A program made the translations under genes and the position numbers. Below are positions 1 through 64,000 of a DNA stretch of 64,000 bases, one piece after another; within the stretch, counting starts at the first letter, position 1, and every line of letters starts with the position of its first letter. The notes beneath the pieces were generated by a model. That model made no database searches. It was not told where the DNA came from and saw nothing but the letters and a program-made list of their open reading frames with translations. Where the stretch lies: assembly GCA_963727625.1 (NCBI GenBank), contig CAVSHR010000005.1:480001-544000 (forward strand), read 5' to 3'. The stretch comes from an uncultured delta proteobacterium. Its GTDB lineage: Bacteria; Desulfobacterota; Binatia; UBA9968.

Positions 1-643
1 TACCGCATCCCGCGAGGCCGCGAATTCGTTGGACGCCTTCATACGTTTCGACCACCGCTGCGCTCTGCTGGCTGTCGAGGTTGGCTATCGAATCCTCCAG
101 TGTCTTGACCTTGGCGCCTCGCGAATACTGCTTGCGGAGTTCACGTTTCTTGCGTCCGCGGCGAAGTGTAGAAATCGCCTGAATCACTGAAACCAGCGCA
201 GAATAAAGGGCGGGGTTAAAGTCATCGAGTTCGTCGATAGTTGCAAGAAGGTTGTCAGCATTGCAAAGGAGATGGTCCTCGTCGCCGGTTGCATCGATTT
301 GGTTCACCGCAGGAGCAAAGGTGAGCGTGTGAATGTCGACCAAGAGTTTACGCTTCTGAATCAGATTCTGGTGTTGAAGGAGCTTCGCCTGTAACTTATT
401 GAAGCCCTCATCTTGGATTGCCGCGTAGTCCCGGAGGGTCTTGCCTTCAATAACACTAAACAATACGAGACCCTTTGACGGCGATACAAGCAGCGCGTCA
501 ATCGGAAACGATCCTTCCGGTGTTCCTATGATCGGATAGCCAATGTAGAGCGTACCTTCGAGGTCCGCGTCTTCGCTTAGGATCTCAGCAAGCCGCTTAC
601 TCGAAATCGGCTTGTCTGTGCTGCCCCATACTGTGTTAATCAT
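1..643 (-). CDS. N-terminal part of a NERD-like nuclease/superfamily I helicase (COG3972-like), truncated by the window edge
   Basis: Not in the ORF track. Manual translation from ATG 643 is open to position 1: MINTVWGSTDKP...YIGYPII...PIDALLVS...NLDSQQSAAVVETYEGVQRIRGLAGCG(K), ending in a Q motif and Walker A. Confidence 0.75.
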   Translation of the reverse strand, partial: MINTVWGSTDKPISSKRLAEILSEDADLEGTLYIGYPIIGTPEGSFPIDALLVSPSKGLVLFSVIEGKTLRDYAAIQDEGFNKLQAKLLQHQNLIQKRKLLVDIHTLTFAPAVNQIDATGDEDHLLCNADNLLATIDELDDFNPALYSALVSVIQAISTLRRGRKKRELRKQYSRGAKVKTLEDSIANLDSQQSAAVVETYEGVQRIRGLAGCG

Positions 644-1399
644 GGCATTGATCGGAGTGTTTCTTGATTTCCAGATTGCCACTCAAAAGTTGAGGAAGCA
701 ACGAGTCCCGCAGAGTGTTGGTCAAGTCCCACATTTTTACATTTTCTGCAAACACCACGACATGTACGCGATGATATTAACAATAGAAAAATAAAGAGAA
801 AAATAAAGGGACAGGCTACTTTTTCGATCCGCAACTCCTGAAACTTTGTCTCTCCGTACCCCACATTTAGTTTCTCAACGAATTAAATATAACCGAACCT
901 CTTGCTAGCTGTCCAATAAGAAATTCCTACATCAGGGGGGTGAGAAAAGGGGACGCGAACCTTTTACGTTTGCGTATCTGTTAATCCCACGACCTTCCAG
1001 GACAATCGCGGGGTTGAAGTGTGTATCTCAGTCCGAGCGCAACCATGATCTGAGTCGTCCAATTTTCCGAACCGTATGGCGTATCGCGGTTTACGCAACT
1101 CCACAGCGCTTCGACCTCGGCGCCAGTTTGTGAGAAGCAGTGGCGTCAGGCTTGCCTAAGTCTACTAACTCATATGTAGCGCGCGATAGACGGAAATCGA
1201 AGAAAATAATAACCACCTAAAAAATCAGACCGGAATTCCGGGAACACAATACTAATTTTTCTTGTCGGGACGAACTGACTGGGGTTGTGTCCGGATATCT
1301 AAACAATTGCCGATAACTAGCTTTTTTCTTTCGATTAGCTTCCGCGACGCCAGCGATAGAACTTCGATGACGACTCAAGTCGTGATACAAGGCGAAAAG

Positions 1400-1975
1400 A
1401 TGAAAGCTGTGATTCTCCGGCCGATTTATGCTTTCGTTCTTGCGGCGCAGTTGTTGTTTGTTGGTCCAAATGCAAGCATTGCGGCGGCGCCGCCCTGCCC
1501 GCTGCTGCTGAATCACAAGTTTTCCAACCTGATGGACGAGCCGGTTTCGCTCTGCCGGGTCGCTGGCAAAATCGTATTGATCATCAACACCGCGAGCGAG
1601 TGCGGCTATACGCCGCAGTACGACGGCCTGAAAAAACTCTATCGCCGCTACCGCGACAAAGGATTCGTCGTTCTAGGTTTTCCGGCCAACGATTTCGGCG
1701 GCCAGGAGCCGGGGACGAACAAAGAGATCAAGCAGTTCTGTGAGGTAAACTACGGCATCACCTTTCCAGTCTTCGCCAAGACCTCGGTGGCCGGCGCGAA
1801 GGCCAACCCGCTTTTTAAAGCGCTGTCGGCACAGACCGGCAAGCCGCCGCGCTAGAACTTTCACAAGTATCTACTCGACAAAAAGGGCCAGCCCGTCGCG
1901 GTTTTCGAAAGCGCCGTTGAGCCGGAGGATAAAAGAATCACGTCGCAGATCGAGAAGTTGATCGCGGCGCGGTAA
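1400..1975 (+). pseudogene. Secreted Cys-type glutathione peroxidase with in-frame TAG at 1853-1855
   Basis: Signal peptide, NTASECGYTPQY and GFPANDFGGQEPG motifs. The frame continues past the TAG as PPR*NFHKYLLDKKG to TAA at 1973-1975, so the WNF motif is broken. Confidence 0.85.
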
Positions 1976-1988
1976 TTCTATCGAGGCG

Positions 1989-2050
1989 TTGGAATAGTTC
2001 GAACAGAACTGCGGTTCCAGTCCTTCCAGGGGTTCCAAGCGTTCCAAACG
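1989..2050. repeat. Short intergenic (GTTCCA)n repeat between convergent genes
   Basis: gttccagtccttccaggggttccaagcgttccaaacg; the reverse complement reads TTGGAAC-like units, similar to the arrays at 22.5 and 22.8 kb. Confidence 0.5.
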
Positions 2051-2124
2051 CCGGAGTGCGGATAGCAGAACATGCCGTGTTTGCGGAACGTGCTCGTGCA
2101 CGTCGGTTATCCGATCACGATCTA

Positions 2125-2652
2125 TTACACGAGACCCGATATCCCCGCCAGCGCGCCGGCGGCGAGCAGCCATAGCGGGTTCAAGGACTTGCGCAGGACC
2201 ACGGCGGCGGTGAGCAGCGTGATCGCGTAGCCGCGCCAGTCGTGGTTCACCGCGCGCATCAAAATCGTTGCGCTCGCAAACATTAGCCCGATCGTAATCG
2301 GCGTCATACCGCGGCGGACGGCGCGGAAGATGCGAGCGTCGGGATAGCGCTCGTTCATGTGTCCGACGAACAGCGTGAGCGTGGTCGCCGGAATGAGCAG
2401 CGGGATCGTGGTCGCAGCCGCGCCTTTCCACCCAGCCAGGTGCCAGCCAATCAGCGTGACGTACATGACGTTGGGGCCGGGCGCCACCTGCGCCAAGCTG
2501 TAGAGTTCGGCAAACTGCGCGCTGGTCAACAAGTGGTGCACGTTTACCAAATAGCGGTGAATGCCCGGCAAGATCGTCGAGGGACCGCCAACAGCCACAA
2601 ACCAAAGGGCTAAAAAATGCAGAAACATGCCGCTCAGATCGACGCGTTCCAT
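2125..2652 (-). CDS. chrA: Short-chain chromate transporter (CHR family), subunit 2
   Basis: AVGGP and LAQVAPGPN motifs; hydrophobic; start MERVDL overlaps the upstream stop (TGATG). Confidence 0.9.
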   Translation of the reverse strand: MERVDLSGMFLHFLALWFVAVGGPSTILPGIHRYLVNVHHLLTSAQFAELYSLAQVAPGPNVMYVTLIGWHLAGWKGAAATTIPLLIPATTLTLFVGHMNERYPDARIFRAVRRGMTPITIGLMFASATILMRAVNHDWRGYAITLLTAAVVLRKSLNPLWLLAAGALAGISGLV

Positions 2653-3230
2653 CACTCGTTGTCTCTCCATGCCGCGAAGACAGCCAAGGGAGCGAGGGCC
2701 CCGAAGACCCACAAGAGCGGCCAACGCATGACGCCGACGCCGGCGAAAGCGAGAATGCCGAACAGCCACGGCCGCCAATATCGCGGCAGCACCATGGCTA
2801 ACTTGATCACCGTGGCGAGCAGCAGGCCCGCCGCAACGCTCGACATGCTCGCGAGCGCCTGCTGCACCTGCGGCAGCGCGCCGAAGTGCTGGTACAGCAC
2901 GCCCATGCCGATGACTACCAGGCATGGCCAGCCCAAATAGCCGGCGACCGACGCCGCGGCGCCCGTCCAACCGGAAAAACGATAGCCGACCATCACCGTA
3001 AGATTGAGCACGTTCGGGCCGGGCAGGAGCTGTCCGAGCGTCAACAAGTCGACAAACTCCCGGTCTGTGAGCCAGCGCTGTCGTTCCACCAGTCCACGCC
3101 GCGCCCAAAACAGCGCGCCTCCGAAGCTCGACAGGCTAATCCGGGAAAAGGTGAGAAACAGCGCGAACCGGGTGACATTTGGCTTGAGCGATTCGGTTTG
3201 TTCCATGGTTTCCAGCGAACTGTTACTCAT
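2652..3230 (-). CDS. chrA: Short-chain chromate transporter (CHR family), subunit 1
   Basis: SFGGA and GQLLPGPN motifs; typical CHR gene pair. Confidence 0.9.
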   Translation of the reverse strand: MSNSSLETMEQTESLKPNVTRFALFLTFSRISLSSFGGALFWARRGLVERQRWLTDREFVDLLTLGQLLPGPNVLNLTVMVGYRFSGWTGAAASVAGYLGWPCLVVIGMGVLYQHFGALPQVQQALASMSSVAAGLLLATVIKLAMVLPRYWRPWLFGILAFAGVGVMRWPLLWVFGALAPLAVFAAWRDNE

Positions 3231-3621
3231 AAAAGTAGTTTACCGTTCACGGTACCGTCCGCCGGTTTTTATCCTGGGCATCGTCGACGGACCTTGGGGC
3301 AGGATGCCCATCTCAAAGGGTTTTCTCTTAAACTTTTCGCTCCTAACGCGTCGAAGGGTCTCAAATAGACCGACGCGAATCAAGCGCTGCAGCGCTCCAG
3401 CCCAAATGTTTTCAATACATTGAACTCAATCGGCGGCTTGAACCGAAGGGTTCTCATGGCGCGACTGGAGACCCCGAGAAGTTACGGTGGGGATAATTCA
3501 AGATCCGGTGGCAAACTACAGGAATGGAACAGCGGAATCGAAACCTTGGCCGTTTGGAGTCCGAGATCGATGATTTGCCCGGTGCTAAAAGTGACAAAGG
3601 CTATCGCTCGAATGCTATCCT

Positions 3622-4212
3622 CTAACTGGCCCGGTCTTTCATAATTTTCAGGAGTTCTTCGAATGACGATTTTGCAATCACGCGATTGAACTGCGAGCGG
3701 TAGTTGTTAACCAAACTGACATTCTCCGCCACGACGTCGTAGATTCTCCACCTCCCATCGACTTTATGGACCCTGTAAGCAACGGAGTAGGTCTGACCAT
3801 TCTGATCGATGATGCGGGAATCAACCTGCGCGTAATCGCCATCGACGCTTTCCTTGCCATAAACCACCTGTTGCCCATCGTAGAGATCAATCTGATCCGC
3901 ATACGTCTTTTCGAGCAAAGCGGTAAAGGTGGAAACGAATTCCTTCCGCTGCTGCGAATTCAGGCGGCGCCAATTTGCCCCCAGCGAGCGCATGGCCATC
4001 GCCTGGAAATCGAATAACGGATATACGATCTGCCGCAATCGGTCGATGACTTGATCGCGTTGCTTCTGATCGTCGAGCTTGGCATTCTTCAAAATCTCCA
4101 TGCCTTGATTAACCGCTCCACGAATTGCCTCAGTCGGCTCGCCGGCGTTGGCAAATTTGCAACTGCAAACGACCATTAAAACCGCGACGATTAGTTTAGC
4201 CTTCAAATTCAT
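3622..4212 (-). CDS. mlaC: MlaC/Ttg2D-family periplasmic phospholipid-binding protein
   Basis: Signal peptide; FDFQAMAMRSLGANW and WRIYDVVAENVSLVNNYRSQF motifs. Confidence 0.85.
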   Translation of the reverse strand: MNLKAKLIVAVLMVVCSCKFANAGEPTEAIRGAVNQGMEILKNAKLDDQKQRDQVIDRLRQIVYPLFDFQAMAMRSLGANWRRLNSQQRKEFVSTFTALLEKTYADQIDLYDGQQVVYGKESVDGDYAQVDSRIIDQNGQTYSVAYRVHKVDGRWRIYDVVAENVSLVNNYRSQFNRVIAKSSFEELLKIMKDRAS

Positions 4213-4814
4213 GTGAGTACGATCCACTCCTCTAGTCATTTTTTCAGCCTAACGTAAACCTCACCGGAGTCAATAAAGCGTATGGGGCCAGTATTCCACG
4301 ACTTGCCTCCGGAACCCCGGCGCGGTCCGCCTTCGATAACTCGAAGATCTTTGTTAACCGACCACAGTTTGATCAATTTTACCGTTCTGGCGAGCGTCGC
4401 CGATGGTCATTCAGCAGGATGGTACATTGTCGGCGCTTCCCATGCCAGCCGGCAAGCCAATATTTTACCGGAGCCAATTCGGTGACACACCCGGACAACG
4501 CTTGGAAATCGGATGACTTACGATCCAGGCCGACACGAAATCCGCCGTTGGTAGAAGAGTGTATTTCTCCGCGCTCGGCGTGATTCGCGTCTTTGCGCGA
4601 GTCATCGCTCTCCGATTCCGAAAGCCACATTTCAACCGACAATTCTGGAAAGATTAGGCTGGTTTTCCGCAGCGAGCTGCGAGAAATTTGACCTATAAAG
4701 ATTCAACGAACCCAACGATCGATCGTCAAAAGCGCAAGCACTGATTGCCCCGGGCGCCAGGTCGGTGTAAAGAAACTTCGGGCGAAAAACGCAAAACTCA
4801 GGGAGGATTGAACG

Positions 4815-6002
4815 ATGAGCGGAGTTCGAGTGCTGGTTGGCACCCGCAAGGGTGCGTTCGTCCTTACGTCGGACGGGAAGCGCGAACGGTGGGACATCAG
4901 CGGCCCTCACTTTTCCGGCTGGGAGATCTATCATTTGAAAGGTTCGCCCGTTGATCCAAACCGGATCTATGCCTCGCAGTCGAGCGGCTGGTTTGGGCAA
5001 ATCATTCAACGCTCGGATGACGGCGGCAAAACGTGGCACCAACCCGGAACGCCAACGGGCGAACCGGCCAGCTCCGCGGAAGGCATGCGCAAGGGCGAGA
5101 GCAACAAGTTCGTTTACGACACCTCTCCTGAAACCGGCAAACCTCTCACTGCACACCAATGGTATGACGGCACACAGCACCCGTGGGAGTTCAAGCGCGT
5201 CTGGCATCTCGAACCATCCCTGACCGACCCGGACACAGTCTATGCCGGGGTCGAAGACGCAGCTTTGTTTTGCTCGAGGGACGGCGGGCAGACGTGGCAG
5301 GAACTCGCCGGGTTGCGCGGCCACGGCTCCGGCTCTTCGTGGGCGCCTGGCGCCGGGGGAATGTGCCTGCACACGATTATTCTCGATCAAAATAATCCAA
5401 ACCGAATTTTCATCGCGATCTCCTCCGCAGGCGCGTTTCGCACCGATGACGGCGGCAAAACTTGGCAGCCGATCAACCGCGGCCTGCATTCGCTTTATAT
5501 CCCGAATCCGACGGCCGAGGTCGGCCACTGCGTTCACCGCATCGCCATGCACCCGTCGCGTCCCGGCGTGCTGTTCATGCAGAAGCACTGGGACGTCATG
5601 CGCAGCGACGACGCCGGCGACTCGTGGCACGAGATCAGCGGCAACCTGCCGACCGACTTCGGCTTTTCGATCGAGGTTCACGCGCACGAGCCGGAAACGA
5701 TTTACGTCGTGCCGATCAAGAGCGACTCGGAGCACTTTCCGCCCGACGGCAAACTGCGCGTGTACCGCAGCCGCACAGGGGGCAACGACTGGGAGGCGCT
5801 CACCAAGGGCCTGCCGCAAAGCGACTGTTACGTCAACGTGTTGCGCGATGCCATGGCCGTCGACTCGCTCGATACGTGCGGCGTATACTTCGGTACCACG
5901 GGCGGCCAAGTGTACGCGTCCGCCGACGCCGGCGATAGCTGGAAGCCTATCGTCCGCGATCTTCCGGCCGTGGTGTCCGTCGAGGTCCAGACGTTGGTAT
6001 GA
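4815..6002 (+). CDS. BNR/Asp-box beta-propeller protein (exo-alpha-sialidase-like annotation class)
   Basis: Repeated SxDGGxTW Asp boxes; N-terminal [10 protein letters not shown]; no signal peptide. Confidence 0.9.
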
Positions 6003-6295
6003 TCCGCGTGACGCTCCCGCCCCATCTGCGCAAGCTCGCGCAAGTCGACGGCGACGTAGCGCTCGAAATCGAGGGCGAAGTCACGCAACGCTCGGTTCTC
6101 GACGCCCTCGAATTTCGCTATCCGATGTTACAAGGAACGATCCGCGACCACGTCACGCAAAGACGCCGCGCATTCGTGCGTTTCTTCGCGTGCGGGGAAG
6201 ATCTATCCCACCAACCGCCCGACGCGCCGCTGCCCGATTCCGTCGCGACTGGAGCACAGCCGTTTATGATTGTCGGCGCCATCGCCGGGGGCTAG
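5999..6295 (+). CDS. MoaD/ThiS-family ubiquitin-like protein
   Basis: 98 aa beta-grasp pattern (VTLPPHLR) ending in AIAGG; ATGA overlap with the propeller gene. Confidence 0.9.
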
Positions 6296-6590
6296 GAATG
6301 GGAGCTCCGGTTAGGACCGAATGGAAATTGAATCGTGACATGGACAGCCATGATCCCAACCAAGACCACGACAAAGAGCCGTCCGAGCGAGCTGATCCGA
6401 ATCAAGCTGGAATTTTTCAAGCTCTTGGCAGCCGCCAACACCGCGCAGTTCAGCTTCGAGCTAAAGGGAATCAAACCTGCTCTGATTGAAACTTAGCAGG
6501 AGAAACCCGGCAGGGGAAAATCCAAATGACAGGGAGTATCCGGCGTTGTCGAGTGGAAACGGCGACGAGACGCCTTAAAGGGGGCCGCTC

Positions 6591-6986
6591 ATGAACATTG
6601 CGCTGTGGATCATTCAGGTACTGCTCGCGCTCCTCTTTCTGTTCACCGGTGGCACAAAGCTGGTTTTGCCGATCGAAGAAATGACCAAACAGATGCCGAT
6701 GATGCCGGGCTGGTTCCTGCGGTTCATCGCCATAGCCGAGGTGCTGGGCGCGCTCGGTTTGATCTTTCCGTGGCTTCTGCACATTCGCCCGGGGTTGACG
6801 CCGCTTGCCGCCGCCGGCCTGGTGATCATCATGATCGGTGCAACCCTGGTCACGTTGATCACCGGAGATATCGCAACGGCGCTGATGCCGTTTGCAGTGG
6901 GGATCCTTTGCGTGTTCGTCGCCTACGGCCGCCGGCGGCTGACGCGGCGGCGAGGGGAGATCAGTCCGAAGCACCCATCACTATGA
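6591..6986 (+). CDS. DoxX-family membrane protein
   Basis: LWIIQVLLALLFLFTGGTKL...AEVLGALGLI...LAAAGL; four TM segments. Confidence 0.88.
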   Translation: MNIALWIIQVLLALLFLFTGGTKLVLPIEEMTKQMPMMPGWFLRFIAIAEVLGALGLIFPWLLHIRPGLTPLAAAGLVIIMIGATLVTLITGDIATALMPFAVGILCVFVAYGRRRLTRRRGEISPKHPSL

Positions 6987-7180
6987 AGAACGTGAACAAG
7001 ATAGTTCTTGTCAGATGAAATCAGGTCGATTTTGCGGTTTTCCGTTGCCTGGCGAGATTTGCTTGAACTGCGATTTAAATCGCCCGCTGCCGATTCTCCG
7101 GACGAGTCGCCGTCAAGACTGGCCTGAGGTCGCTGCAAGGATCGCGCAAAATCGTTGCGCCGCTTGCTTGGAAGGTCTCT

Positions 7181-7891
7181 ATGTCTAAACGCGCCGGTTC
7201 GAATCGCAGATTTTTGCCGCACGGACTCGTGATTCTTTACGAGGACCGGGACATTCTCGTGGTGGATAAACCCGCGGGGCTGTTGACGATGGGAACCGAC
7301 TCCGAGAAAACCCGAACGGCTTATTTCTTTTTAACGGACTATGTTCGCAAGGGTTACAGTAAGTCGCGCGAGCGGATTTTCATCGTGCACCGCTTGGATA
7401 GAGAAACCTCGGGAATAGTCATCTTCGCCAAGAACATCGAGTCAAAGGTTCGGTTGCAGGAGCACTGGCAAGACACCGCGAAAAAATATTTCGCGGTCGT
7501 GCATGGTCAATGCGCAAAGACATCGGGGACAATCACGACTTACCTGGCGGAGAACAGAGCGCACAGGGTCTATTCGACCTCGGATAAGAAGCAAGGAAAA
7601 CTTTCGACCACGGGGTATCGGGTCCGCCGGCAAACTAAAGATTTCGCTTTGCTGGAACTCGATCTGGTGACCGGCCGCAAACACCAGATTCGCGTCCATC
7701 TGGCAGGGCTCGACCATCCGGTCGTCGGCGATCAGAAATACGGCAAAAAGGATCGCGGCCACATGCGCTTAGCGCTGCATGCGAGCTCGATTTCGTTCAA
7801 ACATCCCTTCCTCGGACGGCAGCTCACGTTCGAATCCCAAGTACCGGCCTATTTCAACCAGTTGGTCGGCAAGATTGAGCTCACGCGCTGA
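7181..7891 (+). CDS. RluA-family pseudouridine synthase
   Basis: VDKPAGLL, HRLDRETSG (catalytic Asp), TGRKHQIRVH and LHA motifs. Confidence 0.93.
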   Translation: MSKRAGSNRRFLPHGLVILYEDRDILVVDKPAGLLTMGTDSEKTRTAYFFLTDYVRKGYSKSRERIFIVHRLDRETSGIVIFAKNIESKVRLQEHWQDTAKKYFAVVHGQCAKTSGTITTYLAENRAHRVYSTSDKKQGKLSTTGYRVRRQTKDFALLELDLVTGRKHQIRVHLAGLDHPVVGDQKYGKKDRGHMRLALHASSISFKHPFLGRQLTFESQVPAYFNQLVGKIELTR

Positions 7892-7896
7892 GCCGA

Positions 7897-8100
7897 TTGG
7901 ATCGGCGACATCGGCACTTCAAGCGAGAGTTTGCCAATCGAGATCGGCTTGCAAATCTCGTGCTCGAACAAGAGATGCGGCGAAAAGTTGCGAGCGGACC
8001 GGAGGAGGCCAGAAGGACAGCGAGAAAATCCTACCAACGCTGGCGCGACTCGCCGTTCCGCCCATCGTTACATTTCAATGGATTGAACCGGAAGAACGTG
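7897..8100 (+). pseudogene. Possible degenerate remnant of a RelE/ParE-type toxin-antitoxin locus
   Basis: ARRTARKSYQRWRDSPFRPSLHF resembles the ARKAYxLWxxDPxHPSLHFK signature of ParE-like toxins; truncated immediately after it. Confidence 0.4.
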
Positions 8101-8647
8101 GCTGAGCCATTTGTCTTACGCCAAACGACCGGGGGTTTGGCAGTCTACAAGGCCGGCCTCAGTGACTCATCCCTTGAGTAAAGGGTAATTCCGGAACATG
8201 GCGCTTAATTGTATATATTAAGGATGGAGGGAGAACCGATCCGGTGATACTTGCGCAGATCGAATAGCACTTGTTGCCGTCCAACGAGATGACCGCATCA
8301 TTTACCGCGCTACTTGACATTGTTAGAACGCATGCTCGACCCTGCCTTTCTTTTACACAACACGAGTGCACCGTTCTTGCTTTGATTCCACTTGAGTCAA
8401 GTTCGCGCCAGGACTGAGCCGCCCACCCATCACGCGCAGTCCACATCCTTGTTCAGCATCTCACCAAAGCTTACGAACGGCTTACGCCGGTGGGATCTGC
8501 GAGCCGGGGGCTGGTTCTGTTTACGTACGGAAATGACCGGCGTGGGATTGCCGATGATTCAAGTTAAAATAGCAAACGTTAACAATGCGCCCAGAAGTAT
8601 AGCCGTCATATTCTAAATTGCCGGTACACAGTGCTCGTTTGTCCACC

Positions 8648-10282
8648 CTATGGCCTAAATCCCACGACGAGATGCGCTCGATGGGACTCGGGAAAAGCTT
8701 CTCCTTCGCACTTGAGCGTAACGATATACGTGCCCGCCGTTGGAATCGCTTCGGGCGGAATGGTCGCCTTGAGCTCATCCTTCGAGACGAAGCTCGTCGG
8801 CAGCGGCTCGCCGTTCAGCATCACGCGGTGGAATGGCCACATGCCCCCCGCCCCGCGTATTTTCAATACCGTGGGACCGGATCCCTCGATAAGAAAGAGC
8901 GGAGATATTTCCAAGTCCAGCGGCAAGCTCTGATAGGAATAGAATGACGGAATCGGATTCTTGTATTTTTTAAATCCGCTATCGATGACCTTGCCGTCCA
9001 TGACGACCATTTTGACGTTTTGCGTCATCCAGATGTCTTGCAGCGGGTCGCCCTCGACGATGGAGAGGTCCGCGACCTTACAGGCCTCTACACTGCCGTA
9101 CTCTTTGTCTTTGTTGAAAGTCTTAGCGACATTGAGCGTGGCGGCTTGGATCGCCTTCATCGGCGACACACCCGCCTCCACGTCCATCGCCAGCGCCTGA
9201 TGCATCAACAACGCCGCCATGCCGCGCGGCGGATCCGATCCTTCCTTGAGAATTCCGCCGGCCTGAACGAAACGCCGAATGAACTCTTGCGCTTTTTCAT
9301 AGCCGACTTTGGCTTGATCGAGCTGGGCGGGCGTGTAGCGCGTAAGCAGCTTGTCATAGGAGTTGTCGGTCACCGCGCGCACCGCAGGCGGTAGATCGGC
9401 ATTGGGATTGTTCAAAATTTGGTTTTCTCGTTCCCGAAAACGCGGAGCGTATGACGAAAGCGGCCGCAGCCATTTGGCAATCGTCGGAGTCCAAGAAATC
9501 TGATGATCCACCATCGCGCCAATGACCGCGTCGAAATTTTCGGTTTGATAATAGGCGCCGGCTAGCTCCTGATCGATCACGCCGCCGAGTCGATCAGCCG
9601 CGAGTTTACGCCTTGCCGGAGCATACGGAATAGAGCTGTAACCCACGGACCAGATATGCTCGACGGCGTCGACGCCGGCTTTGGCCGAGCCAACGACGTC
9701 CCAACTATGGGCGGCCATCGGCATGCCCAGCCGGTGCGCTTCATCGCACGCAACTTTCACGAGATCCATGGAAAGAAACTCGTTGACCTTGACAATGTCG
9801 CAGCCCAGGTCCCTTTTTCGCTGCACCGCTCTGCGTACTTCATCCGGCGTTGTGACGATGATATTGTCGCGCGCGGTGCGCGAGCCGAAGGCGTCGTGCC
9901 CGGTGCTGACGCCGCCGATCGCCCGGCCAGTCATCCAAATTCGCGGGCCGCGAATTTTTCCCAGCGCGGTGCCCTGCTTTTGCGCCAGAGTCCACGGCCC
10001 GTCCTGATACAGCTCAATATTGGCGCAGGTGGTGATTCCCAGATGGAGATAAAGCTCCCCGTGAAAATCCTCCAGGTGCCCATGACCGTCGATGAAGCCC
10101 GGCAGAACGGTCTTGCCCGTGACATCCAGCACCTCGGCGCCGGCGGGAATAGCGACTTCGCCGATCCTGCCGACCGCCTGAAATCTGCCTGTGTGGATCA
10201 CGATGACCGAATTTTCGATAGGCGGCCGGCCTGTGCCGTCGATCAGCTTGCCACCCTGCACAACGAGCGTTTGCTCCGCCAT
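8648..10282 (-). CDS. Metal-dependent amidohydrolase with C-terminal Ig-like (IPT/TIG-like) domain
   Basis: PGFIDGHGH, VKV, AHSW, EHIW and GSD ligands; KVADL; beta-rich tail ISP...TFVSKDELKATIP-like. Confidence 0.88.
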   Translation of the reverse strand: MAEQTLVVQGGKLIDGTGRPPIENSVIVIHTGRFQAVGRIGEVAIPAGAEVLDVTGKTVLPGFIDGHGHLEDFHGELYLHLGITTCANIELYQDGPWTLAQKQGTALGKIRGPRIWMTGRAIGGVSTGHDAFGSRTARDNIIVTTPDEVRRAVQRKRDLGCDIVKVNEFLSMDLVKVACDEAHRLGMPMAAHSWDVVGSAKAGVDAVEHIWSVGYSSIPYAPARRKLAADRLGGVIDQELAGAYYQTENFDAVIGAMVDHQISWTPTIAKWLRPLSSYAPRFRERENQILNNPNADLPPAVRAVTDNSYDKLLTRYTPAQLDQAKVGYEKAQEFIRRFVQAGGILKEGSDPPRGMAALLMHQALAMDVEAGVSPMKAIQAATLNVAKTFNKDKEYGSVEACKVADLSIVEGDPLQDIWMTQNVKMVVMDGKVIDSGFKKYKNPIPSFYSYQSLPLDLEISPLFLIEGSGPTVLKIRGAGGMWPFHRVMLNGEPLPTSFVSKDELKATIPPEAIPTAGTYIVTLKCEGEAFPESHRAHLVVGFRP

Positions 10283-10515
10283 GGTTTGTTTTCTCCTCTC
10301 ACGCCGGTCTGAAAACAACCACAAGACCGCCTATCCCCCCCCCCCGCACCATGGGCAGATGGTTTTCTCCACGTTGGCGGCATTGATTGCTCAACGCAAA
10401 CTATTTGAGGAACGGCTGCGATGTCAATCTAGGTCTCGCGCGTATGCCGGCAAGGTCGAATTGAGCGACGGATTCAACGTTGAAACGTCGACTCTGCCGA
10501 TCGCGAGTCGAACCG

Positions 10516-10968
10516 TTATTTTTCCGCGAGCAATTCGAAAACCGGATAGTGCGATGCGATGGCCGCGAAGGAGTCCAATCCCGCCTCGGCAGGCACAGGG
10601 AAAAAGCACGCCACCATCCATTTGAATCGGGTCAAATAGGCTTTCAAGATTTCCGGTTTCTCGTTGTCGGTGACAATCCGTAAGCGAAAGCCGATGCGAA
10701 TCCGGCCTCTTTTGACCGTCACCGCTCCAGCCGCAGCGGCATTGCGCGACCATTGGGTGTGACCGCGGGTTCCAACCAAATAGAGTTTGCCGTTGTGACG
10801 CAGGACGTTAACCGGCGTGGCGCGGGTCAATCCGGATTTTCGCCCCTTCGCGAGCAATAGGAAGCTATAGGACGGACCGACCCCCACCGACGCTAGCCGG
10901 CCAAAAAGGCGGTTTACGGCGCGCGCAATCAAACCCGGCGGATCAAAATGGCGCTTCGATTGGTTCAT
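10516..10968 (-). CDS. Deazaflavin (F420)-dependent nitroreductase family protein (DUF385/Ddn-like)
   Basis: GRKSGLTRATPV, WSRN and YPVFEL motifs. Confidence 0.82.
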   Translation of the reverse strand: MNQSKRHFDPPGLIARAVNRLFGRLASVGVGPSYSFLLLAKGRKSGLTRATPVNVLRHNGKLYLVGTRGHTQWSRNAAAAGAVTVKRGRIRIGFRLRIVTDNEKPEILKAYLTRFKWMVACFFPVPAEAGLDSFAAIASHYPVFELLAEK

Positions 10969-11197
10969 GATAAGTTACTAACTAACATCCATTCGAAGTG
11001 TTGCGAAACCACGAACCGAGCTTTGCGAATGCTGCCTCGCCCTGGTGAACGCTCATCCGGATATTCTTGCCGCACAACCGTGGAGAGCACGGCGTGGAGC
11101 CCAAGGCAATGTTGAAAATAAAACTATGGCGCCTCGCTTTACTCTCTGCCCGCTACGAGCGAAACTAAATCGCGACCAGGCTTGGAGGGAAGAGCTT

Positions 11198-12037
11198 ATG
11201 ACCTCGACGGCTTATAACGTTGTCCCCGTCCCGTCTTTCATGTACGGCACGGCTTGGAAAAAGCAGGCCACCAGCCAACTGGTGCAATTGGCGGTGGAGT
11301 CGGGCTTCAAAGCCATCGATACGGCCAACCAAATGATTCATTACGACGAAGCGCTGGTGGGCGACGCGCTGCAGGTCCTGGCGCAAAGAGGCATCGAGCG
11401 TGAAACGCTTTTTCTCCAGACGAAGTTCACGCCGGTGAGCGGCCAAGGTGGCCGCGGCCCCTACGATCCCTCGGCCGATCTCGCCATTCAAGTCGAACAA
11501 TCCTTTGGCAGCTCGTTGAGCCATCTCGGCACCGATTATCTCGACTCGTATGTCTTGCACGCGCCCTATTCGCGGCGCGGATTAAGCCAGGCCGACTGGG
11601 AAGTCTGGGGCGCCATGGAAGCCCTCTATCGATCGGGCAAAACCAAAATGATCGGCATCAGCAACATCGCCGCGGATCAGCTCGCCGAGCTTTGCGAACG
11701 GGCGCAAGTCAAACCGTTAATGGTGCAAAACCGCTGTTTCGCCGCGCTCGGGTGGGACATGGAGATCCGAGAACTTTGCCGCGCCCACGGAGTTATCTAT
11801 CAAGGGTTTTCCCTGTTAACCGCCAATCGAGAAGTGCTGCTCGATCCGGATATCCGGGCGATCGCTGGTCGTCTAAATGCCAACCCCGCGCAGGTTGTCT
11901 TCCGCTTCGCCATGCAAATCGGCATGCTGCCGCTGACCGGCACCACCAGCGAACAGCATATGAAAGAGGACTTGGAAGCCGAGAAGTTGACGCTTAGCCC
12001 GGAGGAAATCCAGCGGATTGAGACGATCGCGCTGTAG
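11198..12037 (+). CDS. Aldo/keto reductase
   Basis: YGTAWK, IDTAN, LQTKF, DYLDSYVLH and IGISN motifs; GGAGG upstream of ATG 11198. Confidence 0.92.
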   Translation: MTSTAYNVVPVPSFMYGTAWKKQATSQLVQLAVESGFKAIDTANQMIHYDEALVGDALQVLAQRGIERETLFLQTKFTPVSGQGGRGPYDPSADLAIQVEQSFGSSLSHLGTDYLDSYVLHAPYSRRGLSQADWEVWGAMEALYRSGKTKMIGISNIAADQLAELCERAQVKPLMVQNRCFAALGWDMEIRELCRAHGVIYQGFSLLTANREVLLDPDIRAIAGRLNANPAQVVFRFAMQIGMLPLTGTTSEQHMKEDLEAEKLTLSPEEIQRIETIAL

Positions 12038-12266
12038 AGTGACGCTCGTTGATAGGGTTCGTAGGAATCAAAGCTTCGGCATAATGCGATTAATTCTTTC
12101 CCGGTGAATTGTCGTTTGATATCGATTACGAATGTCGTTGGCCGAAATCAATTTAACTCTGGCTCGCGGTTTTCATTTAGTCTCTCTCCCCGGGAGCTGC
12201 ATTTTACATCAGCGCGGCTTGTTGATAAAAAATTAATATTCGTCCCATTGAAGGTGAGGAAAACCT

Positions 12267-13274
12267 ATGTGGCTAAATAAAGGAATCCAAATCTTAACCG
12301 TCGGCATCGCAATTTGTTTTTCCCTGGTAGCAGCCAGAGCGGAAACTCTCGACGAGCTTTATAAGAAAGCATTGAAAGAGGGCGGAACGCTCAACTGCTA
12401 TTGTACGTTAGCTCAGATCAATGCCGCGAAGATTTTCCCGGCGTTCGAGAAGCGCTTTCCCGGCCTCAAGATCAACCATGTGGATGCGACCTCGGATCAG
12501 CTCGCCACACGCGCGATTGCCGAAGCGCGCGGCGGCAAGGTTCTGGCGGATATTTACCAGTCGATCTTGGACGGCATCGTACGCGTTCATGATCAAGGGT
12601 TGTTTCTCGATCAAGTTCCTCCACAAGCCTCGGCCTTTCCAGCGAACCTACGCGGTTCCTATTGGGTCGCGACGGATTTGATCTTCACGGTTCCGGCTTG
12701 GAATACCAATTTGGTGAAGAAGGGCGAGGAGCCGAAGCAATTCGATGATCTGGGGGCTCCGCGTTGGAATAACAAGCTCATCGGCGAACCAAGAGACTTT
12801 CAGGTTTTGATCGGCCTTACCAAGAAATTCAACGACGAGGACAAGGCGATTGCCTTGTTGACCAAGATTGCCGCCAATAATATCGAGTTTCACAAAGGCC
12901 ATTCCCAGCTCGCCGAACTGCTGGTGGCCGGCCAGGCCGCCGCATGCGTGACCTGCTATTCGCATCACTACCCTAGCCGGATCAGAAAAGGGGCGCCGGT
13001 GGGTTACATGCTTACTGAGGGCGTCGGTGATATTGACGCCACCGCAGTCTTTAAAAACGCGCCTCACCCGAGGACCGCATGGCTCTTCGCGAGTTGGTCG
13101 GCTAGCGAAGAAGGGCAAAAGGTTTATTCCATGGGCGGTAGACTTCCGGCACACCCGAAGGTTGAGCCCGTTGAAAAGACCAGACCCGCGAAGATTTACG
13201 CCGTAGGCGAACACGACGTAAAAAACTTTCCAAGATACGAAAAACTCTGGAAGGGAATTTTCAAGTTAAGATAA
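12267..13274 (+). CDS. ABC transporter solute-binding protein (Fe3+/AfuA-like cluster), orphan
   Basis: Signal peptide; ALKEGGTL, WNTNLV and NAPHPRTAWLF motifs. Confidence 0.85.
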   Translation: MWLNKGIQILTVGIAICFSLVAARAETLDELYKKALKEGGTLNCYCTLAQINAAKIFPAFEKRFPGLKINHVDATSDQLATRAIAEARGGKVLADIYQSILDGIVRVHDQGLFLDQVPPQASAFPANLRGSYWVATDLIFTVPAWNTNLVKKGEEPKQFDDLGAPRWNNKLIGEPRDFQVLIGLTKKFNDEDKAIALLTKIAANNIEFHKGHSQLAELLVAGQAAACVTCYSHHYPSRIRKGAPVGYMLTEGVGDIDATAVFKNAPHPRTAWLFASWSASEEGQKVYSMGGRLPAHPKVEPVEKTRPAKIYAVGEHDVKNFPRYEKLWKGIFKLR

Positions 13275-13379
13275 TCGCAGGTTTTAGGACGTAGCGTTGC
13301 AGCCGCGAATCGTTAAGTTCGGGCACTGGCCTGACGCAATCGCGGCAGCTTCCCGTACACTGAAATTTCGCAGCCTAGG

Positions 13380-13800
13380 CTACTTTTTCCCCAGCGTATT
13401 TATGAAGCTGGGGTCGATCATTTCGTTCGCGGACATTGTGCCCTTTAGTCTGCCGGTCTCCATCTCCCTCTCCACGGCGACGGTGATGCCGGCGTCGAGA
13501 ATACGACCGTCGAGCGGGAAAGAAGCACGGTATTCGTCGTAGCCCGCGGCCGCCTCACCGGCGTTAAGCGCGACGCATTTTCGTAGCGCGCGAATGCCGT
13601 CGTCACGGTTCTCGCGCGCGTGCTTCACGCCGCGCTGTTTGGAGTTCGACTGGGTTTACAGTGAATCCAGACGAAAGAAAACCATCGAGCGGCAAAGCTA
13701 CACCTATTGTCCGAATCAAGGCATGGTCCGACAAGTCCAGCATAAAGCCTTGATTCACGATTCGCATCACGGCCGGTGCTTGAACGCGATGCGGACGCCG
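13380..13800 (-). pseudogene. Frameshifted C-terminal fragment of an NMT1/SsuA-type solute-binding protein
   Basis: Two overlapping frames (LSSGFTVNP / HARENRDDGIRALRK...MIDPSFINTLGKK) match SBP C-terminal patterns; no N-terminus. Confidence 0.55.
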
Positions 13801-13891
13801 GCGCGCCCAAGAGCGCACGAATTGACTTTTCTTGTCGCCGCTGCGGTCATTCAAAATAGAATGACCGCAGTTCCGCGTGGGCTTATTCTAT

Positions 13892-14941
13892 CTATTTCTT
13901 CTTCTTGCCCGGTTTACGCACCAGGAACGACAAGCTCTCTTTCACGTCCGCCGGCATGCTGAGAATCGCATTGACCAATTTTTCAACCTTTTCACCCGGC
14001 ACGGGTGTGATCACCAGTTTGGATTTCTTTGCATCCTTGAGCAGTTCGGGATCTTTCAGAGTTTCCAGAAATGCCTTGCGGAGAATTTCCAAGCGATCTT
14101 TCGGCGTACCTGGCGGCAGCGAGAATGCCCGCTGAAAATCCATCTGAAAGGCCCAACTCTCATAGATCGCGTATTTCTTCGGGTCTTTGATCGCTTCTTT
14201 GAAGGTCGGGAGATTTTTGACCTGCGGATCTTCCCAAGTGCGCTCGTTGATGATGAAGGGAATCAGCTTGCCGTCGCCGGGCGCGTCGAGCATCGCGCGC
14301 GCCGTCACGCGCATCGATTCCCACTGGGAACAGAACGCCTGCAGTTCGTGTTTTTGCAGCGCGACACGGGTCGTCGAAGTGCCGGTGTAACCGGAGACGA
14401 CGTCGAATTTGGTGCCCAAGGTCTTGTTCATGATCAGCGGTAAATCGTAACCGGTCGATCCGGCGCGGGTGGCGCCGACTTTGAGAGGCTTCTTGTAATT
14501 CAAGACATCTTCGAGGGTTTTCAATCCGGTGAAGCCCATCACCATGCACACGGGCGCTCCGACACTGGGCGCGCCCACCCAGCCGAATTTGTTGAAATCC
14601 AAACGGATCTTGGGATCGCCCAGGGCGTGTTGCACGACGAGCGAATTGTTGAAGGTGCCGAAAGTCAGTCCGTCCGGTTCAGCACGTTTGTACAAATAAT
14701 TGGCGAGCACCAAGCCGCCCGCGCCAGTCATGTTTTCAACGACGGTCGATGGATGGCCCGGAATATGGCGGACGATATGCCTCGCGATGATGCGCGTGTA
14801 GGTATCGTAACCGCCGCCAGGCGCGCCAAAGACCATGAGGCGAACCGTCTTTCCCTGGTAAAAATCCTCGGCCGCTGCGGTTCCGTATCCGACACACAGC
14901 GCGATGAGCACTAGAAATATCCGAGCAAAAATAGTTTTCAT
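13892..14941 (-). CDS. Bug/TctC-family tripartite tricarboxylate transporter substrate-binding protein
   Basis: FYQGKTV, PGGGYDTYTR, VENMTGAGG, PDGLT and PPGTPKDR motifs; GGAGG RBS. Confidence 0.92.
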   Translation of the reverse strand: MKTIFARIFLVLIALCVGYGTAAAEDFYQGKTVRLMVFGAPGGGYDTYTRIIARHIVRHIPGHPSTVVENMTGAGGLVLANYLYKRAEPDGLTFGTFNNSLVVQHALGDPKIRLDFNKFGWVGAPSVGAPVCMVMGFTGLKTLEDVLNYKKPLKVGATRAGSTGYDLPLIMNKTLGTKFDVVSGYTGTSTTRVALQKHELQAFCSQWESMRVTARAMLDAPGDGKLIPFIINERTWEDPQVKNLPTFKEAIKDPKKYAIYESWAFQMDFQRAFSLPPGTPKDRLEILRKAFLETLKDPELLKDAKKSKLVITPVPGEKVEKLVNAILSMPADVKESLSFLVRKPGKKKK

Positions 14942-15277
14942 AAAAGCCTCCTCCTCTTTAGCGAATCGTTATTCACGTTTTACGGTTACGGTGTTCTTAA
15001 GAATTCCTTAGGGTCGTGCGCCCCTTGAGTCAAGGCGGTTGGCAAAATTTATTTTCTACGCTTCGCACCGGCATAACGGAATCAAGAAACGTGGATAGGC
15101 GCCAAACCGTGACAGAGGTGAGGCTGTCCGTGCAAGCAAAGGAGCGGAAGCTTCGCCGGATTCCGAGGTAAACAAGCTTTACACGGATCCGGCTAGTTAA
15201 GCGCTTCATTTTTTAGGCTGATATCAAGTTGGCAGAAGAAATTCTTACGCGATAGCAGGACGCGATTTCGACTCCAC

Positions 15278-15335
15278 TGTATATTTTATTCACACGATAT
15301 TTTGATTTTGCCCTTGAGTGTGCGCAATCTTTACA
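15278..15335. promoter_or_regulatory. Two TGT-N11-ACA palindromes, candidate enhancer sites
   Basis: TGTatattttattcACA (15278-15294) and TGTgcgcaatctttACA (15319-15335), 41 bp apart, about 100-150 bp upstream of the sigma54 motif. Confidence 0.45.
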
Positions 15336-15430
15336 TCATGCAAATTTGCCATCGCAACCGGCGGCCGCCGGTGCCGGATAAGCGTGGGTTTTCCTTTAAT
15401 ATCCGGCTTTTTGGTTGATCGGTTTCTTGT

Positions 15431-15445
15431 TGGCATCCTCCTTGC
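15431..15445 (+). promoter_or_regulatory. Sigma54 (-24/-12) promoter of the ABC operon
   Basis: TGGCATCCTCCTTGC matches TGGCA-N6-TTGC with exact GG-N10-GC spacing. Confidence 0.7.
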
Positions 15446-15629
15446 GCAGCGGAGATTTGGGAGTTCGTCCACCATTCCGTCACGAACTCTCCTCGCGCTT
15501 ATGCGCGCTCGTCGGTGTGCCGCCGAAGAGAGAAAAATATCAGTTTTTTTGTAGTTGGCGACGGGTTTCGTGTCGAAATCGCCGCATAATTTATGTTCGC
15601 AAAATAATTTTGTACCGGGAGGTGAAATC

Positions 15630-16700
15630 ATGAAGCGTTCGTTAGTCTCCAGCGGACTGTTCCTCTGCTTTTTTGCGGCCTTTTCATTTTCTATAGTCCA
15701 TGCCGCGAACGTACCAAATTGGTGGATCGGCCCAAAGGGCGAATATGAGAAACTGGTCGAAGGGGCAAAAAAAGAGGGGCACCTGGTCCTCTGGTCTCAC
15801 CCAGATCCTTCCTGCACACCGTTGATCGCCGGGCCGTTTGAAAAGGACTACGGCGTTAAGGTTGAGCACACCGAATACACCACGGCGCAAATCGTCCAGC
15901 GGATTCTGCTCGAAGGAGTCGCCGGGATGTATACGGTCGACGTCGGAAACCTCAGCGTTCACCATGTGCCGCGTTTGGAGCAAAAGGGGCTTTTACAGAA
16001 GTTGAACTATCGAGAGAACGTAACCACATACAGAGAAGTGCCCAAAATGGTCAGCCCGCACAGCACGGCGTTCATCGGTTGGACCAGCCCGCGCGGCCTC
16101 GCATATAACACTGCCAAAATTCCGAAAGACAAAGTGCCCAACAGTTATGACGAGGTACTAAATCCGATGTTCGCGAACCGCAAGATTTCTGTGGACACGG
16201 ATCTAAAAGAGTACATCATCCTGGCGCACCAGTGGGGCATGGAAAAAACTAAACAGTTCGTCAAAAAGCTTGGGGAGATGAAGCCCAAATTCCACCCCAA
16301 TAATACCGTCATCACCCAAATGGTTGCCGCCGGAGAGACGCTCATCGCCCCCGGTGTCATTCGTCGCATTCCTCTATACGAATTCAAGAATAAAGGGGCA
16401 CCGATCGATTGGAAACCGCTCAAACCTCTTGTGCCGGTGGACACCTTGTTAATGGGCGTAATGTCTCACGCGCCCCATCCTAACGCGGCCGCTTTGTGGG
16501 CCTATTGGGTCATGGGAGCGCCCGACTATCTCAAGGGCATGGATAAGTGCGGCGGTTACGGCAATGTGGAGGTTCCCGGCACCCCCTTCCATGACAAATT
16601 TAAAGGCTGGAACTTGGAGGTCTTCGATTGGAATTGGGGCGTGCGCGCCGCCAAGGAACATATGGGCGAAGAGTTTCGAAAAATAATCGGCCTTGAATAG
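15630..16700 (+). CDS. ABC transporter substrate-binding protein (Fe3+-type family)
   Basis: GGAGG RBS; signal peptide; GAKKEGHL, AYNT and HAPHPNAAALW motifs. Confidence 0.88.
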   Translation: MKRSLVSSGLFLCFFAAFSFSIVHAANVPNWWIGPKGEYEKLVEGAKKEGHLVLWSHPDPSCTPLIAGPFEKDYGVKVEHTEYTTAQIVQRILLEGVAGMYTVDVGNLSVHHVPRLEQKGLLQKLNYRENVTTYREVPKMVSPHSTAFIGWTSPRGLAYNTAKIPKDKVPNSYDEVLNPMFANRKISVDTDLKEYIILAHQWGMEKTKQFVKKLGEMKPKFHPNNTVITQMVAAGETLIAPGVIRRIPLYEFKNKGAPIDWKPLKPLVPVDTLLMGVMSHAPHPNAAALWAYWVMGAPDYLKGMDKCGGYGNVEVPGTPFHDKFKGWNLEVFDWNWGVRAAKEHMGEEFRKIIGLE

Positions 16701-16726
16701 ATTTCGCGGTCGTTAGAGAGCAGATT

Positions 16727-18499
16727 ATGGCTACTGCCGCTCAGGTAGAGCAGTACCAACCCGTTGGTAGAACCCGGGCGAACCTCAGCCAGTGGTTCAA
16801 TGTTCGCATGCTCGTTTTCTGCAGCATCGTCGGATTACTGGCCTATTTAACGTTCGGCCCCTTGCTGTTCTTGTTGTGGGATAGTGTCCATCCAGGCTGG
16901 GAGATCGGCGACCAAGTCGCTTTGACATTCGGTAGTTACGTCAACGTCTTCACCGATCGCCATTTCATGGAAATGATCTGGAACACGACGGTCTTCGGCG
17001 TCAGCGCCACCGCCGTCGCGGTGGGACTCGGCACATTGTTCGCCTGGTTAGTCGAGCGCACCAACATGCCGTTTCGCAACGTCACGTACGCATTACTTTT
17101 CGCCCCAGTCGCGATTCCGGGCCTGGTATTCGCGATTTCTTATATCTTGCTCTTGAGCCCCGACATCGGCGTCATCAATAAAGTGTTGATGGATTTGTTC
17201 GGTTTCAAAGACGCACCGCTGAACATTTATTCGATGACCGGGCTGATTTTCATTGAGGGAATTCGCCTGACGCCGGGGAGTTTTCTCATGATGGCAGCTG
17301 TGCTCAAAAGCATGGATCCGTCCCTCGAAGAGGCAGCATACACCACCGGAGCAGGAATCGTTCGCACCTCGCGGTTGATCACCGCACCGCTCATGCTACC
17401 AGGAATCTTGGCAGCCTGTATTTACTATTTCATCACGGTTATCGAGTCGTTCGAAGTACCGGCGATCGTCGCATTGCCGATCGGCATGCAGCTGCTCACC
17501 ACGAAAATCTTTTTCGCCACCAATGCGACGACGCGGATGCCTCAATACAGCGTGGCCGCGGCAGTTTCGATCATTTTCGTCGCCTTGAGCATCGTCCTGA
17601 TCTACCTTTATTCACGGGCAACCAAACACTCCGAGCGTTTTACCACCATCACCGGCAAAGCCTATCGTCCCCGCTTGATCGATTTGGGCAACTGGCGCTA
17701 CGCAGCCCTCGGTGTAACAGCTCTGTTTTTCGCCTTCTCAGTGATTTTTCCGCTGTTGGTGTTAATCTGGGGCAGTCTCTTGCCTTACATGCAGGCACCG
17801 TCGTTCGCCGCGCTGGCGAACGCGTCCTTTGAAAGCTATCGAGATTTGGGACGCATTCCGCAATTCGGTCTCGCGCTGAAGAACACCGTCTACGTCACAT
17901 TAGCCGTTGCCACCGTCACAATGCTGATTTCGTCTCTCGCGGCGTGGTTTGTCGTGCGCGGCAAGATCCGCGGCGGCCGGCAGCTCGACCTGCTGACGTT
18001 CCTACCCCACGCGATTCCAAGCATCGTGGTTGCTGTCGGGCTGATCATTTTTTATCTGCGCGTCAACTGGTTGATCCCGGTTTACGGAACGCTGTGGATC
18101 ATCATCATCGGCTTGGTCACGAAACGAGTCAGTTACGGCAGCCGGATCATGATCGGCGCCATGTTCCAACTGCACAAAGAGCTCGAAGAAGCTTCAGAAG
18201 TCTGCGGAGTCGGCTGGCTGAAGACTTTTTGTCTGATCACACTGCGCCTCATGATACCTGCGTTCGTCAACGGCTGGCTCTACATAGCAATGCTCAGCAT
18301 CGCGTTATTTACGATACCAGTCATGCTTTATACGCCCAAGAGTCTGGTCTTCTCCGTCTTGATTTGGAATCTCTGGGAGCAGGCCAAAGTCCAGGACGCC
18401 TGTGTCGTCGGCGTCATCATGGTGACGATCACCTTTACCCTGGTGTTTCTCGGACAATATTTTGCCTCCAAGGCGAAGGTGCGGGAAACCCTGAGTTAA
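16727..18499 (+). CDS. ABC transporter permease with two fused TM domains (FbpB-like)
   Basis: Two EAA loops (DPSLEEAAYTTGA, HKELEEASEVCG); AWLVERTNMP. Confidence 0.92.
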   Translation: MATAAQVEQYQPVGRTRANLSQWFNVRMLVFCSIVGLLAYLTFGPLLFLLWDSVHPGWEIGDQVALTFGSYVNVFTDRHFMEMIWNTTVFGVSATAVAVGLGTLFAWLVERTNMPFRNVTYALLFAPVAIPGLVFAISYILLLSPDIGVINKVLMDLFGFKDAPLNIYSMTGLIFIEGIRLTPGSFLMMAAVLKSMDPSLEEAAYTTGAGIVRTSRLITAPLMLPGILAACIYYFITVIESFEVPAIVALPIGMQLLTTKIFFATNATTRMPQYSVAAAVSIIFVALSIVLIYLYSRATKHSERFTTITGKAYRPRLIDLGNWRYAALGVTALFFAFSVIFPLLVLIWGSLLPYMQAPSFAALANASFESYRDLGRIPQFGLALKNTVYVTLAVATVTMLISSLAAWFVVRGKIRGGRQLDLLTFLPHAIPSIVVAVGLIIFYLRVNWLIPVYGTLWIIIIGLVTKRVSYGSRIMIGAMFQLHKELEEASEVCGVGWLKTFCLITLRLMIPAFVNGWLYIAMLSIALFTIPVMLYTPKSLVFSVLIWNLWEQAKVQDACVVGVIMVTITFTLVFLGQYFASKAKVRETLS

Positions 18500-18515
18500 A
18501 AATCGAGGCATCGCA

Positions 18516-19616
18516 ATGCTATTATCCGTTGATAAACTCGTAAAGAGCTATGGTGGCGACGTCCCCGCAGTCAAGGGCATCAGTTTCAACGTCGGCGAAG
18601 GAGAGTTTTATACCCTCCTGGGTCCAAGCGGCTGCGGCAAGACCACCACGTTGCGCTGCGTTGCTGGCCTGGAAAAACCGAACGGAGGGCAAATCTCCAT
18701 CGCCGAGAATATCGTTTTTTCCAGTGAGCAGAATATCTTGCTCCCCAGCCACAAGCGCGACATTGGCATGGTTTTCCAATCCTACGCCATCTGGCCGCAT
18801 ATGACGGTGTTCGACAACGTCGCCTTTCCGCTCAAACACAGCAAGCGCAAGGTACCTAAGCATCAGCTGCGTGACAAGGTAATGAAGGCGCTGAATCTGG
18901 TTCAGCTCGAAAACTTCGCCGATCGGCCGGCGCCGTTTTTGAGCGGCGGACAGCAGCAGCGTGTCGCGCTCGCCCGAGCGTTGGTCTACGAACCAAAGGT
19001 GCTTTTGCTCGATGAGCCGCTTAGCAACCTGGACGCCAAGCTGCGCGAAGAGATGCGCGTGGAATTAAAGCAGCTGGTCAGCCGCCTGAGCATTACCACT
19101 CTCTACGTGACCCACGATCAAGCCGAAGCCCTGGCATTGTCGGACCGGGTCGCGGTGATGAACCTAGGCAGGATTATCCAGGAAGGCACGCCGCGGCAAA
19201 TTTATCTCGAGCCGAAAGACGCATTCACCGCCAACTTCATCGGCCGGACCAATATTTTCAACGGCAGCGTCGTTACCGAATCGGCCCAGGACGGCGTCGG
19301 CGTGGTGGAGCTTGCCACCGGCCGGCTCGCCTGCTCGCTGCCTCAGGGATTGAAGCCCAAGGACAATGTTCAGCTTTTAATCCGACCGGAAGGCATAGAA
19401 ATTTTGGAGTCCAAGCCTGAGGCGAGCAACAACGTCATCGGCGGCGAAATTCTGTTGGCGACTTTCCAAGGCGATTCGGTGGAATACCATATCCGCGTCG
19501 GCGAACAGGAATGTCGAGTCAAAGGCGACGGACTAAAAGAGTTTGCCAAAACCCGCCAGGTGTTTCTCCATTTGCCGCCCGAGCGGTGCCTGGTCATTGA
19601 AAAACAAAGCGATTAA
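18516..19616 (+). CDS. ABC transporter ATP-binding protein with TOBE domain
   Basis: GPSGCGKT, LSGGQQQR, LLLDEP and YVTHD motifs. Confidence 0.95.
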   Translation: MLLSVDKLVKSYGGDVPAVKGISFNVGEGEFYTLLGPSGCGKTTTLRCVAGLEKPNGGQISIAENIVFSSEQNILLPSHKRDIGMVFQSYAIWPHMTVFDNVAFPLKHSKRKVPKHQLRDKVMKALNLVQLENFADRPAPFLSGGQQQRVALARALVYEPKVLLLDEPLSNLDAKLREEMRVELKQLVSRLSITTLYVTHDQAEALALSDRVAVMNLGRIIQEGTPRQIYLEPKDAFTANFIGRTNIFNGSVVTESAQDGVGVVELATGRLACSLPQGLKPKDNVQLLIRPEGIEILESKPEASNNVIGGEILLATFQGDSVEYHIRVGEQECRVKGDGLKEFAKTRQVFLHLPPERCLVIEKQSD

Positions 19617-19648
19617 AACGGCGATTACATCTTAGGAGGTATCCGATA

Positions 19649-20068
19649 ATGAGTTTCTTGATGTCGATAGTTACAAGCATCGTGTTTATACTTTGTCTAT
19701 TCAGTGGAAAACCCGCGGCGGCGCAAAATGTCAAAGAGACCACCTATGTCAAACGAGCTGGGCCCACGATCGTGGTCCGGACGATTGGGCCGGTCGAGGT
19801 GGTTAAAGTCGACCCTTATATCGACATGAAGAAGGGCAAAAAAACCGGCAGGCTCAATTTGCAGGTTGTCATTAAAAATACCGCGCGCGAGCCGCACACC
19901 TATCAACTTTTCGGTCAGGGCAGGACCGACACCGGCGGCTGGCTCGGAGGCTCAACGAAAGCACCGGGCAAAGGACGGCTGGATCCGGGTAAGGAGGCGA
20001 CGGCGAAGGTTCAAACCAGATTCGTAGGGAAGTCGGTCCCCAACGAAATCAGACTCGACGTATTCTAA
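19649..20068 (+). CDS. Secreted hypothetical protein, beta-rich
   Basis: AGGAGG RBS; signal peptide ending AAA; Ig-like pattern VVIKNT...LDPGKEAT. Confidence 0.7.
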   Translation: MSFLMSIVTSIVFILCLFSGKPAAAQNVKETTYVKRAGPTIVVRTIGPVEVVKVDPYIDMKKGKKTGRLNLQVVIKNTAREPHTYQLFGQGRTDTGGWLGGSTKAPGKGRLDPGKEATAKVQTRFVGKSVPNEIRLDVF

Positions 20069-20484
20069 TCGAATAAACTCGTTCGACCTATTCTTGCAAA
20101 CTGCGGCGGCGGCGCACGATTCGGCGATCCGGAGCACGATGGCCGAGCGCGCGCGCCGTCAACTTTTCAAGTCTGAAAATTTCTTGCATCGAACGGTCAA
20201 TTCTTCTTAAGACATCCCTCTTAACACGACGCGTGATCGCCGTCGCTTAAGCAAAAACCAGCGCGCCGTTTTTATTCGCGGATCAAAGCTCTGCCTTTCG
20301 TCGAAGCGGGCATGTTGTGCGGTCCGATTTTGACCTCGATCATGCCGTTGCCCGCCGTCACCACGGCTTACGCACCAAATTTGCCGGCGAGTTCTTCTTG
20401 CCGAATCGCTCGCACAGGTGTAGGTTTTAGGCTGCTTTGGCGCCGGCAACGGCAAATCGGCGCAGTTTTTAATGGGAGGTAAAA

Positions 20485-21603
20485 ATGGCGATCGGACTAT
20501 CCCACGGCGGAACCAATGTTTATTCGGCACGTGAGCGATCACGCCAGCTTTGGGTGGCAACTCAAGACGGCATTGTGCTCTTTGAGCGCGGCGTTAATGA
20601 CGAGTGGCGCGAAGCTCAGCGCGCCCTGCGCGGCCAGCATATCAGCGCAATAATATTCGAGCCCACCACCGGGACGATGTTCGCGGGAGCCTTCTTCGGC
20701 TCCGTTCATGCGAGCAGCGACGGCGGCAAAACCTGGGAGCGCCGCGACAACGGCATCACGATTCACGATGTCTACAGTCTCGCTTCGAAGGCCGTCGACG
20801 GCAAAGTCCGGGTCTACGCCGGCACTCAACCGGCGCACTTGTTCGTCAGCGAGGATCTAGGGCTTCACTGGAGTGAAATCCCCTCGCTTCGCTCCGTGCC
20901 CTCGGCGGCGCAATGGTCCTTCCCTGCGCCTCCTCATATTGCGCACACAAAATTCATCACCTTCGATCCGCACGATTCCAAAACCATCTATGCCTGCGTC
21001 GAACAGGGCGCATTTTTAAAAAGCACCGACGAAGGCAAAACTTGGACCGAGTTGAATACCGTCGGACTGCTTGCCGACAAAAATCGCCCCGTGGAGCATT
21101 TTTATGACGTGCATCGCTGCTTGATCGATCCACGCGATCCAAAGAACATTTACGTCACCGGCGGCGCGGGGCTCTATGTCACCCGCACCGGCGGCGGCAG
21201 TTGGGAGCGCTGGACCAGCTCCGACTGGGCGGCGGACGTTTATCCCGACGGCTTCGTATGGAATCCGCAGAACCCCGATCTTATGTTTGTCTCCGCCGCG
21301 GAGCACAATCCGCAAACCTGGCGCAAAGCGGGACCGGCGGCCCGCGCCGGAGGTAAAATCTATCGCAGCCAGGACGGCGGCAAAAACTGGCAGCACCTCG
21401 GCGGCGGACTGCCTGAAAGTTTGAAGCATGAGTTCGGCGCGCTCTGCCTCGAAGAGTCAAACGGCACCTGCTCGATTTTCGGCGGCACCACCGGCGGGGA
21501 AGTTTTCTGCAGCGAAGATAATGGCGAGAGCTGGACGCTCATCACAGCCGAGCTGGCACCGATTTCGAAGAAGGGGCACGAGAGGTTGCTGGCGGCGAGC
21601 TAG
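20485..21603 (+). CDS. BNR/Asp-box beta-propeller protein
   Basis: SSDGGKTW, STDEGKTW and SQDGGKNW repeats; GGAGG RBS; no signal peptide. Confidence 0.88.
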   Translation: MAIGLSHGGTNVYSARERSRQLWVATQDGIVLFERGVNDEWREAQRALRGQHISAIIFEPTTGTMFAGAFFGSVHASSDGGKTWERRDNGITIHDVYSLASKAVDGKVRVYAGTQPAHLFVSEDLGLHWSEIPSLRSVPSAAQWSFPAPPHIAHTKFITFDPHDSKTIYACVEQGAFLKSTDEGKTWTELNTVGLLADKNRPVEHFYDVHRCLIDPRDPKNIYVTGGAGLYVTRTGGGSWERWTSSDWAADVYPDGFVWNPQNPDLMFVSAAEHNPQTWRKAGPAARAGGKIYRSQDGGKNWQHLGGGLPESLKHEFGALCLEESNGTCSIFGGTTGGEVFCSEDNGESWTLITAELAPISKKGHERLLAAS

Positions 21604-21675
21604 GTGATCGGGGAAGAAGCAATTTGGCGATCGGCACAACCTATTACCTGGGTATTCCTGGAATAATCAGCGACG

Positions 21676-22425
21676 ATGACTTCAACATGCGAGACTCCCG
21701 GTGCGATGCTTGCCGGACAGCTCCTCAAGCAAAGCGAGCAAGATGGCGCCGTCACCCCGATGGACGCCGTGCTCGACGCGGCGCTCGCGAAAAGCTTCAC
21801 CGACGATCGCTGCTATCGGCTGCTCGCCCGTTTCTGGACGCTCAAGCGCATGATGTATTACGTCTATGGCGGCTGGGCCCAGGGAATTAATTTAAACGAG
21901 TACCCGCCTTCGGTCGCTTATCTCTTCGGCAAGCAGACCTACGACGAATCCACCCAAGAGATGCAGCTTTGCGACGAGATCTTGCGGCGCCGCTGGGCGC
22001 GCACGCAAAAGCAATTGTTCGCCCACCCCTACGCTCGGTTCGCCACGGCGACGCGCGCCGGGGCCTACATATTTTGCCTGCGAGCCCTCGCCAACTACCC
22101 CCAAAACGTTCGCATCGCCGCGCTCAACCTCGGGCCGAAGGTCATCGAGCTCGCCTGGACGGAAAAGTTCGCAAAGTCGATCCCCGACGAATCCATGCAC
22201 GCGATCTTTCAAAGCCAGCTCGCCGAAACTCGCAGCCATGTCCTGATGGGAAAATTTCAAACGGAACGTTTCATTCAAAAAAAGGTGGACGCCGAGCTGG
22301 CCAAGCGTTTATGCGCCGAAACCCGGCGTGACTATTTATTCTTCCTCGAAGAAACCGCCCGATTTGTCTTGGGTATGGAAGAAGAAAAGGCCGGTGAAGT
22401 GACCGTTTCTGGAGATATTGACTGA
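21676..22425 (+). CDS. Degenerate ferritin-like four-helix protein, paralog of 22859-23599
   Basis: KQTYDESTQ and SQLAETRSH...GKFQ align with RQIWDEVKH and SQSAEELMH...GKYQ. Confidence 0.7.
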   Translation: MTSTCETPGAMLAGQLLKQSEQDGAVTPMDAVLDAALAKSFTDDRCYRLLARFWTLKRMMYYVYGGWAQGINLNEYPPSVAYLFGKQTYDESTQEMQLCDEILRRRWARTQKQLFAHPYARFATATRAGAYIFCLRALANYPQNVRIAALNLGPKVIELAWTEKFAKSIPDESMHAIFQSQLAETRSHVLMGKFQTERFIQKKVDAELAKRLCAETRRDYLFFLEETARFVLGMEEEKAGEVTVSGDID

Positions 22426-22448
22426 TCGAAAAACGAACGGTTAAAGAT

Positions 22449-22510
22449 TTCAAGCTTCAAAAGCTCAATGAACTCCGACCTTGAACGCTTGAACCTTTGA
22501 ACATTGAACA
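22449..22510 (+). repeat. TTCAA/TTGAAC short-unit inverted and tandem array abutting a start codon
   Basis: TTGAAC at 22481, 22489, 22497 and 22504, preceded by complementary TTCAA units. Confidence 0.8.
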
Positions 22511-22783
22511 ATGCCGAAACTTAGAATCGACCACGATAAATGCACCGAGTGCCGCATGTGCTACGTCGTCTGCCGCGAGATCGACATCAATGCCGTCGTC
22601 GTCTCGCCGACGTCCCAGCACTTTCTGGCAATCGACGAGCGCTGCACCTATCCCGGTTGCACCGTTTGCCTGATGTACTGCCCGGCGGAAGGGTCCATCG
22701 TCGAAACGAACACGGGACGATCCATGGTCCCTCCGCCGCCCGAAGTCTGGACGGAAAATCGAAGGTGGCCGCGTCTACCCTAA
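22511..22783 (+). CDS. Dicluster-type 4Fe-4S ferredoxin with atypical spacing
   Basis: CTECRMCYVVC and CTYPGCTVCLMYCP. Confidence 0.85.
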   Translation: MPKLRIDHDKCTECRMCYVVCREIDINAVVVSPTSQHFLAIDERCTYPGCTVCLMYCPAEGSIVETNTGRSMVPPPPEVWTENRRWPRLP

Positions 22784-22804
22784 ACTCATAAACGAACGAA
22801 AGCA

Positions 22805-22848
22805 TTCAAACGACTTGAACGTTTTGAACTGTTTGAACGATTTGAACG
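22805..22848 (+). repeat. TTGAAC tandem array with 9-bp period
   Basis: TTGAAC at 22815, 22824, 22833 and 22842; TTCAAACG immediately upstream. Confidence 0.8.
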
Positions 22849-22858
22849 GAGCCCCGTT

Positions 22859-23599
22859 ATGCAACCTATCCTCAAAAATTTTTTAGACCAATGGGTATAT
22901 CCGACAGGCTTTACCGGGCCCGGTTTCGATTTTCGCCTGCGCCAGACCGAGCGCTGCCTGCCGCTATGGGACAAACTCGTTGGGCAAGCGATTCAATTCG
23001 CCGAGAAGGATTTAAAATCCGGCAGCGGTGAATACAAAGCCGTGCGTGCTCGCGCCGGCTACGCCGCCGAGGGGCCGTTCATGTCGCTCAAGCAGATGTC
23101 GACGCAGATTCTCTCGGTCGAAATCGACGAGCAGCCGAAATATATCGACCTCCAGCGCATGCGCGCGCGGCAGATCTGGGACGAGGTGAAGCATGGCCAG
23201 CTCCACGCCGACGTGCTCCTGCGCGGCGGTTTCATAGAGCGCGAGGAAGAGTTAATGGACGATCCGCGCGCCAACACACAGCCCAAGCTCTCTTACTTCG
23301 GCATGACGGCGATGTTCCCGCATATCCATCCGCTGGCCCGCGCCGGCCAGCATTATTACAACGAATCGATGGCCTGCCTTGGGATCGCGGCGACGCTCAG
23401 CGTCATCGACGACGACCTGGTGCGCCACCAACTGCACAGCCAATCGGCCGAGGAGCTGATGCATTTCATGGAAGGCAAATATCAGATCGACGCCTATGCG
23501 CTCACGCCGGAAGATCAGAAGCCGATCGAAGAAGTCTTCGACTTTTTACTCAGGCCTTGGGCACCGGAGCCGAGCCGCGCTCTGGGCGGTTCGCAATGA
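22859..23599 (+). CDS. Ferritin-like diiron-carboxylate protein
   Basis: Ligand pattern E(AAEG)...DEVKH...E(YNES)...EELMH. Confidence 0.8.
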   Translation: MQPILKNFLDQWVYPTGFTGPGFDFRLRQTERCLPLWDKLVGQAIQFAEKDLKSGSGEYKAVRARAGYAAEGPFMSLKQMSTQILSVEIDEQPKYIDLQRMRARQIWDEVKHGQLHADVLLRGGFIEREEELMDDPRANTQPKLSYFGMTAMFPHIHPLARAGQHYYNESMACLGIAATLSVIDDDLVRHQLHSQSAEELMHFMEGKYQIDAYALTPEDQKPIEEVFDFLLRPWAPEPSRALGGSQ

Positions 23600-23690
23600 A
23601 GAAACGCTTGCGTGAAAGGATTTGGAATGAGGATTCTTTTTCGTTTGCGCTGAGCTTCTCGACGCACGAACGCTGCGAGCGGACCTAACG

Positions 23691-23900
23691 ATGAAAGTCA
23701 AAATTATTGAAAATCTCTGCATCGCCTGCGGCCTGTGCCGCGAGGTCTGCCCCGAGCGCGCGGTCCACCCGAAAATGCAGGACATCCATCACATGTACGA
23801 AGTGATCGAGAGCGAATGCACCGGCTGCGGTGATTGTGTTCCCTACTGCCCAGCGCCGGGGGCGCTCAAGGAATACGAGCTAACCGGCATCACGCACTAG
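23691..23900 (+). CDS. 2[4Fe-4S] ferredoxin
   Basis: CIACGLCREVCP and CTGCGDCVPYCP. Confidence 0.93.
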   Translation: MKVKIIENLCIACGLCREVCPERAVHPKMQDIHHMYEVIESECTGCGDCVPYCPAPGALKEYELTGITH

Positions 23901-23953
23901 TTTTTGACCTATCTTCCGCAACCGCACTTAAGAAACCCTCGGAGGAGTTGGCT

Positions 23954-25129
23954 ATGAGCACCGATCCACGCACTCGCAGCTTATCTGAAACCGCCGCACA
24001 ACGTGGCCCGAACCGGTCGCTTTTCACCAAGGGTGGCCCGCCAAACTACGTGGAGAAGTCACTGGCGGCCGCGGCCACCCCGTTCAAGGGCATCACCAGC
24101 GACGGCAACGTGATCCCCGGTCTTTTCGGCATCCAGAAGACCGGCGTTTCGACCCAGTCGATCCGCGAGGCCGCCGAAGCGTTTCTCGGGTCGCTGACCC
24201 CTGCGCAGCGCGCCAAGACGCTCTTTCCCGTCGACACTGACCAGTGGCGTAAGTGGAGCAATATTCATCCGACGCTCATGCGGCACGGCACGCCGCTGTT
24301 CGAGATGACCGATGCGCAGCGCGATTGTGCTTTTGCGTTGCTGCGCGAGAGCTTGAGCGGGCAGGGTTTCGAAGAAGCCCTTGACCTCATGCACTTGAAC
24401 GAAACCGTCCAAGAGATGACCGGCCGGGTCGACGAGTACGGCGAAGACCTCTACTGGCTGAGCATCATGGGCACGCCGTCCGCGACCGAGCCCTGGGGCT
24501 GGCAGTGGGACGGCCATCATCTGATCATCAATTATCTGGTGCTCGGCGATCAGGTGGTGGCGACGCCGACCTTTTTGGGGGCTGAGCCGGTGCACGCCCG
24601 AATCGGCAAATACGCCGGCCTGCGCGCTTTCAAAGCCGACGAAGACCGCGGCTTGGCGCTTGCCCGCACGCTTTCCGATACCCAGCGCGCCAAGACAGTG
24701 CTTGCGCCGGAAACGTCCGGCGAGGATTTCACCACCGCGTTTCGCGATAACCTCGTGCTGGATTATGCGGGTATTCGCTACGAAGACCTTTCGACCCAGC
24801 AGCATGATCTCTTGCTTCAACTGGTCAACTATCACGTCGGGCGCCTGCGCAACGGCCATGCTCAATTGAAAATGGACGAAGTGAAGCGCCATTTGAAGGA
24901 CACGCATTTCTGCTGGATGGGCGGCATGGAGAACGACAGCACTTTTTACTACCGCGTGCAGAGCCCGGTGATCATCGTCGAGTTCGATCACCAGCGCGGT
25001 ATCGCCTTCCGCGAAAAGACCAAGCCGTATAAAGACCATATCCACGTGATCGTGCGCACGCCCAACGGCAACGACTACGGCAAAGATCTCTTGCGCCAGC
25101 ACTATCAATACGGCCATCACGCCAGGTAG
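23954..25129 (+). CDS. DUF3500 family protein
   Basis: GGAGG RBS; PWGWQWDGHHL, YYRVQSP and HIHVIVRTPNGNDYGKDLLRQHY motifs. Confidence 0.85.
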   Translation: MSTDPRTRSLSETAAQRGPNRSLFTKGGPPNYVEKSLAAAATPFKGITSDGNVIPGLFGIQKTGVSTQSIREAAEAFLGSLTPAQRAKTLFPVDTDQWRKWSNIHPTLMRHGTPLFEMTDAQRDCAFALLRESLSGQGFEEALDLMHLNETVQEMTGRVDEYGEDLYWLSIMGTPSATEPWGWQWDGHHLIINYLVLGDQVVATPTFLGAEPVHARIGKYAGLRAFKADEDRGLALARTLSDTQRAKTVLAPETSGEDFTTAFRDNLVLDYAGIRYEDLSTQQHDLLLQLVNYHVGRLRNGHAQLKMDEVKRHLKDTHFCWMGGMENDSTFYYRVQSPVIIVEFDHQRGIAFREKTKPYKDHIHVIVRTPNGNDYGKDLLRQHYQYGHHAR

Positions 25130-25207
25130 CGGCGGTCCTTGTACCGTACCACCAAATAAGCGGTCGAAAATTGACTAAAAATTGGCCCGATAGCATAAGG
25201 AGGCATC

Positions 25208-25840
25208 ATGCTCGAATTCGAAGGCCGGCAGATCCCCAATGAGCTCAAAGAGATCGTCGATCCCAAACGTACCGTGCTCCTGGTCTGGGACATGCAGAAC
25301 GATCAAGCCGGCGGCGCCTTCAACAAAGAGGCGCTGATTCGAAACGCACCGCCGCTCATCGACGCGGCGGCGAAAGCAAGGATCAAAACCATCTACACGC
25401 GTCAGACCCCCTTTCTCTGGAAAGACGAAGCTGCGGTGTGGATCCGCCGGGGCATGAAAGATCAAAAAGTCGACCACCCGGGCAAGCTCAAGCCGCGCCG
25501 CCTGCATGGCAGTTTCGGCTGGAATCTCATGGAACCGTTCAAGCCTGGCCCGGATGACATGGTGATCGACAAGCGCCGTCCGACCATGTTCATCGGCAAT
25601 GAGTTTGAAACCGTCATGAATAATATCAGCGCGACCACGGTTGTCATGATCGGCTGCACCACCGACGGCGGCGTCGAAGCCACAGTGCGGGAGGGGTTCA
25701 ATCGCAGTTACTTCATGGTCATCCCGCGCGACTGCGTCGGCACTTATACCGAAGAAGGCCACAACGCCGCGCTCAAACGCATGGAGCGCTTCGCCGAAGT
25801 CATCGATTCCAAAGAACTGATCGATCTTTGGCGACGGTGA
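25208..25840 (+). CDS. Isochorismatase/cysteine-hydrolase family protein lacking the Cys nucleophile
   Basis: LLVWDMQND and IDKRR present; GCTTDGGVEAT where GxxTxxCV is usual. Confidence 0.88.
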   Translation: MLEFEGRQIPNELKEIVDPKRTVLLVWDMQNDQAGGAFNKEALIRNAPPLIDAAAKARIKTIYTRQTPFLWKDEAAVWIRRGMKDQKVDHPGKLKPRRLHGSFGWNLMEPFKPGPDDMVIDKRRPTMFIGNEFETVMNNISATTVVMIGCTTDGGVEATVREGFNRSYFMVIPRDCVGTYTEEGHNAALKRMERFAEVIDSKELIDLWRR

Positions 25841-25846
25841 GCTTCG

Positions 25847-26251
25847 ATGAAAGTTGAAGTTAGTGAAGCGGTCAAAAAACTTCATGGTGGCGATGAGGAG
25901 AATGCATTCCTTGAGTTGATCGAGCTGCCGGGCGAAGTGTTGCCGGCGATCGTCGACTTTTTCCATGTCGAAACCGAGCCCCCTATCCGGGCTTTTCTAA
26001 TTAAGGCCGCTTGGGAGCGCGGCGATGACTCAGCAATTCCACTGTTGGCTGAAGCCTTGAACGACGATGCGGAAGAAGTTTGGCAGGAAGCTCTCGATGG
26101 CCTCGTGGCCTTTGCCTGCTTGAACACGCTCGAGATCCTCATCCAAGGGCGGTCGCGCGAGTTTGCCGACCGAGAGGCCGCCAAGCGCTTCCGGCTTTGG
26201 CTGGAAGAAGCGATTCAACAAATTCAATTCGAGCTCCGAGCCAAAGCCTAA
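25847..26251 (+). CDS. HEAT-repeat-like helical protein
   Basis: AIPLLAEALNDDAEEVWQEALDGL. Confidence 0.75.
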   Translation: MKVEVSEAVKKLHGGDEENAFLELIELPGEVLPAIVDFFHVETEPPIRAFLIKAAWERGDDSAIPLLAEALNDDAEEVWQEALDGLVAFACLNTLEILIQGRSREFADREAAKRFRLWLEEAIQQIQFELRAKA

Positions 26252-26336
26252 TTTTAGCTTTCCCCGTTTGCGTAATTCATCCCGAAGGAGTTAAAAGATT
26301 TTAAGTTCCCTCGATAATTCGTCAAAGGAGATCGCT

Positions 26337-27305
26337 ATGGCTGGAACAATCGGCAAGAAGGCGCTTCACGTCGCCACCTTTTCCGGATGGTATCGTTTTG
26401 AGCAAGATGGCAAAGAGTTCAAACAAACCAAACGGGATCTAACCTACTGGACCCTCACCTGCATGTCGGTCGATCCGCAGAGTCCGGAAAAGATTTACGC
26501 CGGCAGCGAGCATTCCGGGCTTTTCTACACGGAGAACGGCGGCAAGAACTGGAAGCGCGCCGAACCGAACACGCCCAAGATGATGCTGTATTCGACCCTG
26601 GCGCTCAATGGCGGAGTGATGGTCGGGACCATTCCGTCCGCCGTCTTTCGCAGCAAGAACGGCGGATGGGAAGAATTGGAAGGCGTGCGTGTCAACAGCG
26701 CCGGCGCCAATTTTCCGCCCAGTCCGGAACTGCAATCCCGCGCACGCTATCTCACTTTCGATCCCGTCGCGCCTGCACGCCTCTACGCCGGCATTGAAGT
26801 CGGCGGCATGCTGGTCAGCGACGACAGCGGCTGCACCTGGAAACCCGCAAACGAAGGGTTGACCGACATGGACATTCATGAGGTGCTCGCTAGTGAGGCG
26901 AACCCCGGCATGGTCTACCTCGCCTGTGGTGAAGCCTGCTTCCGCAGCTTCGACCGCGCCGCCCATTGGCAAGACATGTCACCCAAGTCGCACGATTACG
27001 GCACGTCGGTAGCCGAAGACAAAAACGGCGTCGTCTTTCTCGGCTGCGGCAAGGGGCGACCCAACAAATGGATTCGCGAGGAAGGCGCGAACGCGGCGAT
27101 CTTCCGCAGCCCGGACAAGGGCGCGACCTGGGAAACACTCGTCGGCAACCTTACGGGGGGCGTGATGCATATGTGCCCCACCCCTGACGGCAATGGAATG
27201 GTGGCCGGCACCTCCGACGGTTCGTTGCTGGTGATTGACGACAAGGGCGTGCGCGAAGTCGTCAGCGGTTTGCCCTTCGTAACCTCGGTGGAGTTGGCGG
27301 CGTAG
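26337..27305 (+). CDS. BNR/Asp-box beta-propeller protein
   Basis: TENGGKNW, SDDSGCTW and SPDKGATW repeats; LYAGIEVGG; AAGGAG RBS. Confidence 0.85.
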   Translation: MAGTIGKKALHVATFSGWYRFEQDGKEFKQTKRDLTYWTLTCMSVDPQSPEKIYAGSEHSGLFYTENGGKNWKRAEPNTPKMMLYSTLALNGGVMVGTIPSAVFRSKNGGWEELEGVRVNSAGANFPPSPELQSRARYLTFDPVAPARLYAGIEVGGMLVSDDSGCTWKPANEGLTDMDIHEVLASEANPGMVYLACGEACFRSFDRAAHWQDMSPKSHDYGTSVAEDKNGVVFLGCGKGRPNKWIREEGANAAIFRSPDKGATWETLVGNLTGGVMHMCPTPDGNGMVAGTSDGSLLVIDDKGVREVVSGLPFVTSVELAA

Positions 27306-27323
27306 AGAATAAGGATAATCGCG

Positions 27324-27391
27324 AGAGGAGAAGGCATAAAAATAAATTTGGAATTGTCTGATCGGTATTTCACTTTTATTCCTTCTTCTCT
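27324..27391. repeat. Purine/pyrimidine-skewed inverted repeat (16/18 match)
   Basis: agaggagaaggcataaaa (27324-27341) pairs with ttttattccttcttctct (27374-27391). Confidence 0.6.
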
Positions 27392-27465
27392 TCTTTATCT
27401 ATTATCTTCCAGGCGGCCACTCCCCTACTCCATCACTCCAATGATGGACCCGTAGAGGATTCACC

Positions 27466-28110
27466 ATGAAGCTTTACACGTTTTTTCGCAGTTCCGCTTC
27501 CTACCGCGTGCGCATCGCGCTCAATATAAAGGGCCTGACTTATGAGCAGGCGCCGGTCCATCTGCGGCGCGGCGGCGGCGAGCAACTGGCACCAGCCTAC
27601 AAGGCGATCAATCCTCAAGCGCTCGTGCCTGCGCTGGAAGACAACGGGAAGGTTCTCACGCAATCGCTAGCTATTATCGAGTATCTGGAAGAGACCCATC
27701 CAAAACCAGCGCTGCTTCCCACCGACCCGGCCGACAAGGCGCTGGTGCGCGGAATGGCCATGGTCATCGCCTGCGAAGTGCATCCAATTCAGAATCTGCG
27801 CGTGCTCAATTACGTTAAGAAAGAATACGGCCAGTCCGACGAGCAGGTGAATCGCTGGGCGCAGCATTGGATCGATCTCGGCCTGGGCGCTCTGGAACAA
27901 ATGATTCTCGCTCAGCCCAAGCGCGGCAAATTCTGCTTCGGCGACGCGCCGAGCCTCGCCGATATTTGCCTGATCCCACAGCTCGGCAACGCCCGTCGCT
28001 ACGGCTGCGATCTGTCCAAGTACCCGACGATTATAGCCATCGAAAAGACTTGCATGGCGCTGCCGCCCTTCGCCGCAGCCGCGCCGGAAAAGCAGCCGGA
28101 CGCGGAATAA
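27466..28110 (+). CDS. maiA: Maleylacetoacetate/maleylpyruvate isomerase (GST zeta)
   Basis: FRSSASYRVRIALNIKG, NPQALVP and ACEVHPIQNLRV motifs. Confidence 0.93.
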   Translation: MKLYTFFRSSASYRVRIALNIKGLTYEQAPVHLRRGGGEQLAPAYKAINPQALVPALEDNGKVLTQSLAIIEYLEETHPKPALLPTDPADKALVRGMAMVIACEVHPIQNLRVLNYVKKEYGQSDEQVNRWAQHWIDLGLGALEQMILAQPKRGKFCFGDAPSLADICLIPQLGNARRYGCDLSKYPTIIAIEKTCMALPPFAAAAPEKQPDAE

Positions 28111-28186
28111 GTAGTTTCGATTACGTGGTCGTAAGTTCGGATCCCGACCTTGTGCGTTGACCCGACACTAGAAACATTTCCGACCC

Positions 28187-28960
28187 ATGTTTGTTATCAA
28201 ACAATTTCTCAAAGCATTACTGCTGCCGCCGACGGTTTGGCTGCTCATGCTGCTGGCGGCGTTCGTCTTCTGGCGCCGCAGTTGGGCACGCAAGTTCCTG
28301 TTTTACACGATTCTTTTGATTTTCGCCTTACACAGCGGCCCGGTGAATTACGCACTCCGCTACCCGCTCGAGTCGCGTTATCCACCGCTTCTCGATCCTC
28401 AAACAGCGGGGTCCTATGATGCCATCGTCGTTCTTACCAGCGGGATCATCCCCGCCGGAGGTTTGGTGCCATTTCCTTCCATCGACGAGTTCATGTTCCG
28501 CCGCCTTGACGAAGCCTGGCGGCTGTATCGAATTCAACCCAGGCCGATCATCGTCTCGGGCGGCCATGTCAACCCATTCACCGCAGACAAAAGCGAGAAC
28601 AAGATCGCCCGCGATTATTTGATCCGCTGGGGCGTGCCGGTAGATGACGTGATCGGCGAAGGCCGATCGCGGGATACTTTTGAGAGCGCCGTTGAGGTAC
28701 AAAAGATCTTGCGACAAAAAGGCTTCAAACGTTATTTGCTGGTTACTTCCGCGGTGCATATGCCGCGAAGCATGCTCGCCTTTAGCGCCCTGGCGCCCGA
28801 ACCGATCGCCGCTCCCGGCGACTTTTCCCTCAGCGCCCTGGAAATCACACCCTTCGATTTCATTCCCAACGAGCAGGCGGCGCGCAGACTTTTCATCACC
28901 CTGCATGAATACCTGGGTTTGGCCAACTACAACTGGCGTGTGCGCTTTGCCAAACCCTAG
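28187..28960 (+). CDS. YdcF/ElyC (DUF218) family envelope protein
   Basis: IVSGG, EGRSRDTFESA, LVTSAVHMPR and HEYLG motifs. Confidence 0.9.
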   Translation: MFVIKQFLKALLLPPTVWLLMLLAAFVFWRRSWARKFLFYTILLIFALHSGPVNYALRYPLESRYPPLLDPQTAGSYDAIVVLTSGIIPAGGLVPFPSIDEFMFRRLDEAWRLYRIQPRPIIVSGGHVNPFTADKSENKIARDYLIRWGVPVDDVIGEGRSRDTFESAVEVQKILRQKGFKRYLLVTSAVHMPRSMLAFSALAPEPIAAPGDFSLSALEITPFDFIPNEQAARRLFITLHEYLGLANYNWRVRFAKP

Positions 28961-29096
28961 GCCCGCTCGAGCGTGGCAGCGCCGATTCTTAGTTGCAAAT
29001 CGCCCGCGGAATGATAGACAAGTCGATATTGCTATACCCGACCAGCAGCGATGCGGCCGGGCCTTCATTGACAAGTTTTAAATCAAGAGACTGAAC

Positions 29097-30374
29097 ATGT
29101 TGCCCCGCGAAGACAACGATTTACTCACCCAGGTTGGTGCTGGAAGGCCGCTCGGCCGGCTCCTGCGGCACTACTGGATTCCCGCGTTGTTGTCGCAGGA
29201 AATCCCCGAACCCGACAGCCCGCCGGTGCACGTCCGCCTGCTTGGCGAAGATTTGGTGGCGTTTAGAGACAGCCAAGGTCGGGTCGGGCTCTTGGACGAA
29301 CATTGCTCGCATCGCGGCACTTCGTTGTTTTTTGGGCGTAACGAGGAATGCGGCGTGCGCTGCATTTACCACGGCTGGAAATTCGACGTTGACGGCAACG
29401 TCTTGGAAACCCCGGCGGAGCCCGCCGACAGCACATTGAAAAATAAAGTGCACCACACTGCTTATCCATGCCGGGAAGCTGCGGGTGTCGTCTGGAGCTA
29501 TCTCGGTGCTAGAGAAAGCATGCCGCTCTTGCCGAATTACGAGTGGATGAATTTGCCGCTCGAAAATTTATACGTCACCAAATCAGTGCAGGATTGCAGC
29601 TGGCTCCAAGGCCTCGAAGGTGAATGCGACTCGTCCCATCTGTCCATTCTGCACAAAGCCTTTTCGGAACGGCAGCGCGGCGGCGGCGATCCGGACATGT
29701 ACGCCGCCGATACCGCGCCAAGCCTCGAAGGCGCCGAAACCGACTACGGTATCCGAATGATTTCCTGCCGCAAAGCCGACAACGATACGATCTACCTGCG
29801 AGTTTCCAACATCGTGTTGCCCTGCCACGGCTTCATCCCCACCGGCGGCCTCAAAGGCAACGCCGAGGGCTATACGATTCATTCGCACGTACCGATCGAC
29901 GACACCCGCAGCATGCGTTACAACATTCACTTCCGGAGAAGCCGACCGATCCACGCCGAAGAGCGGCAGCACGAGCGCGAGATCGAGGCGAATTTTACAA
30001 AAGTGCGCAACCTGCAAAACAACTATCTCCAAAATCGCGAAGAGCAGCGAAGCGAGACCTTCACGGGGATGGGCAGAACCTTCCTGGTCCACGATTCCTG
30101 CGCCACCGAAAGCATGGGACCGATCTACGACCGCTCCCAGGAACATCTCGGCGCGAGCGACGGGACCGTAATCGCAGTTCGGCGCTTCTTGCTGAAGTGC
30201 GTTCGGGGCGCGATGGCCGGCAACGAGCCGCCGCATGTTATTCACAATGCCGAACAGAACGACCTGCGCCACCTGGCGTGCATCGTCGCCAAGATCCCCT
30301 CAACTAAAAAGCCGGAACAGTTTGTCTCCGAACAGTTGATTAAAGAGAAATACTGGGAGACAGCGAGCAAGTAG
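29097..30374 (+). CDS. Rieske non-heme iron oxygenase alpha subunit (phthalate 4,5-dioxygenase-like)
   Basis: CSHRG...CIYHGW Rieske site; DSSHLSILH and HD mononuclear Fe ligands. Confidence 0.92.
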   Translation: MLPREDNDLLTQVGAGRPLGRLLRHYWIPALLSQEIPEPDSPPVHVRLLGEDLVAFRDSQGRVGLLDEHCSHRGTSLFFGRNEECGVRCIYHGWKFDVDGNVLETPAEPADSTLKNKVHHTAYPCREAAGVVWSYLGARESMPLLPNYEWMNLPLENLYVTKSVQDCSWLQGLEGECDSSHLSILHKAFSERQRGGGDPDMYAADTAPSLEGAETDYGIRMISCRKADNDTIYLRVSNIVLPCHGFIPTGGLKGNAEGYTIHSHVPIDDTRSMRYNIHFRRSRPIHAEERQHEREIEANFTKVRNLQNNYLQNREEQRSETFTGMGRTFLVHDSCATESMGPIYDRSQEHLGASDGTVIAVRRFLLKCVRGAMAGNEPPHVIHNAEQNDLRHLACIVAKIPSTKKPEQFVSEQLIKEKYWETASK

Positions 30375-30521
30375 GTTTTGTGCCGACGTCAAACATTCTG
30401 CGCGCTCCACGATTGCGAATCGTCCGGCTCTGTCATCGCAAACGAACAGAAGAGATTTCTCGGCTTCGCTGCAAAATTCCACCGAATAGAAGACAAGCCG
30501 AAATAAAACCCCGGAGGGCCC

Positions 30522-32165
30522 ATGAAAGTCGTCGATGCGATCGCCGAAATCCTCAAGCGTGAGGGAGTTGAATTTCTTTCCTGCTATCCGACCAACACAA
30601 TGATCGAGGCCTCGGCCTCGGCGGGCATCCGCCCGATCGTCTGCCGTCAGGAACGCGTCGGCGTCGGCATCGCCGACGGTTTCACCCGCGTCACCAACGG
30701 CAAGCGCATCGGCGTCTTTAGTATGCAGGCCGGTCCCGGCGCGGAGAACGCCTACTCCGGCATTACCACGGCCTATTCCGACTCCGTGCCGATTCTGCTA
30801 TTGCCGGTCGGCCACGCGCGCAATACCTCGCAGGTTTTTCATTTTTTCCGCTCTACACAAGCCTACAGGCCTGTCACCAAGTGGACCGAGGAGATTACGC
30901 TAGCCGATCAGGTGCCTGAAATCATGCGGCGCGCGTTTAGTTATCTAAAAATGGGACGCCTGGGGCCAGTGCTGGTGGAAATACCGAATGACGCCGCGAT
31001 AGAAGATTTCCCCTTATCCACGATCAACTACACGCCTGTCAAAAAAACCGTCAGCGGCGCCAACACACGCGATATCGAAGCGGCGGCAAAAGTCTTGGCT
31101 CAAGCCAAGGCGCCGGTCATCGTCGCCGGCCAGGGCGTGCTTTACGCCGAAGCGTCGGACGAATTGGTCGAGCTCGCCGAGCTGCTCGGCGCACCGGTGA
31201 CCACGCCGCTCGAAGGCAAGAGCGCCTTCCCCGAGGATCACCCGCTCGCGCTTGGCACCGGTGCGGGCGTGATGCCTCGGCCGGTGCATACCTTCTTGCA
31301 GAAGGCTGACGTCGTCTTTGCCGTGGGCGCCAGCTTGACCAAACACAACATCGTCGCCGCGCCGATCCCTGCCGGCAAGACGATCATCCATGCCAGCAAC
31401 GACGAGCGAGACATCAACAAACACTACGCCGCGGATTATCCGATCCTCGGCGACGCCAAACCGGTGTTGCGCCAGTTCATCGAAGCCGTCAAAGACGCCC
31501 TCGGCAACCGAAAGTGTGACGCGGCCGGGCTTGCGGCAGAGATCAAGAATGGCAGGGAAACTTGGCTAGCCGAGTGGCTGCCCAAGCTGACATCCGAGGA
31601 AAAGCCGCTCAATCCCTATCGCGTCATGTGGGAGTTCATGAACCTATTCGATCGCAAAGATATGATCGTCACCCACGACGCCGGCAGCCCGCGCAACCAG
31701 CTTGTCCCCTTCTACCGAGCGCCGACGCCGCGGAGCTATCTGGGCTGGGGAAAGTCCCATGCCCTCGGCACCGGACTTGGCCTGATCATGGGCGCCAAGC
31801 TCGCCGCCCCAGAAAAGTTCTGCGTCAACTTCATGGGCGACGCCGCCTTCGGCATGACGGGTCTGGATTTCGAAACTGCGGTGCGCAACAACATCCCGAC
31901 CCTAACCATCGTTTTGAACAATAATTTCATGGCCGCCGAAACCCACAGCATGCAGGCGTCGCACGAGCGTTACGGCACCATGAACATCCTCGGCAACTAT
32001 GCCGACTTGGCAAAATCCCTCGGCGGCTGGTCCGAGCGCGTCAAGGAGCCGGGCCAAATCGTCCCGGCGCTCCAGCGCGCGCGCAAAGTCACCGAAGACG
32101 GCAAAGCCGCGCTGTTGGAATTCGTGACCAGCCGGGAGATTAATTACTCGCGCATACGCGATTGA
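30522..32165 (+). CDS. Thiamine diphosphate-dependent enzyme (acetolactate synthase-like fold)
   Basis: RQERVG catalytic Glu; GPGAEN; GDAAFGM...NN ThDP motif. Confidence 0.92.
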   Translation: MKVVDAIAEILKREGVEFLSCYPTNTMIEASASAGIRPIVCRQERVGVGIADGFTRVTNGKRIGVFSMQAGPGAENAYSGITTAYSDSVPILLLPVGHARNTSQVFHFFRSTQAYRPVTKWTEEITLADQVPEIMRRAFSYLKMGRLGPVLVEIPNDAAIEDFPLSTINYTPVKKTVSGANTRDIEAAAKVLAQAKAPVIVAGQGVLYAEASDELVELAELLGAPVTTPLEGKSAFPEDHPLALGTGAGVMPRPVHTFLQKADVVFAVGASLTKHNIVAAPIPAGKTIIHASNDERDINKHYAADYPILGDAKPVLRQFIEAVKDALGNRKCDAAGLAAEIKNGRETWLAEWLPKLTSEEKPLNPYRVMWEFMNLFDRKDMIVTHDAGSPRNQLVPFYRAPTPRSYLGWGKSHALGTGLGLIMGAKLAAPEKFCVNFMGDAAFGMTGLDFETAVRNNIPTLTIVLNNNFMAAETHSMQASHERYGTMNILGNYADLAKSLGGWSERVKEPGQIVPALQRARKVTEDGKAALLEFVTSREINYSRIRD

Positions 32166-32378
32166 AATTCTCCGCGCGCCAGCCCGAGTTGTTGGCCTTG
32201 GTTTGCCGGCCGAATTCCAACCCTGAGGCTTTGCGATCCGCGCTTAATCGCTGCGCCGACAATGCAAATCTTTGAGATTGTCTGCGCAAACCGCCGCTCC
32301 AAATAGTTGAAGATTCGGCCCAAAACAATGGACTGAGCGACATTGAATTAGACTTTTTGAATTGTTAGTCGTCAGAGC

Positions 32379-32690
32379 ATGAGACGACCAATCGTGCTGT
32401 CGCTGCTCATGGTGCTGCTGGCGTTTGGCGCAGCGGGCAATCCCGGAGCGCAGCTGCAAGCGATGATCAACCCCGCCGGAGTCGAAGACGTCGCAGTGGA
32501 AGAGCGCGACGCGAATGTCTATCCGGCCGCCGAACTCAAGCGATCCCGAGCGCGCCGAGGCGCGGAGGCGTTCGGGCTCGCTGCTTCACCCCGCACGGAC
32601 ACGCACGCAGTGCGTTTCTCACTCTTCCGCAATCACTCACACCCCTCCTCGATCTATCCCCAACCATTGTTTCAGGTCTTTCAAATCTAA
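32379..32690 (+). CDS. Small protein with signal peptide, upstream of terC
   Basis: MRRPIVLSLLMVLLAFGAA N-terminus followed by a hydrophilic body. Confidence 0.5.
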   Translation: MRRPIVLSLLMVLLAFGAAGNPGAQLQAMINPAGVEDVAVEERDANVYPAAELKRSRARRGAEAFGLAASPRTDTHAVRFSLFRNHSHPSSIYPQPLFQVFQI

Positions 32691-32777
32691 CCGTCCCCTT
32701 CCTGAGAACAGTTTGCGACGTGCTACGCCCGGCCCCACGGGTAGGCGCGGATTTGGGAATGGGAGGTTTCAGAAATT

Positions 32778-34046
32778 ATGGATTCGGAACGGCTGATTCT
32801 TTGGATTGCTTTTAATGTTTTTGTCCTCGGCATGCTCGCCATCGACCTCGGAGTTTTTCACCGCAAGGCGCATTCGGTCTCGATCAAAGAAGCGACGACC
32901 TGGAGCATCATCTGGATCTCGTTGGCGATGGTTTTCAATCTCGGCATCTACTTCGCCTGGGGTCAGGAGAAGGCGCTGGAGTTTCTTACCGGCTACGTCA
33001 TCGAAAAATCCTTGAGCGTCGACAATCTCTTCGTCTTCCTGATGATCTTTCAATACTTCAATACGCCCGGCGAATATCAACATCGCGTGCTTTTCTGGGG
33101 CATTCTCGGCGCGCTCGTCTTGCGCGCGATCTTTATCGCTACCGGCACCGCACTGATCAGCAATTTCCACTGGATCATATACGTGTTTGGAGCCTTTTTA
33201 GTTTTCACCGGAATCAAAATGTTTCTTCAAGGCGATGAAAAATTGGAGCCGGGAAAAAATTTCGTGGTCCGTCTGTTCGAACGCTGGGTGCCGATCAGCA
33301 AAGACTATCATGGCCAGCGTTTTTTCGTCCGCCAAACCGGCAAGACCCAAGCCACGCTCCTGACAGTCGTCCTGATCGTTATCGAAACCACCGACGTCAT
33401 CTTCGCCGTGGACTCGATACCGGCCATTTTTGCGATCACCCAGGATTCGTTTATTGTCTACACCTCGAACGTATTCGCGATTCTCGGCCTGCGCGCGCTC
33501 TATTTCATGCTCGCCGGGATCTTGGAGATGTTTATTTATCTCAAAGTCGGACTTTCCGCGGTCCTCTGTTTCGTCGGCGTCAAGATGTTGCTGGTGGATC
33601 TCTACAAAATTCCGATCGGCGCGTCGTTGACGGTCATCGCCGGCGTGTTGGCGTTAACGGTAATCGCGTCTTTAGCGGCCCAACGGGATTGGCGTACAAG
33701 CGTCCGAGCCTCTTTAGATTCGCTTGTGCCGCCCATGCCAACCGCATGGGCCGCAAGCCGGAGCGGAGTTTACACCGGCGCGATCCTTGTGGTTTCGCTA
33801 ATCGCTTTGATTCTGGCCAAATGGCATGCCGTCTCCACCGGCCCTGCGAGTAACGAAGCCATCGCCGTGATCCGTGTCGTGGAGACGGTATTGGAACAGG
33901 CGCGCTATCGACCGGGGAGCGCCGAAAACGTGAATGCCCTCGCCAAGCTTAGAAAGGCGTGGGGTCATTATGGTCAAAAGGAATATCGGTTTGCGATTCG
34001 CGAAGCGCAGGAAGCCGATCAAATGCTTCGCGCGCAGGCGCGCTAG
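32778..34046 (+). CDS. TerC/Alx-family metal homeostasis membrane protein with C-terminal extension
   Basis: EKSLSVDNLFVF, DVIFAVDSIPA and SNVFAILGLRALYF motifs; about 120 extra residues. Confidence 0.92.
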   Translation: MDSERLILWIAFNVFVLGMLAIDLGVFHRKAHSVSIKEATTWSIIWISLAMVFNLGIYFAWGQEKALEFLTGYVIEKSLSVDNLFVFLMIFQYFNTPGEYQHRVLFWGILGALVLRAIFIATGTALISNFHWIIYVFGAFLVFTGIKMFLQGDEKLEPGKNFVVRLFERWVPISKDYHGQRFFVRQTGKTQATLLTVVLIVIETTDVIFAVDSIPAIFAITQDSFIVYTSNVFAILGLRALYFMLAGILEMFIYLKVGLSAVLCFVGVKMLLVDLYKIPIGASLTVIAGVLALTVIASLAAQRDWRTSVRASLDSLVPPMPTAWAASRSGVYTGAILVVSLIALILAKWHAVSTGPASNEAIAVIRVVETVLEQARYRPGSAENVNALAKLRKAWGHYGQKEYRFAIREAQEADQMLRAQAR

Positions 34047-34113
34047 ACTGGCGGTAGGCCCTCAAAATCGACGAGAAACGCCAAGGCAATCGACGCCGCA
34101 GCAAAATCTGCGC

Positions 34114-35205
34114 TTATGCGACCACTCCGTTCGCCTTGAGCGCTGCTTGGTAGCGTTTGGCAATTTCCGGGTCTTCGTTTTCGTAGGTGATCATCCAGCC
34201 GCCTTCGTCGACGCTGCGAAACACGTCGTCGTCGGTCTTTTGATGCGAGACTTTAAAGCCGAGCGGGTGAATGCGGCTGCCGTAGCGCACCGCTAAGTGG
34301 CGCGCCGGTTCCTTGCCGGTGTTGAAGTGCTGGTGGAACCAATCTCCCGGCGGGCAATAAATGCTCGCTTCTCCCCACTTGATGTCGATGACCTTGTCTT
34401 CATGTCCGTCCGTGTACGGATGCATGCCCCACTGTTTATGCCATAAAAGCACGTAACCCACCGATTGGGTGCCGACGATGATCGCGCCCGGCCCGTGATG
34501 GTGCGCTTTGTGATACTTGCCCACCGGCCATTCGCCGAGGTGACCGACCAAAGCGTTGCCCGCCATCTCGAACTGCGCCAGGCGCAAACCTGCGCCTTTG
34601 ACTTCGAGGCTCTCCAGCGTCGCCGATTTAATATCGGGGATGAAATTGGTCTCCCAGATGTTAATCAGGCCGCTGACGTAGCGTTTCTTGCCGACTTCGA
34701 AATAGTCGTCTTCGCCGTAGTAACGGTCTTTGAAGCTGTACGGGCAATTGAAGACGAAATTATCGTCGCGATAAATATCGAAGGCGAGCGGCGCGTTGGT
34801 CACCGCCAAAAACCGGACCGGCTCCCGCGAGCCGTTAACCAGACGATGGGTGGTGTTCATCGGTGGCGCAAACAGACTCCACTTGTTCCACTCGAACATT
34901 TTCTTGTTGCCGTGGTCGTCCCACAACTCCGTGGCGCCCTGGCCGTTGAGGATGCAAATCACTTCTTCGTAGAGATGCCGTTCCGGCTTGAGCGCATCGC
35001 CCGGCGGAATCTCGCCGATGTAGCCGCCGGTGATGCCTTGCATGCCGTGCAGATGAATGAATGCCGATTTGCCGCCGGTCCGCGCATCCGGCTTAACTTC
35101 AAGCGCTCGCAAGTCCGCCATGCCGTGGCCGGTGTGAATGGGCAAGCCCTGGCTCTGCATCCAGCGCACGTAACCAGTTTTTTGATTGAGTGGCGCAATA
35201 TCCAT
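34114..35205 (-). CDS. Bicupin protein (gentisate dioxygenase-like fold)
   Basis: ERHLYEE...PMNTTH and KAHHHGPGA...WFHQHFN motifs; AAGGAG RBS. Confidence 0.85.
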   Translation of the reverse strand: MDIAPLNQKTGYVRWMQSQGLPIHTGHGMADLRALEVKPDARTGGKSAFIHLHGMQGITGGYIGEIPPGDALKPERHLYEEVICILNGQGATELWDDHGNKKMFEWNKWSLFAPPMNTTHRLVNGSREPVRFLAVTNAPLAFDIYRDDNFVFNCPYSFKDRYYGEDDYFEVGKKRYVSGLINIWETNFIPDIKSATLESLEVKGAGLRLAQFEMAGNALVGHLGEWPVGKYHKAHHHGPGAIIVGTQSVGYVLLWHKQWGMHPYTDGHEDKVIDIKWGEASIYCPPGDWFHQHFNTGKEPARHLAVRYGSRIHPLGFKVSHQKTDDDVFRSVDEGGWMITYENEDPEIAKRYQAALKANGVVA

Positions 35206-35227
35206 GATCGGCTCCTTTGTTGTCGAA

Positions 35228-36277
35228 TCACCAGTGCCAGAACTCGGGGTTGTGTTTAAAAATTCTCTTGGGAACTTTGGCATAGACCAGATTGACGATA
35301 TCGACGGCTTCACCGATGCCGAGATCGACGGCCAAGCTACACAACGCGTATGCATCCGCGGCGCGCATTCCCTTCTCCACTTGTAGGAATTCGACAGCCT
35401 CTTGCAGCGCAATGCGCGTCGCTTCGCTTAAATCCGTGCTTAAACCGGTGGTGAGATAATCCGTCGAGGTTTCGACCCGCGGCTGCTTAAGCGGCTTACC
35501 CTTGTGCACGATGAACTGAAGCGTCGGCTTGAGCGAAATTTCGATCGCGCCGCCGTCGACTTCACCGTCGCCCTGAACTGCATGACCATCGCCGGTAAAA
35601 AACTGCCCCCCTTTGTTGAAGACCGGCAAAAACAGCGACGAACCGATACCGCAAAATTTAAGATCGATATTGCCGCCCCAGGCCCCCGGCGGCGTGGATG
35701 AAACCATGCCCAGGCTGGTCGGCGGCGAAACTGCCATGATGCCCATGAACGGATTGAGCGGAATCTCCACATCGCTGGAGAACAGGGCGACTCGTCGTTC
35801 CAAATCGACGCGAATCAATTTCGCGCTCGGCTCCTTGAGCAGCTTCGGCAGTACCCCCTTGCCGGGACCGGTGTTGTTGACACCGTAGGGCACGCGAAAC
35901 TTGATGTCGAGCACGCGAACTTCCAAGGTGTCGCCGGGCTCGGCGCCATTGACGTAAATGGGGCCGGTGAGAATATGCACGCTCGCGCCCTTGGGCCGTT
36001 TCACTTCGCTATAAACCGTCTTGGCGTCGGCCAAAACTTCACTGTTTGAGATGCCGTAGCCGGCGAAAAATTTTTCCGGATCTTTCGCCGTGGTCAGGCC
36101 TTGATGGGACAGCGCCTCGATTTCGACAACTTGTCCAGACTCAATCGTCAACGCCGGCGGCAGATTGGCCGCGATGTAGCCCCATAGAACCGTCTCGGGC
36201 GTGGAATGCAAAGTCGCGTCGGCATGAATAGGATCGACGAGTCGTTGCGCTTCTGCATCCGGCGGATTTTCAGACAT
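35228..36277 (-). CDS. Acetamidase/formamidase family protein
   Basis: HILTGPIYVNGAEPGD, GGNID and GDGHAVQGDGEV motifs. Confidence 0.92.
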   Translation of the reverse strand: MSENPPDAEAQRLVDPIHADATLHSTPETVLWGYIAANLPPALTIESGQVVEIEALSHQGLTTAKDPEKFFAGYGISNSEVLADAKTVYSEVKRPKGASVHILTGPIYVNGAEPGDTLEVRVLDIKFRVPYGVNNTGPGKGVLPKLLKEPSAKLIRVDLERRVALFSSDVEIPLNPFMGIMAVSPPTSLGMVSSTPPGAWGGNIDLKFCGIGSSLFLPVFNKGGQFFTGDGHAVQGDGEVDGGAIEISLKPTLQFIVHKGKPLKQPRVETSTDYLTTGLSTDLSEATRIALQEAVEFLQVEKGMRAADAYALCSLAVDLGIGEAVDIVNLVYAKVPKRIFKHNPEFWHW

Positions 36278-36447
36278 AGTCGGACCTCGATTTTCAAAAC
36301 CCTATCCGATGCTCCGCGAGCCTGTCAACGCCGGGCGCGCTGGTGGTTTCGGGACAACAGCGATGTGCGGCGCCGATATAAAAAGCAGCGGAACAAGGAT
36401 TGCTTCCGCTGCTCTTGCTTATCGAAATTAAATCAATCGATGTGGGA

Positions 36448-37194
36448 TCAGTCGCGAATCGCCAGCGCTCCGCCGTCCACAGGCAAATCGACGGCATAAA
36501 TGAAATCCGATTCGTCCGAGGCAAGAAACACCGCTGCTTTGGCGATATCCATCGGCACACCGCGCCGGCCGGCGAGATTTTTGACGAAGCGATTCTCAGG
36601 CACGTCCTGCTGTCCCACCGGCGATCCGATGCGGTTGGGCGAGATCGAGTTGACCCGAATCCCTTCCGGAGCCAGCTGCACCGCGATCGAGCGAGTGAGA
36701 TTCAGCACGCCCGCCTTCGCCGTGGTGTACGCGGTGGCCTCCTTGCGCCCCCAGTGACCGGACGTCGACGCGATATTGATGATCTTCCCTTTGCGTTTCT
36801 GGTCGATCATCGCTTTAGCCGCAGCCCGAGTGCAGTACCAAACGCTGCGCAGACACACGTTCATGACTCGATCCCATTCCTCTTCAGTGATGTCGAAAAG
36901 CGTCTTGTGATCAGTCCAGGCGGCGTTGTTCACCAAGATATCCACGCCGCCGAACTGTTTCACCACGGTTTGGACCATGCTGTCGACGGATGACGGCGAT
37001 GAGGCGTCGCAGACCACGGCGATCGCTTTGCCGGGATTTTGCCCGTTGATCTCGGCCGCGACCCGGCTGCCGCGAGCTTCATCCAAGTCTACCACCGCAA
37101 CCTTCGCGCCTTCTTGAACATAGAGTTTACAAATATCTTCGCCGATGTTTCGGCCCGCACCTGTCACGATGGCGACTTGATCCTTCAATCTCAT
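36448..37194 (-). CDS. Short-chain dehydrogenase/reductase
   Basis: TGAGRNIG, NNA and YTTAK motifs. Confidence 0.93.
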   Translation of the reverse strand: MRLKDQVAIVTGAGRNIGEDICKLYVQEGAKVAVVDLDEARGSRVAAEINGQNPGKAIAVVCDASSPSSVDSMVQTVVKQFGGVDILVNNAAWTDHKTLFDITEEEWDRVMNVCLRSVWYCTRAAAKAMIDQKRKGKIINIASTSGHWGRKEATAYTTAKAGVLNLTRSIAVQLAPEGIRVNSISPNRIGSPVGQQDVPENRFVKNLAGRRGVPMDIAKAAVFLASDESDFIYAVDLPVDGGALAIRD

Positions 37195-37356
37195 AGAATC
37201 CTCCAAGCGTTTATCTTCGGTCAATAGCAAATGCCCCGAGAAACTTCCAGCCGAGTGGGTGATCGCCGCGAAAAGACTCGCTAGCTGGGCCAGGTAATGC
37301 AGGAATCCGGGGGCTCGCCGCCGGACTCGTCAAGCCGAACCCGAAATGCGGTTACC

Positions 37357-38382
37357 TCACAGGCTGACCTTTTCTGTGTAGAGATCTTTCAGGAATTGGC
37401 TGTTTTTGAGCTCGTCGAAAAATTTAGGCTCGATGATATCCGCAGGCTTCAAATTTTTCATGCGCTGGTCAACCGCTGCGCCGACATCCACGAAGGCTTG
37501 AATGGCTTCGTCGTTCAATTCCGGCAGCGGTCGAAGCTGGGCCGAGAATGCCTCATACATCGCGTCGACCCCGATTTCCTGGTTACCGGGGAAATATTTC
37601 TTGAGAATTTCCACACTCTCGCTTCGTTTGGATACAAAATACTGGATTGCAGCGGCATAACCCCTCATAAAACGCCGCACCGTGTCCTCTTCCCTTCTAG
37701 CGAAGGAGCGCGTTGTTATCAGTAAATCGGTCAATATCGGAACGGCTTTCATTTCTATGACCTTGATGCCGAGCTTTTGCGCTTCGGCGGCAACATCCTG
37801 ATTCAACGGCACGCCCTGAACCAGGTTCTTCGTCAACGCCAACGCTCGAGCCGGCGTAAAACCCGCAGCCACCATTTCGACATCTTTGGATGGATCCAAT
37901 CCGGCGCGTCTGAGCATGACCCTGGCAACTAGATCCGAGCGGGCGCCGAGCGCCGACACGCCGACCTTTTTGCCCTTGAGATCCTTCAATGAATTGATCG
38001 CCGCCCCCACACCCATGCCGTATTGATCGAATCTCACATGGGAGCCGATCAAGGCGATATCGCCGCCGAGCGCCACCGGTTGCAGGACCGCGAGCGGGTT
38101 GCCGAAGCCGATCAGCAGGTCGACACCGATCAGCGATTGCACCCCGGCGGAAAGTGTATCGCGAATCGGCAACTCTTCGATATCGACGCCGTTCTTCTTG
38201 AACAGGCCGGCATCGACTCCGATATACGCGACGGCCGTCCCGATCTCCCAGCCGGCGTAGGCAAGCCGCAGCTTGCGAGGACTCTCAGCCGCACCGGCCG
38301 ACACCGCCACAAAGACCAGCGCAACCAGGGCGCAGCCGAACCGGACAACCCGAAGTGGACGGCAAGTCGATAATTTAGTCAT
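37357..38382 (-). CDS. NMT1/SsuA-type ABC solute-binding protein, orphan
   Basis: Signal peptide; GLFKKNGVDIE, LKDLKGKKVGVS and GLDPSKDV motifs. Confidence 0.85.
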   Translation of the reverse strand: MTKLSTCRPLRVVRFGCALVALVFVAVSAGAAESPRKLRLAYAGWEIGTAVAYIGVDAGLFKKNGVDIEELPIRDTLSAGVQSLIGVDLLIGFGNPLAVLQPVALGGDIALIGSHVRFDQYGMGVGAAINSLKDLKGKKVGVSALGARSDLVARVMLRRAGLDPSKDVEMVAAGFTPARALALTKNLVQGVPLNQDVAAEAQKLGIKVIEMKAVPILTDLLITTRSFARREEDTVRRFMRGYAAAIQYFVSKRSESVEILKKYFPGNQEIGVDAMYEAFSAQLRPLPELNDEAIQAFVDVGAAVDQRMKNLKPADIIEPKFFDELKNSQFLKDLYTEKVSL

Positions 38383-38683
38383 ACACAGCATCATAGCCCA
38401 CAATGATTTTGACGCAAAGGCCCTTGATAGTGCATCGAAGAGCTTCACAAACCAGGACTTAGCGTGAAAAAAACAATCACGGAAATTACCTTAGGCTCAA
38501 TTGACACTTTAACTCGATATTGGGCCAAATCGCCAGTAGCCGTCGTTATCCACTAGCCCACAGGTCAATATAAATCATAACCTCGATTCAGGATTGAAAA
38601 GTCTTGCAACCAAAAGACGTCGAACTCCACCTCGGTCCGGACGACACCGCGTCGAATCGGAGATTAAGGTTGAGTCAATTCAA

Positions 38684-40579
<1,896 letters not shown>

Positions 40580-40591
40580 TCTTTTCATCCG

Positions 40592-41065
40592 ATGCTCTAT
40601 TCCTGGCTTCATCTCATTGCCTTGATCGTTTACCTTGGCGCGGTCGTGGGCTTTTGGCTGATGCTGCTGCCGTCCGTGGCGGCGATGGAAAAGCACGAGG
40701 ATCAAGCACAGCTGCTTGCCCGTGGCCTCAAGTTTTACAATCCGCTGCAAATTGGCGCCCTCGGGGTGATCCTCTTTACCGGCGCGTTCCAATTAACCGA
40801 GATCAAGGCCGCTTACCGGGAAATGTTCGTCAGACAGTTCGCCTACCATCTTGGCGTAAAGCTCGCCTTTGCCTTTGTGCTGGTAATTTTTAGTGTCTAT
40901 CAGGCTTTGGGCATCGGGCACCGTTTCGTGCGCCGCTACGAGGGTGGGGAGCCTATCACCGCGGATCAGTTGAGTTCGATCATTCACCGCCTGAAAAGCG
41001 TCAACTGGGGCATCCTCATCCTTGCCGCCATTACGCTTTGGTTGGGCATCCGCATGCATGCCTAG
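40592..41065 (+). CDS. CopD/DUF4149-like four-TM membrane protein
   Basis: WLHLIALIVYLG...LFTG...LGVKL. Confidence 0.7.
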   Translation: MLYSWLHLIALIVYLGAVVGFWLMLLPSVAAMEKHEDQAQLLARGLKFYNPLQIGALGVILFTGAFQLTEIKAAYREMFVRQFAYHLGVKLAFAFVLVIFSVYQALGIGHRFVRRYEGGEPITADQLSSIIHRLKSVNWGILILAAITLWLGIRMHA

Positions 41066-41217
41066 TCTTGTGCCTACGGCTCCGCCCTACCGCGAACCAA
41101 ACTTATAGAGTCAATCCAGGTCGATTGCGCTTCAAAATTGATTTCCCGCTGGCGAATGACTGCCTTCTGGTGATATGTAGCGAGGCAAGTCGCACAAGAA
41201 CGGGAAAGGAAACTGCA

Positions 41218-42153
41218 ATGGCGGATCGTCGGTTACGGATCATTTATCGCTCAAATTCTCACGCGCCGCTGTGGCTGGTGGCCGACAAATCGGGCTCTTG
41301 GCAAAAAAACGGCCTCGATGTCGACACTTCGCCGCAACCGGTTCGCGAAAAGGCAGTCGAGTCGCTAAAGAATGGCCACGTCGACCTGATCTCAGGAAAT
41401 CATCATAATCTTTACGTGCGCAATGCAATGAACGCTGAAGACTTCGTCCACCTCGCACAAGCGACCAATAACTGGACCGAAAATAAGCTCGTCATGACAC
41501 CGGGCATTGGCTCGTTACAAGAACTGCGCGGAAAAAACATTGTCGCTGACAAACTAACTTCTCACGCCGGGCTCAATATCTGGCTGTTTCTCAAACAAGA
41601 AGGTCTCGACGCCGACCGCGGTGACGTCGAGCTAATCGAGTTGCGCGGCTCGTCGGAAGAGCGCTGGAAGCGCGTCGTGGACGGTGAATTCGCCGCTACT
41701 TTCGTCACCATTCCGCACGATAGCCGTGCCGCCAAAGCCGGCGCTAAGGTGATCGCCGTGCGCGCCATACCCATGATTCGCGGTGTGACCCTGACGACAA
41801 CCATGACGTTCGTGCGAAATCATCAAGAGGAAATTCGCCTGCTCACCAAGGGCTTCGTCGACGCGATCCACTTTTTTCGCACCCGCAGACAACCGACTCT
41901 GGAGATTTTAAAGGAGCACGCCGCGCCGATATTGAAACTTCAGTCCGATAAAGAGGTGGAAACGCTTTACGACGAGTGGGCGCAGTCGCTCGAACGCAAG
42001 CCGTACCCGTCGCTGCCGGCGATTTCAAATGTCTTTCAGCTCGCGCTCAGGCGTAACCCGGAAATCGCCGGCTATAACCCTCTCGGATTATGGGATACCC
42101 ATTTCGTCCGCGAATTGGACGATAGCGGTTATATCGACCGGCTCTATCAATAA
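41218..42153 (+). CDS. NMT1/SsuA-fold binding protein without signal peptide
   Basis: WQKNGLDVD, LQELRGK and ELDDSGYIDRLY motifs; N-terminus MADRRLRII is not hydrophobic. Confidence 0.82.
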   Translation: MADRRLRIIYRSNSHAPLWLVADKSGSWQKNGLDVDTSPQPVREKAVESLKNGHVDLISGNHHNLYVRNAMNAEDFVHLAQATNNWTENKLVMTPGIGSLQELRGKNIVADKLTSHAGLNIWLFLKQEGLDADRGDVELIELRGSSEERWKRVVDGEFAATFVTIPHDSRAAKAGAKVIAVRAIPMIRGVTLTTTMTFVRNHQEEIRLLTKGFVDAIHFFRTRRQPTLEILKEHAAPILKLQSDKEVETLYDEWAQSLERKPYPSLPAISNVFQLALRRNPEIAGYNPLGLWDTHFVRELDDSGYIDRLYQ

Positions 42154-42186
42154 AAAAAGGCGGAGCTCGCTGCTCCGCCTTTTTTT
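42152..42186. terminator. Bidirectional rho-independent terminator
   Basis: AAAAAAAGGCGGAGC-tcgct-GCTCCGCCTTTTTTT between convergent genes. Confidence 0.9.
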
Positions 42187-42212
42187 CTCCTCTTACCCGA
42201 TAACGGCGGCTT

Positions 42213-42977
42213 CTACCGCTGGCTGAGCCGATTCGTCGACTGCTCCTGAGATTGCTGAGCCGGGCGCGGCGCAGGTTGCACAGCAGGCACCGCCGCCACC
42301 GTCGGCTCGGACGTAATCCCGTCACGATAAACTAAGATCTCAACGCGGCGGTTCTTCGCGCGACCTTGCGGAGTGCTATTATCATTCACCGGTGAGCTCT
42401 CTCCATAGGAGACCGGAACCACGCGCATCGGATCTAACTTCTTCTGGGTGATTAAATAGCGGCTGACCGCATCGGCTCTTTTCTTGCCCAGTTCATAATT
42501 ATATTCGTCGTTACCGATGTTGTCCGTATGTCCCGCGACCACAAACATTGCGCCATCCCCTGCGTCGCCTTTAAGATCGCTCAGAAAGCCGTCGATCTCA
42601 CGCTGCGCCGAGGCCGGTAAGGCCGCTGAATTGAACGCGAAGTTGGCTCCGTCCTTCATGTCGATCACGATCTTGCGCTCCAGCCGAAGATTAGCGATGG
42701 CGCTCAGGGCGCGTTGCGCTTTGGCATCGACCTCGCCCAATCGCCCTTCGAACTGACCCAGTTTGCCCTCGACGCCGCTCATGCGGCCGCTCAGGCTCCC
42801 GATCTGACCTTCGGCCTTATCGATGCGGCCCTCGGTTTGGGTGACCCGCCCTGATACCGGGTCCACCTGCTCCTTGACCCAGTTACGCGTCGCAAGACAT
42901 CCCTGCGAGACCAATAACGCCCCGACCACGCCCGCGCCAATAAAATAATTGGCCCCGTAAGAACCAATGCCTTTCAT
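42213..42977 (-). CDS. OmpA-family peptidoglycan-binding lipoprotein with coiled-coil stalk
   Basis: Lipobox-like VSQGC; heptad repeats; GHTD, RADAV and NRRVEI motifs; GGAGG RBS. Confidence 0.92.
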   Translation of the reverse strand: MKGIGSYGANYFIGAGVVGALLVSQGCLATRNWVKEQVDPVSGRVTQTEGRIDKAEGQIGSLSGRMSGVEGKLGQFEGRLGEVDAKAQRALSAIANLRLERKIVIDMKDGANFAFNSAALPASAQREIDGFLSDLKGDAGDGAMFVVAGHTDNIGNDEYNYELGKKRADAVSRYLITQKKLDPMRVVPVSYGESSPVNDNSTPQGRAKNRRVEILVYRDGITSEPTVAAVPAVQPAPRPAQQSQEQSTNRLSQR

Positions 42978-43035
42978 AAATTCCTCCTTAATTGCAACAC
43001 TAATAATTTTCATGACTGTAAAAATTGCGACAACT

Positions 43036-44262
43036 TTAGTTTCTAAATCTTGCCCGGCCGGAGTGCGCGCCGCTTTCAATCGGTAAACAGACGATGAATT
43101 CCGCAGCCTCTCCAGGACGGCTCTTAAAATAGACATCACCTCCGGCATTATCTAGATATTTGCGTACCTGAGTTAATCCCTCGCCGCTCTTATCGCGCGC
43201 GCCCTCCAATCGCGACGCAGGCTCAAACAACGATTTCAATCGATCGGCTACTCGGTTCGACTCCATCCCCTTTACGACCACTTCCAAGTCGCCGTCTTCG
43301 CGCCGCACGGTAAGTCGGACCGCTTCATTCCTGGTCGCCGACGCGGCATGGTCGACCAGGGTATGCAAGACCCTTTTGAACATGGCCGGAACCAGCGTTG
43401 CGTTGCGCGGCGCATTGGGCGTGTAAATCACTTCGACGTTGACACCTCTCTCGCGGGCGGCGCTTCGGCAAGAGGCCACCGACTGGGAGATGGCGCTGGT
43501 AATATCGACAACCGCTTCGTCGACAATGTTTTCGAATGGGCTGGAATCTTCATCGGCGCAATTGGGCAGTCCGGACAGCGCATTCATGCTATCGGTGATT
43601 TGCTGGACGCTCGATTCGACACTCTGGACATGCTTTGCACATTCGCTCTGCAGCGGCCCCTCGAGCTTGTGGTGGATCAGCGCGACGTTGCCGACAACAA
43701 CCTGGAGGGCATTTTTCACATCGTGAGATGTTGTAAGGAGCTCGTGCTGGTGCTGCTTTCTCGCGGCCAATTCATGCACGACCCAACTCAATTCACCGGC
43801 CAAGGATTGAAGCAAAAACAGTTCATGAGGCGAATAACCCTTAGGCCGGCCATGGCCGAGCATCAAAAACCCAAAAGAGCGACCCGCTGGCGGTGTGAGC
43901 GGCGCCACTACGGCGCTACGGTAGCCGAACCCAGCGCTTACATCGTTATGCCATGTCACCGGTGCTGACGATTTGGCTACGAGATCCATACAGCGACGTG
44001 AGAAATTCTCCGGCAATTGGCAAACAGCGGCCTCAGGCTGGCCGACCTCCAGGAGTTGCTCGTTGGGCGCCGCAAGCGCGCCGTAGCAAAAATCGACGGC
44101 GAAAAATCGCCGCAAACGCGCCAGAAAGTGAGTGAATAGGACTTTTTCATCAACGAACTGCTGATTCCAAATAAACGCGCGAATTAGATTGGCTCTTTCC
44201 CATAGGCCGACGAATGATTCCCAGCTTCCCGACGGTTCTCTGATTCCCTTGAAAGCCGACAT
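43036..44262 (-). CDS. GAF-domain histidine kinase-like protein with degenerate ATPase domain
   Basis: GAF (VVAPL...FGFLML), H box SHDVKNAL; N box and DxGxG box missing. Confidence 0.78.
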   Translation of the reverse strand: MSAFKGIREPSGSWESFVGLWERANLIRAFIWNQQFVDEKVLFTHFLARLRRFFAVDFCYGALAAPNEQLLEVGQPEAAVCQLPENFSRRCMDLVAKSSAPVTWHNDVSAGFGYRSAVVAPLTPPAGRSFGFLMLGHGRPKGYSPHELFLLQSLAGELSWVVHELAARKQHQHELLTTSHDVKNALQVVVGNVALIHHKLEGPLQSECAKHVQSVESSVQQITDSMNALSGLPNCADEDSSPFENIVDEAVVDITSAISQSVASCRSAARERGVNVEVIYTPNAPRNATLVPAMFKRVLHTLVDHAASATRNEAVRLTVRREDGDLEVVVKGMESNRVADRLKSLFEPASRLEGARDKSGEGLTQVRKYLDNAGGDVYFKSRPGEAAEFIVCLPIESGAHSGRARFRN

Positions 44263-44338
44263 ATTCCGTTTGCGACCCTTGCTCGCCTGTACGCCGCAGC
44301 GACACAACTGGGGGCGATATTACACAGGTTGGGAGTAA

Positions 44339-44443
44339 CCAAATTTCATACCATGGCGATACTCTAAAAATCTCCTTAAATTCCTGAAGCTTAAATATAA
44401 AGCGGCTAAGTCTGACGGCGTCACTGAAGCCAATTCCCTACAC
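44339..44443 (-). promoter_or_regulatory. Imperfect sigma54 promoter plus upstream enhancer-like site
   Basis: TGGTATGAAATTTGG (44353-44339, GG-N10-GG); CTGAAG-N7-CCTACAC at 44424-44443. Confidence 0.5.
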
Positions 44444-44506
44444 ACATGAAGGATTCCCAAGGGAAATATCCACTTGATCCTCAGCCGAACCGTAACCGAT
44501 TAGTCG

Positions 44507-44878
44507 CTATCGTTCGAGACCTTGTTGTCTCAAACGTTCATTCTCGCGCCGCAAGCGCTCGATCTCGCGTTGATTTTGCTCGCTTTGCATAGCCTGATCC
44601 TGCTGCCGCATTTCCTGACCCATTAAATGATCGCCGATCAACGCCCCGGCAAGCAGGCCGACCGGTCCACCGATCAAAGCACCGGCGGCGGCATGCCCTA
44701 CCATGCTGCCAATGATCGCGCCGGATCCGGCACCGAGGCCAGCACCGATTAGACCACCCTGCTCGCGCGTGGTAATCGGCGCGGAACAGCCAGCAACCAT
44801 CACGACTAAACCGAGCATCAACGTACCGACTAAAACTCTGCTTACCATACCGAGACCTCCTCTAATTTTATTCATCAT
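44507..44878 (-). CDS. Glycine-zipper lipoprotein
   Basis: Lipobox VAGC; GGLIGAGLGAGSGAIIG zipper; C-terminal coiled coil. Confidence 0.88.
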   Translation of the reverse strand: MMNKIRGGLGMVSRVLVGTLMLGLVVMVAGCSAPITTREQGGLIGAGLGAGSGAIIGSMVGHAAAGALIGGPVGLLAGALIGDHLMGQEMRQQDQAMQSEQNQREIERLRRENERLRQQGLER

Positions 44879-44888
44879 TTTCAGTAGC

Positions 44889-45281
44889 TTATAGCATCGT
44901 GGCCAAGCCGTCTCCGCTCTCTATCAACAGAGTGATTAGCTGGTTTCGCGCGAACGGTTTGCGCAAGACCCTAGCGCCAAACTCAGCGATTTCACGTTGC
45001 AAGACAGCATTGAACTGATCAACGGCACCGCTCATGTAGAGCATTTTGACGCGTGGGTTAAGCACACGAATCAAGCGCATCATCCCGACACCGTCCAACT
45101 TCGGCATCTGGATATCGGTTAGAACCCAATCCGCCGGCGAACGCAGGTAACTCATGTATCCATCAATGCCGTCACAAGCCGTGCAGACTTCAAAGCCGGC
45201 CGCTCGCAAGGTGAGAGCGACAACTTGGGCCAAAGCCTCATTATCGTCGACAACTAAAACAGTCTTCAGCTTGACGGACAT
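44889..45281 (-). CDS. Single-domain response regulator (CheY-like)
   Basis: VLVVDD, LTDIQMP, MSG and LRKPF motifs. Confidence 0.92.
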   Translation of the reverse strand: MSVKLKTVLVVDDNEALAQVVALTLRAAGFEVCTACDGIDGYMSYLRSPADWVLTDIQMPKLDGVGMMRLIRVLNPRVKMLYMSGAVDQFNAVLQREIAEFGARVLRKPFARNQLITLLIESGDGLATML

Positions 45282-45312
45282 GGATTAAGCTCTTTTACCG
45301 GTAGCTGTGACG

Positions 45313-45420
45313 AGCAATCTGTATTCCATAGGCGTTGAATTAGGATTTTAATGTTAAGTATCTTAATATATTAAATAAATATTATTTTGAAATAGATCAA
45401 CTGAAGGGTTCTTCCTACAC
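45313..45420 (-). promoter_or_regulatory. Sigma54 promoter, AT-rich spacer and enhancer-like site
   Basis: TGGAATACAGATTGCT (45328-45313, GG-N10-GC); CTGAAG-N7-CCTACAC at 45401-45420. Confidence 0.65.
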
Positions 45421-45799
45421 GATGAAGTGTCGACTCTGGCGAGGGGCTTTCCGGATGCTAACAAACGATGAACTTCTGCCAATGCTGCGCGATTTGTTCG
45501 TTTTCCTAACTTATTCGATGCCTAACTGCCGGGTTGAGCCGCTCAGTTCATGCGCCAAAGCCTCTTGCGCTTCCCTAAGTGTCTCGCTGACCTCTTGTTA
45601 TGCGATTGCGCGCGGACGTGGGCTCACGCAGTTCGTCGTGCGCGAGCTCACAAGGTTAAGGCGGTTGCACTGAGGTATGCGCTGGCAAATAATCTGATGC
45701 GGGCGGTGACGCTCGCCCAAACGGCGCGGACACCGTCTGCATTGCGGGGCAGAGCTCTACAGCGCCATTGAAGACGCCGCCCGGAGCGCCTATTGGCAC

Positions 45800-46089
45800 T
45801 GTACCATGCCGTCAGGTAGCACGGCGCGAGAACCGGGGGGGGGCCGGCAGGGTAATGACCGGCAAATCCACCTCGCTTGGCACGTCGGATAAATTTGCGA
45901 AGCAGCGCACGCCGGCAATTTCTTGGTATTTCGGATTGACCAGATAGAGCTTGCCCGCGTAGCCGAACTCTCGGAAAAACGATTCGGTCTATCGCTCAAC
46001 TTGTTTTGTTCCGTGGAGGCACTGATCAAAGCCATCGAACAAGGGTGAAACAGCTTCTTGGGTCCAACCTTTTTTCCACATTTGCTCAT
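45800..46089 (-). pseudogene. Frameshifted N-terminal remnant of an ADP-forming acyl-CoA synthetase (CoA-binding domain)
   Basis: LFHPCSMALISASTEQNKLS, then in another frame GYAGKLYLVNPKYQEIAGVRCFANLSDVPSEVDLPVITLPA; the rest is absent. Confidence 0.75.
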
Positions 46090-46242
46090 CTTCTTGTGGG
46101 CTACCGATGCCTGCGGCGACTGCTCTTAGATTTTCTTTACAAGCACACGCCCGGCAGCCCGCTGAAGTGACCAGTCCTATCTTACAATGGCTTCAGAGGG
46201 AAATTTCTCTTGCGGCTGCGTCAGCGGACAGCGAGCAAGATC

Positions 46243-47628
46243 TTAACGCTTTCCATCCTTTTGTGTCAGCCAGGCAACGGGAACGAAGTCTTTCAAGTCG
46301 AGACGTTCGAAGACATCCATGGGAACCCTGTGCCTGGGCGTAAAACTACTCAGAAGAGGTTTCGCCGTGGCGTCGATCCCCATCTTCGCCGTCACTCCAT
46401 CCTTCAAGTCGGAGGGATCGAGATCCGAGCCGCCGACCATGCTGACGATCATGACATCGCGATCCGCCTGGCAGCGGGTGCCCACTGCCCACTGCACCCG
46501 CTGGTCGTTGAAGATATCGATATCGTGATCCACCACGATCACGTGTTTCATGTACATATCGGCGCCGAGGACGGCAAGGATAGCGTTCTTTCCCTGCCCC
46601 TCGGTCTTTTTCTCGATCGACACATAGACAGTAAAGGGCGCGGGGATTCGCACCCCCTTCACAGACGGAACCATGGCCTTTACCGCACGGAAGAGATTGG
46701 CTTCCATGGGAATGGTGGACAGCAGCAAGTGATCCAGGTGGCCGACGGCAATATCGTGCAAGAAGGCATCTTTCCGATGGGTGACGGCCTTGACGTGGAA
46801 AACCTCGCGCTTGCGGCTGCCCAGCGAATAGCCCGTAAACTCCCCGAACGGCCCTTCGTCCACTCTTTCAAAGGGGAGGATTTCGCCTTCGAGAATCATC
46901 TCCGCTCCAGCGGGAACCTTCAGATCCATGGTCTCCGCGGGAACTACTTCCATCGCCGCACCGGCCAAAGATCCCATTAAGTAAAACTCTTCTTCGTCGA
47001 TGGAGCCAATATTCAACGCTCCCAGCGACCAGGCAGGGTGCGCCCCCAAGATCACGGCGACCTTGAGCGGCTGCTGCATTTTTTCCGCGTTGGTATAGAA
47101 TTCCCAGAGGTGCTTGGCCAGCGTCAGGTGGATGGCGGTGCGATTTTTGTCGATAAACATGAGGCGATTAAAGCTGCAGTTAAGGCGGCCACCCAAGGGA
47201 TCGCTGGCCAGGGTGATGCCGGCAGTCAGATACGGCCCTGCATCATCTTGATGATGGACAATCTGGGGCATGGCGCGCAGGTCCAGCTGCTCTCCCTTCA
47301 AAATGACTTCTTTAACAGGCCCGGTATCAACTTCCTTAGGTGGAATGCGACGCTCAATGCGCCGCAGATAGTTCGCCACGGCGTCCCGCGGGTCACTGCC
47401 GATGGCCGAGGCCAAGCGCCGGCGCGCGGCGTGGACATTTGTCACGACAGGAAATTTGCTGCCCTTGACGTTTTCAAAGACCATTATGGGAAACCGCCTC
47501 TCCTGTTCCAGCTTGACCACCAGAGCCGTGATCTCGAAGCGAGGATCCACCTCCTTGCTGATGGTTAAGACATCCTCAGGGGATTCCTGCCGGACTTTTT
47601 CGATGAAGCTGCGCAGATCGTTCACCAT
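46243..47628 (-). CDS. UbiD-family prenyl-FMN (de)carboxylase
   Basis: DLRSFIE, DAGPYLTAG, EGPFGEFTGY, VVDHDID and KMGIDAT motifs. Confidence 0.93.
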   Translation of the reverse strand: MVNDLRSFIEKVRQESPEDVLTISKEVDPRFEITALVVKLEQERRFPIMVFENVKGSKFPVVTNVHAARRRLASAIGSDPRDAVANYLRRIERRIPPKEVDTGPVKEVILKGEQLDLRAMPQIVHHQDDAGPYLTAGITLASDPLGGRLNCSFNRLMFIDKNRTAIHLTLAKHLWEFYTNAEKMQQPLKVAVILGAHPAWSLGALNIGSIDEEEFYLMGSLAGAAMEVVPAETMDLKVPAGAEMILEGEILPFERVDEGPFGEFTGYSLGSRKREVFHVKAVTHRKDAFLHDIAVGHLDHLLLSTIPMEANLFRAVKAMVPSVKGVRIPAPFTVYVSIEKKTEGQGKNAILAVLGADMYMKHVIVVDHDIDIFNDQRVQWAVGTRCQADRDVMIVSMVGGSDLDPSDLKDGVTAKMGIDATAKPLLSSFTPRHRVPMDVFERLDLKDFVPVAWLTQKDGKR

Positions 47629-47963
47629 GCGATTCACCTCCGATAAAACTTCTCGACGAAATCGAGATGGGTTCGCAGGTCTTGCGGCGCCATAAAATTG
47701 GTCGATCCCGACTCGACGATTTTAGAGCTCTCTTCGCCTAAAAACTGGTGACGACAATTGGAATACATTGCCTTTATTTTTTTGTGCCGCAGTTCCTGGC
47801 AGAGACGATAAAACTCACCCTTGCACTGAGGATACGTTACCCAGAAGATTTTCGTCACGGTTTCTCCCGGCCTCAGCGACTTACATACAGAACCTGAAAA
47901 TTTATCTCTAATATTTTTTGCGCCGCGACAATGTGAGTAAACCATAGGATCGCATTTTTATCG

Positions 47964-48146
47964 CGCCAAGACGCTGAGCATTCCCGAAGCAAAATCCTAA
48001 ATCCAAAACACCAAATCCGAAACAAACCAAAATACGCAAAGTCGAAAACCAAAAAGATAAAATCCAAAATGAGGGAGTTTCGGACTTTATGTTATTGGGT
48101 CATTTGAATTTGTGTCGAAGTTAGGATTTGCAGCTTTGTCTTGGCG
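47964..48146. repeat. Nested imperfect inverted-repeat element, A-rich left arm and T-rich right arm
   Basis: cgccaagac/gtcttggcg (47964/48146), aaatcctaa/ttaggattt (47992/48129), tccgaaac/gtttcgga (48016/48084). Confidence 0.7.
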
Positions 48147-48251
48147 TCCTTTGCGACTTTGTGTGCGTTACTTACTTTTTGAGAAAGCTCTTCAGATTTT
48201 TCTTTTCGCCGTACAATTGTGGCGCGCTTGCGGACTTCAATGCGAGCACCG

Positions 48252-49697
48252 TTATGCCACTTTTTTTGAATTGCTTTCATTTTTTTTGGCGGCTGAGTAT
48301 CGCTTCAACAGCTCGGATTTGAGAATTTTTCCGATTGTTCCTCTCGGCATCTCCTTCAAGATCGTGAGTTTGCGGGGATACTTATAATGCGCCAGGTGTT
48401 CCTTGCAGTAAGAAATGATTTCTTCGCTGGCGGCCTCGGCCATCGGCTTCAGAGTAATAAAGGCCGCGATCTCTTCGCCCAGGTCAGCATCGAGAACCCC
48501 CACAACGGCGGCCTCGGCGACCGCCGAATGGGAGAGCAAAACTGCCTCCACCTCCTGCGGGAACACGGAATAGCCTCCTCTAAGGATCCTTTCTTGCTTT
48601 CGCCCAACGAGTCGAACGAACCGGCCGGGCAACACAGTGCCAAGATCGCCAGAGCTAAACCAGCCGTCCTTGAGGACCTCCCGGGTTTCTTCAGGGTGAT
48701 CGAGATAGCCATCCATGGCCGCGGGAGACTTAATTAACAATTCGCCCACTTCTCCATCGGTCAGCAATATCCCTTCTTCGTCGACCACTCGTATTTCCAC
48801 ACCTGGAACAAGTTTCCCGGCGGCGCCGGGCAACTCTCGTTGATCGTCGGCAAAATAGGAAATGGAACGAGGGACTTCAGTTGCGCCATAGCCGCACAAG
48901 ATTTTGACGCCGGTATTCTCGTGCCACTCTCCACAGAGGTCGGCTGAACAGGGCGCGGCTCCTGAAGTCGCGACCCGGAGGCTCGACAGGTCGGCTTTAG
49001 AAAACAAAGGCGAACTGAGAAGGCGCCGAAAGATCGTCGCCACACCCGGAAGAATTGTCACACGGTGTTTTTTGATCGCCGCAAAAACACTCTCAGGCGT
49101 GAAGTGCTCGATCACTGCCACGGTCCCCCCGAATAGGAGCGGCGCAAGAAGTCCGGCATACATCCCATAGTTGTGGGAGTAGGGGAGAACTCCAAGGACC
49201 ACATCCTCATCTCCGAGATCCATGATCACTTTGCCCCACAGCCGGGTGCCGAAGAGCACGGCCTCGTGGCTGAAGACGGCGCCTTTAGGTCGGCCGGTGC
49301 TTCCAGAAGTGTATACGATGACGGCCGGAGATCTGGCACGTGTAGGTGTAATCCACGAAGAATCCGCCACCGGCACGTCATCGATAACCTTTTTTGGCCG
49401 TAAATCGGCGAGCAGCTCCCCAAGCTCTTCTCCTTTAAGATCCGGACTCAGTGGAGCGACCGTGGCGCCGACCTTAAGGACCGCTAAGAAGGCAACAACA
49501 AAAGTCCAACGGTTTGGAAGCAGGATAGCGACCCTATCGCCCGGCCCTATCCCTTCGTCAGTAAGATACTGAGCGAATCCCGACGCGTGTCGGTCAAGTT
49601 CAGCACAGGTTAGCTTGCCGCCCTCCCATACCAAGGCAACCTTATCACCCGAGCGACGCGCGTTAGTCTCCAGGCAATGGACAAAATTTTCTTCCAT
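48252..49697 (-). CDS. Class I adenylate-forming acyl-CoA ligase
   Basis: YTSGSTGRPKG, GYGATE, SGDLG and GKILK motifs. Confidence 0.93.
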   Translation of the reverse strand: MEENFVHCLETNARRSGDKVALVWEGGKLTCAELDRHASGFAQYLTDEGIGPGDRVAILLPNRWTFVVAFLAVLKVGATVAPLSPDLKGEELGELLADLRPKKVIDDVPVADSSWITPTRARSPAVIVYTSGSTGRPKGAVFSHEAVLFGTRLWGKVIMDLGDEDVVLGVLPYSHNYGMYAGLLAPLLFGGTVAVIEHFTPESVFAAIKKHRVTILPGVATIFRRLLSSPLFSKADLSSLRVATSGAAPCSADLCGEWHENTGVKILCGYGATEVPRSISYFADDQRELPGAAGKLVPGVEIRVVDEEGILLTDGEVGELLIKSPAAMDGYLDHPEETREVLKDGWFSSGDLGTVLPGRFVRLVGRKQERILRGGYSVFPQEVEAVLLSHSAVAEAAVVGVLDADLGEEIAAFITLKPMAEAASEEIISYCKEHLAHYKYPRKLTILKEMPRGTIGKILKSELLKRYSAAKKNESNSKKVA

Positions 49698-49732
49698 TTT
49701 TCCATCCCTCCAACGCCGGTGTTATTTGAAAA

Positions 49733-50734
49733 TCAGGGGCTCTTGTCTTCCAAACCGACTATCTGAGCCAAAGCCCTAGTCACGTAAACCTTTGTCATGC
49801 GTTTGCGATACCAATAGTCCATGTCGGTGTTGTCCACCGGATGCGAGAGCTTCGCTGCAGCTTCGGCGACAACCTCGATGCGCTCTCGGGTCACTTTCTT
49901 CCCTTCCAGCACAGGAGCGACATTCACCATAACAGGGGCTGAAGAGACGGCCGTTAGAACAATTTTCGCCGAACTGCACAGCCCCTCGCCGTTAAATCTC
50001 ATGGCAGCAGCCACGCCGAGCACCGGAAAGTCAAAAGACCCTCTACGGCGCAGCTTTAAGTAGACATTTCTCTGACCAAAGGCCGCACGGGGAATTATGA
50101 TTCCCTGGAGGAGTTCGTCGTTTTTCTTGGACAGAAAATGAATGCCATCATTGCGATACAACTGGTCGAACAGGACCCGGCGATCGCCTTCGCGGCCGAC
50201 CAACACCGCCACGGCGTTCAAGCTGCAAAGGACCGGTGCCGTATCGGATGAGAAAACGGCGAGGCAGATCTTGCTCTTCGGCGCCACGAGACAGATCTGG
50301 CCGTCTTTCTTCAGGCAAAAGCCGGCTGCGTTGCGCCAGAAAAAGCTCTGGTCATAATAATTACAGCGGGTGTCGACAAAAACATTGCCACCGATAGTTC
50401 CGACATTGCGAAGCTGCGGCGTGGAGACCAAACCGGCGGCTTGAGAAAGAGCCGGGAAGAGCTCATTGACGGCCCGGTTACGGGCCACATGAGTCAGGGT
50501 TTCTCCGGCGCCGATCCACATCCCTTCCTTGTCATCGGCACGAATCCCTCTGACCTCGGCTAACGATCTGAGAGAAATCAAATGGCGGGGAGTAAACTGG
50601 CCCCGCTTCATTTTGGGATAGACGTCCGTGCCACCCGCCACAGCCATGGCGTCGGTTCCCAGCTCTGAAAGCAGGCGCGCCGCCTTTTCTAACGATTTGG
50701 GCCTTACATAATTGAAATCAGGTAGTCTTAACAT
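49733..50734 (-). CDS. hcrB: 4-hydroxybenzoyl-CoA reductase-like FAD/[4Fe-4S] subunit
   Basis: AGGTD and TIGGN motifs; Cys insert RCNYYDQSFFWR...FCLKKDGQIC...C characteristic of HcrB-type subunits. Confidence 0.8.
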   Translation of the reverse strand: MLRLPDFNYVRPKSLEKAARLLSELGTDAMAVAGGTDVYPKMKRGQFTPRHLISLRSLAEVRGIRADDKEGMWIGAGETLTHVARNRAVNELFPALSQAAGLVSTPQLRNVGTIGGNVFVDTRCNYYDQSFFWRNAAGFCLKKDGQICLVAPKSKICLAVFSSDTAPVLCSLNAVAVLVGREGDRRVLFDQLYRNDGIHFLSKKNDELLQGIIIPRAAFGQRNVYLKLRRRGSFDFPVLGVAAAMRFNGEGLCSSAKIVLTAVSSAPVMVNVAPVLEGKKVTRERIEVVAEAAAKLSHPVDNTDMDYWYRKRMTKVYVTRALAQIVGLEDKSP

Positions 50735-50767
50735 TTTCTCTGTTCTCTGTCTCTGTCTCTGTCTCTG

Positions 50768-53143
50768 TCAACTCTTTTGCGGAACGTCGATCCCTTGGCC
50801 AGGCTGCCATTTGATGGGCGGAGGAAACTCAAACGACGGAACTGAAACTCTCTTATAGCGACCCTCGATTGCTCTCAAAACTTTGTCAGGCGTGATCGGG
50901 ATCTCATCGATTCTCATGCCGATCGCATCATAGAGAGCGTTAGCGACAGCCGGAACCACCGGCAGCAGCGGCCCCTGTCCTGCCTCCTTCGCGCCATAGG
51001 GACCTTCTGGATCGTTGGTCTCTATCAACATCGTTTCGATCTCCGGGGTCTCGAGTGTTGTCGGGCTTTTATATTCTAGGATGGAAGGAATTTTGTGCAG
51101 CCCGCTCTTTCTAAATACCTGCTCTTCCATCAACGCCTCACCCAAAGCCATATAAACGCTGCCCTCCGTCTGGCCTTCGACCAGCAGAGGGTTGAAAGCT
51201 CTACCGCAATCGTGCGCGATCCAGATTTTCTCAACCTTGATCTCACCTGTTTCGCTATCGCAGAACAGTTGGACGATCGCGGTTGAGAAAGTATAGGCGG
51301 TGGTAGGCCCGACTCCGGACCCTTTGTAAGTGGCAGGATGTCTTGGCGGACGATAACTTCCGGTGGCCCCGAGTGTTCCGTGTTTAGCCTCCGCGCCCTC
51401 CACGCAGTCGACAAAGCTTATGGCCCGCTTCGGATAACTCTTGCTGCGAACTAGCCCGTCGATCATCTCCAGATCATCGGCAGGTACTTCAAGGGCCTCA
51501 CCGGCGGTTTCAAGCAGAATTTTCTTCAGCTTGCCACAGGCCTGTATGGCCGCGTTGCCGGTCATTACGGTGACCCGGCTCGAATAGCTTCCCAAATCCA
51601 CTGGAGTTAAGTCCGTGTCCGCCGTCACCACCCGGACATCGCTCACACTCACGCCAAACTCTTCGGCCACCGCGTAAACCAGGATAGAATCCGACCCCTG
51701 TCCTATGTCGGTGGAACCGCAAAAAACGGTGATGCCCCCACCCCGATCAAGACGGATCTGGACGCCGGAATGGGGCATCTTGTTCCAGTAGATGGGAAGA
51801 CCGGCGCCGCTGATGTAAGCGCTGGCGGCAAAGCCGATGCCTCTGCCATGAGGGAGCTGGCGAAACTTCTTTTTCCACTCGGCCCGCGTGGCAACTTTTT
51901 CAATACATTCTCTTAGTCCGCACGTGCTGATCTTCAGGCCATTCACCGTGACCGTGTTGGCTTGCACCAGCTGCTTGAGTCTGAGATCGATGGGATCCAT
52001 GCCGAGCTTTTCGGCAATTTTATCCAAATGAATTTCCAGCGCGAACCGGGGTTGTGGCGTTCCATGCCCTCGCTTGGGTCCGCAAGCAGGCTTGTTCGTG
52101 AAAACCCGCACGCCTTCGAACTTATAAGCCGGTAGTTTGTATGTTACGGTTTGCAGCGCGCCGGTGTAGTAAACTGATGCCAACCCGTAGCTACTGTAGC
52201 CCCCACCGTCCAGGAAAGACCTGAAGTGCATCGCCTGAAGAGTTCCGTCTTTTTTGACTCCTGTCTTGATCCACATCTTAACGGGGTGTCTGCCCCGGTG
52301 CACGTAAAAGCATTCTTCCCGCGTCAAGGTGAACTTCACCGGCCTACCGGTGACCATGGCTAGTTTGACCGCGCAGATCTCGTGCGAAAATGGATCGCTC
52401 TTGCCACCGAAGCCGCCGCCCACCGGCGTGGCAATCACCCTAATCCGGCTCATAGGCAATTCCAAAACTTTGGCCAGCGCGCGATGCAGATAATGGGGCG
52501 TCTGCGTCGAGGACCAGAGGGTAACTTTTCCACCAGGCCCATACTGGCCGATGGCACAGTACTGCTCCATTGGCAGGTGCGTGTTGCCCTGATAAAAGAA
52601 GGTATCTTCAAATACCTGCTCCGCCTGCTTGAATCCCTGTTCCACTTCCCCAAACTCAAGGGAGACCGCTTTCTGAATATTGGCGCGCCGGTTCCACGAA
52701 TGAATCCGTTCGCTACCTTCGGTCGCCGTCAATGCATCTTCAATGGAGAGAATCGGCTTCAGCAGTTCATAGTCCACGTCGATCAATTGCAGAGCCTTCT
52801 CCGCAACGCTCTCGCTCGCGGCGGCTATGGCGGCAACAGGGTCTCCCACATGCCTAACTTTTTCCGCGGCCAGCGCTTCTTCGTCCTCCGTCGCCGGCAA
52901 AATGCCGAACTTCACGGGGAGGTCGGCGCCCGTGATCACGGCATAAACACCTTCAAGAGAGAGCGCTCGCTCAGTTCTGATGCCGCGAACACGGGCATGC
53001 GGATGAGGACTCCGAAGCAACCGTCCATAGCACATCCGCGGTAGCTCAAGATCGTTGGCATAACGCGTCTCGCCGGTGCACTTCCCCATCGCGTCCACCT
53101 TTGGGAGCGGCTTCCCGATTACGGAAAAATTCGTCTTGCTCAT
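50768..53143 (-). CDS. hcrA: Xanthine oxidase family Mo subunit, 4-hydroxybenzoyl-CoA reductase alpha-like
   Basis: GGGFGGK, RGHG, DIGQGS, LGSYSSR and GAKEAG motifs; flanked by hcrC- and hcrB-like genes. Confidence 0.75.
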   Translation of the reverse strand: MSKTNFSVIGKPLPKVDAMGKCTGETRYANDLELPRMCYGRLLRSPHPHARVRGIRTERALSLEGVYAVITGADLPVKFGILPATEDEEALAAEKVRHVGDPVAAIAAASESVAEKALQLIDVDYELLKPILSIEDALTATEGSERIHSWNRRANIQKAVSLEFGEVEQGFKQAEQVFEDTFFYQGNTHLPMEQYCAIGQYGPGGKVTLWSSTQTPHYLHRALAKVLELPMSRIRVIATPVGGGFGGKSDPFSHEICAVKLAMVTGRPVKFTLTREECFYVHRGRHPVKMWIKTGVKKDGTLQAMHFRSFLDGGGYSSYGLASVYYTGALQTVTYKLPAYKFEGVRVFTNKPACGPKRGHGTPQPRFALEIHLDKIAEKLGMDPIDLRLKQLVQANTVTVNGLKISTCGLRECIEKVATRAEWKKKFRQLPHGRGIGFAASAYISGAGLPIYWNKMPHSGVQIRLDRGGGITVFCGSTDIGQGSDSILVYAVAEEFGVSVSDVRVVTADTDLTPVDLGSYSSRVTVMTGNAAIQACGKLKKILLETAGEALEVPADDLEMIDGLVRSKSYPKRAISFVDCVEGAEAKHGTLGATGSYRPPRHPATYKGSGVGPTTAYTFSTAIVQLFCDSETGEIKVEKIWIAHDCGRAFNPLLVEGQTEGSVYMALGEALMEEQVFRKSGLHKIPSILEYKSPTTLETPEIETMLIETNDPEGPYGAKEAGQGPLLPVVPAVANALYDAIGMRIDEIPITPDKVLRAIEGRYKRVSVPSFEFPPPIKWQPGQGIDVPQKS

Positions 53144-53613
53144 TGAATCTCCTCACCTTTGGCGACAAGCTCAACGGCCTCGATAATTTTGCTATAGCCA
53201 GTGCATCGGCAGAGATTACCGGAGAGCGCCTCGCTAATCTCTTCTCGACTAGGATGGGGATTCCTATCCAAAAGCGCCTTGGCCGTAAGAAGAATACCCG
53301 GGATGCAGTAGCCGCATTGGGCTGCCCCTAGATCCGAAAAGGCCTTCTGGAGCGGGTGCGGCTTGTCCCGCTCTTTGAGTCCTTCGACAGTGAGAATTTC
53401 CGAGCCTTCGGCCTCCACGCCCAGGACCAGGCAGGAAAGGACAGGCTCGCCGTCGAGAAGCACCGTGCAGGTACCGCACTCGCCAAGCTCGCAGCCGTGC
53501 TTGGTCCCTGTTAGCTGGATATCTTCGCGCAATACTTCCAAGAGTGTCTTACTGACCTCGGTTGCGACCTCTTTCGTCTCACCGTTAACTCGCAGACGGA
53601 GGATTTGTTTCAT
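53140..53613 (-). CDS. hcrC: 2x[2Fe-2S] subunit, HcrC/CoxS-like
   Basis: GTKHGCELGECGTC, QCGYC and NLCRCTGY motifs. Confidence 0.8.
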   Translation of the reverse strand: MKQILRLRVNGETKEVATEVSKTLLEVLREDIQLTGTKHGCELGECGTCTVLLDGEPVLSCLVLGVEAEGSEILTVEGLKERDKPHPLQKAFSDLGAAQCGYCIPGILLTAKALLDRNPHPSREEISEALSGNLCRCTGYSKIIEAVELVAKGEEIQ

Positions 53614-54881
53614 AGCTTAAAAAACCTTCTAGCCTTGAGCTCGAATCTCGGCAGGCTTCCCGGTGCAACCACCTCAACCTGGGGACGCAATCCGAGCCGC
53701 TCGCGGAGCCTCAGCGCAACCCTCTCGTCGAGAGATTGCGCTAGTTCACCATCCGCTCTCGGCTCGAGGATGAGTTTTAGCTCGCGCATCTCCTCTCTCT
53801 CAAAAGTCTCAATGCGGAACTCGTCGATTTCGGCAAACTCCCTCATAACGTTTTCAATAGCGCTGGGGAAAACATTCACCCCGCGAAGGATAATCATGTC
53901 ATCAATCCGGCCCATGACTCCACCCTCCAAAAGCAAGAATGGCCGGCCGCATGGACACGTGCGGTAGCTCGGTTGGACCAGATCTCCGGTTCGGTACCGG
54001 ATCACGGGGCTGCCGACTCTTCCCAGGTTGGTTATGACGAGCTCCCCCTTGGCTCCTTCTCCGACCGCCTCGCCGGTCGTTGGATTGATGACCTCGGCGA
54101 TGAATTCGTACTCGTTCACATGAACGCCGCCGGGCCGCGCCTCGCACTCAAACCCATAGGCGCCGACTTCGGTGGCACCAGGGTGGTCGTAGCACTTCGC
54201 GCCCCAGGCCTCTTCGATTCTCTGCTTCGTGTTGGGGATGCTTGCCCCGGGTTCTCCCGCATGGATGGTGATTCTCACCTGCGAGCCATTGGCCAAATCG
54301 ACGCCACCCTTTGCTGCCTCAGCTGCCATATGAAGCGCGTAGGTAGGAGTACAAACCACCACGGTAGCTTGATAGTCGATGATAGCCGTGAGCCGCTGTG
54401 CGGTGGATTGAGCACCGCCGGAGAGCGCCAGCGCGCCCAGTTTACGCGCGCCATCCCACGCCGACCAAAAGCCGATGAACGGCCCGAAGGAGAAGGCAAA
54501 ATAAATTCGGTCGTCGGGCCTAACGCCCGCGGCCCGATAAATTGTTTCCCAGCACCCTGCCCACCAGTGCCAAGATTGCTCGGTATCGAGCCAATACAGC
54601 GGCTTACCCGTAGTGCCGGAGGTCTGGTGGATGCGGACATAGCGCTCGACCGGAAAGCTGAGAGCAGTGCCAAACGGAGGATGCGCCTGTTGATCCTCGA
54701 CAAGCTCACGCTTGATCGTATGCGGGAATTTTCTGAACTGCGCCAATGAATCTACGGTCGAGAACCCTTTTTCCAGGAGCTTGCGACGGTAAAAGGCATT
54801 ACCCGGCAGTTCCGCCTTGAGCATGCGCGATAGCTTTTCAGTCTGCTGGGCCTCAATAGCTTTCCGTCGCGAGGCGTCCAT
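53610..54881 (-). CDS. Phenylacetate-CoA ligase (PaaK) family aryl-CoA ligase
   Basis: QTSGTTGKP, AGEPG, GATE, YRTGD and GRIDDM motifs; ATGA overlap with hcrC. Confidence 0.9.
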   Translation of the reverse strand: MDASRRKAIEAQQTEKLSRMLKAELPGNAFYRRKLLEKGFSTVDSLAQFRKFPHTIKRELVEDQQAHPPFGTALSFPVERYVRIHQTSGTTGKPLYWLDTEQSWHWWAGCWETIYRAAGVRPDDRIYFAFSFGPFIGFWSAWDGARKLGALALSGGAQSTAQRLTAIIDYQATVVVCTPTYALHMAAEAAKGGVDLANGSQVRITIHAGEPGASIPNTKQRIEEAWGAKCYDHPGATEVGAYGFECEARPGGVHVNEYEFIAEVINPTTGEAVGEGAKGELVITNLGRVGSPVIRYRTGDLVQPSYRTCPCGRPFLLLEGGVMGRIDDMIILRGVNVFPSAIENVMREFAEIDEFRIETFEREEMRELKLILEPRADGELAQSLDERVALRLRERLGLRPQVEVVAPGSLPRFELKARRFFKL

Positions 54882-54904
54882 CGATTTCTCAGCTTTCCAA
54901 CGTA

Positions 54905-55025
54905 ACTGATCCTGGCGCCACCATGTCATGCAACAGCGGTTAATCTACGTTGGCAACCACCACATCACCCGGATCAATCGTTTTTCGCTTACTGGCCCGG
55001 GGCAAAATCTTCTCGATCATATTCG
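54905..55025 (-). pseudogene. N-terminal remnant of a LeuC/homoaconitase-type large subunit
   Basis: MIEKILPRASKRKTIDPGDVVVANVD*PLLHD matches EKIL...PG...VDxxxxHD, with a stop inside the motif. Confidence 0.65.
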
Positions 55026-55517
55026 CACAATTAGATCTTACCTTAACTTGAAGAGGAGTGAGCATATTCAATGCCAGCATTGCCACGCCTTTAAGACAGC
55101 CAAAAATCCGCGTCGAGTTCTCTGATCTGGAAAAACCTCCACCCAAAATTCTTAAATCCTGGAATATGGACGAAGCCATCCGTAGTGTAAAGCTGCGGAT
55201 CGAAATAGGGCACGACAGACCCCGACCTCTATGGAATAGACCCTACCGACCAAGCCCGCCCGTGAAGACACTCTTGCGGCGATATCGGCTCAGTTGCTTC
55301 TCGGTCATTGCAGACAAAAGGCTGAGTTCATCCGCTTTAATTGCCTTCTGTCTACGCCAAGCTTTAGACTCGCACCCGGCTCAGTGGCGATTCAGCATTT
55401 AGAGTTTGGTGAACCCTACGAGCAGGGTTCGACGGTTTAGAGAGAGGATGGAAGGGTCGAACATATCACAGCTATGGATCACACGGCTCGAGGTAGTTCA
55501 GTTTCGGAAGATACCCG

Positions 55518-56942
55518 TTAGTTCGGCAGACTTGGTTTCGATTTCTTGAACTCATGGGCATCGAGCTCATGTTTCTTCAGCAAATCGTAGAAGTCAGCCC
55601 GGTATTTACCCGCGAGTTTGGCCGCTTGGCTGACGTTGCCTTCGGTCATCGACAGCACTTGGATGAGATAATCCCGTTCGAAAGCGTCGCGCGCGTCCTT
55701 CAGCGATTTCATTCCACTGCTCGGTTCCGCGATCTTTTCCTGCAGAAAACCATGCCCGCGTTCCACGGCCGCGCTTTTGCCTTGCAGAATAAAATCCTCG
55801 GTCACAATATCGTTCTGCGTCATCGCCACGGCGTACTCGATGGTGTTTTCCAGTTCGCGGATATTGCCTGGCCAGTCATGCAGCATGAGCTTGCGCAACG
55901 CTTCCGGCGTCAGCCCCTTTACGTCCTTTTTCATATGGTCGCTGTTTTTTTTCAGAAAATGCTCGAGCAGCGGCACGATATCGTCCTTGCGCTCCCGCAA
56001 GGGCGGCAGAAAAACCGGAATGACGTGAATTCGGTAAAACAAGTCGTCGCGGAACAGCCCCTTGTGCACCTGGTCTTCCAGATCCTTGTTGGTCGCCACG
56101 ATCACGCGAACGTCCACCGCCATCGGCACCTCGCTGCCGACGGGATAGAACTGCCGTTCCTGCAAGACCCGCAGCAGCTTGGATTGCGTCGCGAGCGGCA
56201 TGTCGCCGATCTCGTCGAGGAATAATGTGCCACCGTGGGCCTGGGTAAACAGCCCGCGGGTGCTTTTGACCGCTCCGGTAAACGCGCCCTTTTCGTGACC
56301 GAACAGCTCGCTTTCGAGCAACGTCTCGGGCAGCGCCGCGCAATTCAACGCGACGAAAGGTTTGTCCTTTCGATCACTGGCCAAGTGAATCGCCTTGGCG
56401 ATGAGTTCTTTCCCGGTGCCGCTTTCGCCGTGAATATGCACGGTGGAATCGAGTTTGGCGATGCGCGACACCACGTCGAGCACGGCGCGCATCTTGCCAC
56501 TGCGCGCGATGATATTGGCAAAATCGTAGCGCTCGTTGATGATGTCTTTGAGCCGCTTGATCTCGGAGTTGAGTTTGCGATTTTCCAGTGCCCGTTCGAT
56601 CTGCATGATCAAATCGGTCGGTTCGAAGGGTTTGGTTAAGTAGCTAAACGCGCCACGGCGCATCGCTTCCACAGCGCTTCCGATACTGCCGTGGGCGGTC
56701 AGGATAATCGTCGGCACGTCGGGGTCGATGCCGCGGAATTCATCCATCAAGGCAAGCCCGTCGCCGTTCGCCAGCATGAGGTCGACGATGCACAGGTCGA
56801 CGAGTTTTTCTTTAAGCGTTTTCACCGCCTGCTCTTCCTCAGCTATCGCGGTGACGCCATAATCCGCCGACTCTAGCCGCATGCGGATCAGTTCTAACAG
56901 ATTGGGGTTATCGTCTACGACTAGAATTTGACCCTTAGACAT
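55518..56942 (-). CDS. glrR: Sigma54-dependent response regulator, GlrR/QseF-like
   Basis: Receiver domain; [21 protein letters not shown] and WPGNIREL motifs; HTH tail [11 protein letters not shown]. Confidence 0.8.
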
Positions 56943-56950
56943 GTCGTGCT

Positions 56951-57559
56951 TTATCTCCGACGCTCGCGCCGCTTTTGATCGATTTCCATATCTACCTGTT
57001 TGGATTTTTCGATCACCTGCCGGTTTTTTTCAATTTCCTGCTTGGTTTTTTCAAGTTCGGCGCGGGATTTTTCGATTTCCCGCCTGGACTTCTCAATCGC
57101 CACGCGATTTTTCTCGATTTCCCGTTTGGACCTTTCGATAGCCCGTCTAGATTTCTCGATTTCCCGCTCCGAGTCTCGAGTCTCTTTTAACACCCCCAGC
57201 CAAACCCGCGCCTGCTCGGCCCATGGGCTCTGAGGATAGGACGAAACCACCCGAGAAAAGGAGCCCATCGCCTTTTGCAGATCTCGGCTTGGATTTTCCG
57301 GATGGGCATAAACCAAGCCGATTTGATACGCCGCGACATCGGCGGGTGGCTTGTGCCGCGCCATCGCAAGAACGCTCTGATACGATTTTATCGAGCCGTC
57401 GAAGTCCCCTCGAATCAGAAGTTCGCTGCCCGCGGCAAGACCTTCGCGCATTTCCCGGCGCCGGTTTGATTCTTGGATCAGACTGCAGCTCGCAAAGAAT
57501 ATTAACAGGGCAAAGCAAAAATAATAGTGCTGCCTTTGCCTAATGCGCTTTCGGCCCAT
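56951..57559 (-). CDS. TPR-like lipoprotein with heptad-repeat coiled coil, positional QseG/YfhG analogue
   Basis: Lipobox FASC; YPQSPWAEQA; about eight xIEKSxx heptads; lies between kinase and regulator. Confidence 0.75.
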   Translation of the reverse strand: MGRKRIRQRQHYYFCFALLIFFASCSLIQESNRRREMREGLAAGSELLIRGDFDGSIKSYQSVLAMARHKPPADVAAYQIGLVYAHPENPSRDLQKAMGSFSRVVSSYPQSPWAEQARVWLGVLKETRDSEREIEKSRRAIERSKREIEKNRVAIEKSRREIEKSRAELEKTKQEIEKNRQVIEKSKQVDMEIDQKRRERRR

Positions 57560-58944
57560 ATTTTACCGCCATGCGAAGTGATGATGCTATTGGCGATCGC
57601 CAAACCAAGCCCGGTCCCCAGCCGCGCGTTCGAGGTTAGGCGGCTGCCTTGGTTGAACTTTTCAAAAATCGACACCAAACTATCTGCTGGAATTCCAGGC
57701 CCTGAGTCTTTCACGGAAACCTGTAATTTACCATTAACCGCTTTTACGGCAACCCTTACCCGCCCGCCCTTGGGGGTAAACTTAACCGCGTTGCCGAGCA
57801 AATTGCGCATCACCTGGAGGATCCGCTCCGGATCGATTTTGAGCTGCGGTAGCGGCTCGACCAGCTCGCTCTCCAGAGCAATCCCCTTGGCTTCCACCAA
57901 GGGCGTGATCTCGGCCATAGCGCGCTTGACCAGCGGGTCGAGGCTGGTTATCTCGAATTCGTAAGCCATCATGCCGGCTTCCATCTTGGAAAAATCGAGC
58001 AGCGAATTGACGACGGTGATCAGCCGGTTGCTCTCCTCGGCGAGTATGCTCAGCAGCTTGCGTTGCCTGTCGGAGATCGCACCGCCGACGCCATCGAGCA
58101 ATAGTCCGGTGCCCTCTTTGATGGAGGTCAACGGGGTGCGCAGTTCGTGCGACATGGAAGCGAAGAAATCGGTTTTCATTTTGTCGATCTCCTGCAGTTT
58201 TTCGCACATGGAGTTGATCGCGGCGGCCAATTCACCGATTTCCGGCGGCGAGTTCACCAGGAGCTTTCCGGCGAAATTCCCCTTCGCGATTTCCCGCGTC
58301 TGGTTCTTGAGCAAGCCGATCGGCCGGGTGATACTTTTCGTGATAAACAGCGACATCAAAACAATCGCCAGCAAACAGGCGACCGAGATCGTCACCGAAA
58401 CCTCACGCGCCTGGTCGGCGGCAGCGGCCAGGTCGGTCACTTTGGCGTAAGTCAATTGCTGCTGATTGACCCTCAACTTCTCGAACGACGCCAGCATCGC
58501 ATCCACTAAGACGTCCTTGTCTTGTTTGTACTGCGCCTGACTGTACCGTCGCTTGGCGCGAACCAGTCGCGCCTCCGCGCCGACAAGCGCGTCGTAACGG
58601 CGAAAGCCATCCGTTATGCGCCTGAGCACTGGCATCGCCACCGGATCTTTCAAGGCGAAGGCGCCTTCCAAACGTGCTTCGAAGTCAATTTTAAGGCGCA
58701 CGAACTGCAAGTACCACGTCTCATCCCGCGTGATGGCGAATTTCTGCTCGGCGCGGCTCTGCGCCAACAGCAGATCGGCGAGAGTCTTTTCGTAGTCGAG
58801 TATCCGATTGTCGACCTTGAGGATCGACTCCGTGAGCTCGCGGAAGTGGCGCAGTTGGAGCACCGCATAAGCGCTCGCCACGGCAACGATTAAAAAAATC
58901 GCCAGGTAACCGAACGTCAGACGGGAAAACAAGCTCAAACGCAC
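57502..58944 (-). CDS. glrK: HAMP sensor histidine kinase, GlrK/QseE-like
   Basis: Two TM segments, HAMP, SHELRTPL, NAVKF, DSGPG and GTGLGL motifs. Confidence 0.78.
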   Translation of the reverse strand: MRLSLFSRLTFGYLAIFLIVAVASAYAVLQLRHFRELTESILKVDNRILDYEKTLADLLLAQSRAEQKFAITRDETWYLQFVRLKIDFEARLEGAFALKDPVAMPVLRRITDGFRRYDALVGAEARLVRAKRRYSQAQYKQDKDVLVDAMLASFEKLRVNQQQLTYAKVTDLAAAADQAREVSVTISVACLLAIVLMSLFITKSITRPIGLLKNQTREIAKGNFAGKLLVNSPPEIGELAAAINSMCEKLQEIDKMKTDFFASMSHELRTPLTSIKEGTGLLLDGVGGAISDRQRKLLSILAEESNRLITVVNSLLDFSKMEAGMMAYEFEITSLDPLVKRAMAEITPLVEAKGIALESELVEPLPQLKIDPERILQVMRNLLGNAVKFTPKGGRVRVAVKAVNGKLQVSVKDSGPGIPADSLVSIFEKFNQGSRLTSNARLGTGLGLAIANSIITSHGGKIWAESALGKGSTIIFALPC

Positions 58945-58976
58945 GGCGGTGTCGTCCTCGGCTGCGGTGAGAAGCC

Positions 58977-60101
58977 CTAGCTGCTCTTGTTGGCGGAGGG
59001 CCTATCGAACGACTCCGCCCGATCGGCGTCCGCTGAAAGGAGTTTCTGGGCGAATTGATCCAGGCGGCGGTCGGCGTTCTGGTAACCCGACTGGGCATGG
59101 CCCAAGTGTTTCCCCAACAGGTTAAATTCGTCGCGGAACTTACTAAAGTCACCTTGCAGCCGGCTCAAGTACTGAATGATGTCCCTGGCACGATCTTCGA
59201 CCTTCATGCCTTTCAGGCCTAGAACGATTGCCTGCAAGTACGCATAAAAACTATTGGGTGAAACCGGAATCACCCGCTTTGACATGGCATAGGAGCTGAG
59301 AGTTTTCTCTTCCGGCGCGCCGTCCTTGATAATCGTTTCATAGTAAACATTCTCCGCCGGGATATACATGAGCGCGAAGTCATAGGTGCCCTCGTCCGGC
59401 AGGATATACTTCGCGGCAATGGCATCAATATGCTTTTTCACGTCGGCGCCAAATTGTTTTTGGGCGCGGGCTTTATCGTCGTCGTTCGCCGCATCAAGAA
59501 CCCGCTTGAAATTTTCCAGCGGAAACTTCGCGTCCACCGGCACCAACAACGCTCCGACCTTGATCACTGCGTCGACTTTATCGCCGTTATGAAAACTATA
59601 TTGGGTCGAGAAGTGTTGCGGCGGAAGAATCTGCCCCAGCAAATCTTCAAGAAAAAATTCGCCCAGACCGCCGCGCAGCTTCGGCGCCCGGAGAATTTCT
59701 TGCAACGAAGCGATGTCCTTACCGACCTCGTAAATTTTTCGGTTGGCTTCTTCCAGCCCGCCCAAGCTGCGCTGCACCTGACCCACCACCCGGGCCGCGT
59801 TGTCCAGGCGCTCGCCTAAACTCTGCTGCGTCGCGTTCAGCACCTGAGAATTTTCCTTGAGCCGGTCGTTGACATGTTCAAGCACTTGCCCGAGCTGGCG
59901 CTGGATCGACTGAGCGTTGCTGTCCAAAACCTGGCTAAACTGCGCGCGCACCTGCTCGATCTGCTGCTGCAACAAGAGCAGCGATGGGTCGTCCCGTTTT
60001 TCCTGTATGACAGCACGCAAACGGCTTAGGAAAACCCAACCGAAGAGAGCCAAACAGAAGATTGCGAGAAGAATCAGGACGAGAGCGTTTGATAGTTCCA
60101 C
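58977..60101 (-). CDS. rmuC: DNA recombination protein RmuC
   Basis: N-terminal TM and coiled coil; RGGLGE, VDAKFP, KYI and DFALMYIP motifs. Confidence 0.92.
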   Translation of the reverse strand: MELSNALVLILLAIFCLALFGWVFLSRLRAVIQEKRDDPSLLLLQQQIEQVRAQFSQVLDSNAQSIQRQLGQVLEHVNDRLKENSQVLNATQQSLGERLDNAARVVGQVQRSLGGLEEANRKIYEVGKDIASLQEILRAPKLRGGLGEFFLEDLLGQILPPQHFSTQYSFHNGDKVDAVIKVGALLVPVDAKFPLENFKRVLDAANDDDKARAQKQFGADVKKHIDAIAAKYILPDEGTYDFALMYIPAENVYYETIIKDGAPEEKTLSSYAMSKRVIPVSPNSFYAYLQAIVLGLKGMKVEDRARDIIQYLSRLQGDFSKFRDEFNLLGKHLGHAQSGYQNADRRLDQFAQKLLSADADRAESFDRPSANKSS

Positions 60102-60118
60102 GATGAACCGTGGCGTTC

Positions 60119-60376
60119 TTAAACCAGTCTGACGGCGTACTCCAGGATCTCGCTGAGCTTGCGGATTTGCGTTGCGCGCATCGAGCGTTCTTCGCGAGGA
60201 GAATTAAGATAATCGTCGACGCTTTTTTTCAAGTTCCATTCTAACAACTCGACGCATTGCTCGATGCTCACCTTCTCGGAACGGCGCCGGCGCGCCTGAT
60301 GCAATTCGTCGATCTGGATCAGCTGCCCCATACTAGGCGTTAGCATAGGCGAGTCGAGAAAATTGTCAAGGCCCAA
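60119..60376 (-). CDS. Small helical hypothetical protein
   Basis: Fills the gap between co-directional genes; exact start uncertain. Confidence 0.55.
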   Translation of the reverse strand: MGLDNFLDSPMLTPSMGQLIQIDELHQARRRRSEKVSIEQCVELLEWNLKKSVDDYLNSPREERSMRATQIRKLSEILEYAVRLV

Positions 60377-61439
60377 AACCCGCCACTGCCGGCTGCTGCT
60401 GCGTGACGCAGTGAATCGAGCCCAAACCGGCGACCACTTCGTTGCATCGGAGTCCTATGACTTTGCGCCGCGGAAACAAATCTTGTAGGATTCCCAGCGC
60501 GCGGCGATCGTTGGCGTCATCGAAGACGGGAACCAGAACAACTTGGTTGGCGATGTAGAAATTGGCGTAACTCGCCGGCAGGCGCACGTCTTCAAAATCC
60601 ACCGGCCCAGGGCAGGGCAAAGTGACGATCGAAAGTTTCTTGCCGTCTTGATCCCTGGCGCTTTGCAGCCGTTCGAAATTTTCTTGTAAGTATCTGTAAT
60701 TTTCATCTCGGGGATTCGACTCGACAATGCACACCGCGGTCGTCGGATCGACAAAGCGCGCGACGTCGTCGATATGGCCATCGGTATCGTCGCCGACGAT
60801 GCCTTCGCCTAGCCAGAGGAAGTGGCTCACGCCCAAGGAATCTTTTAAAAAATCCTCGATCTCCGTGCGGCTTAAGTGCGGGTTGCGGTTTTTATTGAGA
60901 AGGCACTGCTCTGTGGTCAGACAAGTGCCGGCGCCGTTGACCTCGATAGAGCCGCCTTCGAGGACGATCGGATAATCGAAGACCGGAACCTTGAGCAGGT
61001 CGGCGATTGCTCGCGCGACCCGTTCATCTTCCTCGTAGGTTTTATATTTCCCGCCCCAGCCGTTGAAAATCCAGTCGTTGAAAGCGAGCGGCTGATCGGC
61101 GGATTTTCGCGTCAAAAAGGTCGGTCCGTAATCGCGCATCCAGACGTCGATGGTGGAAATTTGCAGAAGCTTAACATTTCCCATCGCTGCGCGAGCCGAC
61201 TTCAATCGAACTTCGACTTCCATCTGCGCCGCTTGGTCATTGACAAGCAGGCAAACCTGTTCGTGCGGTGCCAAGGCGCAAACCATCTCAATCCAGATGT
61301 CACGCACGTTTTCCAAAAAGATCGGCCAAGTCTCCCGATTATGGGGCCAGGAAAGCCAGGTGGCGTGATGCGGCGCCCATTCGGCGGGCATCGAGTAGCC
61401 GAGCGACCGCGGCGTTTCCTTTTTATTGGCAACAGTCAT
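60366..61439 (-). CDS. aguA: Agmatine deiminase
   Basis: MPAEW, WMRDYGP, LEGGSI, DTDGHID and SIHCVTQQQP motifs. Confidence 0.93.
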   Translation of the reverse strand: MTVANKKETPRSLGYSMPAEWAPHHATWLSWPHNRETWPIFLENVRDIWIEMVCALAPHEQVCLLVNDQAAQMEVEVRLKSARAAMGNVKLLQISTIDVWMRDYGPTFLTRKSADQPLAFNDWIFNGWGGKYKTYEEDERVARAIADLLKVPVFDYPIVLEGGSIEVNGAGTCLTTEQCLLNKNRNPHLSRTEIEDFLKDSLGVSHFLWLGEGIVGDDTDGHIDDVARFVDPTTAVCIVESNPRDENYRYLQENFERLQSARDQDGKKLSIVTLPCPGPVDFEDVRLPASYANFYIANQVVLVPVFDDANDRRALGILQDLFPRRKVIGLRCNEVVAGLGSIHCVTQQQPAVAGFGP

Positions 61440-61464
61440 TGAAGAGTTGAGGCGAATCCCGCCA

Positions 61465-62364
61465 TCATCGTCCGGCTTTACGATCTTCCAACGAGCGCGT
61501 CAGGAGCGAACCGTAAGCGTCGATGCGCCGGTCGCGCAGGAACGGCCAGCTCTGCCGCGTCTCTTCGATTTTCCCGAGATCGCACCGGGCAAGCAGAATC
61601 TCTTCGCGCTCGCCGCCGGAACGGGCGACGATCTCACCGAAGGGGCCGGAAACGAAGGAATGGCCCCAGAATTTGATTTTGCCTTCCCGTCCCACGCGAT
61701 TCACCGAAGCGACGTAAACTCCGTTAGCCACTGCGTGGGAGCGCTGGATCAATTCCCAGGCGTTACGCTGATTTTGCGCCACCGCCCGGGGCTCCTTGGG
61801 AATCCAGCCGATTGCGGTGGGATAAAAGAGAATCTGCGCGCCTGATAGCGCCGCCAGGCGCGCGCTCTCGGGAAACCACTGATCCCAACAAATCAGCGCG
61901 CTAATTTTCGCGTAGCGCGTGGCAAAGCTCGGGAAGCCGAGATCGCCAGGAGTAAAATAAAATTTTTCGTAGTAAAGCGGATCGTCCGGAATATGCATCT
62001 TACGGTACTTGCCGGCGATCGAACCGTCGGCGTCGATGACCACGGCGGTGTTGTGATAGATGCCGGCGGAGCGGCGTTCAAACAGGGAGGCGACGATGAC
62101 GATTTTTTTCTGCCGCGCCGTCGCCGAAAGAGCCTCCGTGCTCGGCCCCGGGATCGGTTCGGCCAGTTTGAAATTTCTATGATTCTCGCTCTGGCAAAAA
62201 TAACGCGAGCGAAACAATTCTTGCAGGCAAACGATCTGCGCGCCCTTTTTGGCCGCTACTTCGCTGCGCTCGATCGCCTTGGCGAGGTTCTCGGCGGGAT
62301 TGGCGCCGGAGGTCATTTGAATCAGTCCCAGCGTCACGCTGTTTTTGGAGTTGCCGCGGGCCAC
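61465..62364 (-). CDS. aguB: N-carbamoylputrescine amidase (carbon-nitrogen hydrolase)
   Basis: LQELF, YRKMHIPDDP and ICWDQWFPE give the Glu-Lys-Cys triad; adjacent to aguA; GTG start with GAGG upstream. Confidence 0.88.
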   Translation of the reverse strand: MARGNSKNSVTLGLIQMTSGANPAENLAKAIERSEVAAKKGAQIVCLQELFRSRYFCQSENHRNFKLAEPIPGPSTEALSATARQKKIVIVASLFERRSAGIYHNTAVVIDADGSIAGKYRKMHIPDDPLYYEKFYFTPGDLGFPSFATRYAKISALICWDQWFPESARLAALSGAQILFYPTAIGWIPKEPRAVAQNQRNAWELIQRSHAVANGVYVASVNRVGREGKIKFWGHSFVSGPFGEIVARSGGEREEILLARCDLGKIEETRQSWPFLRDRRIDAYGSLLTRSLEDRKAGR

Positions 62365-62456
62365 TGTGTAAACCTCGTCTTGATCGCTTGGAAAACAAAA
62401 AAAGGGAGAGGAAAGTCGCATCTCTTCCTCTCCCCCCAAAATAGCGGCGCGAAAAA

Positions 62457-63176
62457 TTACTTCAAGTGCTGGGCGAAAAACGACTTGGTTTTCTCCCAGG
62501 CGTCCTTCGCCGAGGCTTCATGATAACTGCCCCGGTCGTCGCAATTAAAACCGTGGCCGGCTTCCGGATAAATTTTCATCTGGAAGCCGACTTTCTTCGA
62601 GGTCAACTCGGTGTTGATCTGGCCGACCTGATCCATCGGAATCAGCTGGTCCTTGGCGCCGAAGAAAAGGTACATCGGGCACTTGATCTCGCCCGTGCGC
62701 GAAAGCGGGCTCGGATTGCCCATGGTGATACCGCCGCCGTAATAAGGCACCGCGGCTTTGACGTCGTCGGCATGATGCGCCGCGGCCAAGTAAGTGAGCC
62801 GTCCGCCCATGCAAAAGCCGACCACGCCGATGGAGCCGGATTTGACGTTGCTCTGCGATTTCAAGTGGGCAATGGCCGCGCCCACATCTTCCATCGCCTT
62901 GCTGTCGACAACGCGCTGCAACGTCGCGATCGCCTTCGGCATCTCCGAATAGGGAATGATCCGCTCCGCTTCGCGGTGAAAAATATCCGGCGCGATCGCC
63001 ACGTAGCCTTCAGCGGCGATGCGGTCGGCGACCTTTTTGATATGGCCGTTGACTCCGAAGGCCTCTTGAATAACGACGATGCCCGGATAGTTCCCGCCGT
63101 CCTTGGGCTGCGCCACGTACGCATCCATCTTGCCGTCGGAAGTATTCAGTTGCACGGTTGCCCTGCTGGTGTCCAT
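62457..63176 (-). CDS. Dienelactone hydrolase family protein
   Basis: QEAFG, GFCMGG and HGF motifs. Confidence 0.93.
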   Translation of the reverse strand: MDTSRATVQLNTSDGKMDAYVAQPKDGGNYPGIVVIQEAFGVNGHIKKVADRIAAEGYVAIAPDIFHREAERIIPYSEMPKAIATLQRVVDSKAMEDVGAAIAHLKSQSNVKSGSIGVVGFCMGGRLTYLAAAHHADDVKAAVPYYGGGITMGNPSPLSRTGEIKCPMYLFFGAKDQLIPMDQVGQINTELTSKKVGFQMKIYPEAGHGFNCDDRGSYHEASAKDAWEKTKSFFAQHLK

Positions 63177-63272
63177 GAGTCGACCTCCTAAAGACCTGAT
63201 TGTCGTTTTTGAAGTGACTTTTCTCTATCAGATTTTAATTTGCCGGTCCACACCCAGCGCCGCGCATTTCAT

Positions 63273-64000
63273 CTAGAATTCATCGTGTTTTCGGCAAAAC
63301 TCCAGCACTCGATCACAAACCTTCCGGGTGATCTGTTCCGGCGGCATGACGTTCCAAAAATCCGCCTTCGGCAACAATTCTCTAAGGTAGTGCGCAGCAG
63401 AAGTCGCGTGCGATGGGTCGTCGCCGGGGATGATCAGCGACGGCGCCTTGATGCCCATCACCTCTTCCGGCTCGGCGCCCGGCGCAGTGTCGCGATCGAA
63501 TAAGCTGCGCCCGCTCGTGATAATCAATGCCAAATAATATTCGAGATCCTGGGCTGCAAAGCGCTCGGCAAAAGCGCTATCGCGGGCGATCATCGTGGCC
63601 CACGGCCCAGCTTCCGGATCCATCCAAAAGCTCTTGCCACCGCGGGCGCGCTCGATCACGCCGGTCAAACCATTCGTTTTGACGAAATTGTAGTGGCGCA
63701 GGAAACGTTCCTGGCCGTTTACTTTCCAGCGAAAGCCGCCCACCGGCCAGTGCAACAGTAGACCGCGCGTCGCCTCGGGGTAGTGCGCGCCGAACGCCAG
63801 CGCCACCGAGCAGCCCATGCAGCCGCCCATGATCCAGGCGGACGCCATGCTCAGGTGATCGAGCAACGCCTTGCCATGGCGGGTGAAACTCGCCCAGCTC
63901 AGCCGCTCGACGCGCCCGCCAGACCGGCCGCACTCGCGCCGATCGTAAAGTACAACCAAATGCTCCGCCGCGAGCGCGGCGATTGCGTCGATTCCGGTCC
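63273..64000 (-). CDS. Alpha/beta hydrolase, N-terminus outside the window
   Basis: YDRRECGRS, GGCMG nucleophile elbow and PGDDPSH; frame appears open to the window edge. Confidence 0.82.
   Translation of the reverse strand, partial: TGIDAIAALAAEHLVVLYDRRECGRSGGRVERLSWASFTRHGKALLDHLSMASAWIMGGCMGCSVALAFGAHYPEATRGLLLHWPVGGFRWKVNGQERFLRHYNFVKTNGLTGVIERARGGKSFWMDPEAGPWATMIARDSAFAERFAAQDLEYYLALIITSGRSLFDRDTAPGAEPEEVMGIKAPSLIIPGDDPSHATSAAHYLRELLPKADFWNVMPPEQITRKVCDRVLEFCRKHDEF

Follow-up and report, generated by a model that had tools for sequence, protein, structure and literature searches.

Which reaction could be carried out by a block of four genes encoding two small proteins that lack a named family, and two ferredoxins? 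All positions given here refer to the window, the whole 64,000-nucleotide stretch of DNA that was analysed. The block consists of subunit A (21676–22425, 249 aa), a ligand-poor paralog of subunit B; Fd1 (22511–22783, 90 aa), a 2x[4Fe-4S]-type ferredoxin (Fer4_21, 38.8 bits with a cut-off of 35); subunit B itself (22859–23599, 246 aa), with a putatively complete di-metal site; and Fd2 (23691–23900, 69 aa), a canonical 2x[4Fe-4S] ferredoxin (Fer4, 47.1 bits). Open reading frames and Pfam matches confirm the gene order given in the first-pass annotation, propeller, A, Fd1, B, Fd2, DUF3500, isochorismatase, HEAT and propeller, all on the + strand. RNA evidence for the cassette consists of a single 140-nt piece in one RNA library, and we found no published description of A-Fd1-B-Fd2 in the literature.

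A and B had been aligned by eye, and BLASTP pairs both of the blocks quoted at the time (KQTYDESTQ with RQIWDEVKH, and SQLAETRSH..GKFQ with SQSAEELMH..GKYQ). The pairwise match, with 20% identity over 155 columns and an E value of 0.003, is weak on its own; hhalign of the 24-row family alignments gave a probability of 92.3% (E 5.7e-7, 118 columns), and eight distant proteins bridge the two subunits, matching the A profile and the B profile alike. By these profile comparisons, A and B are true paralogs. Neither protein is matched by a Pfam or NCBIfam model or by any sequence model of the known diiron families. A PF14518 search of the own genome returned 35 matches, with A and B absent even at E 10, and hhalign of A and B to these PF14518 paralogs gave probabilities of 0.5–0.8%; the earlier statement that the pair belongs to no named family thus agrees with the sequence-model searches. 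Another locus (L082) has a single ferredoxin-plus-paralog unit, which fits the proposed origin from a duplicated unit.

The block is widespread among uncultured soil bacteria. The MAGs carrying it are labelled Binatia, Methylomirabilota/Rokubacteria, Dehalococcoidia, Alpha- and Gammaproteobacteria, and Verrucomicrobia, and in species-representative genomes 138 of 155 pattern matches encode a relative. A and B co-occur, A preceding B in 74/75 loci; Fd1 is placed between them in 72/75 and Fd2 follows B within 500 bp in 71/75, and the four-gene core with its two distinct dicluster ferredoxins is kept together across phyla. Median dN/dS values of 0.059–0.109 show that each of the four genes is under strong purifying selection, the lowest belonging to B, present as one copy in its own genome. 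The median for A, 0.109, is far from the value near 1 of a decaying copy and indicates that A, too, is under purifying selection.

The putative metal site lies in B. All 24 family members have Glu71, Glu109, His112, Glu169, Gln195, Glu198, Glu199 and His202, together with two B-specific histidines, His157 and His190; the E/ExxH/E/ExxH pattern first noticed in the window is thereby a feature of the whole family, and all eight distant relatives keep the B-type Glu109, His112, Glu169, Glu199 and His202. A comparison with the consensus of the genome's own PF14518 proteins shows the ligand helices of B in the same order and with similar spacing as in heme-oxygenase-like diiron enzymes (HDOs), namely Glu-x-x-His, Glu and x3-Glu-x2-His. 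HDOs have the first His of an H-x3-D-x2-H motif where B has Gln195, giving a ligand set of two His and four Glu, the ferritin-type count; because Gln195 occupies the place of the third His, the putative site is non-canonical.

The structure models predict a heme-oxygenase-like fold for both subunits. The B model (pLDDT 84.4, pTM 0.83) was closest to TenA (1rtw, Z 13.7), 3dde and CADD, all at Z 13.6–13.7 (CADD: Z 13.6, rmsd 3.4, 195 aligned), and the A model (pLDDT 66, poor in residues 65–127) to the TenA homologue 1rtw (Z 13.9) and CADD (13.3), scores of about 13–14 being, by the tool's own warning, a level that helical bundles can reach. Further di-metal oxidases with this fold followed, UndA (Z 12.2), HrmI (12.1) and BesC (11.2) for B and HrmI (12.8) and PolF (12.0) for A. 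Ferritin-like chains scored lower, at Z 10–11.3 with B and 7–9.4 with A, and the original label of ferritin-like proteins is not supported, both models being closer to TenA, CADD and UndA. The rank of 1rtw would also suit a metal-free hydrolase or cofactor-less oxidase of the TenA/PqqC branch, with the ferredoxins serving neighbouring oxygenases (DUF3500, Rieske or PtmU3/DitZ-like). NMT1/THI5-like binding proteins are encoded close to the cassette in 14 loci, and high-potential-class PtmU3/DitZ-type oxygenases come without a dedicated Rieske ferredoxin (PMC13154177). We nevertheless consider this explanation very improbable: the Glu-x-x-His pairs and single Glu shared by B and its distant relatives form a metal-site signature unlike the TenA active site, PF03070 matches neither subunit, and the ferredoxins remain with A and B where such oxygenases are absent.

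Subunit A has diverged at this site. As originally described, the A of the window has Gln94 in place of a His, and Thr185 and Lys155 each in place of a Glu; for the second Glu to Lys change suspected there, the candidate is Lys57, a probable case only since its column is two positions off in the MAFFT alignment. In every one of the 24 orthologs, metal site 2 has Lys155 and Thr/Asn185 in place of its two Glu. Position 94 is His in 19 orthologs and Gln in 5, the Gln94 of the window being the minority state, and position 57 is Lys in 14, Glu in 9 and Asn in 1. Glu/Asp91-x2-His94 is found in 19/24 orthologs, nine of the 24 keeping Glu57 as well, and Glu158, Glu184 and His188 are invariant. With Glu/Asp91, His94, Glu184 and His188 kept in most orthologs, the description of A as metal-free is not borne out.

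Prediction of the A+B complex gave an ipSAE of 0.81, the best control reaching 0.00; this level is attained by 116/157 solved complexes and 2/215 mismatched pairs, counts that hold only roughly because the author's own alignments were used. At least 96% of the contacts agreed among the runs, and the pLDDT of the partner was at least 87. The suggested A–B heterodimer is hence also predicted by modelling, and, the two being paralogs, the interface may represent a generic dimer mode in which AB is not separable from AA or BB. Invariant across phyla in A are Trp54, Arg58, Tyr61, Tyr62, Tyr64, Trp67, Tyr82, Lys155, Glu158, Glu184, His188 and Glu197. Such conservation, in a gene constrained like the other three, could indicate two active centres: A would bind one metal through Glu57, Glu91 and His94 where these are kept, or carry a radical or cofactor at its Tyr/Trp residues and Lys155, with A–Fd1 and B–Fd2 as ferredoxin-fed half-enzymes catalysing consecutive steps in one complex. 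The even better conservation of A's own ferredoxin, Fd1, with 60–92% identity across phyla, is in line with this. We find the two-centre arrangement rather unlikely, as every A ortholog has its ligands replaced by Lys155 and Thr/Asn185 and the A of the window additionally has Gln94 and Lys57. Moreover, the invariant, Tyr-rich stretch 58–78 falls largely inside the predicted A–B interface, which would alone account for its conservation.

Both ferredoxins retain their cluster motifs. The eight Cys of Fd1 (CxxCxxCxxxC and Cx4CxxCxxxCP) are invariant in 21/21 orthologs and followed by a conserved C-terminal tail, SI.E...G..VPP, and its median dN/dS is 0.074; Fd2 has two CxxCxxCxxxCP motifs with seven invariant Cys and the eighth in 20/21. 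One clean natural fusion of B and Fd2 was found (P0036, 319 aa). The assignment of one ferredoxin to each subunit was taken from gene order alone and is not supported in that form. For an aerobic oxygenase, low-potential dicluster ferredoxins are unusual electron donors, which counts against a ferredoxin-fed oxygenase. They would fit a redox-protective or reductive system like rubrerythrin (reducing H2O2, O2 or NO) or iron handling, as would the ferritin-type ligand composition of B, the Z scores of 10–11 of Dps-like and bacterioferritin chains against the B core (8w1d: rmsd 2.7, 143/147 residues), and the lineage-variable neighbours expected of a stand-alone module. This role is nonetheless improbable: oxygenases, ring-cleavage-type enzymes and hydrolases recur near the cassette and stress genes do not, the extra N-terminal helices and best fold matches point to substrate-binding heme-oxygenase-like enzymes, and the conserved ligand-poor partner would be left without explanation.

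The neighbouring genes are lineage-dependent yet oxidative-catabolic. Propeller 1 (20485–21603; Sortilin-Vps10 61.2 bits, PSII_BNR 39.8 bits), a BNR/Sortilin-type beta-propeller in which inspection by eye showed no signal peptide, precedes A in 25 loci within L001–L028, nearly all labelled Binatia/Deltaproteobacteria, and in none of L029–L080. Propeller 2 (26337–27305; Sortilin-Vps10 46 bits), of the same type, has a BLASTP neighbour cluster covering 25 loci within L001–L028, with a full-length downstream copy in loci whose contig reaches past the cassette. Among these first 28 loci, the DUF3500 protein (23954–25129, open frame from 23834; PF12006 335.6 bits) occurs in 10 and the isochorismatase-family hydrolase (25208–25840; PF00857 138.6 bits; NCBIfam matches to biuret amidohydrolase and RutB weak and far under cut-offs) in 16, and 13 have downstream orthologs (70–85% identity) of the + strand maleylacetoacetate isomerase MaiA, a zeta-class GST (27466–28110; TIGR01262 maiA 296.5 bits, cut-off 171). 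The small HEAT-like repeat protein (25847–26251; HEAT_2 25.3 bits, under the 27.7 cut-off) is found in five (L015–L019), and orthologs (66–83% identity) of a + strand Rieske oxygenase with a LigXa-like C-terminal domain (29097–30374; Rieske 59.8 bits, LigXa_C 103.3 bits) lie downstream in L001, L006, L008 and L022. DUF3500 is a candidate ring-cleavage enzyme; it has a solved relative, 9x86 'Amc20' (E 4.6e-29), and deletion of a fungal homologue makes 1,2,3,5-tetrahydroxybenzene build up (PMC10832562). Other clades have LigB-like dioxygenase (32/80 loci) and Amidohydro_2 genes (27/80) near the cassette, the Amidohydro_2 proteins of L044 and L062 showing a PtmU3 match (E 2.8e-34) and the DxH and DxPHx[DE] motifs of PtmU3/DitZ-type oxygenases (PMC13154177); L037, L038 and L041 encode Rieske ring-hydroxylating subunits. 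As the neighbours differ by lineage, they may reveal little about what the enzyme acts on, or the module may work independently of these genes.

Among known systems, HDOs (UndA, CADD, BesC, SznF, HrmI, AetD, PolF and RohS) resemble A and B in size, about 250 aa, and in the all-helical predicted fold, providing the best structural matches for both subunits. They differ in that neither the PF14518 nor the PF03070 profile matches A or B, and, unlike them, the cassette enzyme is a predicted obligate heterodimer in which one partner is a ligand-poor paralog, and has two dedicated dicluster ferredoxins encoded within the cassette; the parts of the HDO literature covered here describe no HDO with private ferredoxins. 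Phenylacetyl-CoA epoxidase (PaaA/PaaC) and the alpha/beta subunits of multicomponent monooxygenases likewise combine a catalytic diiron subunit with a ligand-lacking paralog, and CoA-transferase genes, near the cassette in eight loci and also in L082, are another feature shared with PaaA/PaaC. PaaA (3pvr_A) matches B at Z 11.3 (rmsd 3.1, 174 residues) and PaaC matches A at only Z 7.0; sequence similarity of A or B to the PaaA/PaaC family was not found. The Paa enzymes and multicomponent monooxygenases have larger subunits and depend on a flavin/[2Fe-2S] reductase instead of dicluster ferredoxins. Benzoyl-CoA epoxidase, BoxAB, offers a precedent for a diiron oxygenase that receives its electrons from [4Fe-4S] clusters; there the clusters are fused to a flavoprotein, BoxA, and BoxB is large and ferritin-like and has no degenerate partner. 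None of the searches in this analysis gave a match to a Box sequence or structure. Metal-free class Ie ribonucleotide reductase R2 stays functional with its carboxylate ligands replaced, one of them by Lys, similarly to A; its fold family and function differ, and R2 chains match A at only Z 6.7–7.6.

From the observed homology, conservation, ligand pattern and synteny we infer, with a probability of roughly 55%, that A-Fd1-B-Fd2 makes up a self-contained oxygenase or oxidase that depends on its ferredoxins and has a di-metal centre, most likely diiron, with A as a non-catalytic partner subunit. The metal would be held on the heme-oxygenase-like helical scaffold of B by Glu71, Glu109-x2-His112, Glu169 and Gln195-x3-Glu199-x2-His202. 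A, in which at least two carboxylate ligands are gone, replaced by the invariant Lys155 and Thr/Asn185, would pair with B through the helices bearing the first ligand motifs and act as its structural, substrate-shaping or electron-relay partner. As the block has no reductase gene, electrons would come from a general cellular reductase and pass through the two small 2x[4Fe-4S] ferredoxins to the di-metal site, which, once reduced, would activate O2. The four genes would then be a portable module, plugged into differing oxidative pathways. In the genome of the window and its relatives, where the neighbouring DUF3500, isochorismatase-type hydrolase, MaiA and LigXa-like Rieske genes point to a phenolic or aromatic-derived substrate, the module may hydroxylate or oxidize such a compound before ring cleavage.

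The candidate enzyme lies in a run of co-oriented genes on the + strand of the window, with gaps of 6–160 bases between the open reading frames. The run opens with a BNR/Sortilin-type propeller (propeller 1, 20485–21603) and continues with A, the ligand-poor subunit of the putative diiron enzyme (249 amino acids, 21676–22425), the small ferredoxin Fd1 (90 amino acids, 22511–22783; Fer4_21 at 38.8 bits, cut-off 35), the ligand-complete subunit B (246 amino acids, 22859–23599), and a second small ferredoxin, Fd2 (69 amino acids, 23691–23900; Fer4 at 47.1 bits). Neither A nor B has a Pfam or NCBIfam model. Downstream follow a DUF3500 protein (23954–25129; PF12006 covered over the full model at 335.6 bits, cut-off 27.2), an isochorismatase-family hydrolase (25208–25840), a small HEAT-like protein scoring under the Pfam cut-off (25847–26251), a second BNR/Sortilin-type propeller (propeller 2, 26337–27305), a maleylacetoacetate isomerase (MaiA, 27466–28110; TIGR01262 equivalog at 296.5 bits, cut-off 171.05), and a Rieske oxygenase with a LigXa-like C-terminal domain (29097–30374), with a DUF218 gene between the last two. 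The gene order given in the first-pass annotation was correct, and so were the A and B motifs that it quoted, which BLASTP aligned with each other. We conclude that the four-gene cassette A–Fd1–B–Fd2 is real, conserved, and without annotation.

A scan of one genome per species returned 155 pattern matches, of which 138 encode a relative of B. The best 80 of these 138 loci, all from metagenome-assembled genomes (MAGs), were retained for synteny and neighbor counts; they are labeled as Binatia or "Deltaproteobacteria," Methylomirabilota/Rokubacteria, Dehalococcoidia/Chloroflexota, Alphaproteobacteria (Stellaceae), Gammaproteobacteria, Verrucomicrobia, and a few others. The four-gene core posited by the first-pass annotation recurs across these genomes. 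Among loci with at least 1,400 bp 5′ of B, A was upstream of B in 74 of 75 and Fd1 lay between the two in 72 of 75, the exceptions being one locus without A and Fd1 (L075) and two without Fd1 between A and B (L040 and L051). Fd2 followed B within 500 bp in 71 of the 75 loci with at least 500 bp downstream; it was missing after B in L040, L051, and L056, and L052 was scored as a miss only since a single frame spans B and Fd2 there. A is broken into pieces in several long-read MAGs, which fits frameshift errors.

The four genes are under purifying constraint by their substitution rates. We computed dN/dS (Nei–Gojobori) for the window and 20 Binatia-type loci, keeping only pairs with dS of 0.05–2, which left 108 of 210 usable pairs for A and 167 of 210 for B. 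The medians were 0.109 for A, 0.074 for Fd1, 0.059 for B, and 0.096 for Fd2, so that A does not behave as a decaying copy, for which the first-pass annotation had named a value near 1. B is single-copy in its own genome. A search for fused B forms of 432–2000 amino acids found none, a result of little weight, and one protein, P0036, is a clean natural B–Fd2 fusion. A second apparent fusion, P0024, has a garbled ferredoxin end, looks like a frameshifted assembly, and was left out of the count.

Compared as two sequences alone, A and B are weakly similar (BLASTP, 20% identity, E = 0.003), and hhalign with shallow family alignments gave a probability of 19%. This value was superseded when 24 orthologs per family were used, drawn for both from the same 23 loci plus the window and spanning phyla: the probability rose to 92.3% (E = 5.7e-7, 118 columns). 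A profile of the B family searched against 1.84 billion representative proteins found only 111 proteins, mostly fragments, and revealed no large named superfamily. Eight full-length distant relatives scored with both the A and the B profiles (P0336, for example, at 73.6 and 46.5 bits) and therefore bridge the two families. From these comparisons, A and B are paralogs whose pairing is not due to chance. A metagenome scan with a single distant relative gave one locus, in which P0301 (with the full ligand set) has a single ferredoxin of 74 amino acids directly before it (L082:1268–2323), an arrangement that would fit an origin of the cassette by duplication of a ferredoxin-plus-protein unit; the locus is possibly the ancestral one-unit form. 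By eye from translations, a small protein comes after P0301, then genes resembling a family III CoA-transferase and an enoyl-CoA hydratase, and the latter two hint at CoA-thioester substrates.

The ligand columns were read from a joint alignment of the 24 A, 24 B, and 8 bridging proteins, with residues numbered as in the window's own A and B. Glu109, His112, Glu169, Glu199, and His202 are kept in B and in 8 of 8 distant relatives; Glu71, His157, His190, Gln195, and Glu198 are likewise kept in 24 of 24 B sequences. A retains an acidic residue at position 91 (15 Glu, 9 Asp) and, in 24 of 24, Glu184 and His188. The column of B Glu169 holds Lys155 in all 24 A sequences, and that of B Glu199 holds Thr (15) or Asn (9) at A position 185, so that degeneration of site 2 is universal in A. 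Position 94 is His in 19 and Gln in 5 A sequences, the window's A having Gln, and in the A family alignment position 57 is Lys in 14, Glu in 9, and Asn in 1; with Gln94 and Lys57 confined to part of the orthologs, degeneration of site 1 is lineage-specific. With a two-column offset in the alignment, A57 is only probably equivalent to B71, the helix-1 ligand position. The A substitutions proposed in the first-pass annotation were thus right for this window. Across phyla, 35 positions of A are invariant, many of them aromatic (Trp54, Tyr61, Tyr62, Tyr64, Trp67, Tyr82, Trp161, and Tyr220).

The architecture anticipated by the first-pass annotation largely stands, with a metal-free A and one ferredoxin per subunit as putative features of it, and its label of a ferritin-like fold needs correcting. 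The structure predicted for B is good (pLDDT 84.4, pTM 0.83), and that of A, folded before the deeper alignments, is mediocre (pLDDT 66, residues 65–127 under 50). Neither model had a Foldseek match with E at or below 0.001; the top-ranked entries were heme-oxygenase-like proteins (for B, 3dde, UndA, TenA, BesC, and CADD; for A, PolF and TenA). In a structural alignment independent of Foldseek, B matched the TenA homologs 1rtw and 2rd3 (Z 13.7), 3dde and CADD (13.6), UndA (12.2), and HrmI (12.1), each over 194–209 residues, and scored lower with the ferritin-like chains PaaA (11.3) and Dps-like proteins or bacterioferritin (10–11). A gave the same picture, with 1rtw at 13.9, CADD at 13.3, HrmI at 12.8, PolF at 12.0, and heme oxygenases at about 10, against 7–9.4 for ferritin-like chains (ADO-like, R2lox, COQ7, R2, and PaaC). 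For both predicted models, the best heme-oxygenase-like scores (12–13.9) exceed the ferritin-like scores (10–11.3 for B, 7–9.4 for A), although, as the aligner warns, Z values near 13 may arise from a common helical arrangement. A seven-helix heme-oxygenase-like fold is the best supported prediction for A and B. Heme oxygenase proper was considered for A and rejected, as A has no invariant His in its N-terminal helix.

The sequence pattern suggests a ferritin-type ligand set. B has, and A lacks, an E/ExxH/E/ExxH pattern on two predicted helix hairpins: in the predicted helices of B, Glu71 falls in 58–84, Glu109 and His112 in 89–122, Glu169 in 160–180, and Glu199 and His202 in 186–213. B is thus modeled as carrying a ferritin-type ligand count of four Glu and two His on a predicted heme-oxygenase-like scaffold. 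No ferritin-clan Pfam model matched A or B at a meaningful E-value; the weak leads to that clan were DUF455 in neighbor clusters and COQ7, ribonucleotide reductase small chain, and rubrerythrin models at E of about 0.02 in one distant relative. DUF455 (PF04305), raised by the protein-atlas neighbors, gave no match to A or B in their own genome and was dropped.

The heme-oxygenase-like families were equally silent. PF14518 (Haem_oxygenas_2) and PF03070 (TENA_THI-4) did not hit A, B, or the 48 family members even at E = 10, and Pfam searched up to the same value with 24 members per family gave nothing meaningful. Searched against all PDB chains, neither A nor B, nor the profile of the B family, nor a distant relative did better than chance level (E = 0.1 or worse). 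The genome itself has 35 PF14518 matches, 25 of them above the curated cut-off, with A and B not among them, and hhalign of A or B against 13 of these paralogs gave probabilities of 0.5% and 0.8%. The sole lead to PF14518 was a language-model neighbor cluster carrying that domain (score 0.89). By sequence, the cassette does not appear to belong to the heme-oxygenase-like di-metal oxidase (HDO), PaaA/PaaC, multicomponent monooxygenase, or BoxAB families. The PF14518 set is an unusually large expansion in its own right (G000:C5:822251–826558, C5:160988–162279, and about 30 further sites outside the window; loci L083–L090, L094, and L095); several of its genes form tandems that adjoin NMT1/THI5-like binding proteins, cupins, a dienelactone hydrolase, and a glyoxalase-fold protein, and there was no ferredoxin among the neighbors scanned.

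The first-pass annotation had proposed that A and B form a heterodimer, and the structure prediction agrees. Co-folded with paired alignments, A and B reached a median ipSAE of 0.81, whereas the highest-scoring of three controls gave 0.00. In calibration, a value this high was attained by 116 of 157 solved complexes but only 2 of 215 mismatched pairs, figures that apply roughly here as our own alignments were used. The three runs shared at least 96% of contacts, and partner pLDDT was at least 87. The predicted interface involves residues 72–117 and 129–139 of B and 58–96 and 111–122 of A, that is, the helices of the first ligand motif in both chains, including the invariant Tyr-rich stretch of A. 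Because A and B are paralogs, the predicted contact may be a generic dimer mode in which AB is not separable from AA or BB; the co-occurrence of the two genes argues for the AB dimer.

By sequence motif, both ferredoxins are of the bacterial 2×[4Fe-4S] type: Fd1 has CxxCxxCxxxC and Cx4CxxCxxxCP and a conserved C-terminal tail, and Fd2 has two CxxCxxCxxxCP motifs. They form separate orthologous groups and are 32% identical to one another. All eight cysteines of Fd1 are invariant, as are seven of those in Fd2, whose eighth occurs in 20 of 21 sequences. Scans of 19500–31000 shed little light on transcription: five promoter-like sites were found compared with 4.4 expected from shuffling, and terminator-like sites, mostly inside genes, likewise showed no useful excess over shuffled sequence. 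The best sequencing run contained at most 0.22 of the sampled words, and contigs covered scattered short pieces. In a salt-marsh metatranscriptome (run X6), a 140-nt contig piece with adaptor at both ends was identical to the start of Fd1 (22489–22628), and all other pieces from this RNA run were less than 90% alike; with DNA carry-over possible, the piece is too little to claim expression or a co-transcript.

Among known proteins, the HDOs are structurally the closest to the predicted A and B models. B differs from them in the three-His set E-x(n)-H, E, H-x3-D/E-x2-H, having Gln195 in place of the first His in 24 of 24 sequences, whereas its helix order and spacing are like those of the 13 PF14518 paralogs of the same genome that served as reference (E...H, E, H-x3-D-x2-H). 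The B-specific His190, five residues upstream of Gln195, might substitute for the missing His. In subunit logic, the closest systems are PaaA/PaaC and the alpha/beta pairs of multicomponent monooxygenases: A is likewise ligand-depleted by sequence and is predicted to pair with B (ipSAE 0.81), without sequence membership in those families. In electron supply, the cassette is closest to BoxAB. Among the papers listed by searches of the open literature, we found none describing the cassette and no instance of a complete-plus-degenerate pair combined with two private dicluster ferredoxins and no reductase.

In the mechanism that we propose, a general reductase encoded outside the block would reduce Fd1 and Fd2, and Fd2 would dock on B, as suggested by gene adjacency and the P0036 fusion. 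The reduced di-metal site of B would then bind O2 and oxidize the substrate, as its ligand set and fold relatives suggest, and A would hold B in the predicted heterodimer, shaping the substrate pocket or docking Fd1. The main rival to such a supporting role is that A may itself be a center of a different kind. Lys155, Glu158, Glu184, His188, and the aromatic cluster of A are invariant, its own ferredoxin Fd1 is the better conserved, and one A clade retains Glu57, Glu91, and His94. In the boldest form, to which we give a small chance, the cassette would represent an O2-activating di-metal enzyme of a new architectural class. It would be a heterodimer of heme-oxygenase fold in which A, with the invariant Lys155 and Tyr/Trp cluster, is a second, chemically different center (mono-metal, radical-bearing, or electron-relay) wired via its own ferredoxin to the diiron B. 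The four proteins would hydroxylate or ring-activate an intermediate as abundant uncultured soil bacteria degrade polyphenolic compounds derived from lignin or tannin.

The genomic neighborhood bears on the role of the proposed B-centered oxygenase. The window's accessory genes were found only among loci L001–L028, almost all labeled Binatia or Deltaproteobacteria: propeller 1, upstream of A, in 25, the isochorismatase-type hydrolase in 16, MaiA in 13, DUF3500 in 10, and the HEAT-like protein in 5, with propeller 2 after the cassette wherever the contig extends. The two propellers, confined to these loci, have no obvious signal peptide by eye. Clustering of all ORFs within 5 kb of the core for the best 80 of 138 loci showed other recurrent partners. 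A divergent LigB-type gene (class III extradiol dioxygenase-like) was present in 32 of the 80, in an alphaproteobacterial-type clade in whose annotated loci it lies directly 5′ of A, an Amidohydro_2 gene in 27, and a family III CoA-transferase in 8. Rieske ring-hydroxylating subunits occur in single loci (L037, L038, and L041), and two Rokubacteria-type loci have Ldh_2, an adenylation–carrier–thioesterase protein, an aromatic amino acid lyase, and a fumarylacetoacetate-hydrolase-family protein. In two alphaproteobacterial-type loci, the Amidohydro_2 protein encoded after Fd2 (L044:9076–10266 and L062:8896–10290) has an N-terminal DxH and a C-terminal DxPHx[DE] motif, which PMC13154177 gives as signatures of amidohydrolase-related dinuclear oxygenases. 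In the PDB, this protein matches PtmU3 (E = 2.8e-34) and DitZ (E = 2.3e-22) better than it does decarboxylases, and the two blocks thus encode two different putative di-metal oxygenases together with a LigB-like protein. Since the ring-cleaving or oxygenating enzymes that accompany the core change between lineages, we interpret the core as a portable oxygenase module driven by ferredoxins.

For DUF3500, the functional data found (PMC10832562) are fungal genetics only: an Aspergillus nidulans deletion strain growing on gallate transiently builds up 1,2,3,5-tetrahydroxybenzene, and the authors propose a new ring-cleavage enzyme, adding that bacterial DUF3500 genes often lie beside FAH-like genes. 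A solved relative is 9x86, "Amc20" (E = 4.6e-29), and no paper on it was found among the matches listed. Judged from its neighborhood, the window's cassette most likely acts upstream of DUF3500 and MaiA, oxidizing a compound that is phenolic or derived from an aromatic; we put the probability of this substrate class at about 0.3.

Other features of the window are recorded separately. A third BNR/Sortilin-type propeller gene lies 15 kb 5′ of the cassette (4815–6002, +). Just 5′ of the cassette, 12267–19616 (+) encodes two SBP_bac_8 binding proteins, a fused double permease (590 amino acids), and an ABC ATPase, which may be an uptake system for the cassette's substrate; the set was not conserved among the related loci checked. 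On the − strand, 46243–54929 holds a UbiD-family decarboxylase, two AMP-dependent ligases, and a xanthine-dehydrogenase-type molybdenum enzyme with its FAD subunit, and is apparently a second cluster for the catabolism of aromatic or heterocyclic acids.

Heme-oxygenase-like and ferritin-like di-metal oxygenases currently yield new chemistry, with N-oxygenation, fragmentation, and desaturation as examples. The A/B family is highly conserved, stands outside the Pfam and NCBIfam models, and is present in 138 or more species-representative genomes, all of uncultured bacteria and mostly from soil. Should it hydroxylate aromatics or phenolics in concert with ring-cleavage enzymes of the DUF3500 or LigB type, it would fill a carbon-turnover step in Binatia, Rokubacteria, and Stellaceae-like bacteria, and would supply defined electron donors for a class of enzymes that is usually studied with artificial reductants.
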